A stretch of 64,000 nucleotides of DNA from an uncultured Alphaproteobacteria bacterium (GTDB taxonomy: Bacteria; Pseudomonadota; Alphaproteobacteria; HIMB59; GCA-002718135): positions 3,652 to 67,651 of the forward strand of contig CACKTS010000002.1 of assembly GCA_902603095.1 (NCBI GenBank), written 5' to 3'. Position 1 is the stretch's first letter. Each line of letters starts with the position of its first letter. The notes under the pieces were generated by a model that was not told the DNA's origin, made no database searches, and saw nothing but the letters and a program-made list of their open reading frames with translations. This document shows positions 1-64,000 of the stretch, piece by piece. The translations under genes were made by a program, and so were the position numbers.

Positions 1-303
1 ATTGAATCACAAGATTGGTTTTGTGGTAAACAATCAACTGAAGAATTAAAAAAATTAATTAATAACCAAAAAGTTGAATGTAGAATCAATGATATTGATA
101 TTTACAACAGATATGTTGCTATTTGTTCTGTTAATAAGATTAATATTAATCAATGGATGGTAAAGAATGGTTGGGCTATTGCTTACAGATATTATTCAAC
201 GGATTATATTCTTGAAGAAAAGCATGCTCGCGATAATAAATTGGGAATATGGAAAAGTGAATTCTTAAAACCTTACCAGTATCGTAAAAACAACAAAAAA
301 TAA
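1..303 (+). CDS. thermonuclease (staphylococcal nuclease/SNase-like) family protein, C-terminal part; 5' end outside window
   Basis: Frame 1 is open from nt 1 to TAA 301-303. It is absent from the ORF track because no start lies in the window. My translation ...YVAICSVNKININQWMVKNGWAIAYRYYSTDYILEEKHARDNKLGIWKSEF... fits the SNase C-terminal pattern (G-W-A..Y......E..AR....G-I-W). Confidence 0.6.
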   Translation: MESQDWFCGKQSTEELKKLINNQKVECRINDIDIYNRYVAICSVNKININQWMVKNGWAIAYRYYSTDYILEEKHARDNKLGIWKSEFLKPYQYRKNNKK

Positions 304-394
304 GATAAAAGATACTATTATTATTATTAATTTCTAACAATATACGAATCTTAACAATAATTATATGAACAACATTTCATCTTAGGAGAATTAT

Positions 395-760
395 ATGAAT
401 TTAAGAACAATATTTAAGGCTCAAGCAATCGTGTTGCTAATAAATGCAATAGGAGGACTTTTTCTTACTAGTGCTTTTTTAGGTGCTGCAGGTTGGGAAA
501 TTACTGCTGATCTTGTTACTCTAGGTCAGTTTACTGGAATGACTTTTTTAGTATTTGCAATTTGGGCATGGAGATTACCAGATGTTGCAAGTGACTCAAT
601 AAAATCAATTGGTATGCTTTTTGCAATTGGAGGACTTTTGTTCACTATTATAATTGCATACCATATTATGATTGGAGCAGTTGCAGGAGCTACAGCATAT
701 GTAAATATTATTTTAACTGCTATATTTGCTTTAGCTTTTTATTTCTATAGCAGAGATTAG
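395..760 (+). CDS. hypothetical small integral membrane protein (about 4 TM helices)
   Basis: ORF track, 121 aa. The ATG is preceded by AGGAG (taggagaattatATG). The sequence is strongly hydrophobic and periodic. A strong hairpin terminator follows. No family recognised. Confidence 0.6.
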   Translation: MNLRTIFKAQAIVLLINAIGGLFLTSAFLGAAGWEITADLVTLGQFTGMTFLVFAIWAWRLPDVASDSIKSIGMLFAIGGLLFTIIIAYHIMIGAVAGATAYVNIILTAIFALAFYFYSRD

Positions 761-771
761 ATTTTAAAAAT

Positions 772-810
772 ATATAAACGCTTTTATTAAAGCGTTTATA
801 TTAGATTTTT
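772..810 (+). terminator. rho-independent terminator candidate downstream of the 395-760 gene
   Basis: Perfect 13-bp inverted repeat 772-784/789-801 (atataaacgcttt / aaagcgtttatat) with a 4-nt loop, followed by a T5 run at 806-810. Confidence 0.55.
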
Positions 811-836
811 CTCAAATTTAGTAATATTAGCATTAT

Positions 837-950
837 ATGCAAAATATTCTTAAATATATTTTTCCTTCCGGTTCTTGGTCTATTAAAAGAATAATTATTT
901 TATTTTTAATATTTGGAATTTTAGATCTTCTTTTTCTATATTTAAGATAA
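837..950 (+). CDS. candidate 37-aa upstream ORF (hydrophobic peptide MQNILKYIFPSGSWSIKRIIILFLIFGILDLLFLYLR) ending directly at the ABC-F start
   Basis: Hand translation: ATG 837, TAA 948-950, immediately followed by the ATG 951 of the ABC-F gene (agaTAAATG). No Shine-Dalgarno seen. An open frame of this length can arise by chance. Confidence 0.2.
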   Translation: MQNILKYIFPSGSWSIKRIIILFLIFGILDLLFLYLR

Positions 951-2771
951 ATGCCCAGTGATTTAATATTTTCATTAAGAGACGTTGATGTAAGGTATGG
1001 TAAAAAAGAAATTTTTAATAATTTAAATTTAAATATTCACAGAAATGATTTGATAGCCTTAGTTGGTAAAAATGGTGTTGGCAAAACAACATTAATGAAA
1101 ATAATTATGGGTAATCAAGAATTAGATAATGGTGAATTATGGAGTTATCCAAATTTGAAAATATCTTATTTTACTCAAAATTTTGAAATTGATTTTTCTA
1201 AAACTGTTGAGGAAGAAATTATGAAAGTTATTTTTAAAGAGGATGAAAAATACAAAATTGACATTTATTGTGAAAACCTAAATCTTAATAAAAAGGATAA
1301 AATTGAAAATTTATCTGGAGGACAAAAAAGAAGAATCGCTCTTTCTAAAAGCCTGATACCTGATTCTGATATAGTTTTACTTGATGAGCCTACAAACCAT
1401 TTAGATTTAGAATGTATTCAATGGTTAGAAAATCACTTGAAGGAGCTTAATAAAGTGATGATTTGTGTTAGTCATGATAGGACATTTTTAAGTAATTTTA
1501 CAAATAAAGTTTTTTGGTTGGATAGAGGTGACTTAAAAGTTAGTCCTAAAGGTTTTAAAAATTTTGACTCATGGTCGAAAGAACTATTGAATCAGGAGTA
1601 TAGAGAGTTAAAAAATAGAAAACAATTTGTTAATTTAGAAGTTGAGTGGGCTCATAAAGGTGTTAAGGCAAGAGTGAAGCGAAATATTAAAAGGCTGGAG
1701 AGAGCAAAGCAATTAAAAGAACAATTAGAAAAAGATGAATCATCTTATAGATTAGCAATAAAATCTATGAAACCTATTATTTTTAAACCTTCTTCTGATA
1801 ATTCTCGTTTTATAGCTGAATTTTCTAAAGCATCTATCAAATATGATAATTCTTCAAAAAAAATACTTAGAGACTTATCATTAAAAATAACAAAGAACGA
1901 CCGTATAGGGCTCCTGGGAAAAAACGGAACAGGCAAATCAACATTTCTAAAAACTTTAATTGGTGAATTAAATGCATCAAGCGGTAGTATTAAACTTAAA
2001 AAAAATTTAGACTTTTCTTATTTTGATCAATTAAGAAACGATTTAAAATCAAACAAATCTTTAAAAGAAATATTAGTTCCTAGTGGAGGAGATTATCTAT
2101 TAGTTCAAGGAAAAGAAAGGCATGTTTGCAGTTATTTAAAAGATTTTCAATTTGATCCAAAAAGAGTTAATGATACAATTTTATCTTTGTCAGGAGGTCA
2201 ACAAAACAGATTACTACTTTCTAAAGTATTGGCTAATCCAAAAACTGGATTAATTTTAGATGAACCCACAAATGATCTTGATTTGGAGACAATGGATTTA
2301 CTTACTGAAATGTTATCTAATTTTAAAGGCACCTTATTAATAGTCTCGCATGATAGAGACTTTTTAGATCAAACAGTAAATAAAATATTATATTTTGAAG
2401 GAGATGGTAAAGTTTCAATGTTTTTTGGAGGTTATACTGATTTTTTAAATCACAAATCAACAAAAGAAGAAATTAAAAGTCAAAAAAAGAAAATACTTAA
2501 TTTGAAAAAACAAAAAAATAATGAAAAACTTTCTTTTAAATTTAAATATGAATTAGATAATATTCCAAATGAAGCTGAAAAATTGAAAGAAGAAATTTTA
2601 ATCATCAAAAATGAATTGAAAGATAGCAATCTTTACATTAGCAATCCAGATAGATTTGAAGAAATAACTAAAAAATTAGAAATACTGGAGAAAAATTTAG
2701 ATATAAAAGAATCAAGATGGTTAGAGTTAATGGAAATGGAAGAAAGTATAAAAAAAATTAATGAGCAATAA
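951..2771 (+). CDS. uup: ABC-F family ATPase (two ABC cassettes plus a C-terminal coiled coil; Uup-like, no membrane domain)
   Basis: 606 aa. Walker A GKNGVGKT and GKNGTGKS. Signatures LSGGQKRR and LSGGQQNR. Walker B LLDEPTNHLD and ILDEPTNDLD. K/E-rich coiled-coil tail. Confidence 0.85.
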   Translation: MPSDLIFSLRDVDVRYGKKEIFNNLNLNIHRNDLIALVGKNGVGKTTLMKIIMGNQELDNGELWSYPNLKISYFTQNFEIDFSKTVEEEIMKVIFKEDEKYKIDIYCENLNLNKKDKIENLSGGQKRRIALSKSLIPDSDIVLLDEPTNHLDLECIQWLENHLKELNKVMICVSHDRTFLSNFTNKVFWLDRGDLKVSPKGFKNFDSWSKELLNQEYRELKNRKQFVNLEVEWAHKGVKARVKRNIKRLERAKQLKEQLEKDESSYRLAIKSMKPIIFKPSSDNSRFIAEFSKASIKYDNSSKKILRDLSLKITKNDRIGLLGKNGTGKSTFLKTLIGELNASSGSIKLKKNLDFSYFDQLRNDLKSNKSLKEILVPSGGDYLLVQGKERHVCSYLKDFQFDPKRVNDTILSLSGGQQNRLLLSKVLANPKTGLILDEPTNDLDLETMDLLTEMLSNFKGTLLIVSHDRDFLDQTVNKILYFEGDGKVSMFFGGYTDFLNHKSTKEEIKSQKKKILNLKKQKNNEKLSFKFKYELDNIPNEAEKLKEEILIIKNELKDSNLYISNPDRFEEITKKLEILEKNLDIKESRWLELMEMEESIKKINEQ

Positions 2772-2931
2772 AAAAATAAACTTAATTGGCTGGATACTAT
2801 TTATAATTTCTGCAATTGGTTTTATAATTTCAAGTATTGGAAGTTTTTGGGGCATGTTTGGGAGTATATTTTTCTTTATAGCATGCTTAATATTTTTAAT
2901 TCCTTTTTTTAGAAATAATAAAAAAGACTAA
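2761..2931 (+). CDS. hypothetical 56-aa two-TM membrane peptide (below the ORF-track size cut-off)
   Basis: Hand translation MSNKKINLIGWILFIISAIGFIISSIGSFWGMFGSIFFFIACLIFLIPFFRNNKKD. The ATG overlaps the uup stop (ATGAGCAATAA). Its TAA (2929-2931) overlaps the stop of the convergent aldolase gene. Confidence 0.35.
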   Translation: MSNKKINLIGWILFIISAIGFIISSIGSFWGMFGSIFFFIACLIFLIPFFRNNKKD

Positions 2932-3716
2932 TAAGTACTATTTTTATTTGATTTCTTATTTTTATCTTTCATTTCATCTATTACAGATTGCGCATGAGTT
3001 GATAAAAATCTAAAATCTGATGAAATAGTAACTAATTTAAAACCTAAATCTATCATCTCTTTAGCGTATTTAGTAGTTCCATTATGAATACCAGCAATTT
3101 TACCGTATTCATTTGTTTTTTTTGCAATTAACTTTATTTTTGAAAAAACAGGATCTTCTTTAACATCAAATTTAGGGGAAAGACCATAAGAGGAACTCAT
3201 ATCAGCTGGTCCAATGTACACTCCTGTTAAATTAGGTACAGATAGTATATCATCTAAATTATTAACTGCTTGTTCAGTTTCTATCATTGCAAAGCTTAGA
3301 ATATTATTATTTGCATTGGAGAAATAATCTGATCCATGAATTAGTTGAGCACGCATTGGCCCAAAACTTCTTTGTCCGATGGGAGGGTAATAACAATAAG
3401 AAACAAAATTTTCACAGTCTTTTTTTGAATTGATCATTGGGGCTATAATTCCCATAACTCCTAAATCAAGCATTCTCATAATAATACCAGGTTCAGACCA
3501 AGGAACTCTAACCATTGCTGTTGATTGACTTGAAGATAAACTTTGTAACATAGAAATACTTGTAGAGTAGTCTGTTTGCCCATGTTGCATATCTATAGTA
3601 ATGGAATCCCAGCCCATCTTACCAAAAGCTTCAGCAGTAAAAGAATTAGGTATAGACAACCATGCATTAATAACTGGTTTCTTCTCTTCCCATAGTTTAA
3701 TCAGTTGATTATTCAC
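2928..3716 (-). CDS. HpcH/HpaI family aldolase (2-keto-3-deoxy-acid aldolase type)
   Basis: 262 aa. GTG start. Family-typical segments ...WDSITIDMQHG..., ...AMVRVPW..., ...MIETEQAVNNLDDIL...GVYIGPADMS... Confidence 0.8.
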   Translation of the reverse strand: MNNQLIKLWEEKKPVINAWLSIPNSFTAEAFGKMGWDSITIDMQHGQTDYSTSISMLQSLSSSQSTAMVRVPWSEPGIIMRMLDLGVMGIIAPMINSKKDCENFVSYCYYPPIGQRSFGPMRAQLIHGSDYFSNANNNILSFAMIETEQAVNNLDDILSVPNLTGVYIGPADMSSSYGLSPKFDVKEDPVFSKIKLIAKKTNEYGKIAGIHNGTTKYAKEMIDLGFKLVTISSDFRFLSTHAQSVIDEMKDKNKKSNKNSTY

Positions 3717-3771
3717 AGATTTATAAATTATACTAAAAGATAAAAAATTATATAGTAATTTTAATAAAAAA

Positions 3772-4752
3772 ATGAATTTAAGAAAATTTGGAAAGATTGG
3801 TTGGAACGTAAGCGAGATAGGTCTTGGATGTTGGGCTATTGGTTCAGAGTGGGGCGATGTTTCTAGTGAAGATGCAAAAGAAGTGCTTAAAACATCTTTA
3901 GATCATGGTGTTAATTTTTTTGATACTGCTGATGTATATGGTGATGGAAGAAGTGAAAAATTTGTAGGACAATTATTAAATTCTACTAGTGAAAGAATAT
4001 ATGTAGCAACAAAATCAGGAAGAAGATTAAATCCACACACCGCAGAAGGATATAACTTAAAAAATATAGAAGATTTTATTGATAGATCTCTTATAAATAT
4101 AGGTGTTGATTGTATTGATCTCTTACAATTACATTGTCCACCATCTGAGATATGTTCCAAAAAAGAAACATATGATATGATGGATGAAATTGTAAAAAAA
4201 GGCAAGATAGCAAATTATGGTGTTAGTGTGGAGAAAGTATCTGAGGCAATGGAAGCTATCAAATACCCAAATGTTAAGAGTATTCAAATCATTTTTAATA
4301 TATTCAGACAAAAACCTTTAGAAGTTTTTTTTGCAGAAGCAGCAAAAAATAATGTTGCAATTATAGCAAGAGTACCGCTTGCTAGTGGTTTACTTACAGG
4401 AAAAATGCATAAATACTCTTCTTTTCCTAAAAATGATCATCGCAATTATAATATTAACGGAGATGCTTTTGATATTGGTGAAACTTTCTCAGGTGTTAAT
4501 TATGAAAGAGGTCTCGAAGTTGTTGAGATATTGAAGGAAATAGTTCCTGATGATTTTACTTTATCAGACCTTGCTTTAAAATGGATATTAATGCACGAAG
4601 AAGTTAGTGTAGTTATACCTGGTGCTAAAAATTCTGAACAGGTGATAAAAAACACATTATCTTCATCATTACCAAATATTAATGATTTAATGGAGAAAAT
4701 TGAAGGGATATATAACTCTTATCTAAAAAATAATATTCATTCACGCTGGTAA
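3772..4752 (+). CDS. aldo/keto reductase family oxidoreductase
   Basis: 326 aa. GLGCWAIG..., FFDTADVYGDGRSE (catalytic Tyr context), ...LQLHCP..., C-terminal VVIPGAKN. Confidence 0.85.
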   Translation: MNLRKFGKIGWNVSEIGLGCWAIGSEWGDVSSEDAKEVLKTSLDHGVNFFDTADVYGDGRSEKFVGQLLNSTSERIYVATKSGRRLNPHTAEGYNLKNIEDFIDRSLINIGVDCIDLLQLHCPPSEICSKKETYDMMDEIVKKGKIANYGVSVEKVSEAMEAIKYPNVKSIQIIFNIFRQKPLEVFFAEAAKNNVAIIARVPLASGLLTGKMHKYSSFPKNDHRNYNINGDAFDIGETFSGVNYERGLEVVEILKEIVPDDFTLSDLALKWILMHEEVSVVIPGAKNSEQVIKNTLSSSLPNINDLMEKIEGIYNSYLKNNIHSRW

Positions 4753-4785
4753 TTTAATAATTTTTAATATGATAGTATAATTTTC

Positions 4786-5853
4786 TTAAGGTGTAAGTTT
4801 ATATAAAGATGTTTTTGGCTCATCAGCAATTAAAAAAACTTCACCGGCTTCATTAATTTCTATATCTCGTATTCTTCCAATTTCATTTTTAAAGATAATT
4901 TTTTCTTTTCCAAAACCCTCATTTATTCTTGGTAGAATTGATAAGTATTGAAATTTAAGAGAGCCAATAAGTAAAGAATTTTTCCATTCAGGGAAAGCAT
5001 CCCCTGTGTAAAATTTTATACCACCTATGCCAATTGAAGGAACCCATATGTGATCCGGTTTTATTAAACCAGGTTCCCATGCATTTCCTTCTCCAACTTT
5101 TGTACCAGAATAGTTTTTTCCACCCCAAGCAACACGCTTCCAACCATAATTAGTTCCTTTTTTTACCTTCCCAATAAAGTCGCCTCCTTTAGGACCATGA
5201 TTTGAAATAAAAATTTCATTAGTTAAAGGATCTAAATCCATACCTTGTGGATTTCTCACTCCAATTTGGTAATTAGCTGGCAACCAATTATTGTTATTTA
5301 TATATGGGTTGTCATCAGGAATTGTTCCATCTTTTTTAATCCTTATTATGCTACCAATTGCATTAGTTGGATCTTGTGCGATCATTCCTTTGCCTCTTTC
5401 TCCAATACTAACAAATAAATTATCTCCTTTAATTTCTAATCTAGAACCAAAATGTCTACCATTTGTAATATATGGCAATGCCTCAAATATTAATTTTGAA
5501 TTAATTAGTTTATTATTTTTTAAACGAGCTTTGTATACAGCCGTAGTGTATCCAAAATTTTTTTTTATAGAACATGTTATCCAAATATTATCTCCTTCAC
5601 TAATTATATCTAATAATCCTCCTTGTTCTCTACCCTGAACTGGAATGCTATGTTCTATATTTGTGAAAACATTATTTACTGTATCAAAAAGTATTATTTG
5701 ATAAGATTTTTTTTCTGTAATTAGTAGTTTATCAGAATTAATCCAAGTCATTCCCCAAGGATAATTTAAATTTATATTGTATTTTGTTAACTTAAGAGCC
5801 TTGGCTTCAGTTGATATAATAAAGATAATAAAGATAAAATAAAATTTTTTCAT
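4786..5853 (-). CDS. PQQ-dependent sugar (glucose/sorbosone) dehydrogenase family protein, secreted
   Basis: 355 aa. N-terminal signal-like segment MKKFYFIFIIFIISTEAKA. Beta-propeller motifs ...GVRNPQGMDLDPLT...HGPKGGD...GTNYGW... Confidence 0.8.
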   Translation of the reverse strand: MKKFYFIFIIFIISTEAKALKLTKYNINLNYPWGMTWINSDKLLITEKKSYQIILFDTVNNVFTNIEHSIPVQGREQGGLLDIISEGDNIWITCSIKKNFGYTTAVYKARLKNNKLINSKLIFEALPYITNGRHFGSRLEIKGDNLFVSIGERGKGMIAQDPTNAIGSIIRIKKDGTIPDDNPYINNNNWLPANYQIGVRNPQGMDLDPLTNEIFISNHGPKGGDFIGKVKKGTNYGWKRVAWGGKNYSGTKVGEGNAWEPGLIKPDHIWVPSIGIGGIKFYTGDAFPEWKNSLLIGSLKFQYLSILPRINEGFGKEKIIFKNEIGRIRDIEINEAGEVFLIADEPKTSLYKLTP

Positions 5854-5907
5854 AGATTGAGTTATATTAATTTATAAGCTACCATAATCAAATAATTGAA
5901 AAAAAAA

Positions 5908-6714
5908 ATGAAAGAATTAAAAATATCACAAATTCAATTTGAAGCTAAATCAACTCCTATAAAAAATGCTAAATTATTAGAAAAATATTTTAAAAAAACT
6001 AAAATATTTGGACCTAATTTAATTTGTACTCCGGAGTGCTCAAATATAATAACTAATGATAAAAATTATCTAATAAAAAATTCAACATATGAATCTAATT
6101 GTCCAATAATAAGGATGGCAAAATTATATGCTGTAGAAAATATTGTAAACATTAATATAGGTTCACTTCTTCTAAGAGAAAAAAATAAAAAGAAATTAGT
6201 AAACAGATCAATTTTTATAAATACAAAAGGTAAAATTATAAAAAGATATGATAAAATTAACATGTTTGATGTAAATATAAGTAAAAAAGAAACTCATAGA
6301 GAGTCACATACTTTTAAGGCTGGAAAAAAAATTGAATTTTTAAAATTAAATAAAGTAAAAATAGGCTTTACTATTTGTTACGATTTAAGATTTCCGAATT
6401 TATTTAGAAAATTAGCAAAAAAGGGGTCTGAAATTATTTTAATGCCAGCAGCTTTTACTGTTCCTTCTGGAAAGGCACATTGGGAAATTTTATTGAGATC
6501 TAGAGCTATAGAAAATGGCCTTTTTGTTGTTGCAACTAATATGTGTGGGACACACCATGGTAATAGAAAAACTTACGGTCACTCTATGCTAATTAATCCT
6601 TGGGGAGATATAATATCTAAAGCTAAATCACACCCATTAATATTAAATACATCAATTGATTTGAGAGAAATTAAAAATATTAGAAATAAAATTCCATCAA
6701 TATTGAATGCCTAA
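5908..6714 (+). CDS. carbon-nitrogen hydrolase (Nit/nitrilase superfamily amidase)
   Basis: E-K-C triad contexts CTPE, RYDKINMF and GFTICYDLRFP. The track starts at TTG 5896; ATG 5908 (MKELKISQIQ...) looks the more likely start. Confidence 0.8.
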   Translation: MKELKISQIQFEAKSTPIKNAKLLEKYFKKTKIFGPNLICTPECSNIITNDKNYLIKNSTYESNCPIIRMAKLYAVENIVNINIGSLLLREKNKKKLVNRSIFINTKGKIIKRYDKINMFDVNISKKETHRESHTFKAGKKIEFLKLNKVKIGFTICYDLRFPNLFRKLAKKGSEIILMPAAFTVPSGKAHWEILLRSRAIENGLFVVATNMCGTHHGNRKTYGHSMLINPWGDIISKAKSHPLILNTSIDLREIKNIRNKIPSILNA

Positions 6715-7327
6715 AACTAAATCTTTATTAGATGGAATTGGTAATCAAAAAGAAACTGAGAGATATTATGATGATTGGGCAACAAATTATGATGAAACAC
6801 TCAAAAATTGGAACTATAACGCACCAAAAAAAGCAGTAGATATTTTATTTAATTTAAAAAAGAACATAATATTTAATTTAGACTTAGCTTGTGGTACAGG
6901 ATTGTTTGGTGAAGAGCTAATAAAAAAAAATAATAAGATAATTATTGATGGTTGTGACATTTCTTCACAGAGTCTTAAAATCACAAACAAAAAAAATTTA
7001 TATAGAAATTTATTTAAACAAAGTTTTGAAAAAAAAATTAAATTAAATCATAAATATGACTCAGTAAGTATGATCGGCTCAATGACTTATTGTAAAAAAC
7101 CTAATTTATTATTTCCAATTATTTTTAATTATCTAAAAAAAAATGGTATTTTTATTTTTACACACAGAGTTGATTTATGGATTAAACAAGATTTTGATTC
7201 ATTAATCCATAGTTATAATAAATTATTTAAATTTAATTATAAATCAAGACCATTGAATTATTTGCCAGAAAATATCGATTTTTCTAATAAAGTTAAAATT
7301 AGAATTGTGGGATTAAAAAAAATTTAA
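6707..7327 (+). CDS. class I SAM-dependent methyltransferase
   Basis: 206 aa. Motif I DLACGTGLFGEEL. The start overlaps the nit stop by 8 nt. Confidence 0.7.
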   Translation: MPKTKSLLDGIGNQKETERYYDDWATNYDETLKNWNYNAPKKAVDILFNLKKNIIFNLDLACGTGLFGEELIKKNNKIIIDGCDISSQSLKITNKKNLYRNLFKQSFEKKIKLNHKYDSVSMIGSMTYCKKPNLLFPIIFNYLKKNGIFIFTHRVDLWIKQDFDSLIHSYNKLFKFNYKSRPLNYLPENIDFSNKVKIRIVGLKKI

Positions 7328-7713
7328 TTTTTTTTATTAAATTTTTCCATTTTTTTTAATGTTTTATCGCTTACATGATGCTCAATTCCTTCCGCATCGG
7401 CTTCAGCAGTTTTTGAATCTAATCCAAGTTTTTTTAAAAATGTTAATACTATAATATGTTTTTTTTTAGATATACTAGCTAGTTCTTGCCCTTTTAAAGT
7501 TAGAAAAATTGATCGGTAAGGTTCTTTTTTAATATATCCCTGATATTGAAGTCTTCTTATAGTTTTATTTGCAGTAGCTTGGGCAATACCCAAGTGATTA
7601 GCAATGTCTACTATTCTTGCCTCACCTTTTGAGTTTAATAAATCAGCTATTATTTCTAAATAGTCTTCAGTATTCTCAGTTTTATGTGCATCTCTTACTT
7701 TTTTAAAGGACAT
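7324..7713 (-). CDS. mntR: DtxR/MntR-family metal-dependent transcriptional repressor (MntR-like)
   Basis: 129 aa. Winged HTH ARIVDIANHLGIAQATANKTIRRL followed by ...HIIVLTFLKKLGL...AEADAEGIEHHVS, typical of MntR. Divergent from a putative Mn transporter. Confidence 0.8.
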   Translation of the reverse strand: MSFKKVRDAHKTENTEDYLEIIADLLNSKGEARIVDIANHLGIAQATANKTIRRLQYQGYIKKEPYRSIFLTLKGQELASISKKKHIIVLTFLKKLGLDSKTAEADAEGIEHHVSDKTLKKMEKFNKKN

Positions 7714-7736
7714 TTGATTAAATATTTAAAATATAT

Positions 7737-7765
7737 CCATAGCATTATAATGTAGCCATAGCTAT
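7737..7765. promoter_or_regulatory. candidate MntR operator overlapping a TATAAT -10 box in the mntR / transporter divergent spacer
   Basis: CCATAGC (7737-7743) and CCATAGC (7756-7762) flank TATAAT (7746-7751). The second copy is part of the 8-bp palindrome ATAGCTAT (7758-7765). CATAGC resembles the half-site I recall for enterobacterial MntR boxes. Confidence 0.3.
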
Positions 7766-7790
7766 ACTTTTTAGTTATAAACATACCTAA

Positions 7791-8954
7791 ATGAATACAT
7801 TAATTTCAGCAATCAAAGATAAGCAAAAAATAATGTTGGCTAATGAGGGACGATTATTGAAAAAATCATTTTTTGGTTTGTTAATACTTTCTCTGGCTTT
7901 CCAAACTGGAAATTTTGGTAATATTGTTCGTCAATCAATGGTTGATGCGTATCTTGCTGTATCAGTTTTTGTAGGTTTTACATTAATTGTTTTTATAGGA
8001 TTAGATTCCTTAACAAAGTTTGATATAAATTTATTCTTAGAAAAAACCAAAAAATTGCATGTTCCCATTGCATCTTTTCTTGGTGCTATTCCTGGTTGTG
8101 GAGGTGCTATAATTGTAGTAACTCAATATATACAAGGCAGAATATCATTTGGTTCTTTAGTTGCTGTCTTAACTGCAACAATGGGAGATGCTGCTTTTTT
8201 AATTCTTGCTATGGAACCATCAACAGGAGTATTAATTTTTGTTTTAGGTATCTTTGTTGGAACAGTTTCCGGTTATATCGTTGATATTTTTCATGGTAAT
8301 AATTTTATGTTAGCTAATTCAAACATTGAATTAGAATTTCAAAAATTAAAAAAAACTTTTGTTTCTAAATTTAATGTTTTCTGGCTTATTTTATTTTTTC
8401 CCGGTTTTATCATTGGTATACTTCTTGCATTTCAAATAGATGTTAATAATTACCTTCAATTACCATCTAATATTAATATCGTTGTATTATTAGGATCTGC
8501 TGGAGCGATCTTATCTATTTTTATGTGGTCTCTTAATCCTTTAAGTGATTTTCAATGCTCTACAGATAAAAGTAGAGGATTTCTTTCAAGAGTAATTGAT
8601 ACTACGAACTTTGTTTCAACATGGGTTATTAGTGGTTTTCTAGTTTTTGAAATTTTTATGTATTTTACAAGTATTGATTTAAAGTTATTTTTTGATTTAT
8701 GGTTACCTTTCGTGCCTTTAGTAGCTATTGTATTTGGATTTTTACCAGGATGTGGACCTCAAATTGTCGTAGCTACTTTATATTTGAATGGTTACATTCC
8801 ATTATCAGCAGAGCTAGGTAATGCTATATCTAATGATGGTGATGCATTATTTCCTGCCATAGCTCTTGCTCCAAAAGCAGCAATCTTAGCAACAATTTAT
8901 AGTGCATTTCCAGCTATAATAGTAGCTTACAGTTATATGATTTTCTTTGAATAA
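7791..8954 (+). CDS. putative manganese transporter (MntX-like/ArsP_2-type polytopic membrane protein)
   Basis: 387 aa. Two homologous halves, each with a ...PGCG(G/P)..IVV... motif and a ...GDA(A/L)F... motif. Divergently paired with mntR. Confidence 0.6.
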   Translation: MNTLISAIKDKQKIMLANEGRLLKKSFFGLLILSLAFQTGNFGNIVRQSMVDAYLAVSVFVGFTLIVFIGLDSLTKFDINLFLEKTKKLHVPIASFLGAIPGCGGAIIVVTQYIQGRISFGSLVAVLTATMGDAAFLILAMEPSTGVLIFVLGIFVGTVSGYIVDIFHGNNFMLANSNIELEFQKLKKTFVSKFNVFWLILFFPGFIIGILLAFQIDVNNYLQLPSNINIVVLLGSAGAILSIFMWSLNPLSDFQCSTDKSRGFLSRVIDTTNFVSTWVISGFLVFEIFMYFTSIDLKLFFDLWLPFVPLVAIVFGFLPGCGPQIVVATLYLNGYIPLSAELGNAISNDGDALFPAIALAPKAAILATIYSAFPAIIVAYSYMIFFE

Positions 8955-9081
8955 TAAAAAATCAAATTTACCATCTAAAATTTGTAAAAGCTGTCAAAAA
9001 CCTTTTTCTTGGAGGAAGAAGTGGAAAAAAGAATGGGATAATATTGTTTACTGTTCAAAAAAATGTTCAAAGAATAAGTAG
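8947..9081 (+). CDS. DUF2256-type zinc-ribbon protein (44 aa, not in the ORF track)
   Basis: Hand translation (TTG start) ..NNKKSNLPSKICKSCQKPFSWRKKWKKEWDNIVYCSKKCSKNK. This matches the remembered DUF2256 pattern LPxKIC..C..PF.WRKKW...W..V.YCS..C. The frame is closed by TGA at 8938-8940, and TTG 8947 is the only start candidate. It overlaps the transporter stop by 8 nt. Confidence 0.6.
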   Translation: MNNKKSNLPSKICKSCQKPFSWRKKWKKEWDNIVYCSKKCSKNK

Positions 9082-9112
9082 AAATTTGAATTTTTTATCA
9101 TAATTATTATAA

Positions 9113-10606
9113 GTGGCTTCAAAATCTTTATTTATAATACTTGGAAATCAATTATTTCCAATTAATGAAATTAATGACTATAAAGATTCTTATTTTTTTA
9201 TGGCTGAAGATTATGATCTTTGTACATATGAAAAACATCATAAACATAAGTTAATCCTATTTTTATCATCTATGAGAAAATATGCGTTTGAACTGCAACG
9301 TAAAAAATTTTCTTTGAAATATCATAAAATAAATAAAGATAATTTAAAATTAACCTACGAGGATAAGATTCAAAATTTCATTAAAAGTAAAAAAATTTCA
9401 GAAATTAAAATGTTTGAAATTGAAGATAAATTCTTTGAAAAAAAAATTATAAAATTTTGTAAAAGAAATCAACTTAAAATTAAATTTTTAGAAAGTCCCA
9501 TGTTTTTAAACTCAAGAGACAATTTTAAGAAATATCTATCAAAAGTTAAAAAACCATTTATGGCATCATATTATAGGCAACAAAGAATAGAAAAAAATAT
9601 TCTTATTGCAAATAATAACCCAATTGGTAACAAATGGAGTTTTGATGAAGAAAATAGAAAAAAACTACCAAATGATTTACCGATACCAAACCAACTTAAA
9701 TTTAAAGATGATGATATTGTTAAAGAAGTAAAAAAAATTGTAAATGAGCTTTTTTTTCATCATCCAGGAAATACAAATAATTATTGGTTGGGCAGTTCCA
9801 GAAAAGATGCTTTAAAAACTGTTGAGTTGTTCATAAAAGATAAGATAAATAATTTTGGAGATTATGAAGATTCAGTAAAAAAAAATTCACCTTTTTTATT
9901 TCATAGTACTCTTAGTCCTTATTTAAATTTAGGCTTAATAACACCAAAAGAAATTATTACTAAAATATTAAATGCAAACAAACTAAAAAATATACCTATT
10001 AATAGTTTAGAGGGTTTTGTAAGACAAGTAATTGGTTGGAGAGAATTTATGAGAGGTATTTATCAAAATTATACCGATAAACTTGAGAAGACAAATTATT
10101 TTAATCATAAGAGAAAACTTTCAGATGATTGGTACATAGGTACTACTGGAATTGATCCGATTGACGATGCTATAAATGATCTTAATAGATATGGATATGC
10201 TCATCATATTGTAAGACTAATGCATTTAAGTAATGTCATGACATTATCTCAGTTGCATCCTAAGGAGATCTATAAATGGTTTATGGAAATGTTTGTCGAT
10301 TCATCTGATTGGGTAATGTCACCAAATGTATATGGAATGGGTACATTTAGTGACGGTGGTATTTTTTCAACTAAACCTTATATTTGTGGATCAAACTATA
10401 TAATTAAAATGAGTAATTATAAAAAAGGAAATTGGTCAAATATTGTTGACGGACTTTATTGGAATTTTATTCATAATAATAAAGAGGTTTTATCAAAAAA
10501 TCCAAGAATGGGTATGGTTATGATGTCTTATAGGAAATTAAAGGGAGAAAGAAAAGATTATTTGCTAAAAATAGCAAATGAATTTATTGCTACAAAAACT
10601 AAATAA
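9113..10606 (+). CDS. cryptochrome/photolyase family protein of the PhrB/CryB (FeS-BCP, bacterial (6-4) photolyase) type, lacking the Fe-S cysteines
   Basis: 497 aa. GTG start. N-terminus LFIILGNQLF...HKHKLILFLSSMRKYA, core ...FVRQVIGWREFMRGIY...YGYAHHIVRLM...DWVMSPNVYGMGTFSDGG...KPYICGSNYIIKMSNY...LYWNFI...NPRM. Only 3 Cys in the whole protein. Confidence 0.8.
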   Translation: MASKSLFIILGNQLFPINEINDYKDSYFFMAEDYDLCTYEKHHKHKLILFLSSMRKYAFELQRKKFSLKYHKINKDNLKLTYEDKIQNFIKSKKISEIKMFEIEDKFFEKKIIKFCKRNQLKIKFLESPMFLNSRDNFKKYLSKVKKPFMASYYRQQRIEKNILIANNNPIGNKWSFDEENRKKLPNDLPIPNQLKFKDDDIVKEVKKIVNELFFHHPGNTNNYWLGSSRKDALKTVELFIKDKINNFGDYEDSVKKNSPFLFHSTLSPYLNLGLITPKEIITKILNANKLKNIPINSLEGFVRQVIGWREFMRGIYQNYTDKLEKTNYFNHKRKLSDDWYIGTTGIDPIDDAINDLNRYGYAHHIVRLMHLSNVMTLSQLHPKEIYKWFMEMFVDSSDWVMSPNVYGMGTFSDGGIFSTKPYICGSNYIIKMSNYKKGNWSNIVDGLYWNFIHNNKEVLSKNPRMGMVMMSYRKLKGERKDYLLKIANEFIATKTK

Positions 10607-10620
10607 AAAAAATTTTTCCT

Positions 10621-10755
10621 ATGAAAGATAAGATTAATAAAAAAAGAACTGAGCATAAAAAAAAACTTAAAGAAGTAAGAATTTTAAGATTAGAAAAGCA
10701 ACTTAAATCTAATATTCTCAAACGAAAGCAAGCATCAAATAAAAAAAATGGATAG
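10621..10755 (+). CDS. hypothetical 44-aa lysine-rich basic peptide overlapping the murA start
   Basis: Hand translation MKDKINKKRTEHKKKLKEVRILRLEKQLKSNILKRKQASNKKNG. TAG 10753-10755 overlaps the murA ATG 10748 (ATGGATAG). No family recognised with confidence. Confidence 0.3.
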   Translation: MKDKINKKRTEHKKKLKEVRILRLEKQLKSNILKRKQASNKKNG

Positions 10756-12004
10756 ATTGATAATAAAAGGTGAGGCTGATTTAAGAGGATCAATAAGTAT
10801 TAAAGGATCAAAAAATTCTGCTTTACCAATTATGGTAAGTTCTCTTTTATCATTTAACACTTTAAGATTAAAAAATTTACCTAAACTGGATGATATAAAT
10901 AATATGTCAAAACTTCTTAGAAGCTATGGTGCAATTATAAAATGTAGAAAAGATAATTTGGAAATTAATTGTGAAAAGATCATCAATAAAGAAGCTAACT
11001 ATGACATAGTTAGAAAAATGAGAGCTTCAATTTTAATTTTAGGACCTTTATTAGCTAGATTTGGAGAAGCAAAAATTTCACTTCCAGGAGGTTGTGCAAT
11101 AGGGACAAGGCCTATTGATATTCATTTAGAAGGTCTAAAAAAATTAGGCGCAAGCTTTGTAGTTGAAAATGGTTATGTAATTGGTCAAGTAAGGGAACGT
11201 TTAATTGGAAATCAAATAACCCTTCCTTTTCCAAGTGTAGGAGCTACTGAAAATATAATGATGGCTGCAACAATCGCTAAAGGCAAGACAATTATTGAAA
11301 ATGCTGCAAAGGAACCTGAAATATTAGATTTAGCAAGCTGTTTGAATAAAATGGGTGCAAGAATAAAAATTGAAAAAAATGGAATGATTAAAATAATTGG
11401 TGTAACAAAGTTAACAAAAGCTAACCATAAAATAATGAGTGATAGAATAGTCGCTGGTACTTATGTGATTGCTGCAGTGATGTTAAATAAAAATTTTGAA
11501 GTAAAAGAAATAGAAAGTAAGCATTTAAAAGCTTTAACTTCTTCTTTGAAGCATATGGGAGCAAATCTAAAAATTAGAAAAAATTCGATTCAAATTTTAA
11601 AATCCACAAACTTAAATGGAATCAAAATTCAAACTGCCCCTTATCCAGGCTTTCCAACTGATTTGCAAGCTCAAATTATGGCTTTGATGAGTTTGGCAAA
11701 TGGTAATTCTCAAATAAAAGAAAATATATTTGAAAATAGATTTATGCATGTTCCTGAGCTAAATAGATTAGGTGCTAAGATAAAAGTAAAGAAAGATATA
11801 GCTTACATATCTGGTAATAGAAGATTAAAGGGAGCGCAAGTAATGGCAAGTGATTTAAGAGCAAGTGTAAGTTTAGTCTTAGCTGCTTTAAGTGCAGAGG
11901 GTCAAAGTGTAATTAACAGAGTTTATCACCTTGATAGAGGATATGAAAAAATTGAAAATACCCTTGGTAAGCTTGGTCCATCAATAAAAAGAGAAAAAAT
12001 TTAA
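10748..12004 (+). CDS. murA: UDP-N-acetylglucosamine 1-carboxyvinyltransferase
   Basis: 418 aa. Active-site loop ISLPGGCAIGTRPIDIHL. C-terminal ...HLDRGYEKIE..L..LG. Confidence 0.95.
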   Translation: MDRLIIKGEADLRGSISIKGSKNSALPIMVSSLLSFNTLRLKNLPKLDDINNMSKLLRSYGAIIKCRKDNLEINCEKIINKEANYDIVRKMRASILILGPLLARFGEAKISLPGGCAIGTRPIDIHLEGLKKLGASFVVENGYVIGQVRERLIGNQITLPFPSVGATENIMMAATIAKGKTIIENAAKEPEILDLASCLNKMGARIKIEKNGMIKIIGVTKLTKANHKIMSDRIVAGTYVIAAVMLNKNFEVKEIESKHLKALTSSLKHMGANLKIRKNSIQILKSTNLNGIKIQTAPYPGFPTDLQAQIMALMSLANGNSQIKENIFENRFMHVPELNRLGAKIKVKKDIAYISGNRRLKGAQVMASDLRASVSLVLAALSAEGQSVINRVYHLDRGYEKIENTLGKLGPSIKREKI

Positions 12005-12049
12005 TTTTTTATAGTTTTTTTTGACTTCCATATATAAAAGCCCAAAATT

Positions 12050-12697
12050 ATGTCTAAAATTATTATAGCTGTACCTAGGGGTAGAATAATTAAAGAGCTA
12101 AAAAAAATTTTAATTAAGACAAGTTTTGCTCCTGATAATGACATGTTTGATGATAAATCAAGAAAACTTACTTTTTCTTCAAAAAATAAAGAAATTAATT
12201 TTATTAAAGTTAGAGCTTTTGATGCCTGTACATTTGTGGCATTTGGAGCTGCTCAAATTGGTATTGCTGGAGAAGATGTTATAAAAGAGTTTGACTATTC
12301 AGAACTATATGCCCCTTTAGAACTAAATATTGGTCATTGTCGTTTGTCCGTCGCGGCTTTAAAAACATTATTAAAAAAAGAAGACCCAGTTACGTGGAGT
12401 AATATAAGATTGGCAACAAAATACCCTAATATAAGCAAAGAATATTTTGCCAAAAAGGGCATTCAAGTAGAAGCAATTAAATTAAATGGGTCAATGGAAC
12501 TAGCACCATCTTTAAACATGTGTAGAAGAATAGTTGATTTAGTTTCAACAGGAGCAACATTAAAGGCAAACGGACTTAAGGAGATTGATGAAATTATGAA
12601 AGTTCAATCCAAACTAATAATTAATAGATCTGCTTTTAAAACTAACAATAAAAAAATACAAAACATAATTGATGAAATTAAGTCATTAATAAAATGA
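12050..12697 (+). CDS. hisG: ATP phosphoribosyltransferase, short form
   Basis: 215 aa (HisG-S length). ...RLATKYPNI...DLVSTGATLKANGL... Confidence 0.9.
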   Translation: MSKIIIAVPRGRIIKELKKILIKTSFAPDNDMFDDKSRKLTFSSKNKEINFIKVRAFDACTFVAFGAAQIGIAGEDVIKEFDYSELYAPLELNIGHCRLSVAALKTLLKKEDPVTWSNIRLATKYPNISKEYFAKKGIQVEAIKLNGSMELAPSLNMCRRIVDLVSTGATLKANGLKEIDEIMKVQSKLIINRSAFKTNNKKIQNIIDEIKSLIK

Positions 12698-13986
12698 AAA
12701 CTTTAAATTATAATTCTCATAATTTTTGGAAACTTTTAGATAATCATCTTTCTTTAAGAGAATTAGAAACTAGTTCAAAAATAGATGCAGAAGTAAGATC
12801 TATTATTGAAAATGTAAAAAAATATGGGGATGATCAAATTATTCAATATTCAAAAGATTTTGATCGAATTTCATTAAAAATAAATGAAATAAAATTATCT
12901 GATATTAAAAAATTATATTCTCTCGAAAACTTAAATAAAGATATTATGGAAAGTTTTAGATTGGCAATCAAAAATCTAAAAATATTTCATGATAAGCAAT
13001 TTCCACAAGACTATGAAGTTGTTAATATGAATGCTACATTAAAATCAATATGGAAACCAATAGACTCAGTTGGAATTTATATACCAGGTGGTAATGCAAT
13101 TTATCCGTCTTCTCTAATAATGAGTGTAGTTCCAGCACAGATTGCAGGTGTTAAAAGAATTGTTTGTGTTACACCTCCATCAAATAATTTTAATCCCTAC
13201 ATAGCTTTTTTGTTAGATGAATTAGGTATTAATGAAGTTTACCAAGTTGGAGGAGCCCAGGCTATTGCAGCATTAACATTTGGTACTAATACGATCAAAC
13301 CAGTGAATAAAATTTTTGGACCAGGAAATGCCTATGTTGCAGCTGCTAAAAAACAAGTTTTTGGTAAAGTGGGCATAGATTTAGTTGCGGGTCCTTCAGA
13401 GATAATTGTGGTAGCTGATGAAACAAGTAATGCTGAATGGGTTGCAAGTGATCTTATGGCTCAAGCTGAGCATGATGAAGATGCACAATCAATACTTATT
13501 ACAAATAGCAAAAAATTTGGAGAACAAGTTTTGGAAAAGATTAATAATTTACTTAAACTTGTTATTAAAAAAGACATAATTAATTTAAGTTTAAAAAAAA
13601 ATGGATTAATTATTGTTATGGATGATTTGTTGTTATCTTATAAAGTAATAAATAAAATAGGTCCTGAGCATTTGCATCTACAATCAAAACAAAATGAAGA
13701 TATTTTAAAAAATATCAAAAATGCTGGAGGAATATTTTTAGGAAATTATTCAGCTGAAGCATTTGGAGATTATATCGTTGGAACTAACCATGTTTTACCT
13801 ACATCTGGAGCTTCAAAATTTTCTTCAGGTTTGGGTGTATTAGACTTTATGAAAAAAAGCTCACTTGTTCATATGAATGAATCAAGTTTTAATAATTTAT
13901 CAGAACATGTAAAGAATATTGCTGATGTTGAAAATTTAGATGCTCATAAATTGTCAGTTACAGTTAGACAAACAAAAAAAAATTAA
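12694..13986 (+). CDS. hisD: histidinol dehydrogenase
   Basis: 430 aa. ...IFGPGNAYVAAAKK..., ...AQAEHDEDAQ..., ...IGPEHLHL... ATGA overlap with hisG. Confidence 0.95.
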   Translation: MKTLNYNSHNFWKLLDNHLSLRELETSSKIDAEVRSIIENVKKYGDDQIIQYSKDFDRISLKINEIKLSDIKKLYSLENLNKDIMESFRLAIKNLKIFHDKQFPQDYEVVNMNATLKSIWKPIDSVGIYIPGGNAIYPSSLIMSVVPAQIAGVKRIVCVTPPSNNFNPYIAFLLDELGINEVYQVGGAQAIAALTFGTNTIKPVNKIFGPGNAYVAAAKKQVFGKVGIDLVAGPSEIIVVADETSNAEWVASDLMAQAEHDEDAQSILITNSKKFGEQVLEKINNLLKLVIKKDIINLSLKKNGLIIVMDDLLLSYKVINKIGPEHLHLQSKQNEDILKNIKNAGGIFLGNYSAEAFGDYIVGTNHVLPTSGASKFSSGLGVLDFMKKSSLVHMNESSFNNLSEHVKNIADVENLDAHKLSVTVRQTKKN

Positions 13987-14012
13987 TTATAAATTAAAAC
14001 AAAAGGAAACAA

Positions 14013-14231
14013 ATGCCAAAAGAAGGATCTATTGAATTTCAAGGTGTAGTGCTAGAACTTTTACCTAATGCTATGTTTAAAGTTAAATTAGAAAATGACC
14101 ATGAAATACTAGCTCATTCATCAGGAAAAATGAGAAAAAATAGAATTAGGGTTTTAGCTGGAGATAAAGTGACTGTTGAAATGACACCATATGATCTAAC
14201 CAAAGGTCGAATAACTTTTAGATGGAAGTAA
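14013..14231 (+). CDS. infA: translation initiation factor IF-1
   Basis: 72 aa. ...[67 protein letters not shown]-type RBS upstream. Confidence 0.95.
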
Positions 14232-14392
14232 ATAAAAAAAATAATATTTTTCAATTGAAAAAAAAAAAAATTAAGTGTCCAACTTGCAAAAAAAATGCCA
14301 AAGAAGCATTTAGTCCATTTTGTTCAAAAAAATGTGCTGAATTAGATTTAATGAAATGGCTTACTGATGAACATCAAATAAATATAAACTAA
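14222..14392 (+). CDS. yacG: DNA gyrase inhibitor YacG-like zinc-ribbon protein (56 aa, not in the ORF track)
   Basis: Hand translation [56 protein letters not shown]. This matches the YacG pattern CP.C......PFCS.RC...DL..W. The ATG overlaps the infA stop by 10 nt. Confidence 0.7.
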
Positions 14393-14456
14393 TAAGAATA
14401 TTTTTATAATATTTAATTGAATTCACACCTAAAACACTTTATCACAATTTTTCAAT

Positions 14457-14532
14457 GCCCAGGTAGCTCAGTTGGTAGAGCAGTGGACTGAAAATCCACG
14501 TGTCGGTGGTTCAATTCCGCCCCTGGGCACCA
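14457..14532 (+). tRNA. tRNA-Phe (anticodon GAA), CCA encoded
   Basis: Cloverleaf folded by hand: acceptor GCCCAGG/CCUGGGC, D arm GCUC-AGUUGGUA-GAGC, anticodon arm GUGGA-CUGAAAA-UCCAC, T arm GGUGG-UUCAAUU-CCGCC, then ACCA. Confidence 0.95.
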
Positions 14533-14612
14533 CTTTTTATATTAGATAATCAATTATAAATATTTTAGTAAAAAAATAGTATAATAAAAGTATTTCTAAA
14601 TTTTTGATTATA

Positions 14613-15509
14613 ATGAAAAAAAATAAAATTATTGTTAGTTCTTCAGATAGTAAATATTTTTTTTTACTAAAGGAACTTTTTATATCATTAAGTAAATCAG
14701 GTATTCTATCTGAATATCAATTTGCAGTTTTAGATACTGGATTAAATGAAGAACAAAAAAAATATTTTTTAGATAATTCTGTTTTAATTAAAGAGGCAAT
14801 TTGGAATACTCCAGTTCCTAAATACAAAATATTAGGAAGAGATAATTTAAAAACTCAAGTAGCTAGAGCTTATTTGCCAGACTATTTTGATAATTATAAA
14901 TTATATATTTGGTTAGATGCAGATATGTGGTTAAATGACATTAATAGTTTCTCTTTATATGAGAAAGGAGCTTTAAATAGCAAGTTAACAATTGTTCCAC
15001 AAACAGATCGTTCATATAAAAAAAATGCAAATGTTGAATGGTTTTTTGGAATTCCAAGAAAAATTAAAACTATAAATTATAAAAATATAAGTAAATCTAT
15101 ATCGAAAACTCTAGGTAGAAAATATGCTTTTTATAATACTTTAAATGCAGGTGCTTTTGCAATTAATGATAACTCTCATATTTGGGAAGCTTTTCAAAAA
15201 AATATAAAACTTGCTGCAAAAAAAGGAAGAATTTTTGGCACTGATCAAGTTGCTTTAGCATTAAGTATATATGAAGATAAAGTTCCAGCAGAATTTTTAC
15301 CTGCTTATTGTAATTGGATGTGTGAATTTCATATGCCCAAGTTTGACAATAATAACAATCAGTTTGTAGAACCTTATATTCCAAATCAAGCAATTGCTTT
15401 AGTTCATTTGGCTGGTTTAGACGATGTTAGACAAGATAAAAATATTTTAAGTGATGTAGAAACATTAGATGGTAAGCTTATTAAAAAATCCTTAAGATAC
15501 AATGTTTAA
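14613..15509 (+). CDS. glycosyltransferase family 8-like (nucleotide-diphospho-sugar transferase fold) protein
   Basis: About 298 aa (the track starts at TTG 14604; ATG 14613 is likelier). GT8-like landmarks: SSSDSKYF, DxD-type LYIWLDADMWL, LNAGAFAIN, GTDQVALAL, VHLAG. No signal peptide. The stop overlaps the start of the first permease by 8 nt. Confidence 0.55.
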   Translation: MKKNKIIVSSSDSKYFFLLKELFISLSKSGILSEYQFAVLDTGLNEEQKKYFLDNSVLIKEAIWNTPVPKYKILGRDNLKTQVARAYLPDYFDNYKLYIWLDADMWLNDINSFSLYEKGALNSKLTIVPQTDRSYKKNANVEWFFGIPRKIKTINYKNISKSISKTLGRKYAFYNTLNAGAFAINDNSHIWEAFQKNIKLAAKKGRIFGTDQVALALSIYEDKVPAEFLPAYCNWMCEFHMPKFDNNNNQFVEPYIPNQAIALVHLAGLDDVRQDKNILSDVETLDGKLIKKSLRYNV

Positions 15510-16206
15510 ATTTGAGAAATTAGTATTTGGAGACTTGGGTTGGGGTGATGAATTTTTATTTGCAACCTTAATGACAATAACTGTAAGCATTCTTTCTATG
15601 GGTCTCGGTTTGTGTTTAGCAATAATAACTGTTTGGGCAAAATTAATATCTAGTAGATTAACTCGTTTTATTGCTAACCTTTACACAACTGTTGTTCGTG
15701 GTGTACCTGAATTACTAGTTATATATTTAATTTTCTTTGGAGGTAATTCTGTTGTAATGGGTATTGCTAAACTTTTTGGATATGATGGATATATAGAATT
15801 AAATGCTTTAACAATTGGAACTATAGCTATCGCATTTATATCTGCTACTTATTCAAGTGAAGTTATTCGTGCAGCTTATTTATCAGTAAATAAAGGGCAA
15901 GTTGAAGCTGCAAAAGCTCTTGGACTTAAAAAATTTCATATATTTTTAAGGGTTATGGGACCTCAAATAATTAGACATGCTCTACCAGGTATAGGAAATG
16001 TTTGGCAAATAACTTTAAAAGATACCTCCTTAATTTCTGTTACTGGTCTTGTAGAAATAATGAGGCAATCAAGAATTGCTTCCAATGTTGAACATTCTCC
16101 TCTAACTTTTCTTGTTACTGCAGCTTTTTTGTATTTATTTCTCACTACTTTTTCTGGAAAATTTTTTAAAGTTTTAGAGTTAAATTATTCTAAAGGATTT
16201 AACTAA
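15502..16206 (+). CDS. ABC transporter permease, His/Glu/Gln/Arg/opine (polar amino acid) family
   Basis: 234 aa. EAA-loop region GQVEAAKALGLKKFHIFLRVMGPQIIRHALPGIGN. HisQ/OccQ-like size and topology. Confidence 0.85.
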   Translation: MFKFEKLVFGDLGWGDEFLFATLMTITVSILSMGLGLCLAIITVWAKLISSRLTRFIANLYTTVVRGVPELLVIYLIFFGGNSVVMGIAKLFGYDGYIELNALTIGTIAIAFISATYSSEVIRAAYLSVNKGQVEAAKALGLKKFHIFLRVMGPQIIRHALPGIGNVWQITLKDTSLISVTGLVEIMRQSRIASNVEHSPLTFLVTAAFLYLFLTTFSGKFFKVLELNYSKGFN

Positions 16207-16919
16207 TGGACAATTTTGTTAATTACTTAAATGAATCTTTGTTGTTTAGAAACTTTATAGAAGTATTAGGAGGTTTAGATAATACTTTGCTTCTTTTAGT
16301 AATATCACTTCCTATAGGTTTTGTGCTCTCTTTAGTATTTGCATTAGGAAGAGTGTCAAAAAATAAATTAATTTCAAAGACAATAGCTAGTTATATTTTT
16401 GTTATTCGAGGAACGCCCTTACTTGTTCAAATATATTTAATCTATTTTGGATTAGGTTCGATAAAATTTATTAGAGACAGCTTTTTATGGTATCTTTTAG
16501 AAGAGCCATTTTGGTGTGGTGTTCTAGCTCTTACAATAAATACTGTAGCGTATGGAAGTGAAATTTTCAGGGGAGGTATACAATCAATAACAAAAGGACA
16601 AATTGAGTCCGGCTTATCATTGGGTTTTAATAAATTATCGCTTTTAAGAAAAATAATTCTACCGATAGCACTTAGAAAAGTTTTACCTTCATATGGAAAT
16701 GAATTAATTTTAATGGTGAAAGCTACCTCATTAGTTAGTCTTACAACTTATATGGAGATGACTGGTATTGCTAGAAAAATAATGGCTAAAACTTTTGCCC
16801 CAGTTGAAGCATTCATTGCTGCTGGGATATTATATTTATTTTTAAACTTTTTAATGGTTCAGTTTGTTAAGTATTTAGAATGGAAATACAATCCTCACTT
16901 AAGATTAGTCGATTCTTAA
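16206..16919 (+). CDS. ABC transporter permease, His/Glu/Gln/Arg/opine (polar amino acid) family
   Basis: 237 aa. GQIESGLSLGFNKLSLLRKIILPIALRKVLPSYGNE. TAATG junction with the preceding permease. Confidence 0.85.
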   Translation: MDNFVNYLNESLLFRNFIEVLGGLDNTLLLLVISLPIGFVLSLVFALGRVSKNKLISKTIASYIFVIRGTPLLVQIYLIYFGLGSIKFIRDSFLWYLLEEPFWCGVLALTINTVAYGSEIFRGGIQSITKGQIESGLSLGFNKLSLLRKIILPIALRKVLPSYGNELILMVKATSLVSLTTYMEMTGIARKIMAKTFAPVEAFIAAGILYLFLNFLMVQFVKYLEWKYNPHLRLVDS

Positions 16920-17800
16920 TTTAAATTTGATAAGATTTTATTAAGATAATTAAATCCTATCTTTGCATATTCAAAAGGATTAGCTTTTATTGGGTCTTGT
17001 TCTGCTTCTATAATTAACCATTTATTATAATTGTTTTCATATAAAATTTTAAATAAAGGTTCATAATTAATACACCCATCTCCAGGGACAGTGAAAACTC
17101 CATCTAAAAAAGATTCTCTAAAGCTTAAATCATTTTTTAATGAATTTTCTAAAATGCTTCTTCTAATATCTTTACAGTGTACATGATTAATTTTTGCAAC
17201 ATAGTTTTTTAATACTCTTTCATAGTCCGCTTGAGCAAATAATAAGTGACCAGTGTCATAAAGTAAAAAAGTATTATCGTTTGTATTTTCCATGAATCTA
17301 TCAACATCATTTTCTGTTTGTATTATCGTACCCATGTGCTCGTGGTAGGACATTGGAATACCTTCATCATGTAGACGATTTGAGATTTCGTTAATTTTTT
17401 TACAGTACTCAAAAAAATCATTATTTTCCATAAAGGGACGCGATGATAATTTTCTTGATTGATCACCTTGAATTGATCCTGATACATCAGCAAAAACAAA
17501 TACTTCTGCTTTTACCATTTTCAGTAAGTTTAAATGATCTTGCATTTGTGCCCATTCTTCTTTTGCACTTCTGCCCCTTAAAAATGATCCATACCAACCT
17601 CCTGGCATTTTAAGATTATATTTCTTTAGTAAAAAATTAGTAATACCTGGATTTCTTGGAAATTTTCCACCAAGTTCAATTCCAGTGAAACCTGCTAAAG
17701 ATGCTTCTTCTAAACATTGTTCAATTGGAGTATCGCCTCCAAGTTCTGGCATATCATCATTACTCCAAGCGATAGGTGCAATTCCTAATTTAATTTTCAT
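16916..17800 (-). CDS. iolE: myo-inosose-2 dehydratase (IolE)-like sugar-phosphate isomerase/epimerase TIM-barrel protein
   Basis: 294 aa. N-terminus KLGIAPIAWSNDDMPELGGDTPIEQCLEEASLAGFTGIELG and C-terminus FTVPGDGCINYEPLF...WLIIEAEQDP..ANPFEYA closely follow the IolE pattern I recall from B. subtilis. Confidence 0.75.
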   Translation of the reverse strand: MKIKLGIAPIAWSNDDMPELGGDTPIEQCLEEASLAGFTGIELGGKFPRNPGITNFLLKKYNLKMPGGWYGSFLRGRSAKEEWAQMQDHLNLLKMVKAEVFVFADVSGSIQGDQSRKLSSRPFMENNDFFEYCKKINEISNRLHDEGIPMSYHEHMGTIIQTENDVDRFMENTNDNTFLLYDTGHLLFAQADYERVLKNYVAKINHVHCKDIRRSILENSLKNDLSFRESFLDGVFTVPGDGCINYEPLFKILYENNYNKWLIIEAEQDPIKANPFEYAKIGFNYLNKILSNLN

Positions 17801-17844
17801 TTTTTTTTATATTTCATGATATTATAAAAAAATAAAGAAATAAT

Positions 17845-18666
17845 ATGAATATTCTTATAGTTGACGGAAATGAGAGGCAAGCATCAGAAATGTATACTAA
17901 GATGGGCATGGATACCCAATATGAAGTATACAAAAAAGTATTAAAAAAATTTTGTCCAAATAACTATAATATTACTGTTCTTCATCCTGCTTTTAATCAG
18001 GACTATTTGCCTGAAGGTGTTAGTCTAGATGATTTTGATGGCGTTGCTTGGACAGGAAGTTTATTAAATATATATGACATGTCACCTTCTATAATTAACC
18101 AAATTGAACTTGCTAAAAATCTTTTTACAAAAACAAATAAAATATTTGGAAGTTGCTGGGGTTTACAAGTTTTAGTAACTGCTGCTGGTGGTAAAATTAG
18201 GAAAAATCCAAAGGGTTTAGAAGCGGTAGTAGCAAAAGAAATTACAATTAATGACGACGGTATTAATCATGCAATGTACAAAGGAAAAAATAAAGTATTT
18301 GATGCATTCTGCTGGCATTATGATGACACAGAAACTCTTCCATCAAATGCTAAATTATTAGCGTCTAATTCAAAGAGTGAAGTTCAGTCAATTAATTTTG
18401 ATATAAATAAGTCTAGTGTGTGGGCAGTTCAATATCATCCAGAATTTGATCCAATATGGATTGCCGGTTTAATGCAACAGCGTGAAGAAATACTTTTAAA
18501 AGAAAAAATTTTTTCTGAAAAAAGATATTTGAAAGAAGAGTTAGAATTTTTTTCAAATTTTAAAAATTCACAAAATAAAAAAAACGAAGACAAATATAAA
18601 GATTTAATAGATTTTAATAATCATACTTTGGAATTATCTAATTGGATAAAACAATTTAAGAATTAA
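17845..18666 (+). CDS. class I glutamine amidotransferase-like protein (stand-alone GATase1 domain with a C-terminal extension)
   Basis: 273 aa. Nucleophile elbow FGSCWGLQV and His/Glu segment VQYHPEF. An extra tail of about 70 aa has no recognisable family. Confidence 0.7.
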   Translation: MNILIVDGNERQASEMYTKMGMDTQYEVYKKVLKKFCPNNYNITVLHPAFNQDYLPEGVSLDDFDGVAWTGSLLNIYDMSPSIINQIELAKNLFTKTNKIFGSCWGLQVLVTAAGGKIRKNPKGLEAVVAKEITINDDGINHAMYKGKNKVFDAFCWHYDDTETLPSNAKLLASNSKSEVQSINFDINKSSVWAVQYHPEFDPIWIAGLMQQREEILLKEKIFSEKRYLKEELEFFSNFKNSQNKKNEDKYKDLIDFNNHTLELSNWIKQFKN

Positions 18667-20137
18667 GTTCTGTTAAATTTTTTATAGTTTTTTTCCAAGT
18701 AATTATTTCTTTTTGTATTATTTTTATTGAAATTTTTGGTTTCTTTTCTTTGTTTTTTTTCCAAAATTTTTTAACTTCGTTAATATTTTTAATTAAACCA
18801 GCATTAAGTGCTGCTAAATAAGCAACACCAAGTGATGTAGTTTCTATATTTTGTGGTTTTATTATTTTTACTTGAGTTATGTTAGATAAGCTTTGGAGAA
18901 AATTATCATTGCTTATCATTCCACCATCAACCTTTATTTCCGTAATCTTAGTTTTTGCATCTTTCTCCATTGATTCTACTAAATCTAATGTTTGAAAAGC
19001 AAGACTGTCTAATGTGGCTTTTATAATATCTGCTTGTGAAGTATTCCTAGTTAATCCAAAAATTGCACCTCTTGTATTTGGTTTCCAATGAGGAGCACCA
19101 AGTCCAGTTAATGCTGGTACTACTATAACTTTTTCATTTTTATTAGCTTTCGAGTAAATTTTATCAGTTTCTTTAGAGTCTTTAAAAAATAACATTTTAT
19201 CCCTAAGCCACTGAATTGCAGATCCTGCTACAAATATACTACCCTCATAACAAAACATTTTTTTTCCGTTAATTTTAAAAGCTACAGTTGTTAATAGTTT
19301 ATTATTAGAAAGTTTAAATTTTTCACCAATATTCATTAACATGAAGCATCCAGTTCCATAAGTGCTTTTTGATTGACCAGTTCTAAAACATGCTTGACCA
19401 ATAGTGGCGGCTTGTTGATCTCCAGCCATTCCACCTATTGTAATATTGCCACCAAATAATTTTGTTGTTCCAAAATGATATGAATTTTCTTTTACTTGAG
19501 GTAATAAACTTTTATTAATACCAAATAATTTTAATAGATCGTCTGACCATTTTTCTTTTTTCGGGTCATAAATCATAGTTCTTGATGCGTTTGTAATATC
19601 TGTAAAATGGGATCTTCCATTAGTTAATTTCCATAATAGCCATGTATCTATTGTCCCAAATAGAATGTTTTTTATTTGGCCTATATTTTTTTTTGGAATA
19701 TTATTAAGTATCCAGTTTATTTTAGTTGCTGAAAAGTAAGGGTCTAGCACTAGACCAGTTATTTTTTGTATCATCCTATCTTTTTTATTCGATTTAAGTT
19801 TGTCACAATAATTTGCCGTTCTTCTATCTTGCCATACAATAGCTTTATAGATTGGTTTTCCTGTTTTCTTATTCCACAATACTGTAGTTTCTCTTTGATT
19901 GGTAATACCAATAGAAATAATCTTCGATGGTTTGAGTTTATTTCTTTTTATAATTAAATTTATTAATTTTTTTACATCAAGCCAAATTTCTTCAGCATTA
20001 TGTTCTACCCAACCATCTTGAGGAAAATATTGTTTAAATTCTTTTTGAGCAATATCTTTTATTATAAATTTTTCGTCATATAACACAACTCTTGAACTCG
20101 TAGTTCCTTGATCAATAGAAAGAATAAATTTTTTCAT
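18656..20137 (-). CDS. glpK: glycerol kinase
   Basis: 493 aa. MKKFILSIDQGTTSSR..., ...GITNQRETTVLW..., ...VDGGMISN... (FGGY kinase family). Confidence 0.95.
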   Translation of the reverse strand: MKKFILSIDQGTTSSRVVLYDEKFIIKDIAQKEFKQYFPQDGWVEHNAEEIWLDVKKLINLIIKRNKLKPSKIISIGITNQRETTVLWNKKTGKPIYKAIVWQDRRTANYCDKLKSNKKDRMIQKITGLVLDPYFSATKINWILNNIPKKNIGQIKNILFGTIDTWLLWKLTNGRSHFTDITNASRTMIYDPKKEKWSDDLLKLFGINKSLLPQVKENSYHFGTTKLFGGNITIGGMAGDQQAATIGQACFRTGQSKSTYGTGCFMLMNIGEKFKLSNNKLLTTVAFKINGKKMFCYEGSIFVAGSAIQWLRDKMLFFKDSKETDKIYSKANKNEKVIVVPALTGLGAPHWKPNTRGAIFGLTRNTSQADIIKATLDSLAFQTLDLVESMEKDAKTKITEIKVDGGMISNDNFLQSLSNITQVKIIKPQNIETTSLGVAYLAALNAGLIKNINEVKKFWKKNKEKKPKISIKIIQKEIITWKKTIKNLTELNS

Positions 20138-20139
20138 TA

Positions 20140-22080
20140 TTATATATCAATTTGTTTAGTAAAATTTGCATTCTCTTGAATGAATTTAAATCTATATTCT
20201 GCCTTTTTTCCCATTAGAGATTCAAATAAATTTTCTGTTTCTTTCAATTCTTTTTTTCCTAAATTTATATTAACATTTAATAATTTTCTATTTTCTGGAT
20301 CCATTGTTGTTGATTTTAGTTGATTGGCAGGCATTTCTCCAAGTCCTTTATAACGACTTAAGGTGGGACTTATATTTTTTCCAAACTCTTTTTTTATAAT
20401 TTTATCTTTTTCTTCTTCATCGTATGCATAAAAATTTTTATCTTTATATTGTATTTTGAAAAGAGGAGGCATTGCCAAAAATAACCTATTATTATCAATT
20501 ATAGGTCTCATATATTTGTAAATGAAAGTTATTAGCAAGGTTGCAATATGTGATCCATCTACATCTGCATCAGTCATTAATATAATTTTTTCATATCGCA
20601 ATTTTGATAATTCAAAATTTTTGCCAATACCGCATCCAAGTGAATGAATAAGGTTTTGAATTTCATTATTATCTGCAATTTTCGATAAACTTACACTAAA
20701 AACATTTAATATTTTACCTCTTAAAGGAAGTATTGCTTGTAATTCTCTATTACGAGCTTGTTTTGCAGATCCTCCTGCACTGTCGCCCTCGACTATAAAT
20801 AATTCAGTGCCTTGAATATTTTTACTAGAGCAGTCAACTAATTTTCCAGGAAGTTTATTCCTTTCTTTAAATGATTTTCTCTCCAATTCTTTTATTTTAG
20901 TTAAATCTGTTCTTAAAAGTGATCTTTCGATTAGAGTTTCAATAAGAGTTTTAGAAATTTTTTTATTTGAATTCAACCACAATAAAAATTCATTTTGAAT
21001 TAATAATTCAAGTTGTTTTTGAAGTTTAGGCATAATAATTCTTTTCTTAGTTTGACCTTCAAAGCTTGGTTCGTTGATAAAAATTGAAATTACTATGTCT
21101 GAATAATCTAATAGATCATTAATATTTATATTTGATACTTTAGATACTTGGTTTTTTTTACCATATAATTTTAATGCTTTTAAGATTCCATTCTTAAAAC
21201 CACTTTCATGAGAACCTCCATCGGGCGTGCTTATTGTATTACAAAATGAAATTAATGAAGATTTTTCATTCTGATTAAAACTTACAAATATTTCACATTT
21301 TTCACTTTCATTAATATTTGTCTTTATTGAAAACTTTTTCTCAAATAATTTAGATATATTTTTATTTTTTATATCTAAAAAATCCCCAATTCCATTTTTA
21401 AAATGAAATTTTTCAAATTGTGGAGTATTGTCTTTTACTAGTTCTTTATCAATTTTAAATTCAATAGTTGTTTCTGATACTAGAACAGCTTTCATCATTA
21501 TAAAATCATATAATTTTTTTGGAGAAAATTGTATTGTTTCAAAAATAGTCTCATCTGGAATAAAACTTATTTCAGTACCTTTTTCATTTTTTTTACATTT
21601 TTCTATTTTAATTTTAGTTTTTGCTTTTCCTTTAGAATATAATTGTGAATACTTTTTACTATTTTTATATACAGTTACTTGTAAAGAAGAGCTAAGTGCA
21701 TTTACGACTGAAATCCCTACACCGTGCAACCCACCTGAAGTTTTATAAGAATTACTATCAAATTTTCCTCCAGCATGAAGAGTAGAAAGAACAATTTCTA
21801 ATGCTCTTTTATTTTTAAATTTTGGGTGAAAATCTATTGGAATACCTCTCCCATTATCTTTAATTTTTATGGAACTGTCCTTTTTGTAATGGAAAAATAC
21901 TTTAGATGCATGACCTGCTACTACTTCATCTATGCTGTTGTCCAATACTTCATTAACTAAGTGATGCAAACCTTGCTCATTAGTACTACCTATGTACATA
22001 CCTGGGCGCTTTCTTACTGGATCCAAACCCTCTAAAACTTCAATGTTTTTAGCTGTGTATGATGATTTTTTTTTAGACAT
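20140..22080 (-). CDS. parE: DNA topoisomerase IV subunit B
   Basis: GHKL ATPase (..EVLEGLDPVRKRPGMYIG.., HHLVNEVLDNSIDE) and TOPRIM (ELFIVEGDSAGGSAKQARNR, LMTDADVDGSHI). About 646 aa from ATG 22080 (the track starts at TTG 22095). The size fits ParE rather than GyrB. Confidence 0.85.
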   Translation of the reverse strand: MSKKKSSYTAKNIEVLEGLDPVRKRPGMYIGSTNEQGLHHLVNEVLDNSIDEVVAGHASKVFFHYKKDSSIKIKDNGRGIPIDFHPKFKNKRALEIVLSTLHAGGKFDSNSYKTSGGLHGVGISVVNALSSSLQVTVYKNSKKYSQLYSKGKAKTKIKIEKCKKNEKGTEISFIPDETIFETIQFSPKKLYDFIMMKAVLVSETTIEFKIDKELVKDNTPQFEKFHFKNGIGDFLDIKNKNISKLFEKKFSIKTNINESEKCEIFVSFNQNEKSSLISFCNTISTPDGGSHESGFKNGILKALKLYGKKNQVSKVSNININDLLDYSDIVISIFINEPSFEGQTKKRIIMPKLQKQLELLIQNEFLLWLNSNKKISKTLIETLIERSLLRTDLTKIKELERKSFKERNKLPGKLVDCSSKNIQGTELFIVEGDSAGGSAKQARNRELQAILPLRGKILNVFSVSLSKIADNNEIQNLIHSLGCGIGKNFELSKLRYEKIILMTDADVDGSHIATLLITFIYKYMRPIIDNNRLFLAMPPLFKIQYKDKNFYAYDEEEKDKIIKKEFGKNISPTLSRYKGLGEMPANQLKSTTMDPENRKLLNVNINLGKKELKETENLFESLMGKKAEYRFKFIQENANFTKQIDI

Positions 22081-22115
22081 GACTTTTTTTACCAAAAGTA
22101 TCAGAAGAATAACAT

Positions 22116-22146
22116 AAAAAAACCGCCTTTAAATAAGGCGGTTTTT
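22116..22146 (-). terminator. rho-independent terminator downstream of glnA
   Basis: GC-containing hairpin ccgcctt(22123-22129)/aaggcgg(22135-22141) with a 5-nt loop. It is flanked by A7 on the plus strand (a U-run on the minus strand) and by T5. It lies 21 nt past the glnA stop. Confidence 0.7.
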
Positions 22147-22166
22147 AAAAAATATTTTACAAGAAA

Positions 22167-23600
22167 TTAAACATCATAATAAAGATTAAATTCATGGGGA
22201 TGTGGTCTTAGATCCATTGGACTTACTTCATTTTCTCTTTTGTAAGCAATATAAGTTTCTATGTTATCTTTAGTAAATACATCACCTTTTAACAAATATT
22301 TATGATCTTTCTCTAATGCATCAAGAGATTCAGCAAGTGAACCAGGCGTAGAAGGGATTTTTGCAAGAACACTTTCAGGAGCTTCATAAATATTAATGTC
22401 TGTTGGTTTTCCTGGATTTATTTTATTTTTAACTCCATCTAGTCCTGCCATTAATATTGCTGAAAAAGCTAAATAAGGGTTTGATGAAGGGTCAGGACAT
22501 CTAAATTCAATTCTTTTAGCTTTTGGACTAGCAGTGTAATTATTTGGTATTCTCACTGAAGCAGTTCTGTTAGCAGCAGAATAAGCAATATTTACAGGTG
22601 CTTCAAATCCAGGTACCAATCGTTTATATGAATTTGTTGTAGGTGCGCAAAATGCCAATAAAGAAGGTGCATGTTTAAGTATCCCTCCAATATAATGTAA
22701 TGCAAAATCACTTAAATCTGCATAGTTACCTTTTTTATACATTAGTGTTTTATTTTTTTTCCAGATACTAGAATGAACATGCATGCCTGATCCATTATCT
22801 TCAAAAAGTGGTTTTGGCATAAATGTTGCAGTAAGACCATGAAGTTTAGCAACATTTTTAACAACATATTTATATCTCAATAAATCATCAGCCATTAACA
22901 AAAGTGGTGAGAATTCTAAATCAATCTCACATTGTCCACCTGTTGCAACTTCATGGTGAGAAGCTTCAACATTAATACCAATATCTTCCATTGTTAAAAC
23001 CATTTCAGTTCTTACATCTTGCAAACTATCAGATGGAGGTAATGGGAAGTAACCTCCTTTATGTCTTGGTTTATGACCTAAATTCGGGTTTTCATCTTTT
23101 CCTGTGTTCCATGCTCCTTCAGCAGAGTCTACTTCATGAAAAGCAAAATTAGAACCTGAATCATATTTAACATCATTAAATACAAAAAACTCAGCTTCAG
23201 GACCAAAATATGCTGTATCACCCATACCAGAAGATTTAAGATATTTTTCTGCTTTTTTTGCAATATATCTAGGATCTCTCGCATAACTTTCATAAGTAAT
23301 TGGATCAACAACATCACAAGTAAATGCAATTGTTTTTTCAGAGTAAAAAGGATCAATATATCCAGTAGTTACATCAGGAACCATTGCCATATCACTATTC
23401 TCTATTGATTGAAAACCTCTTACGGATGATCCGTCAAAACCAACACCATCTTTAAATAAATCTTCAGTTAAATACTTAACTGGAATAGAAATATGATGAG
23501 TCGATCCAGGCAAGTCTGTGAAACGAAGATCAACCATTTTAATTTCTTCATTTTTAATTTTTTTTAATAACTCTTTTGGAGTTTTACAGTTATATTTCAT
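22167..23600 (-). CDS. glnA: glutamine synthetase type I
   Basis: About 477 aa from ATG 23600 ([14 protein letters not shown]...), which has a GAGGT RBS 7 nt upstream. The track start at 23636 is an upstream extension. Motifs: ...GSGMHVHSS..., ...[13 protein letters not shown]..., adenylylation-loop NIYEAP. Confidence 0.95.
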
Positions 23601-23689
23601 AATTACCTCATGTCTAACATTGACTAATCTCACCAATTGAAATTAGTTTATTACTTATTCATGCTCTAGTTATGAAATCTGCTTTTAAT

Positions 23690-23737
23690 GCGTTCCTTCA
23701 GCTGAAGCTTACTTCCGACCCAAAAGGGTTGAACGAT
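23690..23737 (-). promoter_or_regulatory. glutamine riboswitch aptamer (glnA RNA motif), glnA-proximal copy
   Basis: Minus-strand RNA AUCGUUCA-ACCC-UUUU-GGGU-CGGAAGUA-AGCU-UC-AGCU-GAAGGAACGC. P1 is CGUUC/GAACG. The conserved CGGAAGUA and GAAGGAACGC cores match the glnA RNA motif as I recall it. Confidence 0.75.
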
Positions 23738-23752
23738 TTATAACTTTTGCAT

Positions 23753-23808
23753 GCGTTCCTTCGGTCAAAGACCTACTTCCGATTTAAGAAAATCTTAAAT
23801 TGAACGAT
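23753..23808 (-). promoter_or_regulatory. glutamine riboswitch aptamer (glnA RNA motif), glnA-distal copy
   Basis: Minus-strand RNA AUCGUUCA-AUUUAAG-AUUUU-CUUAAAU-CGGAAGUA-GGUC-UUU-GACC-GAAGGAACGC. It has the same 26 core nucleotides as the proximal copy. Both hairpins differ in sequence but remain fully paired. Confidence 0.75.
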
Positions 23809-23849
23809 TAAAAGCCTTTTATTAATTTTAATAAAAAAGTAAAGTTAAT

Positions 23850-24191
23850 TTAGACAGCATCACTGTCTTTTTCACCAGTTCTTATTCTTATAACTTGATC
23901 TATATTGTAAATGAATATCTTACCATCGCCAATTTTTCCTGAATATGCAGCATTTTTTATTGCATCTGTTACTTTTTCAGCGTCCTCATCTTCGACTATT
24001 ACTTCTAATTTCATTTTAACAAGAAATTCATCATCATATTCTTGATTATTTTCAATGCCACCGCTAGATCCTCTTTGTCTTCCAAAACCCTTAACATCAG
24101 TAACTGTCATACCTGATATACCAACCTCATGTAAGGCTTCTTTTACAACAGATAACTTAAATGGTTTTATTATTGCTTCAATTTTTTTCAT
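23850..24191 (-). CDS. glnB: nitrogen regulatory protein P-II
   Basis: 113 aa. MKKIEAIIKPFKL..., GFGRQ..., B-loop SGKIGDGKIF, C-terminal IRIRTGE. The T-loop apex is divergent (RGSSGGIENNQEYDDEF) but a Tyr is retained at the position equivalent to Tyr51. Confidence 0.9.
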   Translation of the reverse strand: MKKIEAIIKPFKLSVVKEALHEVGISGMTVTDVKGFGRQRGSSGGIENNQEYDDEFLVKMKLEVIVEDEDAEKVTDAIKNAAYSGKIGDGKIFIYNIDQVIRIRTGEKDSDAV

Positions 24192-25345
24192 ATAAATGAA
24201 AGTCTATAAATTGCTTCTTCTAAATTTTCCATTGAATTCGCATAACTTAATCTTATAAAATTTTCAGCTGTTTCTCCAAAACTTTTACCTGGAACTAGAG
24301 CAACTCCTTTTTCTTCAAGCGCTATATCAGAAAACCTCTGTCCATTTAGTCCAGATTTTGAAACATTAGGAAAAGCATAAAATGCACCTCCTGGTTTAAA
24401 GCATGTCATGTTATTAAGCTTATTTAATTCAAAATAAATAAATTCTTTTCTTTTTTGAAATTCTTTTTTTATTTTTTCAACTTCATTTTTAGGACCTTTC
24501 AATGCTTCAATTCCAGCATATTGAGAAATTGAATTTGGACATGAATGATCATTTACACAAAGTTTATTGGCATGCTCATACAACTTTTTAGGCCAAACAC
24601 TCCAGCCAAGTCTCCAACCTGTCATGCAAAATGTTTTGCTCCAACCTTCTAAAACTATTAATCTTTCTTTTAATATTTCATAATTTAAAAGAGACGGCAT
24701 TTTTTCATCTTCAAATATAATTTTACTATATATTTCATCAGATAAGACAAATACCTCAGGATACTTTTCTAACATTTTAACAATTTTTTCTATTTTAAAT
24801 TGATTCATAAATGCACCTGTTGGGTTATTAGGATTATTAATAATAATTAAGCTAGTTTTATTTGTTATTAGTTGCTCTAACTTTTCAATATTAATTTCAA
24901 AATTATCCTCTTCAGAAAGTTTTAGAGGAATACCTCTAGCGCCACTAAAATTGATCATCGAACGATAAATTGGAAATCCTGGATCAGGATAAATTATTTC
25001 ATTCTCCTCACCTCCTAAAATAAGACATGAATAAAAAATGGTTGGCTTACCTCCTGGTGTGATTAAAATTTGATCAGGGCTAACATTAACTTTATAATCT
25101 TTATTAATTTTTTCAGATACCGCTTCTCGTAAAGGTAGGATCCCATTTGACGGTGTGTATCCATGATGCCCATCTTTAATGGCTTTTATTGCAGCTTCTT
25201 GTATATTTGATGGAGTTGGAAAATCTGGTTGTCCTATACCTAGATTGATAATATCCCTACCTTCTGAAATAAGTTTTGTTGCTTTAGCAAGTATCGCAAA
25301 AGCTGATTCTGTCTCTAAATTAATTATTTTTTTTGAAACTTTCAT
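24188..25345 (-). CDS. pyridoxal-phosphate-dependent aminotransferase class I/II (aspartate aminotransferase-like)
   Basis: 385 aa. ...INLGIGQPDFPTP..., ...NNPNNPTG..., PLP-lysine context WSKTFCMTGWRLGW. ATGA overlap with glnB. Confidence 0.85.
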   Translation of the reverse strand: MKVSKKIINLETESAFAILAKATKLISEGRDIINLGIGQPDFPTPSNIQEAAIKAIKDGHHGYTPSNGILPLREAVSEKINKDYKVNVSPDQILITPGGKPTIFYSCLILGGEENEIIYPDPGFPIYRSMINFSGARGIPLKLSEEDNFEINIEKLEQLITNKTSLIIINNPNNPTGAFMNQFKIEKIVKMLEKYPEVFVLSDEIYSKIIFEDEKMPSLLNYEILKERLIVLEGWSKTFCMTGWRLGWSVWPKKLYEHANKLCVNDHSCPNSISQYAGIEALKGPKNEVEKIKKEFQKRKEFIYFELNKLNNMTCFKPGGAFYAFPNVSKSGLNGQRFSDIALEEKGVALVPGKSFGETAENFIRLSYANSMENLEEAIYRLSFI

Positions 25346-25400
25346 AATTTTGGTATAGCCAATAAATTTTATTAATAAAACTTAATTTTATCAATAAAAT

Positions 25401-25478
25401 GGCGAACGTAGCTCAGTTGGTTAGAGCGCGGCCTTGTGGTGGCCGATGTCGTGGGTTCGAATCCCATCGTTCGCCCCA
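25401..25478 (+). tRNA. tRNA-His (anticodon GUG) with genomically encoded G-1, discriminator C73 and CCA
   Basis: G(-1)+GCGAACG acceptor pairing with CGUUCGC. D arm GCUC-AGUUGGUUA-GAGC. Anticodon arm CGGCC-UUGUGGU-GGCCG. T arm GUGGG-UUCGAAU-CCCAU. Ends C-CCA. Confidence 0.95.
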
Positions 25479-25553
25479 AATTTTAAAAAAACCATTTTTA
25501 TTTAAATTCACTATTGTTTTTTATTGTAATCATCATAAAAGCGGCTGAATAAT

Positions 25554-25638
25554 GGGCCGATGGTGGAATTGGTAGACACGCTAGATTTAGGTTCTAGTGC
25601 CGCGAGGTGTGAAGGTTCAAGTCCTTTTCGGCCTACCA
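25554..25638 (+). tRNA. tRNA-Leu (anticodon UAG), long variable arm, CCA encoded
   Basis: Acceptor GGGCCGA/UCGGCCU (G1:U72). Anticodon arm CUAGA-UUUAGGU-UCUAG. Variable arm GCCGCGAGGUGU. T arm GAAGG-UUCAAGU-CCUUU. Ends ACCA. Confidence 0.95.
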
Positions 25639-25656
25639 TTTTAATGAGGTAATTTG

Positions 25657-27007
25657 ATGTCAATAAAAGAAATAAAATCAGGAACTTTATATAAAGAGTA
25701 TTCATTAGAAATTCCATATGAGGAAATAAATCAAATTATTGAATCTAAAATAAATGAAATTTTACCAACAGTATCAATGCCTGGTTTTAGAAAAGGAAAG
25801 GCCCCAGCCAATATTGTTAGAAAAAAATATGAAAGCTCAGTAATTTCTGAAGCTATTGAAAATTTAGTACAAACTAAAACAAAAGATTTACTTGATAAAA
25901 AAAATCTTAAACCATTTACTCAACCCAAAATAGATTTAAAAAAATATGAAAAAAATCAACCAATAGAGGTTGAAATAAAAATAGATCTTGAGCCAGAAAT
26001 TATACTTAAAGATTTTAAAAAAATTAATGTTAATAAATATGAAATTAAATTAGATAAATCAATTATAGAAAAAAATTATAAAGAATTTCTTAATTCTCAA
26101 AAACAATATTCAAAAATAGTAAATAACAGAGAAATTAAAATTTCTGATAAAGTATTAATTAATCTTTCTTCTAATGATGAGATTACTCCAGATTTTTTAA
26201 AATTACAAAAAAAACCTTCCAATAATAATTGATTCTGAGTATCAAATATTACCTGATATAGGCACTAAACTAAAAGAAAAAAAACTAAAAAAAGGTGACA
26301 AAACAAATATTAATTTGGATGTATCAAAATCATTAAAACTAAACGAAAAAAAAATGATAAATTTCGAAATAGAAGTTATTGAAATTGAAGAGTCAGTTCC
26401 TTTCGTTGTTGATAAAGAATTTTTAGAAAAAAACAGTTTAAAAAATGAAGAAGAATTGAAAAAAAATCTAGAAATTAATCTTAAATCTCAATTTGAAAAT
26501 GGATTAAAACAAATAGAAAAAAAAGAGCTCATGGATACATTGGATCTAGAGCATCAATTTGATTTACCTCAAGGTATTATAGATCAAGAATTTAATGATA
26601 TTTGGCATAGACTGGAGCATGCAAAAAAAGATGGAAAGTTAGATGATGATGATAAAAAACTAAATGATGATCAGCTAAAAAAAAGATATGAAAAAATTTC
26701 AAAAAGAAGAGTAAAGTTGGCGATCCTGCTACAGCACATTGCCAAAGAAAATAAAATATCTGTTGAAGAAAAAGAAATATCTAATGGAATGATGGCTTAT
26801 GCTTCTCAATATCCTGGTCAAGAGAAGCAAATAATTGAATATTTCAAAAATAATCCATCTTCTATAGAAACTATAAGAGGTCCAATTTTAGAAGAAAAAG
26901 TCATAGAAACTGTCATTTCAGGGGCAAAAGTAACTAAAAAAATAGTAAGTAAAGATGAATATGAAAAACTTGAGAAAAAAACTTTCGACGTTAAAAAGGG
27001 AAAATAA
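25657..27007 (+). pseudogene. tig: trigger factor, reading frame broken by a 1-nt homopolymer indel (possibly a sequencing artefact)
   Basis: Track ORFs 25654-26232 (frame 1; ...MPGFRKGKAPANIVRKKY...) and 26315-27007 (frame 2) are the N- and C-terminal parts of one ~450-aa trigger factor. Frame 2 is already open from 26201 and reads ...KKNLPIIIDSEYQILPDIGTKLKEKKLKKGD... The switch maps to the A8 run at 26207-26214. Confidence 0.85.
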
Positions 27008-27618
27008 TGAAAGATATTGAAAAAATTACTAATAATTTGATACCTATGGTTGTTGAACAATCTTCTCGTGGGGAAAGAGCATATGATATTTATTCACGAT
27101 TGCTGAAAGAAAGAATAATTTTTCTCACTGGACCAATTGATGATAACACTGCAAGTCTAATTTGTGCTCAACTATTATTTTTAGAGTCAGAAAATCCAAA
27201 AAAAGAAATTTCTTTTTATATCAATTCACCAGGTGGTATCGTTTGGTCAGGACTGGCCATTTATGATACTATGCAATACATTTCATCAGAAATTATGACA
27301 ATATGTATAGGGCAAGCTGCTTCTGCTGGTTCTTTGTTACTTACTGCAGGTTCAAAAGACATGAGATTCTCATTGCCTAATTCAAGAATTATGGTTCATC
27401 AACCAAGTGGAGGGTATCAAGGTCAAGTCACTGATATTGAAATTCAAACCACTGAAATAAAAAAAACAAAAGAAAAGTTAAATAAAATTTATGCTAAACA
27501 TACAGACAATAAAATTGAAGATGTTGAAAAAATTATGGAGAGAGATAAATATTTTTCTCCAGAAGAAGCAATAAAGTTTGGTTTGATTGATAAAATTGTG
27601 GAGAATAGAAAAAATTAA
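27007..27618 (+). CDS. clpP: ATP-dependent Clp protease proteolytic subunit
   Basis: 203 aa. ...[12 protein letters not shown]..., catalytic Ser context [11 protein letters not shown], ...MVHQPSGG... Confidence 0.95.
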
Positions 27619-28091
27619 TGACCAAGAAAGAGGAAAAAGAAACTTTATTTTGTTCCTTTTGCGGAAAAAGTCAAAAGGAAGTAAAAAAATTAATAGCAGG
27701 TCCAACTGTTTTTGTATGTGATGAGTGTGTTGAACTATGTATGGACATTATAAAAGAAGATACAAAAAATAGTAAATCAAAATTAAAAAAAGATACTCCA
27801 AAACCAAGAGAAATAAAAAAATTTTTGGATGATTTTGTTATTGGTCAAAATAATGCAAAAAAAATATTATCTGTAGCAGTATATAATCATTATAAAAGAT
27901 TAGCTCATTCTAGTTTTGAAGATGTTGAAATCTCTAAATCTAATATTTTATTAGTTGGTCCAACTGGCACAGGTAAGACTTTATTAGCTCAAACTTTAGC
28001 AAAAATTCTAGATGTCCCATTTACAGTTGCTGATGCTACTAGTTTAACCGAAGCAGGATATGTTGTAAAATTCAAATTAATCAAGTTATAA
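27618..28091 (+). pseudogene. clpX: clpX 5' fragment only (zinc-binding domain and Walker A), truncated at about nt 28065
   Basis: 157-aa [33 protein letters not shown], then ...[39 protein letters not shown], then unrelated VKFKLIKL*. Full-length ClpX is about 420 aa and continues ...EAGYVGEDVENI... Confidence 0.85.
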
Positions 28092-28538
28092 AAATTTGCT
28101 TTTGAAATAATTATTAAAACACCAATAATTGATAAAATTATACCAAAAAAATTGCATAAAGTAAGTTTGTGTTTTAAAAATTAACCAAGAAAAAAGAATT
28201 ATTAATAATGGAGTAATAGATGCCATTATTGAAGAGTTAATAACCATCGAAGTTTGGAGAGATAAATAAGTAAAAGAATTAAAAATAGTTACTCCAAGAA
28301 TTGAAGTAATTAAAATAAATGGAAGATTTTTTTTATATTTTTCAAAATCATCAACTATTTTTTTATATGTAAATGGAAGTAATAATAAAAAAGCTAAAGA
28401 CCATCTTAAAAAACTTAATTTAAATGGTGTTAGTTCATAAAGAGATGCAATTTTACCTGTAAAAAAATTACCTGACCAAAATAAAGATGAGGCTACTAAT
28501 AATATAAAAGCAAAATAAATACTTTTGGTATTAACCAT
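28069..28538 (-). pseudogene. EamA/DMT-family transporter gene, 5' half only, also carrying a 1-nt frameshift
   Basis: The track ORF (150 aa) is EamA-like up to ...IILFSWLIFK. A second frame then continues ...[35 protein letters not shown], and similarity stops where the antisense of clpX begins. The family is normally about 290 aa with 10 TM helices. Confidence 0.7.
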
Positions 28539-29403
28539 CTACTAATGTCATTAAAGATGAAGTATCATATCTTGATCCTCCATTTTTTTGAATCTCTTCA
28601 TAATATTTATCAATTAGTTTAGTAATTGGTAATGATGCACCATTCTTTTTAGCTTCATCAAAACAAATGGATAGGTCTTTTCGCATCCAATCTACCGCAA
28701 ATCCAAATTCAAATTTACCTTCTAGCATAGTTTTATAGCGATTTTCCATCTGCCATGATTGAGCGGCTCCCTTAGAGATAACTTGAAGAACTTTTTCCAT
28801 ATCTAAATTAGCTTTTTTACCAAAAGCCAATGCTTCAGATAACCCTTGAACAAGACCAGCTATACAAATTTGATTAATCATTTTTGCCATTTGACCTGAA
28901 CCTGCTGAACCTATTAATTCTATAGTTTTTCCATATGAACTCATAATAGGTTTTGCTAAGTTGAATTGATCTTCATCACCGCCAACCATTATGGAAAGAA
29001 TTCCTTTTTCCGCACCAGCCTGACCTCCAGAAACTGGCGCATCAAGAAAATGAAAATTATTATCTTTAGATATTTGATAATATTTTTTCGCAATATTTGA
29101 TGAGGCTGTTGTATGATCAATAATTATTGAATTATCTTTTATATTTTTAATAATTCCATCATCTCCTTCCATTACAGAAACTAAATCTTCATCTCTTCCA
29201 ACACAAATAAAAACTATATCCGCTTTTGAAACAGCTGTTCCAGGTGTTAATTGAGATGAACCAGAAAATTCTTTGACCCATTTTTCAGCAACAGTTGAAG
29301 TTCTGTTATATACAGTAGTGTTAAAATTATTTTTTATTAAATGTCCTGCCATATTATAACCCATCACACCAAGACCGATAAAAGTTACATTTTTTATTTC
29401 CAT
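28531..29403 (-). CDS. NAD(P)-dependent beta-hydroxyacid dehydrogenase (3-hydroxyisobutyrate dehydrogenase family)
   Basis: 290 aa. Rossmann motif VTFIGLGVMGYNMAGHL, then ...FLDAPVSGGQAGAEKG... Confidence 0.85.
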   Translation of the reverse strand: MEIKNVTFIGLGVMGYNMAGHLIKNNFNTTVYNRTSTVAEKWVKEFSGSSQLTPGTAVSKADIVFICVGRDEDLVSVMEGDDGIIKNIKDNSIIIDHTTASSNIAKKYYQISKDNNFHFLDAPVSGGQAGAEKGILSIMVGGDEDQFNLAKPIMSSYGKTIELIGSAGSGQMAKMINQICIAGLVQGLSEALAFGKKANLDMEKVLQVISKGAAQSWQMENRYKTMLEGKFEFGFAVDWMRKDLSICFDEAKKNGASLPITKLIDKYYEEIQKNGGSRYDTSSLMTLVDG

Positions 29404-30198
29404 TTATTCATCCTCCATCAAACTCAAAATTTTATAGTTAAGATTCTTAGAATTACTAACAACAAGATTATTTGAATGCTCATAAAATTTATATCCTAAT
29501 TTATCAAAATGACAATCATGTCCTCCAGCTTGACGGACAATAAAAACACCTGGAATATGGTCCCAGGGATATAATCTTGATAACAGCGCAAAATTTCTAA
29601 GTCCTAAAGCTATATCTAAATATTCACACCCTATCGATCCATAAGAATCTATTTTTTCAAAAAAATTTTTAATTTCTTTTATTTTTATTTTTTTAGTTTC
29701 ACTCCAATATTTAGAACTTACTGAACCAATTGCATTTTCAATTTGTGTTTCTTTTTTTAAAATTAATTTCTTATCATTAATAAAAGTACCGTTACTACCC
29801 GCATATATAAATTCTTCAGAAATAGGTTTATAAATAAAAGCTTGTTTTATTTTATTTTTTTTGGTTAAGCCCACCATTACTGCAAATCTTTCTTTTGAAT
29901 TAACAAAATTTTTCGTTCCATCTATAGGATCAACAGTCCAACAATAATTGTCTGATGAATAATTTTTTAATATCGAAGGATCTTTTGAAAAAGTTTCCTC
30001 TCCTATGAAATAGGTATTATTAAGTAATTTTGATAATTGTTTTTTTAATTCTAATTCAACTGCAATATCTACTTCGGTAACAATATCTAATCCATTTTTA
30101 AAAGAAATTTGATTTTCTTTTAAATTACCAAAACTTGGTATTATGATATTTTTACTTATATTGTATAATATTTCTTTTATTTGATTTTGATTTACCAC
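29404..30198 (-). CDS. inositol monophosphatase family protein
   Basis: 264 aa. ...YFIGEE..., metal-binding signature WTVDPIDGTKNF, ...WDHIPG... Confidence 0.8.
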   Translation of the reverse strand: MVNQNQIKEILYNISKNIIIPSFGNLKENQISFKNGLDIVTEVDIAVELELKKQLSKLLNNTYFIGEETFSKDPSILKNYSSDNYCWTVDPIDGTKNFVNSKERFAVMVGLTKKNKIKQAFIYKPISEEFIYAGSNGTFINDKKLILKKETQIENAIGSVSSKYWSETKKIKIKEIKNFFEKIDSYGSIGCEYLDIALGLRNFALLSRLYPWDHIPGVFIVRQAGGHDCHFDKLGYKFYEHSNNLVVSNSKNLNYKILSLMEDE

Positions 30199-30200
30199 AA

Positions 30201-31043
30201 CTATTTAATAATAGATTTATATAAATTTAAAGCCAAAGTTTTTGTTATAATTCCTATTTTTCCATTATTGATTTTATATTTATCAACCTGAATTATTGGA
30301 GTAATAAGGCTACCTGAACTAGTAATAAAAACTTCATCAGCATTATATAATTCTTTTTTTGTAAATTTTTTCTCTTTTAAAATTAATCCATTTGAATAAA
30401 TTATTTTTATTAATACTGTTCTCGTTACTCCTTTTAAAATTTCTTTATTAGCAGGATGAGTAATAATTTTATTTTTTTTTATTACCCATACATTGGAATG
30501 TGCAGCTTCCGTAATTGTATTACCTTTAAAAAAAATTGCTTCATAAGCACCTTTATTACTTGCATGTGTGGCAGCCAATATATTTGCCAAAAGAGAAGTT
30601 GTTTTAATATCAGGTCTGGCCCACCTGATATCCGGATAAGTAATTGCTTTAAATCCTTTATAATTTTTATTTGGTAAATTAAAATTCTTATTATTGGTGT
30701 AAATAATTATATTGGGCTTTAGATTTTTATTATAAGCATGTTCCCGATTTTGTACTCCTCTAGTTATTTGAAGATAAATAGTTCCATTATTTAAATTGTT
30801 TTTTTTAATCAAATTTATAAAAATTCTATGCAATTTTTTCTTATCTAATTTAAAATTAAAATCTAATTCTTTAGTGGAATATTTTAATCTTCTAATATGA
30901 AAATTATAATCGAGTATTTTTTTTTGAATTACTTTAATAACTTCATAAACACTATCTGAAAATTGAAAACCTCTATCTTCAATATGAATATTTGCATCTT
31001 TATAATTTACATATTTATTATTTAAATAGACATACCTTGACAT
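30201..31043 (-). CDS. class IV aminotransferase (D-amino-acid/branched-chain aminotransferase family)
   Basis: 280 aa. ...IEDRGFQFSDSVYEVI..., ...TSLLANILA..., ...ILKGVTR... Confidence 0.8.
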   Translation of the reverse strand: MSRYVYLNNKYVNYKDANIHIEDRGFQFSDSVYEVIKVIQKKILDYNFHIRRLKYSTKELDFNFKLDKKKLHRIFINLIKKNNLNNGTIYLQITRGVQNREHAYNKNLKPNIIIYTNNKNFNLPNKNYKGFKAITYPDIRWARPDIKTTSLLANILAATHASNKGAYEAIFFKGNTITEAAHSNVWVIKKNKIITHPANKEILKGVTRTVLIKIIYSNGLILKEKKFTKKELYNADEVFITSSGSLITPIIQVDKYKINNGKIGIITKTLALNLYKSIIK

Positions 31044-31046
31044 ATG

Positions 31047-32411
31047 CTAATAAAATGAGAGTAATGACTCTAATTTCTTAATATAATTTGTTTCAGCAAA
31101 AAAAACAACGTCATCATTTTCTTTAAAAACTGTTGTGCTATTAGGAATTATAATTTTATCATTTCTAAAAATTGAAGCAATTCTTATTCCTTTAGGTAAA
31201 CTTAAATCTTTTAAGTTTTTATTACACAAAGCAGTCTGTTTCTTTATTACAGCTTCAATAACCTCACCAAAACCATCGCCAATTGAATAATCACTCATGA
31301 TTCCCCCTCCTCTAACCTTTTCCAAAATTTTTGAAATAGTTATAAGTTTAGGATCTATAGTAATATCTATACCTATATTAGATAACAAAGAGGTGTATGA
31401 GCTATTGTTAATTAATGTTATACACTGATCAGCACCTGCTCTCTTTGCTAACAATGAAGCAAGTATATTAACCTCATCATCTTCAGTTACAGCCACAAAA
31501 TAATCTGCATCGGAAATATTAACTTCATCCAAAATTTGATTATCAAGACCATCTCCATTTGTTACAGTTACATTTTTTAAATTAGATGCTAAAAATTCAG
31601 ATCTATCTTTACTATTTTCAATTAATTCTGTTGATATTCCAGAGTCATATTGTTCAATTAATTCTGATAATGAAAAACCAATATTACCTCCTCCAATAAT
31701 TACTATTTTCTTTGCTTGAATTTCTTTGTGACCAAATTCCATTAGGACGTCTTTTAAATTCTGTGTCTCCACAACCATATAAATTAAATCATTAGCTTCA
31801 ATTTTAGTATAAGAATTAACAATAAATTTTTTGTCTCCTCTAAAAATAAATAAAATATTAGCAAGATAGTCTGGAAATTTAGCTGAAAGTTCTCTTACAG
31901 TTAGGCCTAAATGATCACATATTGGTTCACATTTAAAACCTATTAATTTTAATTTTTTTTCAGATAATTCAACCATATCAATTGTACCAGGTGATATAAT
32001 TCTTCTATGAAAGGCGCTTGCTACTTCTTGTTCAGGAGATATTATTGCATCAATTGGTAAATTGTTTTTTGTATATAAATTTTGCCATTCACCTTTTAAA
32101 TAATCTTGCTGTCTTATACGTGCTATTTTTTTTGGTATATCAAATAAAGAATGTCCAATTTGACATGCAATCATATTTGTTTCGTCACTTTTTGTAACTG
32201 CGATTAAAATCTCACAATCATTTGCACCAGCATTTAATAAAACACTTGGTAAGCTTGGTTGACCTGAAATTACTTTAACATCAAGATTTTCAGAAATTTT
32301 ATTTAATTTTGCTGAAGGCTCATCAACGACTGTAACTTCAAAATTTTCTTTAGATAATTTATCAGCTATGCTGTATCCTACATCTCCTGATCCACAAATT
32401 ATAGTTTTCAT
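31047..32411 (-). CDS. trkA: Trk system potassium uptake protein TrkA (two RCK/NAD-binding repeats)
   Basis: 454 aa. MKTIICGSGDVGYSIA... and a second Rossmann motif IVIIGGGNIGFSL. Confidence 0.9.
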   Translation of the reverse strand: MKTIICGSGDVGYSIADKLSKENFEVTVVDEPSAKLNKISENLDVKVISGQPSLPSVLLNAGANDCEILIAVTKSDETNMIACQIGHSLFDIPKKIARIRQQDYLKGEWQNLYTKNNLPIDAIISPEQEVASAFHRRIISPGTIDMVELSEKKLKLIGFKCEPICDHLGLTVRELSAKFPDYLANILFIFRGDKKFIVNSYTKIEANDLIYMVVETQNLKDVLMEFGHKEIQAKKIVIIGGGNIGFSLSELIEQYDSGISTELIENSKDRSEFLASNLKNVTVTNGDGLDNQILDEVNISDADYFVAVTEDDEVNILASLLAKRAGADQCITLINNSSYTSLLSNIGIDITIDPKLITISKILEKVRGGGIMSDYSIGDGFGEVIEAVIKKQTALCNKNLKDLSLPKGIRIASIFRNDKIIIPNSTTVFKENDDVVFFAETNYIKKLESLLSFY

Positions 32412-32417
32412 TTTATT

Positions 32418-33752
32418 TTAATTAACCGAAATATTTAATGATTTTAGTTTTCGATAAAGTGCTGTTCTTTCCATACCAGTAAATTCTGATACTTTAGATA
32501 TATTACCACTAAACCTTTTTATTTGCGATAATAAATATTCTTTTTCAAACTCTAGTCTAGCTTCTTTGAGAGATAAGTCAAAATTATTAGAAGTATTTTG
32601 TTCTTTGTTGTAATCGCCCATTTCTAAAGCTAAATTATCAACATCAAGTATCAAATCTTTGGAAGAAGATTGATTAAGTATGACAGTTTTTTCTACATAA
32701 TTTACTAATTGAGCTATATTTCCAGGCCAATCAAACATTTCTAATTTTGAAATAGCTGATTTAGAAAAAGTAAGTTTGATATTTCTGTTATTAAATTTTA
32801 AAATATAATAATTTAGTATAGGTAATATATCAGCTACTCTTTCAGATAAACTTGGGCAAATTAAATGATCTACCTTTATTCTTTCATATAATCTTTTCAT
32901 AAAATTACCATTCAATATCTCATCCTCTATTTTTTTTTCAGAAATAGATATAATTTTTTGATCAAGTGTTACTTTAGAATTTTGAAAAAAGTCTTTGGAT
33001 TCAATAAAGAACAAAAACTGTTTTTGAAATTTAAGTGGTATTTGATCAATATTAAGAAGAATTAAAGTATTATTATTTGACCTTACAAAAATATTTTCAT
33101 TCAAATTTTTTATATTTTCAGAAAAAAGAACCTCTAGATTTTTTTCATTTAAATTTGAAAAATCAATTAAAATTGGTATTTTTTCTTTATACTTTGAATT
33201 CTTATGAATATTATTAGCTATTAATTTTTTTCCAACACCAAATGGCCCTTCTATCAATAACCTTGATTTAGATTTAGAAAATTCAATAATTTTTTTATTT
33301 ACTTGAGTATTAAAAACAGAGCTTCCTACTAAATTTTCATCATCCGAAATTAATTCTTTTAAATCTTTATTTTCATTATGAAGTTTAGAGCTTTCAATAG
33401 CTCGTTTAGCTAAAATGATTAATTTATCACTATTAAAAGGTTTTTCTAAAAAATCATAAGCTCCATTTTTTATTGCACTTACAGCTAAATCAACTGTTCC
33501 ATGACCACTAATTATTATTATAGGTATTTCTTTTTTAATTTTTTTGAATTCTTTTAAAAGTTCAATTCCATCTAGTTTACTATTTGAAAGCCAAACATCT
33601 AAAATAATAAGATTAGGGTTATACTTATTATAATTTGATAATGCTTCTTCTGAATTTAAAGCAGAATAAGTTAAATATTGTTCATCTTTTAATATTTCTG
33701 ATATAAGAAAACAAATATCTTTTTCATCATCAATAATTAATACTTTATACAT
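32418..33752 (-). CDS. ntrX: response regulator NtrX (receiver, degenerate AAA+ domain and Fis-type HTH)
   Basis: 444 aa. Receiver VLIIDDE...LIILDVWL...EKPF. AAA+ with GPFGVGKK but no GAFTGA. C-terminal HTH ISKVSEFTGMERTALYRKLK. Overlaps the ntrY stop by 8 nt. Confidence 0.8.
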   Translation of the reverse strand: MYKVLIIDDEKDICFLISEILKDEQYLTYSALNSEEALSNYNKYNPNLIILDVWLSNSKLDGIELLKEFKKIKKEIPIIIISGHGTVDLAVSAIKNGAYDFLEKPFNSDKLIILAKRAIESSKLHNENKDLKELISDDENLVGSSVFNTQVNKKIIEFSKSKSRLLIEGPFGVGKKLIANNIHKNSKYKEKIPILIDFSNLNEKNLEVLFSENIKNLNENIFVRSNNNTLILLNIDQIPLKFQKQFLFFIESKDFFQNSKVTLDQKIISISEKKIEDEILNGNFMKRLYERIKVDHLICPSLSERVADILPILNYYILKFNNRNIKLTFSKSAISKLEMFDWPGNIAQLVNYVEKTVILNQSSSKDLILDVDNLALEMGDYNKEQNTSNNFDLSLKEARLEFEKEYLLSQIKRFSGNISKVSEFTGMERTALYRKLKSLNISVN

Positions 33753-35892
33753 TTAAATTTTCAAATATTATTATGCTTGTTGTTCCGGCCATTTGTTTGT
33801 TTTTTTCTATTCTAATTTTTCCATTATGATCTTCAATAATTTTTTTAACTATTGAGAGTCCTAGCCCTGTTCCTTTATTTTTTGTAGTAAAATATGGCTC
33901 AAAAATTTTACTAGCAGTTTCTTTTGATATACCAACCCCATTATCTACAAACTCTATAAAAATCTTGTTATTTTCAATTCTTAAACTAACACTAATTGAT
34001 GGATTTGGAATTTTTTCAACAGATTCAACAGCATTTTTAATTAAATTATTAAAACTTTGAGTAAGTTGGAATTTATCAAATTGAAAATATATCTCTTTAT
34101 CTTCTAAATCAATTTTAAATTTAATATTTTTATGTGAATTAGAAAATAAAATATATGACTCATGTAAACATTTAGATAGATTATCTAGTTTGATTTCAGG
34201 TTCAGGCATTCTTGCAAAAGATGAAAATTCATCTATCAGTTTGCCGATATCATCTACTTGTCTTGATATTGTGTTTGTTAAAGTTTTAATATCATCATTT
34301 TCAAAATCATTATTTTTATATTTTTTTTCAATTCTTTCTGCTGATAATTTTATAGGTGTTAAAGGATTTTTAACTTCATGTGCTATTTTTCTTGCAATAT
34401 CAGACCAAGCTGCATGTTTTTCTGCTAAAATAAATGATGTGGTGTCATCTATTGCAACAACATAACCATTTATTTTCTCTTCTTTAAACTCTTTAATTAT
34501 CCTAACATTAAAATTTCTAAGATCATCATTAACCAATATTTCTACCTGAAAATTTTCAAGTATTTTTTTTGATTTTTTAAAGCTATTAAATATATTTTGC
34601 CACTCGGGAAAAATTATTAAAAAACTTTCATTTTCCTTTAACTTTTTTGCACCTTTAAAAAGTTTTTTTGCAGTTTGATTATAAAAAATAATATTAAAAT
34701 TATTATCTAATGAGATAACCCCTATTGTTAATAAGCTTAAAATAGCTTCGATAAATAATCTTTTTTCTTCATCTTCATTGCTCTTCTTAATTAGTTGATT
34801 TTGCTGGTTTTCAATTTCTACTATCATCTTGTTATAAGATGAAATTAATACTTTTATTTCTTCAAATTGATCTATTTCAGATACTTTAGCTTCAAAATTC
34901 CCTTTAGAGATTTCATTTGCTGATTCAATTAAATTAGATATGGGCTTTGACAGTTTTCTAGCTAAATTAAAACCAATTAAAATTGCTATTAAAATAAAAC
35001 CTATAGAAAAAAGAACAAATATCATCGAGTAAGTTATTTGTATGCCTGCACTTTCACTTTCTTTAGTGGTATATATTTTATAAGCATCTTTAGTTGCAGA
35101 AATATGATCCCAAATATTAGTATTTAATTCTCTATTAACTTGCATAAAGACATCATTTAAAAAATTAATTCTTTTATAAGCTGAAATTGAATTTTTATTT
35201 ACTTGAAAAATAAATACTCTATTTTGATCTAAAATTTTAAATATGTCCTCTGAAGGAAATAAAAAATTTTTATTTTCTTTATCCTTAAAATTTAAATAAA
35301 TTTCTCCAGATTTGTTAAATAAATAAATATTTGAAATAGTTCTTAAATTAATAAATTCGCTCAAACCTTGATTAATGGAATTAATATTTACTTCATTGTT
35401 CTTAGAAACCTTAAATATTTCTCTAGTAATTAATTGAGTATCTGAAATTATTTCAGCTTGTATTTCATTTTCATAATCTCTTGCAACGATATTAGAATTG
35501 ACTACAACCTCTCTTACTGCTCCCCCATACCAAGTTCTAAATTCTAAATTAAAAAAAAGTGAAGTTATAATCACAAGACCTATAGCTGGACCAACTGCCA
35601 TTGCTGCAAATAAATTAACAAATTTTATATATAATTTAGACTCATCCTTCTTATTTCTTCTGTAAATAAAAATTAAAATTACTTGTCTTAAAATTAAAGC
35701 TAAAAGTAATATTACAAGGAAGACATCTGCTAATAGAAAATATTGTAATTGCAGTGGATTTTTAACTAAATTGTTATTTGGCAACATTAAATAAAAAGTG
35801 ATTGAAAAACTGAGAAGTATTAGGCTGAGTAATAGATAAAACGAAAACTTTGTTAGATATAGTTTATTTAATATTTTTGTTAAACTGATCAC
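33745..35892 (-). CDS. ntrY: sensor histidine kinase NtrY (TM, HAMP, PAS, HisKA and HATPase domains)
   Basis: 715 aa. GTG start. N-terminal TM helices. H-box IARKIAHEVKNPLTPI. ATP-lid ...NAVES..., ...DNGVGI..., ...GTGLGLSIVKKIIEDH... Confidence 0.8.
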   Translation of the reverse strand: MISLTKILNKLYLTKFSFYLLLSLILLSFSITFYLMLPNNNLVKNPLQLQYFLLADVFLVILLLALILRQVILIFIYRRNKKDESKLYIKFVNLFAAMAVGPAIGLVIITSLFFNLEFRTWYGGAVREVVVNSNIVARDYENEIQAEIISDTQLITREIFKVSKNNEVNINSINQGLSEFINLRTISNIYLFNKSGEIYLNFKDKENKNFLFPSEDIFKILDQNRVFIFQVNKNSISAYKRINFLNDVFMQVNRELNTNIWDHISATKDAYKIYTTKESESAGIQITYSMIFVLFSIGFILIAILIGFNLARKLSKPISNLIESANEISKGNFEAKVSEIDQFEEIKVLISSYNKMIVEIENQQNQLIKKSNEDEEKRLFIEAILSLLTIGVISLDNNFNIIFYNQTAKKLFKGAKKLKENESFLIIFPEWQNIFNSFKKSKKILENFQVEILVNDDLRNFNVRIIKEFKEEKINGYVVAIDDTTSFILAEKHAAWSDIARKIAHEVKNPLTPIKLSAERIEKKYKNNDFENDDIKTLTNTISRQVDDIGKLIDEFSSFARMPEPEIKLDNLSKCLHESYILFSNSHKNIKFKIDLEDKEIYFQFDKFQLTQSFNNLIKNAVESVEKIPNPSISVSLRIENNKIFIEFVDNGVGISKETASKIFEPYFTTKNKGTGLGLSIVKKIIEDHNGKIRIEKNKQMAGTTSIIIFENLNV

Positions 35893-35957
35893 TATGGTAG
35901 ACTTTATTTATTATTTTTATGCTATAGTAAACTTATATAATATAATTTACCCTATAA

Positions 35958-37098
35958 ATGAAAAAGATAAAAAATGCACTTGTTATCCTAGCTGGAGGTA
36001 CAGGCAAAAGATTTGGTAAAAATTTACCAAAGCAATTTAATGAAATTAATGGTGAAAATCTAATACATTTTTTTTTAAAACGTGTAGACACAAGGAATTT
36101 CGATAAAATTTTGATTGTTCTTAAGCATTCTCATTTTAAATATATTAAAAATCTAAAATTTGATTTTCCTTCAGTAGATTTTCTTTTTACTAATGCAGGA
36201 AAAAGTAGACAAATTTCTTCTTTAAATGCTCTAAAAAAATTGAAACCATTTGAACCAAGAAATATTTTAATTCATGATGCAGCAAGACCATTCTGTACAA
36301 ATAATTTGATATTAAAAATACTTAAACAGCTAAAAAAAAATTATTCTGCAATACCATATGTTTTGAATCCTGATAAAAAAGTTTTAGGATACAAAGAATT
36401 TAATCAAAACTTAAAATTTGTACAAACCCCTCAAGGGTTTAAATTTAAAACAATTTTTGAAGCACATCATAAAAGTTTAATTAATAATGCAAAAGATGAC
36501 TCTATATTATTACCAAAAGAAAAAATAAATTTTATAAAAGGTGAAAAATTAAATTTTAAAATAACATATCCAGATGATTTTAATTACTTTAAACTATTTT
36601 TAAAACCTATATTCAAAACAGGTATTGGTTATGATATTCATCGAATTGATACTAAAACAAAAAATGGTTTGAAACTTTGTGGTATAAAAATAAATCATAG
36701 TAAGCTAATAGGTCATTCTGATGCTGATGTTGGTATACATGCAATATGTGATAGCATCTTTGGAGCACTATCTATGAAAGATATTGGATATTATTTTTCT
36801 AATAAAAATTCAAAGTGGAAAAACAAAAATTCTCTTCATTTTATAAATTTTGCAAAAGAAAAAACTTAAAGAGAAAAAATTCTTTATAGTTAATCTTGAT
36901 ATTAATATTATATGTGAAAAACCTAATATAAGTAAATATAGAAAAAAAATGATTGAAAATTTATCTTCTATATTAAAAATACCTGATAAAATTATTTCAA
37001 TTAAAGCAACTTCAAATGAAAAAATAGGCTTTATAGGAGATGGCTTGGGTATTGCCGCAGAATCAATAATCCAAATTTCAAATGAAAAACTTTACTAA
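35958..37098 (+). pseudogene. ispDF: bifunctional IspD/IspF (MEP cytidylyltransferase / MEcPP synthase), frame broken by a 1-nt homopolymer indel (probably a sequencing artefact)
   Basis: Track ORF 35958-36869 holds IspD (ILAGGTGKRFG...) and the start of IspF (GIGYDIHR...GHSDADVGIHAICDS...). ORF 36850-37098 holds the rest of IspF (...NLDINIICEKP...KATSNEKIGFIGDGLGIAAE). Removing one A from the A6 run at 36859-36864 restores ...FAKEKLKEKKFFIVNLD... Confidence 0.85.
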
Positions 37099-37555
37099 AT
37101 TCTTTCTATCAATTTTTTTTGTTGGTTATATAAATTTTGCACCTGGGACGTGGGGAAGTTTAGTATCTATTATAATTTTGTTTCCAATATTTAAATTTTC
37201 AACATTAACTATACAAATTTTAATTATTATTTTTATTTTTTTATTTTTTATATCAAATTACTTAATTAATTATTTTTCATTATTTACTAATTCACAAGAT
37301 TCTAAACATATTGTTGTTGATGAATTTTTAGGTATCTTTACCATTTTTTTATTTTATGATTTTTTATTTATCTATAATGATTTTTTTACTTTAATTTTGA
37401 TATTTTTGATTTTTAGATTATTTGATATAATAAAAATTTTTCCAGCTAACTTTATAGATAAAAAACTCAAAAATGGTTACGGTGTTATTCTTGATGATAT
37501 TGTTGCCGGGTTATATACAGTTTTAACTTTAGTAATTTTAAATGCCTTTATATAA
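37082..37555 (+). CDS. pgpA: phosphatidylglycerophosphatase A
   Basis: 157 aa. ...APGTWGSL..., ...VVDEFLG..., ...GVILDDIVAGLYT... Confidence 0.8.
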   Translation: MKNFTKFFLSIFFVGYINFAPGTWGSLVSIIILFPIFKFSTLTIQILIIIFIFLFFISNYLINYFSLFTNSQDSKHIVVDEFLGIFTIFLFYDFLFIYNDFFTLILIFLIFRLFDIIKIFPANFIDKKLKNGYGVILDDIVAGLYTVLTLVILNAFI

Positions 37556-38006
37556 AAAAATTTTAAATAAATTGCTTTATAGGGGGTTTTCTGTTTCAAC
37601 AGCTGAGTCATGTACTGGTGGATTATTGGCTTATAGTTTTACAAAAAATAAAGACTCTTCAAAAGTTTTCAAAGGCGGGTATATAACTTACTCAAATGAA
37701 TTAAAAATAAATGATCTTAATGTAAAAAAAATAAACTTAAAAAAATATGGGGCTGTTAGTCGAGAAATAGCTAAAGAAATGACAATTGGATTATATTTAA
37801 AAAATAAAACTCAAATATGTATAATAACAACTGGAATAGCTGGGCCTGGAGGTGCTAGCAAAAATAAACCAATAGGACTAGTGTATATAGGTATACGTAT
37901 TTATGGTAAAATAAACATTATAAAGAAGAATTTTAAAGGAACAAGAATACAAATACAAAAAAAATGTGTGAAATTTATTTTTAAATATTTAGATAAATCA
38001 ATCTGA
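37542..38006 (+). CDS. CinA C-terminal domain protein (nicotinamide-nucleotide amidohydrolase PncC-like)
   Basis: 154 aa. ...STAESCTGGLLA..., ...GAVS.E.A.EM..., ...TGIAGPGG... Confidence 0.8.
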   Translation: MPLYKKILNKLLYRGFSVSTAESCTGGLLAYSFTKNKDSSKVFKGGYITYSNELKINDLNVKKINLKKYGAVSREIAKEMTIGLYLKNKTQICIITTGIAGPGGASKNKPIGLVYIGIRIYGKINIIKKNFKGTRIQIQKKCVKFIFKYLDKSI

Positions 38007-38435
38007 GATACTATCTGCTCTTTGTTTAAATGAATTAATCATTTTATTTTCAATGAGTGGATAAAAAGTTTCTGCGAGTTTCTGATGAATAAAATTTTTA
38101 AATTCAAAATTAACATCAAATTTAATTTTTGATTTTTTACTATCTATTGTTTCAAATTTCCATTTTGTGGTTAAGTCTTTTAAAGGGCCTTCTAAATACT
38201 TAGTCTCTATTTTTAATTCATTTCTGTTAAATATTACACGAGATCCAAATTTTTGAGCTAAAATTAATTTATACTGAACATACATATCAGCATAAATTTC
38301 ATTATCTGTTCTTTCATTAACAACCATTCTTGTGCACCATGGTATATATTGAGGATAACTTTCAATATCTATAACGATATCAAATAATTTTTTTGCTGAA
38401 TGGCAAACTATTTCTTCTCTTTGAGAATTTTTCAT
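37998..38435 (-). CDS. SRPBCC-fold protein (RatA/COQ10-like polyketide-cyclase family)
   Basis: 145 aa. ...DIESYPQYIPWC... Conserved position next to lipA, as in other alphaproteobacteria. Confidence 0.7.
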   Translation of the reverse strand: MKNSQREEIVCHSAKKLFDIVIDIESYPQYIPWCTRMVVNERTDNEIYADMYVQYKLILAQKFGSRVIFNRNELKIETKYLEGPLKDLTTKWKFETIDSKKSKIKFDVNFEFKNFIHQKLAETFYPLIENKMINSFKQRADSISD

Positions 38436-39361
38436 TAGATTTTTTTATAGACTCTATTTTCTTGCATAACTTTAAAATCTTCAGATGCGTGATAACTAGA
38501 GCGCGTTAGTGGTGAAGAAGCAACCATTAAAAATCCTTTTGCAATTGCCATCTGTTTATATTCATCAAACTCCTTAGGTGTAATAAATTTTTCAAGTTTT
38601 GCATGTTTTGGTGTTGGTGGTAAATATTGACCAATAGTAATAAAATCAACATCTGCTGATCTTAAATCATCCATTACTTGGTATATTTCTTCTTTTGTTT
38701 CTCCCAATCCAACCATTAGTCCAGATTTTGTAAAAATATTAGGATTAAGTTTTTTAATATCAGCTAATAATTTTAAACTTACAAAATACCTAGATCCCGG
38801 TCTTATACTAAGATACAAGCGAGGAACTGTTTCTAGATTATGATTAAAGACATCAGGTAAGTCAGAAGATAGTATATTTAATGCCTCAGGTTTTTTATGA
38901 AAATCGGGTGTCAAAACTTCTATAGTACAATTTTTATTCAATTTTCGGATTGATCTTATAACATTTGTAAAATGATCTGCTCCACCATCGATTAAATCAT
39001 CTCTATCAACGCTTGTTATAACTACATGTTCTAGGCCCAATTCAAATACTGCTTCAGCTATTTTTTGAGGTTCTTTTAAATCAATTAAGCCAGGTTTACC
39101 TGTTTTAATATTACAAAATGCACAGGCTCTAGTACAAATATCTCCAAGTATCATAAAGGTTGCATGTTTTTTTTGCCAACATTCAGAAATATTTGGACAA
39201 GCTGCTTCTTCACAAACTGTTACAATTTTTTTATCTTTGATAATTTTATTTGTTGATTGAAAATATTTTGAAGTTGGAGCCTTGACTCTAATCCAAGATG
39301 GTTTTTTTGGTATAGGGTTTGAGACTCTATTTATTTTTTCAGGATGCCTTACTTCACTCAT
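38435..39361 (-). CDS. lipA: lipoyl synthase
   Basis: 308 aa. Cys clusters [14 protein letters not shown] and [10 protein letters not shown] (radical SAM). Confidence 0.95.
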
Positions 39362-39363
39362 TT

Positions 39364-40593
39364 TTAAATAACTTCCATATCAACACTTTGAATCCAAATT
39401 TCAAATGGTTCTTCAATGATATTATTAAAATCTTTTAACAACTTAGCAGCTACAGCACCATCTAAAACCCTATGATCAGCTGATAGAGTAGATTTTAAAG
39501 TGCTGCCTACGCAAATTTCATTATTTTTAACTATAGGTTTTTGGTTAATGTTACCAATTGCTAAAATTGATGCTTGTGGTGGACTTATGATGGCAGCAAA
39601 CTCACTTATTCCAAACATTCCAAGATTTGATACTGTTATTGAACCGCCTGTATATTGATCAGGTTTTAAGGAATTTGTCTTTGCCAATTTAGCTAATTTT
39701 CTTATTTCATCTGAAATCTGAAAAATTCCTTTAGAATTAACTCCTTTTATAATTGGTGTAATAAGTCCATCATCGATAGCTACTGCTACGGATACATCAA
39801 TATCTTTTAATTTAATGATTTTATCATTATGCCAATATACATTTGTATTAGGATTTTTCTTCATGGCTAAACCTATAGCTTTAACAATAAGATCATTAAT
39901 TGAAATTTTAATTGAATTATTTTCATTAATTTTTTTTCTTAATTCTATTAATTTGTCTACGTTGGATTCAACTGTTAAATAAAAATGTGGAATTTGCTGC
40001 TTAGCTTCTAGAGTTCGTTTCGCAATCACTTTACGCATAGTACTTGGTTCAATTACTTCTCCTTCAATTTTATGATTAACATTTTTTGGAACTATATTAT
40101 TTGAATCTATATCTCTTTTAATAATTCTTCCATTAGGACCAGAGCCATGGAAATTACTCAAATTAAGATTTTGCTCTTTCGCAATCTTTTTTACTAATGG
40201 TGAAGCTTTTAATCTATCATTAGTTTCATTTTTTGTTGTGCTTTTTATAGATCCAATATTTTTATTTATACTAGATTGATCTTTTGCTATTGTATTTTTT
40301 TGATCATTAGAAGTTTCTATTTGATTCCTATTACTTTCTAGTGTTTCATTTTTGTCTCCATCAATAATAGCTATGATACTATTAACTGGTACTTGAGTAT
40401 TTGGTTTTTCTTCTAAAAGATGAGTGATTTTTCCTTCATCAACAGCCTCTACTTCCATCGTCGCTTTATCAGTTTCTATTTCTGCTATAATGTCACCTGC
40501 TTTGACATTATCACCAATTTTAACTAACCATTTATTAATTACTCCTTCAGTCATGGTAGGCGATAAAGCCGGCATTAATATTTTTGATGACAT
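39364..40593 (-). CDS. pdhC: pyruvate dehydrogenase complex E2 (dihydrolipoamide acetyltransferase)
   Basis: 409 aa. Lipoyl domain ...[13 protein letters not shown]..., E3-binding segment [11 protein letters not shown], catalytic ...[10 protein letters not shown]... Confidence 0.9.
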
Positions 40594-40596
40594 AAT

Positions 40597-41937
40597 TTAT
40601 ATATAATTAACTTCTTTAACTGCTTTTACTATATCTTCTATTTGTGGAAGATATAATTTTTCTAACTCACTTGAATAAGGCATTGGAACATCGGCGCTAT
40701 TTACTTTTATTATTGGCGCATCTAAATAATCAAATGCATTTTTTTGAACTATATTAACAATTTCTGATCCAATACTAGCAAATGGCCAAGATTCTTCTAC
40801 TGTAATAATTCTATTTGTTTTTTTTAAAGAATTGATAATAGTTTCAGAATCTATGGGTCTTAGACTCTGTAGATCAATTACTTCAATATCTAAGTCGAAT
40901 TCATTTTTTAAAAATTTTGCAGCCTCTAATGATTTGTGCAGCATAATAGAATAGGTTACAATAGTTGTGTCTTTTCCTTCTTTTGCAATATTTGCCTTAC
41001 CAAATGGAATTTCAAAATCATCATTTGATGACACTTTTCCCTTGAAACTATAAAGAATTTCATTTTCAAGAAATATAACTGGATTTGGGTCTCTAATCGC
41101 TGATCGCAATAGTCCTTTTGCATTTAATGGTGTAGAGGGTGCTGCAACTTTTAGTCCAGGTACATGTGAATACCATGATGAGAAATCTTGACTATGCTGT
41201 GCAGCAACTTGAGAGGCTGCACCATTTGGCCCTCTAAAAACAATAGGACAATTAATTTGTCCTCCAGACATATATAAAGTCTTTGCAGCTGAATTAATAA
41301 TTTGATCTATGGCTTGCATTGAAAAATTAAAAGTCATAAATTCAACAATAGGTTTTAAACCTTTAAAAGCAGCACCTACTCCTAAACCAGTAAAGCCTTG
41401 CTCAGAAATAGGTGTATCGATAACTCTTTTATTGCCAAACTCTTCTAGAAGACCTTGTGTAACCTTGTAAGCCCCTTGATATTCCGCTACCTCTTCACCA
41501 AGTATAAATACTTTTTTATCTTTTCGCATTTCTTCAGCAATAGTATCTCTAATTGCCTGTCTCATTGTAATTTCTTCTTTATCAATGGATTTTTCTTGAA
41601 ATTTAGTTTCATAGGTTTTGTCTTCTTTGATTTCTTGACTTTTTATATTTTCAGAATGCTCTTTTTGATTATCATCTTCTAATGATTTGGAAGATTGTTT
41701 ATCTGAAATTAATGCAATTGGTTTATTAACAGGGATATTATTATCGCCTTCTTTATAAAGTAATTTTTCAACAAAACCTTCATCAACAGCCTCTACTTCC
41801 ATTGTCGCTTTATCAGTTTCTATTTCTGCTATAACGTCTCCAGCTTTAACTTCTTGACCCTCGCTAACTAACCATTTAGATAAATTTCCCTCTGTCATCG
41901 TAGGTGATAAAGCTGGCATTAAAATTTCAATACTCAT
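40597..41937 (-). CDS. pdhB: pyruvate dehydrogenase E1 beta subunit with N-terminal lipoyl domain
   Basis: 446 aa. N-terminal lipoyl domain ([11 protein letters not shown]...[13 protein letters not shown]) fused to the transketolase-like E1 beta core (...[13 protein letters not shown]...). Confidence 0.9.
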
Positions 41938-42900
41938 TTACAAATAAACATCGGTATATAATTCTTCACTAGATGGAAATTTGCTTTTTAGTGCAAAATC
42001 TACAGCAGATTTAACTTCTTCAATAATTTCTTTATTTAAATTTTCTAACTCAACTTTTGAAGCAATTTTATTTTTCATTATTTCTTCTTTTACGATTTCA
42101 ATTGGATCAGAATTTTTATATTCTTCAAGTTCTGCTTTAGTTCTATACTTTGCTGGATCAGACATTGAATGTCCTCTATAACGATATGTTTGTACTTCTA
42201 GAATATATGGTCCCTTACCTGATCTTACAAATTCACCAGCTTTATGTGCAGCTTTAATAACTGAATACACATTCATTCCATTAATTATTTCACCTTTTAT
42301 ACCAAATGCTTCTCCTCGCTTGTAAAGATCAGAGCCTGCAGCAGCCCTATCGACAGCTGTTCCCATACCATACTTATTATTTTCTATTATATATAAAACC
42401 GGTAATTTCCACAGAGCTGCTAGATTAAATGCTTCAAAAACCTGACCATTATTCATTGCTCCATCTCCAATGTATGTACGACAAATATTATTATCACCAT
42501 TATATTTATGAGTAAAAGCTATACCTGTACCGATAGGAACTTGCGCCCCAACAATCCCGTGCCCTCCATAGAAATTATTTTTTTTTGAAAACATATGCAT
42601 TGAACCGCCTTTTCCAGCAGAGTAGCCATCAACTCTTCCAGTTAATTCAGACATAATTCTTTTTAGTTCCAAACCTCTCGCTATCATATGTCCATGATCT
42701 CTGTATGTTGTAACAACTGAGTCATTTTTTTTAATAGTCATTAAGACCCCGACCACAACTGCTTCCTGACCAATATATAAATGGCAAAAACCACCAATTT
42801 CTCCCATGCCATATAATTGAGCTGATCTTTCTTCAAATCTTCTAATTTTAACCATGTAAGAATAAATCTTTAAATGATCATTTTTTAATAGTTTTTTCAT
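41938..42900 (-). CDS. pdhA: pyruvate dehydrogenase E1 alpha subunit
   Basis: 320 aa. ThDP motif ...IGDGAMNNGQVFEAFNLAALWKLPVLYIIENNKYGMGT..., ...YRYRGHSMSDP... Confidence 0.9.
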   Translation of the reverse strand: MKKLLKNDHLKIYSYMVKIRRFEERSAQLYGMGEIGGFCHLYIGQEAVVVGVLMTIKKNDSVVTTYRDHGHMIARGLELKRIMSELTGRVDGYSAGKGGSMHMFSKKNNFYGGHGIVGAQVPIGTGIAFTHKYNGDNNICRTYIGDGAMNNGQVFEAFNLAALWKLPVLYIIENNKYGMGTAVDRAAAGSDLYKRGEAFGIKGEIINGMNVYSVIKAAHKAGEFVRSGKGPYILEVQTYRYRGHSMSDPAKYRTKAELEEYKNSDPIEIVKEEIMKNKIASKVELENLNKEIIEEVKSAVDFALKSKFPSSEELYTDVYL

Positions 42901-42920
42901 TTGTAAATTTTTGTAAATTT
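42901..42920. repeat. exact tandem 10-mer (ttgtaaattt x2) between a candidate pdhA promoter and the pdhA start
   Basis: ttgtaaattt occurs at 42901-42910 and 42911-42920, with a third ttgtaaa at 42933-42939. On the minus strand these sit around a TTGACA (42949-42944)-N16-TATTAA (42927-42922) candidate promoter. Confidence 0.4.
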
Positions 42921-42953
42921 TTTAATATTAATTTGTAAAGTTTTGTCAATAAG

Positions 42954-43268
42954 TTATTTATTTAAAATAATAACTCGTTCATCTTTGTCAATAAAACCTA
43001 GGTTTTTTCTAACATTCTCATCTAAAAAATCTAAATCTATAGTATTAGGTTGTAAGCGTTTTACTCGATCAGAATAATGATTATTTTCAATTTGAAGATT
43101 ATGTAAAGTTTTACTATATTCTAGATTTTGCTTGGTTAAATAAAAATACTTTAGCAAACCTCTTTGACCGTTAATTAAAAAATAAATTAAATAAATAGAT
43201 AAAAAAAAAGTAAGTAAAAAAGAGAAATATAAAATAATCTTATTTTTTAAAATAACTGATTTATTCAT
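42954..43268 (-). CDS. ftsB: septum formation initiator (FtsB/DivIC family)
   Basis: 104 aa. One N-terminal TM helix followed by a coiled coil. Conserved eno-ftsB-pdhA neighbourhood. Confidence 0.7.
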   Translation of the reverse strand: MNKSVILKNKIILYFSFLLTFFLSIYLIYFLINGQRGLLKYFYLTKQNLEYSKTLHNLQIENNHYSDRVKRLQPNTIDLDFLDENVRKNLGFIDKDERVIILNK

Positions 43269-43303
43269 TATAGAATTAACTAATCAAATTTTAGACGTTT
43301 ATG

Positions 43304-44581
43304 TCAATATTTTAGAATAGATTTTCCAGCAAATTTAGCGTTGTCTCCAAGTTTTTCCTCAATTCTTATAAGTTGATTATATTTTGCTGTTCTATCTGTT
43401 CTTGATAAAGAACCTGTTTTAATTTGACCAGCTGATACAGCAACAGATAAGTCTGATATTGTTGTGTCTTCAGTTTCTCCAGATCTATGAGATATTATTG
43501 ATGAATAATTGTTATCTTTTCCAAGATTTATAGTATCAATTGTTTCAGATAAAGAACCTATTTGGTTTAACTTAACTAAAATTGCATTTGCCGCATTTTT
43601 TTCAATACCAATTTTTAATCTTTTGATATTTGTTACAAAAAGATCATCTCCTACTAGTTGAACCTTATTGCCAATTCTCTCTGTTAATTTTACCCAACCA
43701 TTCCAATCGTCTTCAGACATTCCATCTTCAATAGAATATATTGGAAAATTATTTGATAAATTTTCTAAATAATTGACCATTTGATCAGAAGATAAAATTT
43801 TGTCCTCACCTTTTAATTCATATTTATTATTTTTATAGAATTCAGTAGAAGCAACATCCAATGATAAAAGAATATCATCATTTATTTTTAAACCTGTCTT
43901 TTCAATAGCCTTCAAAATAATTTCAATTACTTCAGCTGAATTTTTGATATTTGGCGCAAATCCTCCTTCGTCACCCACATTAGTATTTAAGTTTTTTAAT
44001 TTTAAAATTGATTTTAAAGAATGAAAAACTTCGCAACCATAACGTAATGCCTCTGAAAAAGTTGGCGCTCCTACAGGTGCTATCATAAATTCCTGAATAT
44101 CAACATTATTATCAGCATGTGCTCCACCATTTATAATATTCATCATCGGCACTGGTAATATAAATTCTTCAGTTTCAGCAATATATAAGAAAAAATCTTT
44201 AGAAGATTGATTAGCTAAGCTTTTAGCAAAAGCCAAACTAACAGCAAGAGAGGTATTAGCACCTAATTTAGATTTATTTTCAGTTCCATCTAGATCCAAT
44301 ACAGATTTATCAAAAGTCCTGTAATTATTAAATTCTTTATTAATTAAATTATCTCTGATTATTTCATTAATATTTCTGACAGCTTTTTTAACACCTTTAC
44401 CTAGATATCTTTTTTTATCGCCATCCCTTAATTCTAGAGCTTCATGAACTCCAGTCGATGCTCCACTTGGTACAGAAGCTCTTCCAAAAGATCCATCTTC
44501 TAATAATATGTCACATTCTACAGTTGGGTTCCCTCGACTATCTAAGATTTCTCTACCATGAATATTTTTTATTTTTCCCAT
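43304..44581 (-). CDS. eno: enolase
   Basis: 425 aa. ...[16 protein letters not shown]..., ...[10 protein letters not shown]... Confidence 0.95.
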
Positions 44582-44610
44582 CCTTACCTTTCTAAATCAT
44601 AAAATTAATT

Positions 44611-45435
44611 TTACTTTTTTGAAATTCTATCAAATTCAATCAATTTAGAAATTAAATCTTCTAAATTTTCTATGTTCAACATATTTGGACCATCGCTGAG
44701 TGCTTTATCTGGATTATCATGTGTTTCTATAAAAATTCCTGCTACTCCAATTGCTGCCGCAGCCTTTGAAAGAGTAGTTACAAACTCTCTTTTCCCGCCA
44801 CTCTTTTCACCTAATCCACCAGGTTCTTGAACTGAATGTGTAGAGTCAAAAATCACAGGATATGAATATTTTTTCATAATTTCTAATGCTTTAAAATCAT
44901 TAACTAAATTATTATATCCAAATGAAGTACCTCTTTCAGTAATCATAATCTTTGTATTTCCAGTGCTCTCTATTTTTTTAAAAATATTTGGAACCTCATA
45001 AGGTGATAAAAATTGACCTTTTTTTATATTTATAATTTTATTTGTTTTTGCCGCAGATATTAATAAATCTGTTTGTCTACATAAAAATGCAGGAATTTGT
45101 AAAATATCTACACTCTCAGATTTTGAAAAGTACTCACATTGACTTTCATTATGTATATCTGTTAATATAGGACAATTAAAAGTAGTTTTAATTTTATCGA
45201 AAATTTTTTCAGCCTTTTCAATACTAACTCCTCTACTGCTATTAATGCTGGATCTATTTGCTTTATCAAAACTTGATTTAAAAACAAAGTTGATCTTTGT
45301 TTTTAGACATATTTCTGCAATTTTTTCTGCCATCATTAAACAATGATTTTCACTTTCAATTACACATGGGCCTAAAATTAATATTAATTCATTTGTGTTT
45401 GAGATTTCAAAGTTTTTTAATTTAATTTTATTCAT
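44611..45435 (-). CDS. kdsA: 3-deoxy-8-phosphooctulonate (KDO-8-P) synthase
   Basis: 274 aa. ...[10 protein letters not shown]..., ...[12 protein letters not shown]..., ...IFDSTHSVQ... Confidence 0.9.
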
Positions 45436-47042
45436 TTTTTACAATTTTTAATGAAAGATGAAAATAAAGGATGTGGCGACAAAGGTCTAGATTTTAATTC
45501 GGGGTGAAACTGAACACCAATAAACCACTTATGTTTTTTACTTTCCAAAACCTCAGGAAGAACATTATCTGGAGACATACCTGAGAACTCAAATCCTTTA
45601 TCTTTGAAACCATTAGTATAAGTCAGGTCTACCTCATATCTGTGTCTATGTCTCTCTGAAATTTCAGTTGAATTATAAATTTCACTAATTTTAGAATTAG
45701 GATGCAAGATTGCCTTATATAATCCAAGTCTCATTGTTCCCCCCTTATCACTATCTTGATTCCTTTTTTCAATCTTCTTTTCATTATTCCATTCTGTCAT
45801 TAAGCTAACTACTGGATTTTTAGTTGATTTAAATTCAGTAGAATTTGAGTCATTTAATCCAATTACATTTCTAGCAATTTCTATAACGCTTAATTGCATA
45901 CCTAAACATATTCCAAAAAATGGTATATCATTCTCTCTTGCATATTTTATTGCTTCGATTTTACCCTCAACACCTCTATAACCAAAACCTCCAGGTATCA
46001 AAATTCCATCAACACAACTTAATTCTTTAACTAATTGATTAGTTTCAATTTTTTCTGCATCCATCCAGTGAATTTCAACTTTAACATCATTTTCTAAGCC
46101 ACCATGTGTTAAAGCCTCTATTAGAGATTTATAACTATCTTTTAAATTAGTATATTTACCAACTACTCCAATTCTTACTGTTTGCTTTAAATTATCAATT
46201 TTATTAATCAAATTTTCCCATGCTTTTAAATCTAGAGAATATTTTGAATTATCAAAACCTAAATGTTCTAGCAAAACTCTATCAAGACCTGCTTTGGAAT
46301 AGGTGGATGGTACTTCATAAATAGAATTTGCATTTAATGCAGGTATAACAGAATCTTTTTTAACATTACAAAACTGTGAAATTTTTTCGAGAGAATCATC
46401 GTTGATTTCTTTTTCACATCTACACATAATTATATCTGGTTGAATTCCTGAGTTTAATAACTCTTTTACAGAATGTTGTGTTGGTTTAGTTTTTAATTCT
46501 CCTGCAGAACTAAGATAAGGCACATATGTCATGTGAATTAAAGCTGAATGATAATTTTTATCATTTCTTATTTGTCTAATTGCTTCTAAAAAAGGAAGCG
46601 ACTCAATATCGCCTACAGTCCCACCAATTTCATAAATTATAATATCTTCATCTTCAATATTACTATTAATGAATAATTTAATTTCATCAGTTACGTGAGG
46701 TATAACTTGAATTGTAGCTCCAAGATAATCTCCCTTTCTTTCTTTTTTTAAAACATTTGAATATATTTTTCCTGAAGATGTGCTGTCAGATTTTTTAGCA
46801 GATATATTTGTAAACCTTTCATAATGACCTAGATCAAGATCAGTCTCTGCCCCATCATCTGTAACAAATACTTCTCCATGTTGATATGGACTCATAGTTC
46901 CAGGGTCTACATTGAGATAAGGATCTAATTTTCTTATTCTAACTTTAAAGTTTCTTAACTGTAGGAGAGATGCAAGTGCTGCAGATGCAATACCTTTTCC
47001 AAGTGATGAGGCAACTCCTCCCGTAATAAATACATATTGCAT
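45432..47042 (-). CDS. pyrG: CTP synthase
   Basis: 536 aa. ...[14 protein letters not shown]..., GATase part ...[10 protein letters not shown]..., ...VQFHPE... ATGA-type overlap with kdsA. Confidence 0.95.
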
Positions 47043-47092
47043 TACGGATAACCCTGATACAGAATTGAGTTATCTAGATCAAGATAATAATA

Positions 47093-47404
47093 TTAATTGT
47101 TTTCTGGAATTACTGGTTCTTCTGGGCTTTCTGCCTCAGAATTAATAGAAGGAAGTGACTCTAAGATATTTTTTTCTGATCCTACTGACGCAAAAATAGT
47201 CAATATTACACTCATAACCATAAATAAAGTTGCAGTTAAGGCTGTTAGTCTCGATAGTAAATTAGCAGAGCCTCTTGCAGACATCATTCCTCCAATACCT
47301 CCACCTCCTCCAAGTCCGAGACCTTCATTGTCGGTACCTTGAAGCAATACTAATATAACTAGAAGGATTGCTAATATTAGTTGAATAATTATTAGTGTTA
47401 TCAT
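47093..47404 (-). CDS. secG: preprotein translocase subunit SecG
   Basis: 103 aa. Two TM helices separated by the Gly-rich loop GLGLGGGGGIGG. Confidence 0.85.
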   Translation of the reverse strand: MITLIIIQLILAILLVILVLLQGTDNEGLGLGGGGGIGGMMSARGSANLLSRLTALTATLFMVMSVILTIFASVGSEKNILESLPSINSEAESPEEPVIPENN

Positions 47405-47442
47405 GCGGTACTTATATTTATTAAGTATTATAAATCAAGTTA

Positions 47443-48171
47443 TTAATCTTCTATTATTTTTTTAAATTCCTCTAAATTAATTGAGGAACCACCTATTAAT
47501 GCTCCATCAACATTAGGTAAAGCAACTATTTCTTTTGCATTAGATGACTTAACAGATCCACCATATAAAATTTTAAAATTATTAAATTTTTTATTATTTT
47601 TTCTTATAAATTTATGAGTAGATTCAATTTCTTCATATGATGGAGTCAATCCAGTTCCGATAGCCCATACCGGCTCATAGGCGATTATAGTATTTGATGC
47701 ATTAGATGAGTCAGAAATAGATTCTTTTAATTGATTTTCTAAAACTTCATTTGTTTTACCATTCTCTTTTTCTTCTAATGTTTCACCAACACAAACAATT
47801 GGTATAATTCCATCTTTTATCAATTGAAAAGATTTTAAGTTTATTTCACCATTTTTTTCATAAAAAATTTGTCTTCTTTCTGAATGACCAACTATACAAA
47901 AATCAATTTTAAAATCACGAAGAGAGTTAGATGAAATTTCACCAGTATAAGCTCCATCTTCATATTGTGAAACATTTTGAGCACCAATGAAAAATTTGTT
48001 TTTTTTCTGAGATAAAGTATCCAAATAAATTGAGGTAGGACATATCACTATGCATTTTGATGTATCTTTTGGTATTTGTATTTGATCAAAAAATTGATCA
48101 ATAAAGTTTAAATTTCCGTGTAATTTCCAATTTGCTACAAAAAATGAAGAAAAACTATCTAATTTGATCAT
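47443..48171 (-). CDS. tpiA: triose-phosphate isomerase
   Basis: About 242 aa from ATG 48171 (MIKLDSFSSFFVANWKLHGN...). ...VGHSERR..., ...AYEPVWAIGTG..., ...YGGSV... The track ORF (319 aa) carries a spurious N-terminal extension. Confidence 0.9.
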   Translation of the reverse strand: MIKLDSFSSFFVANWKLHGNLNFIDQFFDQIQIPKDTSKCIVICPTSIYLDTLSQKKNKFFIGAQNVSQYEDGAYTGEISSNSLRDFKIDFCIVGHSERRQIFYEKNGEINLKSFQLIKDGIIPIVCVGETLEEKENGKTNEVLENQLKESISDSSNASNTIIAYEPVWAIGTGLTPSYEEIESTHKFIRKNNKKFNNFKILYGGSVKSSNAKEIVALPNVDGALIGGSSINLEEFKKIIED

Positions 48172-48217
48172 AATTATTTCCCTTATAGAAACTATTATTA
48201 TAGAAGCAACAATATTT

Positions 48218-50104
48218 ATGTTTAGAAGTCTAGGAAAATCAAAAATAGCTTTTGTATTGGCTATACTTTTTGGAATAAGCCTATTTTTTTTTAGAGGCGG
48301 TGAAAGATACTCAAATTTATTTAATTCAGATAATATTGTAGCTTCAGTCTCTGGAACCACTATTTCTACTTCTAAGTTTCTTAGAGTTATGCAAATTAAC
48401 ATTAATCAGTATAGTCAAATGTTAGGTAGGCCCCTTACTAATGAAGAAATTAAGGCATTCCAAATTCATTCAACGGCACTTGGTAATTTGATAAACGGAG
48501 CAGTATATGAAAATGAATTTGATATTCAAAATTTTATTATTGATGAAACAGTTGTTGCTTCAGAAACAAAGAAAAGGTTTCCCAATTTATACAATAAAAA
48601 TAATAAACTTGATGAACTAGCTCTAAACTCATTTCTAAAACAACAAAATTTAAAAATTGATGATTTTGTAAAAATTATTGATTTTGAGACCAGAGCGAGG
48701 GTTTTTGATAAACTTTTTTTTCAGGTTGATTATCCAAAAGAAATGGAGGAAGTTATAAACAAACATAACAATCATACAAGAAATGTTAATTTAATTAAAT
48801 TTAATATTAATGATTTTGAATTAAAAAATTATAAAGAATTAAATATATCTGAAAATAATAACGAAATTATAGATTACTATAACAAAAATATTAATTCATA
48901 TATTGATCCTGAAAAAAGAAATATATCTTACGTTGTAATCAATAAAGATGATTATAAAAATGAATTTATACCTTCTGAAAGTCAGATTTTAAATTATTAT
49001 AATGATAATGAAAATTTATTTTTAAATCCTGAAAAAAGAGATTTTATTCAATTTAATTTTAAAAGTTCAGAGGAGGCAGATAATTTTAAAAAAAATATTA
49101 GTACTTTAAATAATGAAAATATTATTAAATTTGCTAAAGAAAATAATGTTTTCTTTAATGAATTTTCAAATGTTTCACAAAATGAAGTTTTAGAAGAATT
49201 ATCAAATGTTATATTCCGTTTAGAAGAAAATGAGGTTTCTAAAGTTGTTGAAACTGTAATTGCAAAACATGTAGTAATTGTTAATAAAATATATCCAGAA
49301 TTTCAAAAAAATATTGATGAGTCGAAAGAAGAAATTTCAAAAAATTTACTTGAAGTTGAACTTGATGGATATTTATTAGATTTAAAAAATAGAATTAATC
49401 AACAAATTCTTGATGGATTTTCATTAAATGAGATAGCCTCAGATAATTCTCTAACTATCAAAACTATAAATAATGCTGAAAAATTTGGTGATGAAATTGA
49501 AAATGACTTGGTTAGAAATGAGGTTATATCTAAAGGATTTTCAACTAATAAAGATTTTGTAAGTGATATGGTTGATGTTGATGATAGCAGATCTATTATT
49601 ATCAACGTAGATAAAATTGAAAACTCAAAACCTTATGATTTTAAAGAAGTTTTTGAAATAGTATCAAATGATTGGATGAAATCTCTTAAAATTTTAGAGA
49701 TAGAAGAAAAAATTGATGTGCTTTATACAAAAAACCAAACTGTTGAAAATGTTTATGATGATGAATTAGTTAATGAAATGTCTAAAAGAAATTTTGAACT
49801 CGTTTTTAGTTCAATTGATGCAGAAATCTTAAATATTGATATTAGATTAGATAATATTGACTACCCATCTAGCTTAAAAAATAAATTATTTTCAAATGAT
49901 ATTAATGAAATATCTCTAAGCATTGAAGGTGATGATATTTATATAGCAAAAGTTAATAATATTTCTTTTTCTGATGAAAATGAAAATTTTCAACAAATTT
50001 TTATGTTATCTGAACTAAGAGGTAATTTTGGTGCTGAGATATTTAAAGATAAAAAAATATCAACAAATGATAATTTAATTGAGGCTTTAATCAGCCAATA
50101 TTAA
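48218..50104 (+). CDS. periplasmic chaperone PpiD-like protein (SurA N-terminal domain family), membrane anchored
   Basis: About 628 aa from ATG 48218 (MFRSLGKSKIAFVLAILFG... TM anchor). A long N/E/K-rich periplasmic part follows. Its position upstream of trpE matches other alphaproteobacteria. Confidence 0.6.
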   Translation: MFRSLGKSKIAFVLAILFGISLFFFRGGERYSNLFNSDNIVASVSGTTISTSKFLRVMQININQYSQMLGRPLTNEEIKAFQIHSTALGNLINGAVYENEFDIQNFIIDETVVASETKKRFPNLYNKNNKLDELALNSFLKQQNLKIDDFVKIIDFETRARVFDKLFFQVDYPKEMEEVINKHNNHTRNVNLIKFNINDFELKNYKELNISENNNEIIDYYNKNINSYIDPEKRNISYVVINKDDYKNEFIPSESQILNYYNDNENLFLNPEKRDFIQFNFKSSEEADNFKKNISTLNNENIIKFAKENNVFFNEFSNVSQNEVLEELSNVIFRLEENEVSKVVETVIAKHVVIVNKIYPEFQKNIDESKEEISKNLLEVELDGYLLDLKNRINQQILDGFSLNEIASDNSLTIKTINNAEKFGDEIENDLVRNEVISKGFSTNKDFVSDMVDVDDSRSIIINVDKIENSKPYDFKEVFEIVSNDWMKSLKILEIEEKIDVLYTKNQTVENVYDDELVNEMSKRNFELVFSSIDAEILNIDIRLDNIDYPSSLKNKLFSNDINEISLSIEGDDIYIAKVNNISFSDENENFQQIFMLSELRGNFGAEIFKDKKISTNDNLIEALISQY

Positions 50105-51579
50105 TGGATGAGTTTAAAAAAAATTTTATTGAAGGTCTAAAACAAAAAAAACCTCAGTTATTAACTAATAATTTAATTGCTGATGTTGAAACACCTATTT
50201 CTTGTCTGCTTAAAATACAAAAAAATCAAAAGTATTCTTTTTTATTAGAGTCAGTCGAAGGTGGTAGTCTTAGAGGGAGATACTCGCTTTTAGGTTGTGA
50301 CCCAGATATAATATGGAAAGTAGAAAATAACTCAGCTGAAATCATATATAATTATGAGAATTACAATTATGATATCTCTGAAAAACCAATTGATTCACTT
50401 AAAAATTTAATAGATTTGTCAAAATTTGATCGAGGTAAAATAGAAGTGCCTTATCCTATATTAGTTGGATATTTAGGCTATCCAATGATCAAATATATGG
50501 AGCAAATAAAATTAAAAAATCCAGATAATATTAATATACCTGATTCCGTTTTAATTCGACCAAAAGTTGTAACTGTTTTTGATAATATAAAAGACAGCAT
50601 AACAGTCATGACAATAGTGTATCCAAGTAATAACATTAATTATGAAAATATTTATGATGACGCTAAAAAATTATTAGAAACTAAAGTCAGTAAACTTAAA
50701 GAAAGTCTTGTTCAAGAATCTTATGGTAATATTAAGTCAAAACTTAATTTTAAATCTAACTATTCAAAAAATGAATATTTTTCAATAATTTCAAAAGCAA
50801 AAAAATATATAACTGATGGTGATATTTTTCAGGTAGTTACTTCTCAAAGATTTGAAACAGATTACGATTTAAAAGCTACCAGCTTGTATAGATCTTTAAG
50901 AAGATTAAACCCTTCTCCCTATTTAGTAAATTTGAATTTTGATAAATTTGGTTTAGTTGCTTCTAGCCCTGAACTCCTTGTTCAATTAAGGAATGAGAAA
51001 ATTACTATTAGACCTATAGCTGGCACAAGAAAAAGAGGCAAAAATGCAAATGAAGATCTTAAATTATCTAAAGACTTGCTTGAAGATAAAAAAGAACTAG
51101 CTGAACATTTAATGCTACTTGATCTGGGAAGGAATGATGTTGGGAGAGTTGCAAAAAATAATTCAGTAAAAGTGACAGAAAAAATGATCATTGAATACTA
51201 TTCTCATGTTATGCATATAGTATCAAATGTTGAAGGAATGATTGAAAAACAATATGATGCTGTAGATGCGCTAAAAGCTGGTTTTCCTGCTGGAACAGTA
51301 TCTGGGGCACCCAAAATCCGTGCAATGCAAATTATTGAAGAGCTTGAAAATTTAAATAGAAGTTTCTATGCTGGGTGTATGGGCTATTTTGATTCTAACG
51401 GCGATATGGACACATGTATAAGTTTAAGAAGTGGGTTAGTAAAAGATGGTAAATTGTATATTCAAGCTGGCGGAGGTGTAGTTTATGATTCAAATCCAGA
51501 GGATGAATATCAAGAAACAATTAACAAAGCTGGAGCATTGATGGCAGCCGCTGAAGATTCCTATAAATACAACCAATGA
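50104..51579 (+). CDS. trpE: anthranilate synthase component I
   Basis: 491 aa. ...LLESVEGG..., ...NPSPYL..., ...GTVSGAPKIRAMQII... TAATG junction with the upstream gene. Confidence 0.9.
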   Translation: MDEFKKNFIEGLKQKKPQLLTNNLIADVETPISCLLKIQKNQKYSFLLESVEGGSLRGRYSLLGCDPDIIWKVENNSAEIIYNYENYNYDISEKPIDSLKNLIDLSKFDRGKIEVPYPILVGYLGYPMIKYMEQIKLKNPDNINIPDSVLIRPKVVTVFDNIKDSITVMTIVYPSNNINYENIYDDAKKLLETKVSKLKESLVQESYGNIKSKLNFKSNYSKNEYFSIISKAKKYITDGDIFQVVTSQRFETDYDLKATSLYRSLRRLNPSPYLVNLNFDKFGLVASSPELLVQLRNEKITIRPIAGTRKRGKNANEDLKLSKDLLEDKKELAEHLMLLDLGRNDVGRVAKNNSVKVTEKMIIEYYSHVMHIVSNVEGMIEKQYDAVDALKAGFPAGTVSGAPKIRAMQIIEELENLNRSFYAGCMGYFDSNGDMDTCISLRSGLVKDGKLYIQAGGGVVYDSNPEDEYQETINKAGALMAAAEDSYKYNQ

Positions 51580-52154
51580 TAATTTTAATAGATAATTATG
51601 ATAGTTTTACATACAATGTAAAACATTATTTAAATGAGATTGGTGCAAAAGTTGAAACTTTTAGAAATGATAAGATAACATTAAATGAAATAGAGAAAAT
51701 AAATCCTAAAGCCATAGTGCTTTCTCCTGGACCTTGTACTCCTAATGAAGCAGGTATTTCACTTAATCTAATAAATAAATTTAAAGATAAGTTTCCTCTT
51801 TTGGGTATTTGTCTAGGACATCAATCTATTGGACAAGCTTTTGGAGCAAAAATAATTAAATGTGAAGAAATCATGCATGGTAAAATTGATTCAATGATGC
51901 ATTACAATCATGCAATATTTAAAGATATTGATAAAAAATTTTTTGCAACAAGATATCACTCCTTGGTTATAGACAGAAATACATTATCAGATAATTTTAT
52001 AATAACTGCAGAAACTGAAAAAAAAATTATTATGGGCATTGCTCACATTAACTTACCTATTTATGGCTTTCAATTTCATCCAGAAAGTATTGGTACTGAA
52101 TTTGGAAAAAAATTATTAAAAAACTTTTTAAATATTATAAATTATGGAAATTAA
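51576..52154 (+). CDS. trpG: anthranilate synthase component II (glutamine amidotransferase TrpG/PabA)
   Basis: 192 aa. ...IDNYDSFTYN..., GICLGHQ, ...FQFHPES... Confidence 0.9.
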   Translation: MIILIDNYDSFTYNVKHYLNEIGAKVETFRNDKITLNEIEKINPKAIVLSPGPCTPNEAGISLNLINKFKDKFPLLGICLGHQSIGQAFGAKIIKCEEIMHGKIDSMMHYNHAIFKDIDKKFFATRYHSLVIDRNTLSDNFIITAETEKKIIMGIAHINLPIYGFQFHPESIGTEFGKKLLKNFLNIINYGN

Positions 52155-53145
52155 AAAAATAAAAGAAAAATTATTTTCATTAAATCATTTAACTAATGAT
52201 GATTCATTGTTTCTTTTTGATGAAATTATGAATGGAAGGTTAAGCGAAATTGATATTTCTGCAATTTTAATATTATTAAAAATTAAAGGTGAAACAAAAG
52301 AAGAAATTTTAGGAGCAGCAAAGATTATGCGATCCAAATCACTCAAAATTCACTCATCTGAGAATACGGTTGATACCTGTGGCACTGGCGGGGACATGTC
52401 CGATACACTAAACATATCTACTGCAGCTTCCTTAGTTGCTGCGAGTTGTGGAGTTAAAATTGCTAAGCATGGTAATAAATCTGTAAGTTCAAAATCTGGG
52501 TCAGCAGATATGCTTGAAAAAATTGGATATAAATTTTCAGATGATACAAAGATATTAAAGGAACAATTAGAAAATAATAATTTTTGTTTTATGTTTGCTC
52601 AATACCATCACTCAGCTATGAAACATGTAATTAAAGTAAGGCAAGCACTTGGGACTAGAACTATATTTAATCTTCTAGGCCCTTTGACAAATCCAGCAAA
52701 TGCAAAAAACCAAATATTAGGAGTTTACGATAAAAAATGGCTTAATACTCATTGTGAAGTATTAAAAGAATTAGGTTCAAAAAATGTTTTAGTAGTTCAT
52801 GGCTTAGATGGGTTAGATGAAATATCTCTAAGTGCAAATACACATATATGTGAGTTAAAAGATAATAAAATTCAAAATTATATATTTGATCCTCGTGAAA
52901 TAGGTTATGATTATATTTCTCTTGATGCAATTAAAGGTGGAAACCCTAAATATAATGCAGACAGTTTTAACAAAATGATAAATGGCGACTTTCCACAATT
53001 CCAAAGCATTGTAGAGATTAATGCTGGTGCAGCTTTATATGTTGCTGGGAAAGCTTCAAATATAAAAGAGGGTTCTATAATTGCTGCTAAATCAATAGTT
53101 GAAGGTAAATCAAAAGATTTTATATCAAAAATAATAAGTGAATAA
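52144..53145 (+). CDS. trpD: anthranilate phosphoribosyltransferase
   Basis: 333 aa. ...VDTCGTGGD..., ...KHGN.SVSSKSGSAD... Confidence 0.9.
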   Translation: MEIKKIKEKLFSLNHLTNDDSLFLFDEIMNGRLSEIDISAILILLKIKGETKEEILGAAKIMRSKSLKIHSSENTVDTCGTGGDMSDTLNISTAASLVAASCGVKIAKHGNKSVSSKSGSADMLEKIGYKFSDDTKILKEQLENNNFCFMFAQYHHSAMKHVIKVRQALGTRTIFNLLGPLTNPANAKNQILGVYDKKWLNTHCEVLKELGSKNVLVVHGLDGLDEISLSANTHICELKDNKIQNYIFDPREIGYDYISLDAIKGGNPKYNADSFNKMINGDFPQFQSIVEINAGAALYVAGKASNIKEGSIIAAKSIVEGKSKDFISKIISE

Positions 53146-53932
53146 TATTTTAAAAAAAATTTGTGACGATAAAAAGATAGAAGTTGAAAAAGCTAAAAAA
53201 AAATGCTCATTAAACTCTTTAAAAAAACTTATATCAGAAAAAATTATTAAAAGAGATTTTAAGAATCAAGCAATTGAATATTCTAAAAATAAAAAAAATT
53301 TTTTAATTGGTGAAATAAAAAAAGCTAGTCCAAGTGCAGGAGAAATTATTAAAAACTATGATCCTTTAGATATTGCAAGAATATATGAAAAATCAGGAGT
53401 TAAGGCAATTTCTATTTTAACTGAAGAGAAATATTTTAAAGGTGAAATTGATCATTTATCACTTTTAAAACAAAATACAAATATTCCAATATTGAGAAAA
53501 GATTTTATAATTGACGAATATCAATTATATGAAAGTAAAGTATACCAAGCAGATGTTGTTTTGTTAATTGTATCTATTTTAAATGATGATCAATTAATAA
53601 AATTTATTGAAATATCAAATGAATTAAATTTAGATTGTATTATTGAAGCTCATAATGAAGAAGAAATTAAAAGAGCTTTAAAATTAAAATATCCTATTAT
53701 AGGTATTAACAACAGAAATTTAAAAAATCTTAAAACTGATGTAAAAAATACTATAAATTTATTTACAAATATTAGTAAGGATTATACTGTAATTGCTGAA
53801 AGCGGTATTAAATCATCTTTAGATATAAAAATGTACAATGATTTAGGTATTTTTAATTTTCTTATTGGAGAGTCTATATTAAAATCAAAAAATTATTCCT
53901 CTTTTATTAATAAAATTTTAAATAATGGTTAA
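53138..53932 (+). CDS. trpC: indole-3-glycerol-phosphate synthase
   Basis: 264 aa. GTG start overlapping the trpD stop. ...IGEIKKASPS.G..., ...LRKDFIID.YQ..., ...IGINNRNL... Confidence 0.9.
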   Translation: MNNILKKICDDKKIEVEKAKKKCSLNSLKKLISEKIIKRDFKNQAIEYSKNKKNFLIGEIKKASPSAGEIIKNYDPLDIARIYEKSGVKAISILTEEKYFKGEIDHLSLLKQNTNIPILRKDFIIDEYQLYESKVYQADVVLLIVSILNDDQLIKFIEISNELNLDCIIEAHNEEEIKRALKLKYPIIGINNRNLKNLKTDVKNTINLFTNISKDYTVIAESGIKSSLDIKMYNDLGIFNFLIGESILKSKNYSSFINKILNNG

Positions 53933-54392
53933 CCACTTAGATAAATCAAATAATCCAATCATGGTAGATGTAAGTAATAAAAAAATTACTGAAAGAACAG
54001 CTATTGCCGAAGGAGAGATAATTTTTGATAAAAAAACTTTTAAAAAAATTGATAGCTTTAAATCAAAAAAAGGAAGCATTAATAATATAGCAATTATTGC
54101 AGGAATTATGGGAGCAAAAGAAACATCTAGATTAATTCCGCTTAGTCATAACATCCCAATAGAATCTGTTGAAATTGATATATCAAGAAATAATAAAAAG
54201 AATTTAATTAAAGTCATAGCTAAAGTTAAAACAAGTGCTAAAACTGGAGTTGAGATAGAAGCATTAACAGCTGTTTCAATTAGCTGCCTTACAATTTATG
54301 ATATGTGTAAATATTTAAATAAATCTATAAAAATAAGTAATTTAAGATTAGTATTAAAAAAAGGCGGAAAATCAACGAATTTTAAAAGATAA
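53925..54392 (+). CDS. moaC: cyclic pyranopterin monophosphate synthase accessory protein MoaC
   Basis: 155 aa. ...MVDVS.K..TER.A.A..., ...IPLSHNI..., ...TGVEIEALTA... Overlaps trpC by 8 nt. Confidence 0.9.
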   Translation: MVNHLDKSNNPIMVDVSNKKITERTAIAEGEIIFDKKTFKKIDSFKSKKGSINNIAIIAGIMGAKETSRLIPLSHNIPIESVEIDISRNNKKNLIKVIAKVKTSAKTGVEIEALTAVSISCLTIYDMCKYLNKSIKISNLRLVLKKGGKSTNFKR

Positions 54393-54428
54393 AATTTTTA
54401 AAAAAAATTATTGTTTTTTCTCAAAAGA

Positions 54429-54443
54429 GAACATATATAGAAC
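54429..54443 (+). promoter_or_regulatory. alphaproteobacterial SOS (LexA) box, GAAC-N7-GAAC
   Basis: GAACatatataGAAC ends 4 nt before the lexA ATG (54448). This is the direct-repeat LexA operator type described for Rhodobacter/Rhizobium-group alphaproteobacteria. Confidence 0.7.
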
Positions 54444-54447
54444 ATAT

Positions 54448-55092
54448 ATGCTTACAAAAAAACAAAAAGAGCTGTTTATCTATTTAAAAACTTTCATTTC
54501 AAATAATGAAATATCACCTTCTTTTGAAGAAATGAAAAATGCAGTTAATTTAAAATCAAAATCTGGAATTCATAGATTAATTACTAGTTTAGAACAAAGA
54601 GGTTATATTAAGCGCTTAAAGCATAAAGCTAGGGCAATGGAAATTATAAAGGATTTTCCTAATAAAAATAATAATGAAGTTATTAGCAATAATAATGATG
54701 ATAGTTATATAAAAATACCTTTGGTAGGATTAATCGCAGCTGGAGAGGCTATTGAGGCAATAAATTCATCAGAATCAATGATTTCAGTACCTAAATCCCT
54801 TGTTACAAAAAACTCTACATATTTTGGATTAAAAGTTAAGGGGCTTTCAATGATTGATGAAGGTATTTTTGATGGAGATATTGCAATTATAAAAAAAACT
54901 AGTTCTGCTCAAAATGGTAAAATTGCAGCAGTTCTAACATTAGATAATGAAATAACTCTTAAAAAAATAAAAATTACTAGTCAAAAGATTTATTTGATTC
55001 CTGCAAATAAAGCATACAATATCAAAGAGCATAATTTAGGAGATGTTCAAATTCAGGGTACTTTATCTGGCATTATAAGAAAATATAATTAA
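54448..55092 (+). CDS. lexA: LexA repressor
   Basis: 214 aa. N-terminal wHTH ...PSFEEMKNAVNLKSKSGIHRLITSLEQRGYI... Ala-Gly cleavage site LIAAGEA. S24 peptidase Ser (GLSMIDEGI) and Lys (ITLKKI). Confidence 0.9.
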   Translation: MLTKKQKELFIYLKTFISNNEISPSFEEMKNAVNLKSKSGIHRLITSLEQRGYIKRLKHKARAMEIIKDFPNKNNNEVISNNNDDSYIKIPLVGLIAAGEAIEAINSSESMISVPKSLVTKNSTYFGLKVKGLSMIDEGIFDGDIAIIKKTSSAQNGKIAAVLTLDNEITLKKIKITSQKIYLIPANKAYNIKEHNLGDVQIQGTLSGIIRKYN

Positions 55093-55106
55093 TAGTCATT
55101 TTATAA

Positions 55107-56513
55107 ATGACTGAATTAGTAACTAGATTTGCACCATCGCCTACTGGTAATCTTCATATAGGAAGTGCTAGAACAGCTTTAATTAATTTTATTTTAAAAT
55201 CTCAATATCCAAATTCAAAATTATATTTACGTATCGAAGATACAGACAAACAAAGATCAAAAGAAGAATACATAAATAATATTTTAAATGGACTAAAGTG
55301 GCTAGGAATAAGTTGGGATAATGAACCACAAATACAATCTAAAAATATTAATAGACATCTCGAAATAGCAAATGAACTCTTAAAAATTAAAAAAGCATAT
55401 AAATGTGCATGTACAGAAAACGAACTAAGCGAAAGAAGAAGAAAAATAAACTCTGGGGAAATTAGTTCAAAAAAGATTTGTATTAATTGTGAATCAAATA
55501 AAGATGTACAATCACTAAATAAAGGTTTTGTAATTAGAATTAAAATTCCAGAAGAAGGTAAAGAAATTTTACATGATGTTATTCAAGGTAAGGTTGAAGT
55601 TAACAAAAATGAATTAGACGACTTTGTTTTAATCAGACAAAATAATACACCTACTTACATGTTATCAGTTGTAGTAGACGATCATGATTTAGGAGTTAAT
55701 TATATTATTAGAGGAGACGATCATTTAAATAATTATTTTAGACAAAAATTTATTTATGAATTTTTGAGCTGGGAAATTCCTCGATATGCTCATATTCCTT
55801 TAATTAACGGCGAAGATGGCAAAAAATTATCAAAAAGACATGGTGCTGTAAGCATAACAGATTTAAAAAAACAAGGTTTTCTTGCTGAAGCAATAATAAA
55901 TAATCTAATTTTACTTGGTTGGGCTCCAAATAATCAAAAAAATGAAATAATTAATCTTGAGAACATTATCAATGAATTTAAAATTAATAATTTATCAAAA
56001 TCTTCTAGCATTTTTAGTTATAAAAAATTAAATTTTTTCAATAATCACTACATAAAACAAGATGATAATTTAAATAAATTTTATGAATATTGTAAATCTA
56101 ATGAATTTTTAAATAAATATTTGCAATCAGATAAAAATAAAATTACCAGAATTTTTAAAACTTATAAAAAAAATATATTAAAATACGAAGAAATGATCAA
56201 TATTTCGAAAATTTATTTTGATGAATATTTTAAAATTATTTTGGATAAAAATTTTGATATTCAGTTTGATAATTTATTTAAGGAATTCTTAAAGTTAATA
56301 AATAATATTAATACTTGGGAGCATGATTACATAAATTTAAAAATAAATGAATTTTTAAATCAAAATAACATTAAATTCCCAGTTTTAGGTAAACCAGTAA
56401 GGTATTTGCTAACTAATAATTATAATGGACCTTCTATTACAGATATATTTATGATATTAGGAAAAAATAAATCTTTAGAAAGATTAAATAATTACAAAAT
56501 ATTAAATGGCTGA
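55107..56513 (+). CDS. gltX: glutamate--tRNA ligase
   Basis: 468 aa. HIGH motif [19 protein letters not shown]-like KLSKRHG. Confidence 0.9.
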
Positions 56514-57855
56514 TTACGAAGAAAATAAACAAAAAAACTCATTTACACTTTTTAGCAATGAAACAGGTAAGTCTTATGATTTACCAGTTATAAAAGGTAC
56601 AGAAGGGCCTGATGTTTTAGATATTAGAAAACTTTATGAAGAAACAGGAATGTTTACCTATGATCCAGGTTTTACTTCTACTGCCTCATGTGACTCATCC
56701 ATTACTTTTATAGATGGAAATAAAGGTATTCTTAGACATAGAGGCTATGATATTCATGAGCTTGCAACAAATAGTGATTTTTTAGAAGTATGTTATTTAT
56801 TGTTACATGGTGACCTTCCATCTTCTGAAGATAAAAATAAATTCAAAGAAGTTATAAGAAATCATACAATGTTACATGAACAGCTTGTATACTTATATAG
56901 AGGTTTTAGACGTGATGCTCATCCAATGGCAATAATGGTGGGAGTTGTTGGGGCCTTATCTGCATTCTATCATGATAGTACTGATTTTTCAGATATTAAG
57001 CAAAGAATGATTGCATGTCATAGATTAATTGCAAAAATACCAACTATAGGTGCTATGGCTTATAAATATTCTATAGGACAGCCATTTGTCTATCCTAGAA
57101 ATGATTTGTCTTATACTGAAAATTTTTTGTATATGACATTCTCAGTTCCTACTAGAGAATTTAAAATCAGTAAAAAAATTGTTCAAGCAATGGATCGTTT
57201 CTTTATTTTACATGCAGATCACGAACAGAATGCATCAACTTCAACAGTAAGATTAGCAGGATCTTCAGGAGCCAATCCATTTGCATGCATAGCAGCTGGA
57301 ATAGCATCATTATGGGGTCCAGCACATGGTGGAGCTAATGAGGCAGTTATAAAAATGCTTGAAGAGATTGGAGATGTTAAAAATATTCCTGAATATATAA
57401 ATAAAGCAAAAAATAAAAATGACTCATTTAGGTTGATGGGCTTTGGTCATAGAGTATACAAAAATTATGATCCAAGAGCCATAGTTATGAAAGAAAGTGC
57501 TTATGAAGTTTTAGAAGAGTTAAATAAACTTGATGATCCTTTATTGAAAATTGCTATAGAATTAGAAAAAATTGCAATGAAAGATGAGTATTTTATTGAA
57601 AAAAAATTATTTCCCAATGTGGACTTTTATTCAGGAATTATATTGAAAGCACTTGGATTTCCAACAAGTATGTTTACAGTTTTGTTTGCTATTGGACGAA
57701 CCGTAGGTTGGATATCTCAATGGAAAGAAATGATTGAGGACCCAATTAATAAAATAGGAAGACCTAGACAATTATATTTAGGTAAAAAAACAAGAGAATT
57801 TCAAAAAGAATCAACGAGAGAGAAAAAATCAATATTTAAGTGGCTTTGGAAATAA
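56506..57855 (+). CDS. gltA: citrate synthase (type II)
   Basis: 449 aa. ...[14 protein letters not shown]..., ...[14 protein letters not shown]..., ...RPRQLY... Confidence 0.95.
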
Positions 57856-59032
57856 TTTCTTTTATTCTTTGCTCACAAATTTCATAAGGATCCGCAAAAC
57901 TATCAATTTCTTGTAAATTTTTTTTAACATTCAAAATTTGAGTATCGCGAAATTTTTGATCATTAATTAACTTTTTAAAAGATATTAATAAATTATTTTT
58001 ATTTAGTTTTCTATTTACTACTTCTTCAATTATCATTTTATTATTAATTATATTAATAATATTAGCAAATCTAATTTTTATTAAAAAAGAAAAAATAAAG
58101 TATGTTAATTTATTTAGTTTATATAATATAATTTGAGGAATAAGCCTTTTAGATATTTCTAATGAAGCTGTTCCAGAACAAGTTACACTTACAAAAACCT
58201 TTTCATAAATTTTTTCGTTTTGCTCTGTATCATCTGAAACAATAGTTTTAACTTTCCAATTTTTAGTTAGTTTTCTAATTTTGTTAATCAAATGTGGTAA
58301 AGTAGGAATAAATATTGAAAACCTATTTGAATTTAATTCAAGAATATAATTATAAATGTGCTCATAATAAGGAAACAGTTTATTTATTTCATTTTCTCTA
58401 CTTCCTGGTAAAAAAGCAATTAAATTTTTTTCATTATTAGTATTATAATTAGTTGCTTTTATTGAAGCTATTGGGTGACCAATAAAAGTTGTTTTTAAAC
58501 CCTCTGCTTCAAAGTATTTTTTTTCAAAACTAAATAATGTAAATATTTCATTATAAAATTTAGCAAATTTTTTTGCTCTTTTTTTTCTCCAAGCCCAAAC
58601 AGTGGGGGCGACTATCTGGATGATATTGCTTTTAAAGCCATTTTTTTTTAGTTTTTTAGCAAGTTGATAATTAAAGTCTGGAGAATCAATACAAATTACT
58701 AAATCATAATTATTTTTAATTATTTCCTTTGATAAATTATTAATTATTTTTAAAAATTTAGGAATTGAAAAAAAAATTTCTACAAGTCCTAAAGATTTGA
58801 ATATACTTATGTCATAATATTTATTAGTAAAATAATTTTTAGAAAGATTGCCACCTACACCATCGATTTGATAATTATATTTACTAAGTTTTTTACATAT
58901 ATTAAATGATATATTTTCTCCAGATTGTTCTGTACAACAAATAAATATTTTAGTTTTTTTATTCAATTTTATCACAGGTAGAAATAAATATTTTATTTTG
59001 GTTAGCAAGATCAATAGTTTTTGTTTTATCAA
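57836..59032 (-). CDS. lpxB: lipid-A-disaccharide synthase
   Basis: Track ORF of 398 aa. ...[11 protein letters not shown]..., ...VAPTVWAWR..., ...LPGSR.NEI... The ATG at 59032 overlaps lpxI by 74 nt. A downstream TTG at 58966 ([10 protein letters not shown]...) or a nearby GTG is a more plausible start. Confidence 0.85.
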
Positions 59033-59777
59033 TAATTAAACAATTATTTTTTTCTATAAAAATACCCTCATAATTATTTTTTTTTAATAATAAGATAGTT
59101 TGCTCCCCTATTGTTGGTATATCTAATATTTTACTTTGGTTATATTTTGAAAATTTTACTAAAATTCCTTTATCACCTTTCTTTTTTAATTCATTACATC
59201 GTATAATTAATCTATCAGTTCCTTCAACTGCCTCTAGACCAAGAATAATTTGATTCTGCACAATAATACTTTGGCCAATATCTAATTTGCCATAAACTTT
59301 AAAAGTATCAAGAGCCTTTTTTAAATTTTTTTGTGCATTAGTTGAAGGTTTAGTCAGTGTAAGATGTTTATCATTTACAAATAAATCTGAGCAATATGTT
59401 GTCCAATCAAAATACTCAAAACCATTTTTATTTAAAAATAATTTAATTGATTCTAATAATTGATTATCTCCATGATTATTTAACAACAAATCTTTAGCTA
59501 ATTTTATTGTTTGAAAATCAAAACTAATATCTGAAACACTTGGTCTGTTGATACTGCCTGCAAGTAAAATTTTATCTATATTATTTAATTTTAAAAGATC
59601 AATAATTTTTTTAATTGATTTTAAATTAATTTTAATAAAATCTAAATCTTTATAATGCTCACAATCTACATTTTCTTCTAATAAAAAAAATACAACTTCA
59701 AAATTTTTATTTATCAAATTTTTTCCAATAATATATGGTAATTTACCACCTCCAGAAATAATACCAATTTTAGTCAT
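58959..59777 (-). CDS. lpxI: UDP-2,3-diacylglucosamine pyrophosphatase LpxI (DUF1009)
   Basis: 272 aa. MTKIGIISGGGKLP..., ...DIGQSIIV...LGLEAVEGTD... It lies between lpxA and lpxB, as is typical in alphaproteobacteria. Confidence 0.8.
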   Translation of the reverse strand: MTKIGIISGGGKLPYIIGKNLINKNFEVVFFLLEENVDCEHYKDLDFIKINLKSIKKIIDLLKLNNIDKILLAGSINRPSVSDISFDFQTIKLAKDLLLNNHGDNQLLESIKLFLNKNGFEYFDWTTYCSDLFVNDKHLTLTKPSTNAQKNLKKALDTFKVYGKLDIGQSIIVQNQIILGLEAVEGTDRLIIRCNELKKKGDKGILVKFSKYNQSKILDIPTIGEQTILLLKKNNYEGIFIEKNNCLIIDKTKTIDLANQNKIFISTCDKIE

Positions 59778-60555
59778 TGCTAAAGCTTGCTATACCTCTT
59801 TTATTAGATGAGTTTATAAATTTAATAATCTCTTTAATCTCTATAGAAGAAGAATATTCTTTTTCTAAATTTTTTAAGTTTAATTCGATAGAAGATTTTT
59901 TATTAAAAATTTTAGTTAAAAATTCCAAAATATTTTTAATATTTTTGTTTGTTGAATTTTTTCTTTTTAAACCAATAATGTTTAAACCTTTTAAATTAGT
60001 TCTTATCCCTATATACAAGCAATAAGGTAATATATTTTTTTCAACTCCACTCATTCCTCCTATCATAGCAAATTTACCAATTTTAACAAATTGATGTATA
60101 GCAGAATTGCCTCCAATAATTGCATTTTCACCTATTTCTACATGTCCTGCTAAAGTTGCATTATTAGCCAGAATAACATTTGATTCAATTTTACAATCAT
60201 GGGCTATATGTGAACCGACCATAAAAAGACAATTGTCTTTTATAATAGTATTTAATCCACCTCCAAGTGTGCCTGGATTTACTGTTACATTTTCGCGAAA
60301 TGTATTTCTATTACCAATTTTTAAATAACTTTTTTCATTTTTGAACTTTAAATCTTGCGGATCAGATCCTATAGAGCAAAAAGGATAAAAAATATTATTA
60401 CTTCCTATAGTAGTATTTCCCAATATTGATACGTGTGATTTAAGATTGCAATTTTCTTCAATAACTACACCTTCACCTATATAACAAAAGGGTCCGATTT
60501 TAACACTTTGATGTATTTTTGCTTTTGGAGAAATAAAGGAGGAATTTTTAATCAT
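59770..60555 (-). CDS. lpxA: acyl-ACP--UDP-N-acetylglucosamine O-acyltransferase
   Basis: 261 aa. Left-handed beta-helix hexapeptide repeats. ...VGSHIAHDC..., ...AIHQFVKIG... Confidence 0.9.
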   Translation of the reverse strand: MIKNSSFISPKAKIHQSVKIGPFCYIGEGVVIEENCNLKSHVSILGNTTIGSNNIFYPFCSIGSDPQDLKFKNEKSYLKIGNRNTFRENVTVNPGTLGGGLNTIIKDNCLFMVGSHIAHDCKIESNVILANNATLAGHVEIGENAIIGGNSAIHQFVKIGKFAMIGGMSGVEKNILPYCLYIGIRTNLKGLNIIGLKRKNSTNKNIKNILEFLTKIFNKKSSIELNLKNLEKEYSSSIEIKEIIKFINSSNKRGIASFSND

Positions 60556-60600
60556 TATAGATAAATAAAATAAATCAAAAATTAAAAAACTAAATTTTTA

Positions 60601-61044
60601 TTACAAAATATTACTCTGAGTTATCATAGCAGAAAATTCTGATTCAGATACTAATGTTTCTTCATGAAATGCTTGGCCAAGAAACTTATAAACATTTCTT
60701 TTTTTATTTAACATTTGTACGAAAAATCTTATCTTAAAATTTGGAAAAACTGGTTTTCTAAATTTTGCTTTATTAATGCTCATAAAAAGAACAGATTTAT
60801 TTTTATCTTTTGTTAAGCTATTTGAAACAACTACTCCTGCTGTTTGGGCCATAGCCTCTATAATTACAACTCCTGGAACGATTGGATTATTAGGAAAATG
60901 ACCTTCAAAAAAATATTCATCCTCATAAAATGTTCTAAAAGATTCTCCTATGATTCCATTTTCAATAATTTTACATTCTTCAATAAATAAAAATGGTTTC
61001 CTATGTGGAATTAATTTTTTTATATCTTCTATATTTAAGTTCAT
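60601..61044 (-). CDS. fabZ: 3-hydroxyacyl-ACP dehydratase
   Basis: 147 aa. ...LIPHRKPFLFIE..., ...FFEGHFPNNPIVPGV... Confidence 0.9.
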   Translation of the reverse strand: MNLNIEDIKKLIPHRKPFLFIEECKIIENGIIGESFRTFYEDEYFFEGHFPNNPIVPGVVIIEAMAQTAGVVVSNSLTKDKNKSVLFMSINKAKFRKPVFPNFKIRFFVQMLNKKRNVYKFLGQAFHEETLVSESEFSAMITQSNIL

Positions 61045-62033
61045 TATAAATTATTAAATTTTATAGTTGCGATTTTCCATTTTTTAAGATCGATTGCTGG
61101 GAAGCCTGCAACTATTGAGTTATCTGCTATATTTTTAGTTACTCCACTTTTGGCAGCAATTTTAACATTATCACCAATAATTAAATGTCCAGATATACCA
61201 GCCTGTCCACCTATTGTAACATTTTTACCTATAACAGTACTACCAGCGATACCTGTTTGAGATGCAATAATAGTTCCAGAGCCTAAAATAACATTATGTG
61301 CAATTTGAACCAAATTATCAATAAAACAATTATCTGAAATAATTGTAGAATCAAATACAGCTCTATCAATAGTAGTATTAGAGCCTATATTACAATTATT
61401 TTTAATAATCACATTTCCAAAATGTTGGATATTTATTTTAGACTTAGGATCAAATCCGAAACCTGTACCTCCAATAACAGCTCCTGATTTAATAATACAA
61501 TTTTCTCCAATTATACTATTTGTAACAACTGAATTTGATTTTATAACAGTATTTTTTTTAATATTGACATTTGGACCAATAGTACAATTAGATTCAATTA
61601 TTACATTATCTTCTATTTCACAATTTTCTTGAATATTAACAAAATTATCAATTTGAATATTATTACCTAACTTTGATGTTTTACTAATATTTATTAAATC
61701 TGCTATTATCCCCGAAGAAACATTTTTTTGATTAAATAAATTCGAGATTAAAGCAAAAGCTTTATATGGATTTTCAACTATTATTGCAGATGTATATTTT
61801 GGTAAATTTTCTGAATTTTTTTTATCAATTAAACAGGCTTTTGCTTTTGTCTTATTTAAAGAATTTAAAGAAGATGAACCTGAAAAAAAGGTCAGATCAT
61901 CTTGTAAAGAATTATTTAAGGAATTCAAATTATAAAAAATTACATCTTCAGAAATAGATGATTCAACACTTAAATTATTTTTAGTTAGATGATTTCTAAT
62001 AGTAAGGAAAGATATATTATTTAAACTTTTCAA
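61044..62033 (-). CDS. lpxD: UDP-3-O-acylglucosamine N-acyltransferase
   Basis: 329 aa. Long run of hexapeptide repeats. ...VQIAHNV..., ...GFPA... Confidence 0.9.
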   Translation of the reverse strand: MKSLNNISFLTIRNHLTKNNLSVESSISEDVIFYNLNSLNNSLQDDLTFFSGSSSLNSLNKTKAKACLIDKKNSENLPKYTSAIIVENPYKAFALISNLFNQKNVSSGIIADLINISKTSKLGNNIQIDNFVNIQENCEIEDNVIIESNCTIGPNVNIKKNTVIKSNSVVTNSIIGENCIIKSGAVIGGTGFGFDPKSKINIQHFGNVIIKNNCNIGSNTTIDRAVFDSTIISDNCFIDNLVQIAHNVILGSGTIIASQTGIAGSTVIGKNVTIGGQAGISGHLIIGDNVKIAAKSGVTKNIADNSIVAGFPAIDLKKWKIATIKFNNL

Positions 62034-62541
62034 GGTCTATACCAATACTAATTTTATCTAATTTTTCAAAAATATTATTTGTTATGTTAATTGAATTATC
62101 AGATATAATATAACTTTTAGTATCCAATATCAAATCAATTTTATTACTTGATGAATATTCCTTTAATAAATCTAAAATTATTCGCAGAATCTCATTTTTA
62201 AATAAATTTAATTGATTTTCGTAATGAATATTAAACTTATCAATTTGACTATTAAAAACATTAAAATTTTTATTATATTCGTTTATTACATTTTGAATTT
62301 CATTATCACTAAGAATTAATCTTAATTCCTCAATTTCTTCTAACTGAGATTTTAAATTTGCCTCTTCTTTTGCATATTCTTGCCTATGTTTCTTTTGATC
62401 AGTTTCAATTTTTTTAATAAATTTTTTTAATTCTGAGTTCTGATTGATCAAAAAATCTAAATCAACAACTCTTATATTTGTTGCATTTGAATTAAGAGAA
62501 AAAAATATTAATATAAATATTATTAATATTCTTGTTATCAA
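62017..62541 (-). CDS. OmpH/Skp family periplasmic chaperone
   Basis: 174 aa. Signal peptide followed by a coiled-coil K/E/Q-rich body. It lies between bamA and lpxD. Confidence 0.75.
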   Translation of the reverse strand: MITRILIIFILIFFSLNSNATNIRVVDLDFLINQNSELKKFIKKIETDQKKHRQEYAKEEANLKSQLEEIEELRLILSDNEIQNVINEYNKNFNVFNSQIDKFNIHYENQLNLFKNEILRIILDLLKEYSSSNKIDLILDTKSYIISDNSINITNNIFEKLDKISIGIDLEKFK

Positions 62542-64000
62542 TTTAAATTACCAATTGTAAAAGAGAACATTCTTTTAATATCGTAATCTTTGTCAGATAA
62601 AGGAAAACCCCAACTAAAGCCTATTGGGCCAATTGGTGAATAATAATTTATACCAAAACCATATGAAGCTCTAATTGATTCATCTGAAAATGTAGTTGTA
62701 TTTTTGTTATCCCATACCATTCCATAATCATTAAATAAGTTAAAATAAATAGGGTTTTGATCATTTAGATTGATTGGTCGCGAATAGTCTAATTTAGCTA
62801 CAGCTAAATTGTTTCCTCCAACATATGCTGTTCTTGAGTTTCTTGGACCTGCGCCGAAATTATCAAATCCTCTTAACCATCTTCCACCTAGAGAAAATTT
62901 ATCATCAGATAATATTTCACTATCATTTAAAGAGTAAATATTACCCAATCTAGCTTGTATAGAATAAATGTTTTTTTTATTTTCTATATATTTTTTTGCT
63001 GTCAAAATATTTTTAATATATCCATTAGAAGAACTTGATGGTGTCTGAAGATAGTTTGAAAATTTAAAAAAATTTCCTTTAGTTGGTCTTATGAATGAAT
63101 TGAGTGTATTAAAAACTAAATCATTATTAATGTTAAAACTAATACTCTCACCAGATGATTTAGCAATACTATCTGAAACAGTTGATGAATTTGTAATTAT
63201 GTAATCTTTTAATTGATATCCAAGTCCAAAAGTGTGATAAAAATCTTTAGACAATTCATATGAAAGATCAGAATCTAAAGTTAACGTATTTAATTTATAA
63301 GATTTAGACTTAGTGAAGTCATTTTCTTTATAAATAGTAGAATATCTATGATTTACATCATTATTTAAGAAAAACTTTTCAGTTGTACTTAAAGTAAAGG
63401 CTTGATTATTGTCACTGGTATTAATTAAAAATTCAAGAGATCTACCTGTTCCATTTATATTTTTTTCTTTTAATCCACTAACAAAACTGATTCCATCCAA
63501 AGTTCCAACTGATAAACCTACATTAAAAGATCCAGTTTGTGTTTCTTTAACATCAATATTTATATCGGCTGTTTCATCAGAAATTGAAGATTGGTTTACA
63601 TCAACATTTTCAAAAATATACAATTGGTTTAATTTTTTTGTTATTTGCTTAATTCTTGTATCATTAACTGGATCACCTTCAGCTAGGTCTAATTCTCTTC
63701 TTAAAACATATTCAAATGTTCTTGTATTACCTGAAACATTTATTTGATTAATATAAACAGGTTTAGCAGATAAAATTTCTAATAATATTTTTGCTTTATT
63801 TTCTTCTAATTTATCATAAATTTTAATTTCAAAAAATTGCTCACCAGATAACTCTAATATGTTAGCTATTTTAAATTCAAGTTCATCTAGTTTGTTTCTA
63901 TCATAAGGTTTTGAATTTAATGTAATTTCATCTAAAAATATATCTAACTTTTCTTTTAATGCATCACTATCATTTAAATTATTTTTAATATCTACAGTAT
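62538..64000 (-). CDS. bamA: outer membrane protein assembly factor BamA, C-terminal part (5' end beyond window)
   Basis: I checked codon by codon that the frame of track ORF 62538-63623 stays open to nt 64000. Upstream of the TTG the translation reads ...RTFEYVLRRELDLAEGDPVNDTRIKQITKKLNQLYIFENVDV (POTRA-5-like). The C-terminal beta-barrel ends ...RMFSFTIGNLN. Confidence 0.85.
   Translation of the reverse strand, partial: TVDIKNNLNDSDALKEKLDIFLDEITLNSKPYDRNKLDELEFKIANILELSGEQFFEIKIYDKLEENKAKILLEILSAKPVYINQINVSGNTRTFEYVLRRELDLAEGDPVNDTRIKQITKKLNQLYIFENVDVNQSSISDETADINIDVKETQTGSFNVGLSVGTLDGISFVSGLKEKNINGTGRSLEFLINTSDNNQAFTLSTTEKFFLNNDVNHRYSTIYKENDFTKSKSYKLNTLTLDSDLSYELSKDFYHTFGLGYQLKDYIITNSSTVSDSIAKSSGESISFNINNDLVFNTLNSFIRPTKGNFFKFSNYLQTPSSSSNGYIKNILTAKKYIENKKNIYSIQARLGNIYSLNDSEILSDDKFSLGGRWLRGFDNFGAGPRNSRTAYVGGNNLAVAKLDYSRPINLNDQNPIYFNLFNDYGMVWDNKNTTTFSDESIRASYGFGINYYSPIGPIGFSWGFPLSDKDYDIKRMFSFTIGNLN

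Follow-up and report, generated by a model that had tools for sequence, protein, structure and literature searches.

Truncated clpX and EamA transporter genes fused head-on in a contig of a HIMB59-type marine alphaproteobacterium: a probable chimeric join

The 5' halves of clpX, on the plus strand, and of a gene for an EamA/DMT transporter, on the minus strand, are fused head-on at positions 28061-28065 of the window, the whole 64-kb stretch of DNA analysed here. Comparison with related sequences suggests, with a probability of about 0.8, that this junction is a chimeric join within the assembled contig and not a feature of the chromosome and, at much the same likelihood, that it arose through a template switch in amplification or in the preparation of the library, after which the assembler retained it. 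A chimera is favoured because the junction is found on one contig while both genes are intact in DNA that is 96-99% identical, and because of the 5-nt microhomology at the junction, the undecayed state of the gene remnants and the other errors that the contig contains.

Results

Structure of the junction

The earlier note on this DNA had described a truncated clpX lying head-on to a truncated EamA gene, an arrangement that open reading frames, Pfam and BLAST against relatives all confirm. It had placed the breakpoint near 28065-28069, a position refined here to a 5-nt overlap, TGTTG, at 28061-28065 (Table 1). Similarity to clpX is normal over 149 codons and ends at 28065, and similarity to EamA is normal over 159 codons of the minus strand and ends at 28061. 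In a BLAST search with positions 18000-38000 of the window, matches to 32 related clpX loci end at 28063-28065, and BLAST matches to about 60 related EamA loci end at 28061-28065, both sets being collinear with the window for up to 10 kb. To the left of the overlap the window follows the clpX parent, and to the right it follows the antisense strand of the EamA parent. A microhomology of at least 5 nt has a chance probability of 0.014, as estimated from 200,000 simulated random joins between the window and its reverse complement, 1.4% of which reached this length. The parents have no longer repeat in common and are unrelated beyond these 5 nt, so that no repeat able to mislead a graph assembler is present.

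Table 1. Features of the junction, its parent sequences and the genes discussed in the text (positions are those of the window)
Feature	Position	Strand	Remarks
tRNA-His, tRNA-Leu		+	precede tig
tig (trigger factor)	25654-27007	+	two ORFs, split by a +1 frameshift in an A-run; Trigger_N half 25654-26232, Trigger_C half 26315-27007 (Pfam)
clpP	27007-27618	+	intact; Pfam CLP_protease 6.7e-82, full length
clpX 5' fragment, codons 1-149	27618-28065	+	C4 zinc finger, Walker A
Microhomology TGTTG	28061-28065	.	common to both parents
Spurious tail of the clpX ORF, VKFKLIKL*	28066-28091	+	antisense EamA read in the clpX frame
EamA 5' fragment, codons 1-159	28061-28538	-	first EamA domain; Pfam EamA 1e-14
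3-hydroxyisobutyrate-dehydrogenase-like gene (HIBDH)	28531-29403	-	Pfam NAD_binding_2, NAD_binding_11
ispDF	35958-37098	+	split by a +1 frameshift, A6 at 36859-36864
clpX parent			GCAGGATA[TGTTG]GAGAAGATG, read from L172 and L081
EamA antisense parent			AAATCCCC[TGTTG]TAAAATTC, read from L173-L175 and L084
Window			GCAGGATA[TGTTG]TAAAATTC; left = clpX parent, right = EamA antisense parent
clpX 3' part past the breakpoint			GEDVENIILKLLQ..., absent here
EamA 3' part past the breakpoint			GDLWMLAAVFSWG..., absent here
EamA continuation on the other strand at the breakpoint			...ACAGGGGAT

The clpX arm

With about 27% G+C the window is AT-rich, and its coding density is high. On the left arm, the protein encoded by clpP recurs in identical form on three Tara contigs. 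The open reading frame that holds the clpX fragment (27618-28091, plus strand, 157 aa) encodes the N-terminal C4 zinc-finger domain (zf-C4_ClpX, 2e-19, residues 11-47) and the Walker A motif GPTGTGKT, and it matches the AAA profile at positions 1-37 and the AAA_2 profile at positions 3-50 only (Pfam). The frame is lost after ...TEAGYV, within the GYVG pore-loop motif, and ends in VKFKLIKL*. Full-length ClpX of relatives has 420 aa, with AAA_2 and ClpB_D2-small domains, and Pfam detects neither a complete AAA+ module nor the C-terminal small domain in the window protein. Judged by this domain content, the window clpX is a gene fragment and not a functional member of the ClpX family; the 64-kb window contains no second copy of clpX.

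The tig-clpP-clpX operon had been said to run normally as far as the break, and this does not hold for tig. A tblastn comparison places a switch of frame at 26207-26211, at a run of eight A (26207-26214) where L081, L082 and L083, which are 98.7-99.4% identical, have seven. In each of these three loci tig is intact, encoding 449 aa, and is one base shorter than in the window.

Further along the left arm, two tandem glutamine riboswitch aptamers (RF01739; 23687-23737 and 23750-23808, minus strand; 66.5 and 59.9 bits) sit between glnB and the glutamine synthetase gene (22167-23636). Tandem glutamine riboswitches beside glnB and glutamine synthetase are a known arrangement. A stretch of 600 nt at 13986-14604 is without a long open reading frame; it holds long A-runs, including A13 at 14258, and its sole match in Rfam is a tRNA, tRNA-Phe at 14457-14532.

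The EamA arm

The transporter fragment has one EamA domain (residues 10-131, Pfam), whereas the full-length protein of relatives has 301 aa and two; the two-domain structure of such transporters (about 10 transmembrane helices, about 300 aa) is not found in the window fragment. Alignment to L084, L085, L088 and L113 also reveals a +1 frameshift inside the fragment, at a run of seven A on the plus strand (28145-28151) where all relatives have six, so that the called open reading frame ends at 28086 while the true frame continues past it. Once a single T is removed, 158 of the 159 residues are identical to those of L084. Counted against the full-length proteins of relatives, 271 codons are missing from clpX and 142 from EamA. 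The earlier note had given about 270 and about 130.

Upstream of EamA in the window lie HIBDH, an inositol monophosphatase (IMPase) gene and a class IV aminotransferase gene (ilvE-like). L167-L171 and L182-L191 likewise have the order IMPase-HIBDH-EamA, which shows that HIBDH is the usual upstream neighbour of EamA and that synteny with relatives is preserved along the right arm.

Both genes in related DNA

The clpX-side sample came from a scan for relatives of the ClpX N-terminus with one genome per species (80 loci), and the EamA-side sample from a transporter scan of metagenome contigs (80 loci). The closest genomes on the clpX side are HIMB59/MarineAlpha5-type alphaproteobacteria, and single-cell amplified genomes (AG-/AH- isolates) make up 27 of the best 32 genome records. 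Full-length ClpX and full-length EamA served as queries, an uninterrupted locus being one in which a single alignment extends at least 20 residues beyond the breakpoint on each side; the breakpoint is crossed in this way in 83/86 fetched clpX loci and in 83/88 fetched EamA loci.

The nearest sequences are whole at this place. On the clpX side the Tara locus L172 is 99.2% identical over 960 nt, and its ClpX (P0004) agrees with all 149 residues of the window, runs on to 420 aa and is followed by lon, while L081 (99.4%) and L082 (99.1%) continue past the breakpoint as GGAGAAGATGTT, encoding GEDV. On the EamA side the Tara loci L084 and L173-L175 (96-97% identical) continue ...NLNFTT directly into GDLWML. 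The exact truncated proteins, ClpX of 157 aa and EamA of 150 aa, are each found on one contig only, the NCBI contig of 69,891 bp that is taken to be the source; within the two 90% clusters every other member that does not run off a contig end has 420 aa (ClpX) or 301 aa (EamA). A degenerate pattern of the junction that allowed synonymous change on both sides gave 0 matches in 241 million metagenome records, which counts as weak negative evidence.

The clpX fragment differs from L164 by 11 synonymous and two non-synonymous codons, and the EamA fragment, with one T removed, differs from L084 by seven synonymous codons and one non-synonymous codon. By this comparison the remnants are without decay, and the differences have the pattern of genes under selection; a break made in a cell would accordingly have to be very recent. 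A single Tara assembly, ERZ841410, has matches of 98-99% to both the left arm (L082) and the right arm (L180), so that the two arms are plausibly from one population.

The Tara contigs L081 and L082, although from different assemblies, both stop exactly 12 nt past the breakpoint of the window, at ...GGAGAAGATGTT, their ends being at 2774 and 2528, respectively. These ends probably reflect a graph fork or a coverage gap common to both, at the start of the conserved GEDVEN block.

Normal neighbourhoods

In relatives the clpX side carries glnB, an aminotransferase gene, tRNAs, tig, clpP, clpX, lon and nuoA-F; lon had been guessed to lie 3' of clpX, and that is where it is found. The EamA side carries IMPase, HIBDH, EamA, msrB, pepC, topA, plsY, pyrB, ruvX and gatCAB. 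The 10-kb stretches downstream of the two breakpoints have no overlap with each other, and the segments joined in the window are not adjacent in related genomes, where more than 10 kb separates the two loci. The 507,675-bp contig CACNNQ010000001.1 of a relative carries EamA at about 367 kb, and glnB/clpX are found on several contigs of 250-680 kb; among the long contigs that could be read, none paired EamA with clpX.

Within the window there is no trace of the 3' part of clpX, lon or nuoA-F, nor of msrB, pepC, topA, plsY, pyrB, ruvX or gatCAB. The reciprocal junction, in which the 3' part of EamA would meet that of clpX (...AAATCCCCTGTTGGAGAAGATGTT...), was found neither in the window nor in the 201 fetched loci. 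At four-fold degenerate sites, GC skew and AT skew were compared by gene strand and by arm for a sign that the join flips the replication strand; the differences were within noise.

The neighbourhood of EamA has a small variable spot of its own: a gene for an MFS transporter (376-393 aa) lies between msrB and pepC in L173, L174 and L182-L191, and is absent from that place in L113, L167 and L168.

Other frameshifts in the contig

A third split gene, ispDF, lies further along the right arm. Its first reading frame holds IspD and positions 1-80 of the YgbB profile, and the next holds YgbB positions 82-154 (Pfam); in relatives ispDF encodes a single protein of 379 aa, and the near-identical L176 and L179 have A5 where the window has A6. 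IspF belongs to the MEP pathway and is essential where this pathway is the only isoprenoid route. A true frameshift in ispDF is unlikely, since IspF is normally essential.

The frameshifts in tig, EamA and ispDF are each one extra A on the plus strand, within an A-run; they lie from 1.9 kb before to 8.8 kb after the join, and each is missing from contigs that are 98-99% identical. All of 20 further candidate split reading frames proved to hold full-length domains. The three insertions resemble the homopolymer-indel gene splits of AT-rich marine alphaproteobacterial assemblies, one extra A in each gene. The truncation of clpX is unlike these, being a change of locus and free of any frameshift. 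Errors that are few and near the join would point to poor local coverage.

Two other accounts of the A-runs were considered and rejected. Transcriptional slippage that tolerates such runs, as in some AT-rich endosymbionts, does not agree with the in-frame run lengths of the 98-99% identical contigs, and a technology that reads homopolymers poorly in general does not agree with a window in which about 100 runs of at least eight A or T are accompanied by three detected breaks.

In L192-L201, long-read metagenome contigs of close relatives, 250-680 kb in length and marked _pilon, each of tig, clpP, clpX, glnA and the aminotransferase gene is spread over several open reading frames. To judge from these reading frames, the broken genes show heavy residual indel error in public assemblies, and with tig, clpP and clpX broken in this manner artefactual "truncated clpX" calls are common in the clade, whatever the platform.

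Discussion

A chimeric join would bring together two non-neighbouring stretches from the genome of a HIMB59-type marine alphaproteobacterium, the left one running ...glnA-glnB-aminotransferase-tRNAs-tig-clpP-clpX and the right one ...ilvE-like-IMPase-HIBDH-EamA. A growing 3' end may have halted within clpX at ...GGATATGTTG, its last five bases (TGTTG) annealing to a second template within EamA, on which extension would then have proceeded. The likely route is a template switch by phi29 polymerase during multiple displacement amplification (MDA), although PCR in library preparation could do the same, and the assembler would subsequently have followed the chimeric molecule, true coverage being presumably poor at this place. 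We infer that the source was amplified DNA because most public genomes of the clade are single-cell amplified genomes; that MDA in particular was used is an assumption.

Lasken & Stockwell 2007 characterised 475 chimeras that had arisen when a single cell was amplified by MDA; the frequency was about one per 22 kb of reads, 85% were inverted, and in 76.8% a displaced 3' end had primed on a new template across 2-21 nt of complementarity (PMC1855051). Where more than 10 kb lay between the segments, direct joins were about as frequent as inverted ones and complementarity was rarer, at about 30% of chimeras (PMC1855051). The junction in the window is like these chimeras in that it is a singleton, joins non-adjacent segments across a short overlap (5 nt, within the range of 2-21 nt), is absent from independent, unamplified environmental sequence of the same population and fits the rate. 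It is unlike the classic MDA chimera, which is inverted and joins segments less than 10 kb apart, in that more than 10 kb lies between the present segments in relatives. For the single-cell pipeline from which most public genomes of the clade come, PMC7507113, quoting Stepanauskas et al. 2017, gives a benchmark of 0.9 mis-assemblies and 1.8 indels for every 100 kb; at these rates, the single mis-join and the three indels of the 64-kb window are of the expected order of magnitude.

Three explanations had been offered in the earlier note, namely a chimera of amplification or assembly, one end of a real inversion, and a deletion compensated by a second clpX. The first is the one that the sequences favour, the inversion is without positive support, and the deletion is contradicted by synteny.

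The alternative that survives best, and which we consider improbable, is that the cell or strain sequenced had undergone a genuine inversion or translocation, which would have inactivated clpX and EamA and left its reciprocal junction outside the window. Microhomology-mediated rearrangement also occurs in living cells and has the same look. The clean fusion with its 5-nt microhomology is what illegitimate recombination in vivo would give, both arms plausibly come from the same population, and there is no second clpX within the window to contradict the loss. As in microhomology-mediated illegitimate recombination in bacteria, a short microhomology lies at a novel junction where two genes are cut mid-sequence; unlike it, there is no reciprocal junction, no second occurrence and no decay, and a conserved housekeeping gene is lost. 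The junction is confined to a single contig and is missing from the 241 million metagenome records, strains that are 96-99% identical have both genes intact, with clpX intact in 83/86 related loci, and the undecayed remnants would demand an extremely recent event. The contig moreover has demonstrable errors of sequence, one of them in the normally essential ispDF, and a mis-join, for which the quoted benchmark is 0.9 per 100 kb (PMC7507113), is a priori far commoner than a cell without ClpX. What would have to be accepted is a wild HIMB59-type cell in which a very recent microhomology-mediated inversion had destroyed clpX and the DMT transporter, and this seems unlikely. If it were true, it would mean that a streamlined marine alphaproteobacterium is able to lose ClpX, at least for a short time.

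It is far less likely that DNA from two closely related cells or strains was joined through an error of co-assembly, binning or scaffolding. The best environmental matches beside the join are 99.2-99.4% identical on the left arm, as against 96-97% on the right, as a join of two strains would predict, but matches of 98-99% occur further along the right arm, one of them in the Tara assembly that also holds the left-arm match, so that the gap in identity reflects which contigs are public. The G+C content is alike on both arms, and graph assemblers need a shared k-mer where these parents have 5 nt in common. Such a join, if it had taken place, would likewise be an artefact.

A real deletion between convergent clpX and EamA genes, compensated by a second clpX elsewhere, would give the geometry of two convergent 5' halves, but is effectively excluded by its cost of at least 20 kb, in which lon, nuoA-F, msrB, pepC, topA, plsY, pyrB, ruvX and gatCAB, several of them normally essential, would have been lost, and much of complex I with them.

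Conclusions

If the junction is a chimeric join, as we favour, its main value is that of a quality flag on the contig. Users of the contig in studies of pangenomes, gene loss or synteny would wrongly score clpX, the lon-adjacent synteny and the transporter as lost, and tig and ispDF would be miscalled as pseudogenes. Were the join real, it would offer a rare snapshot of a wild cell that had newly become devoid of ClpX, and would represent a one-off lesion and not a new system.
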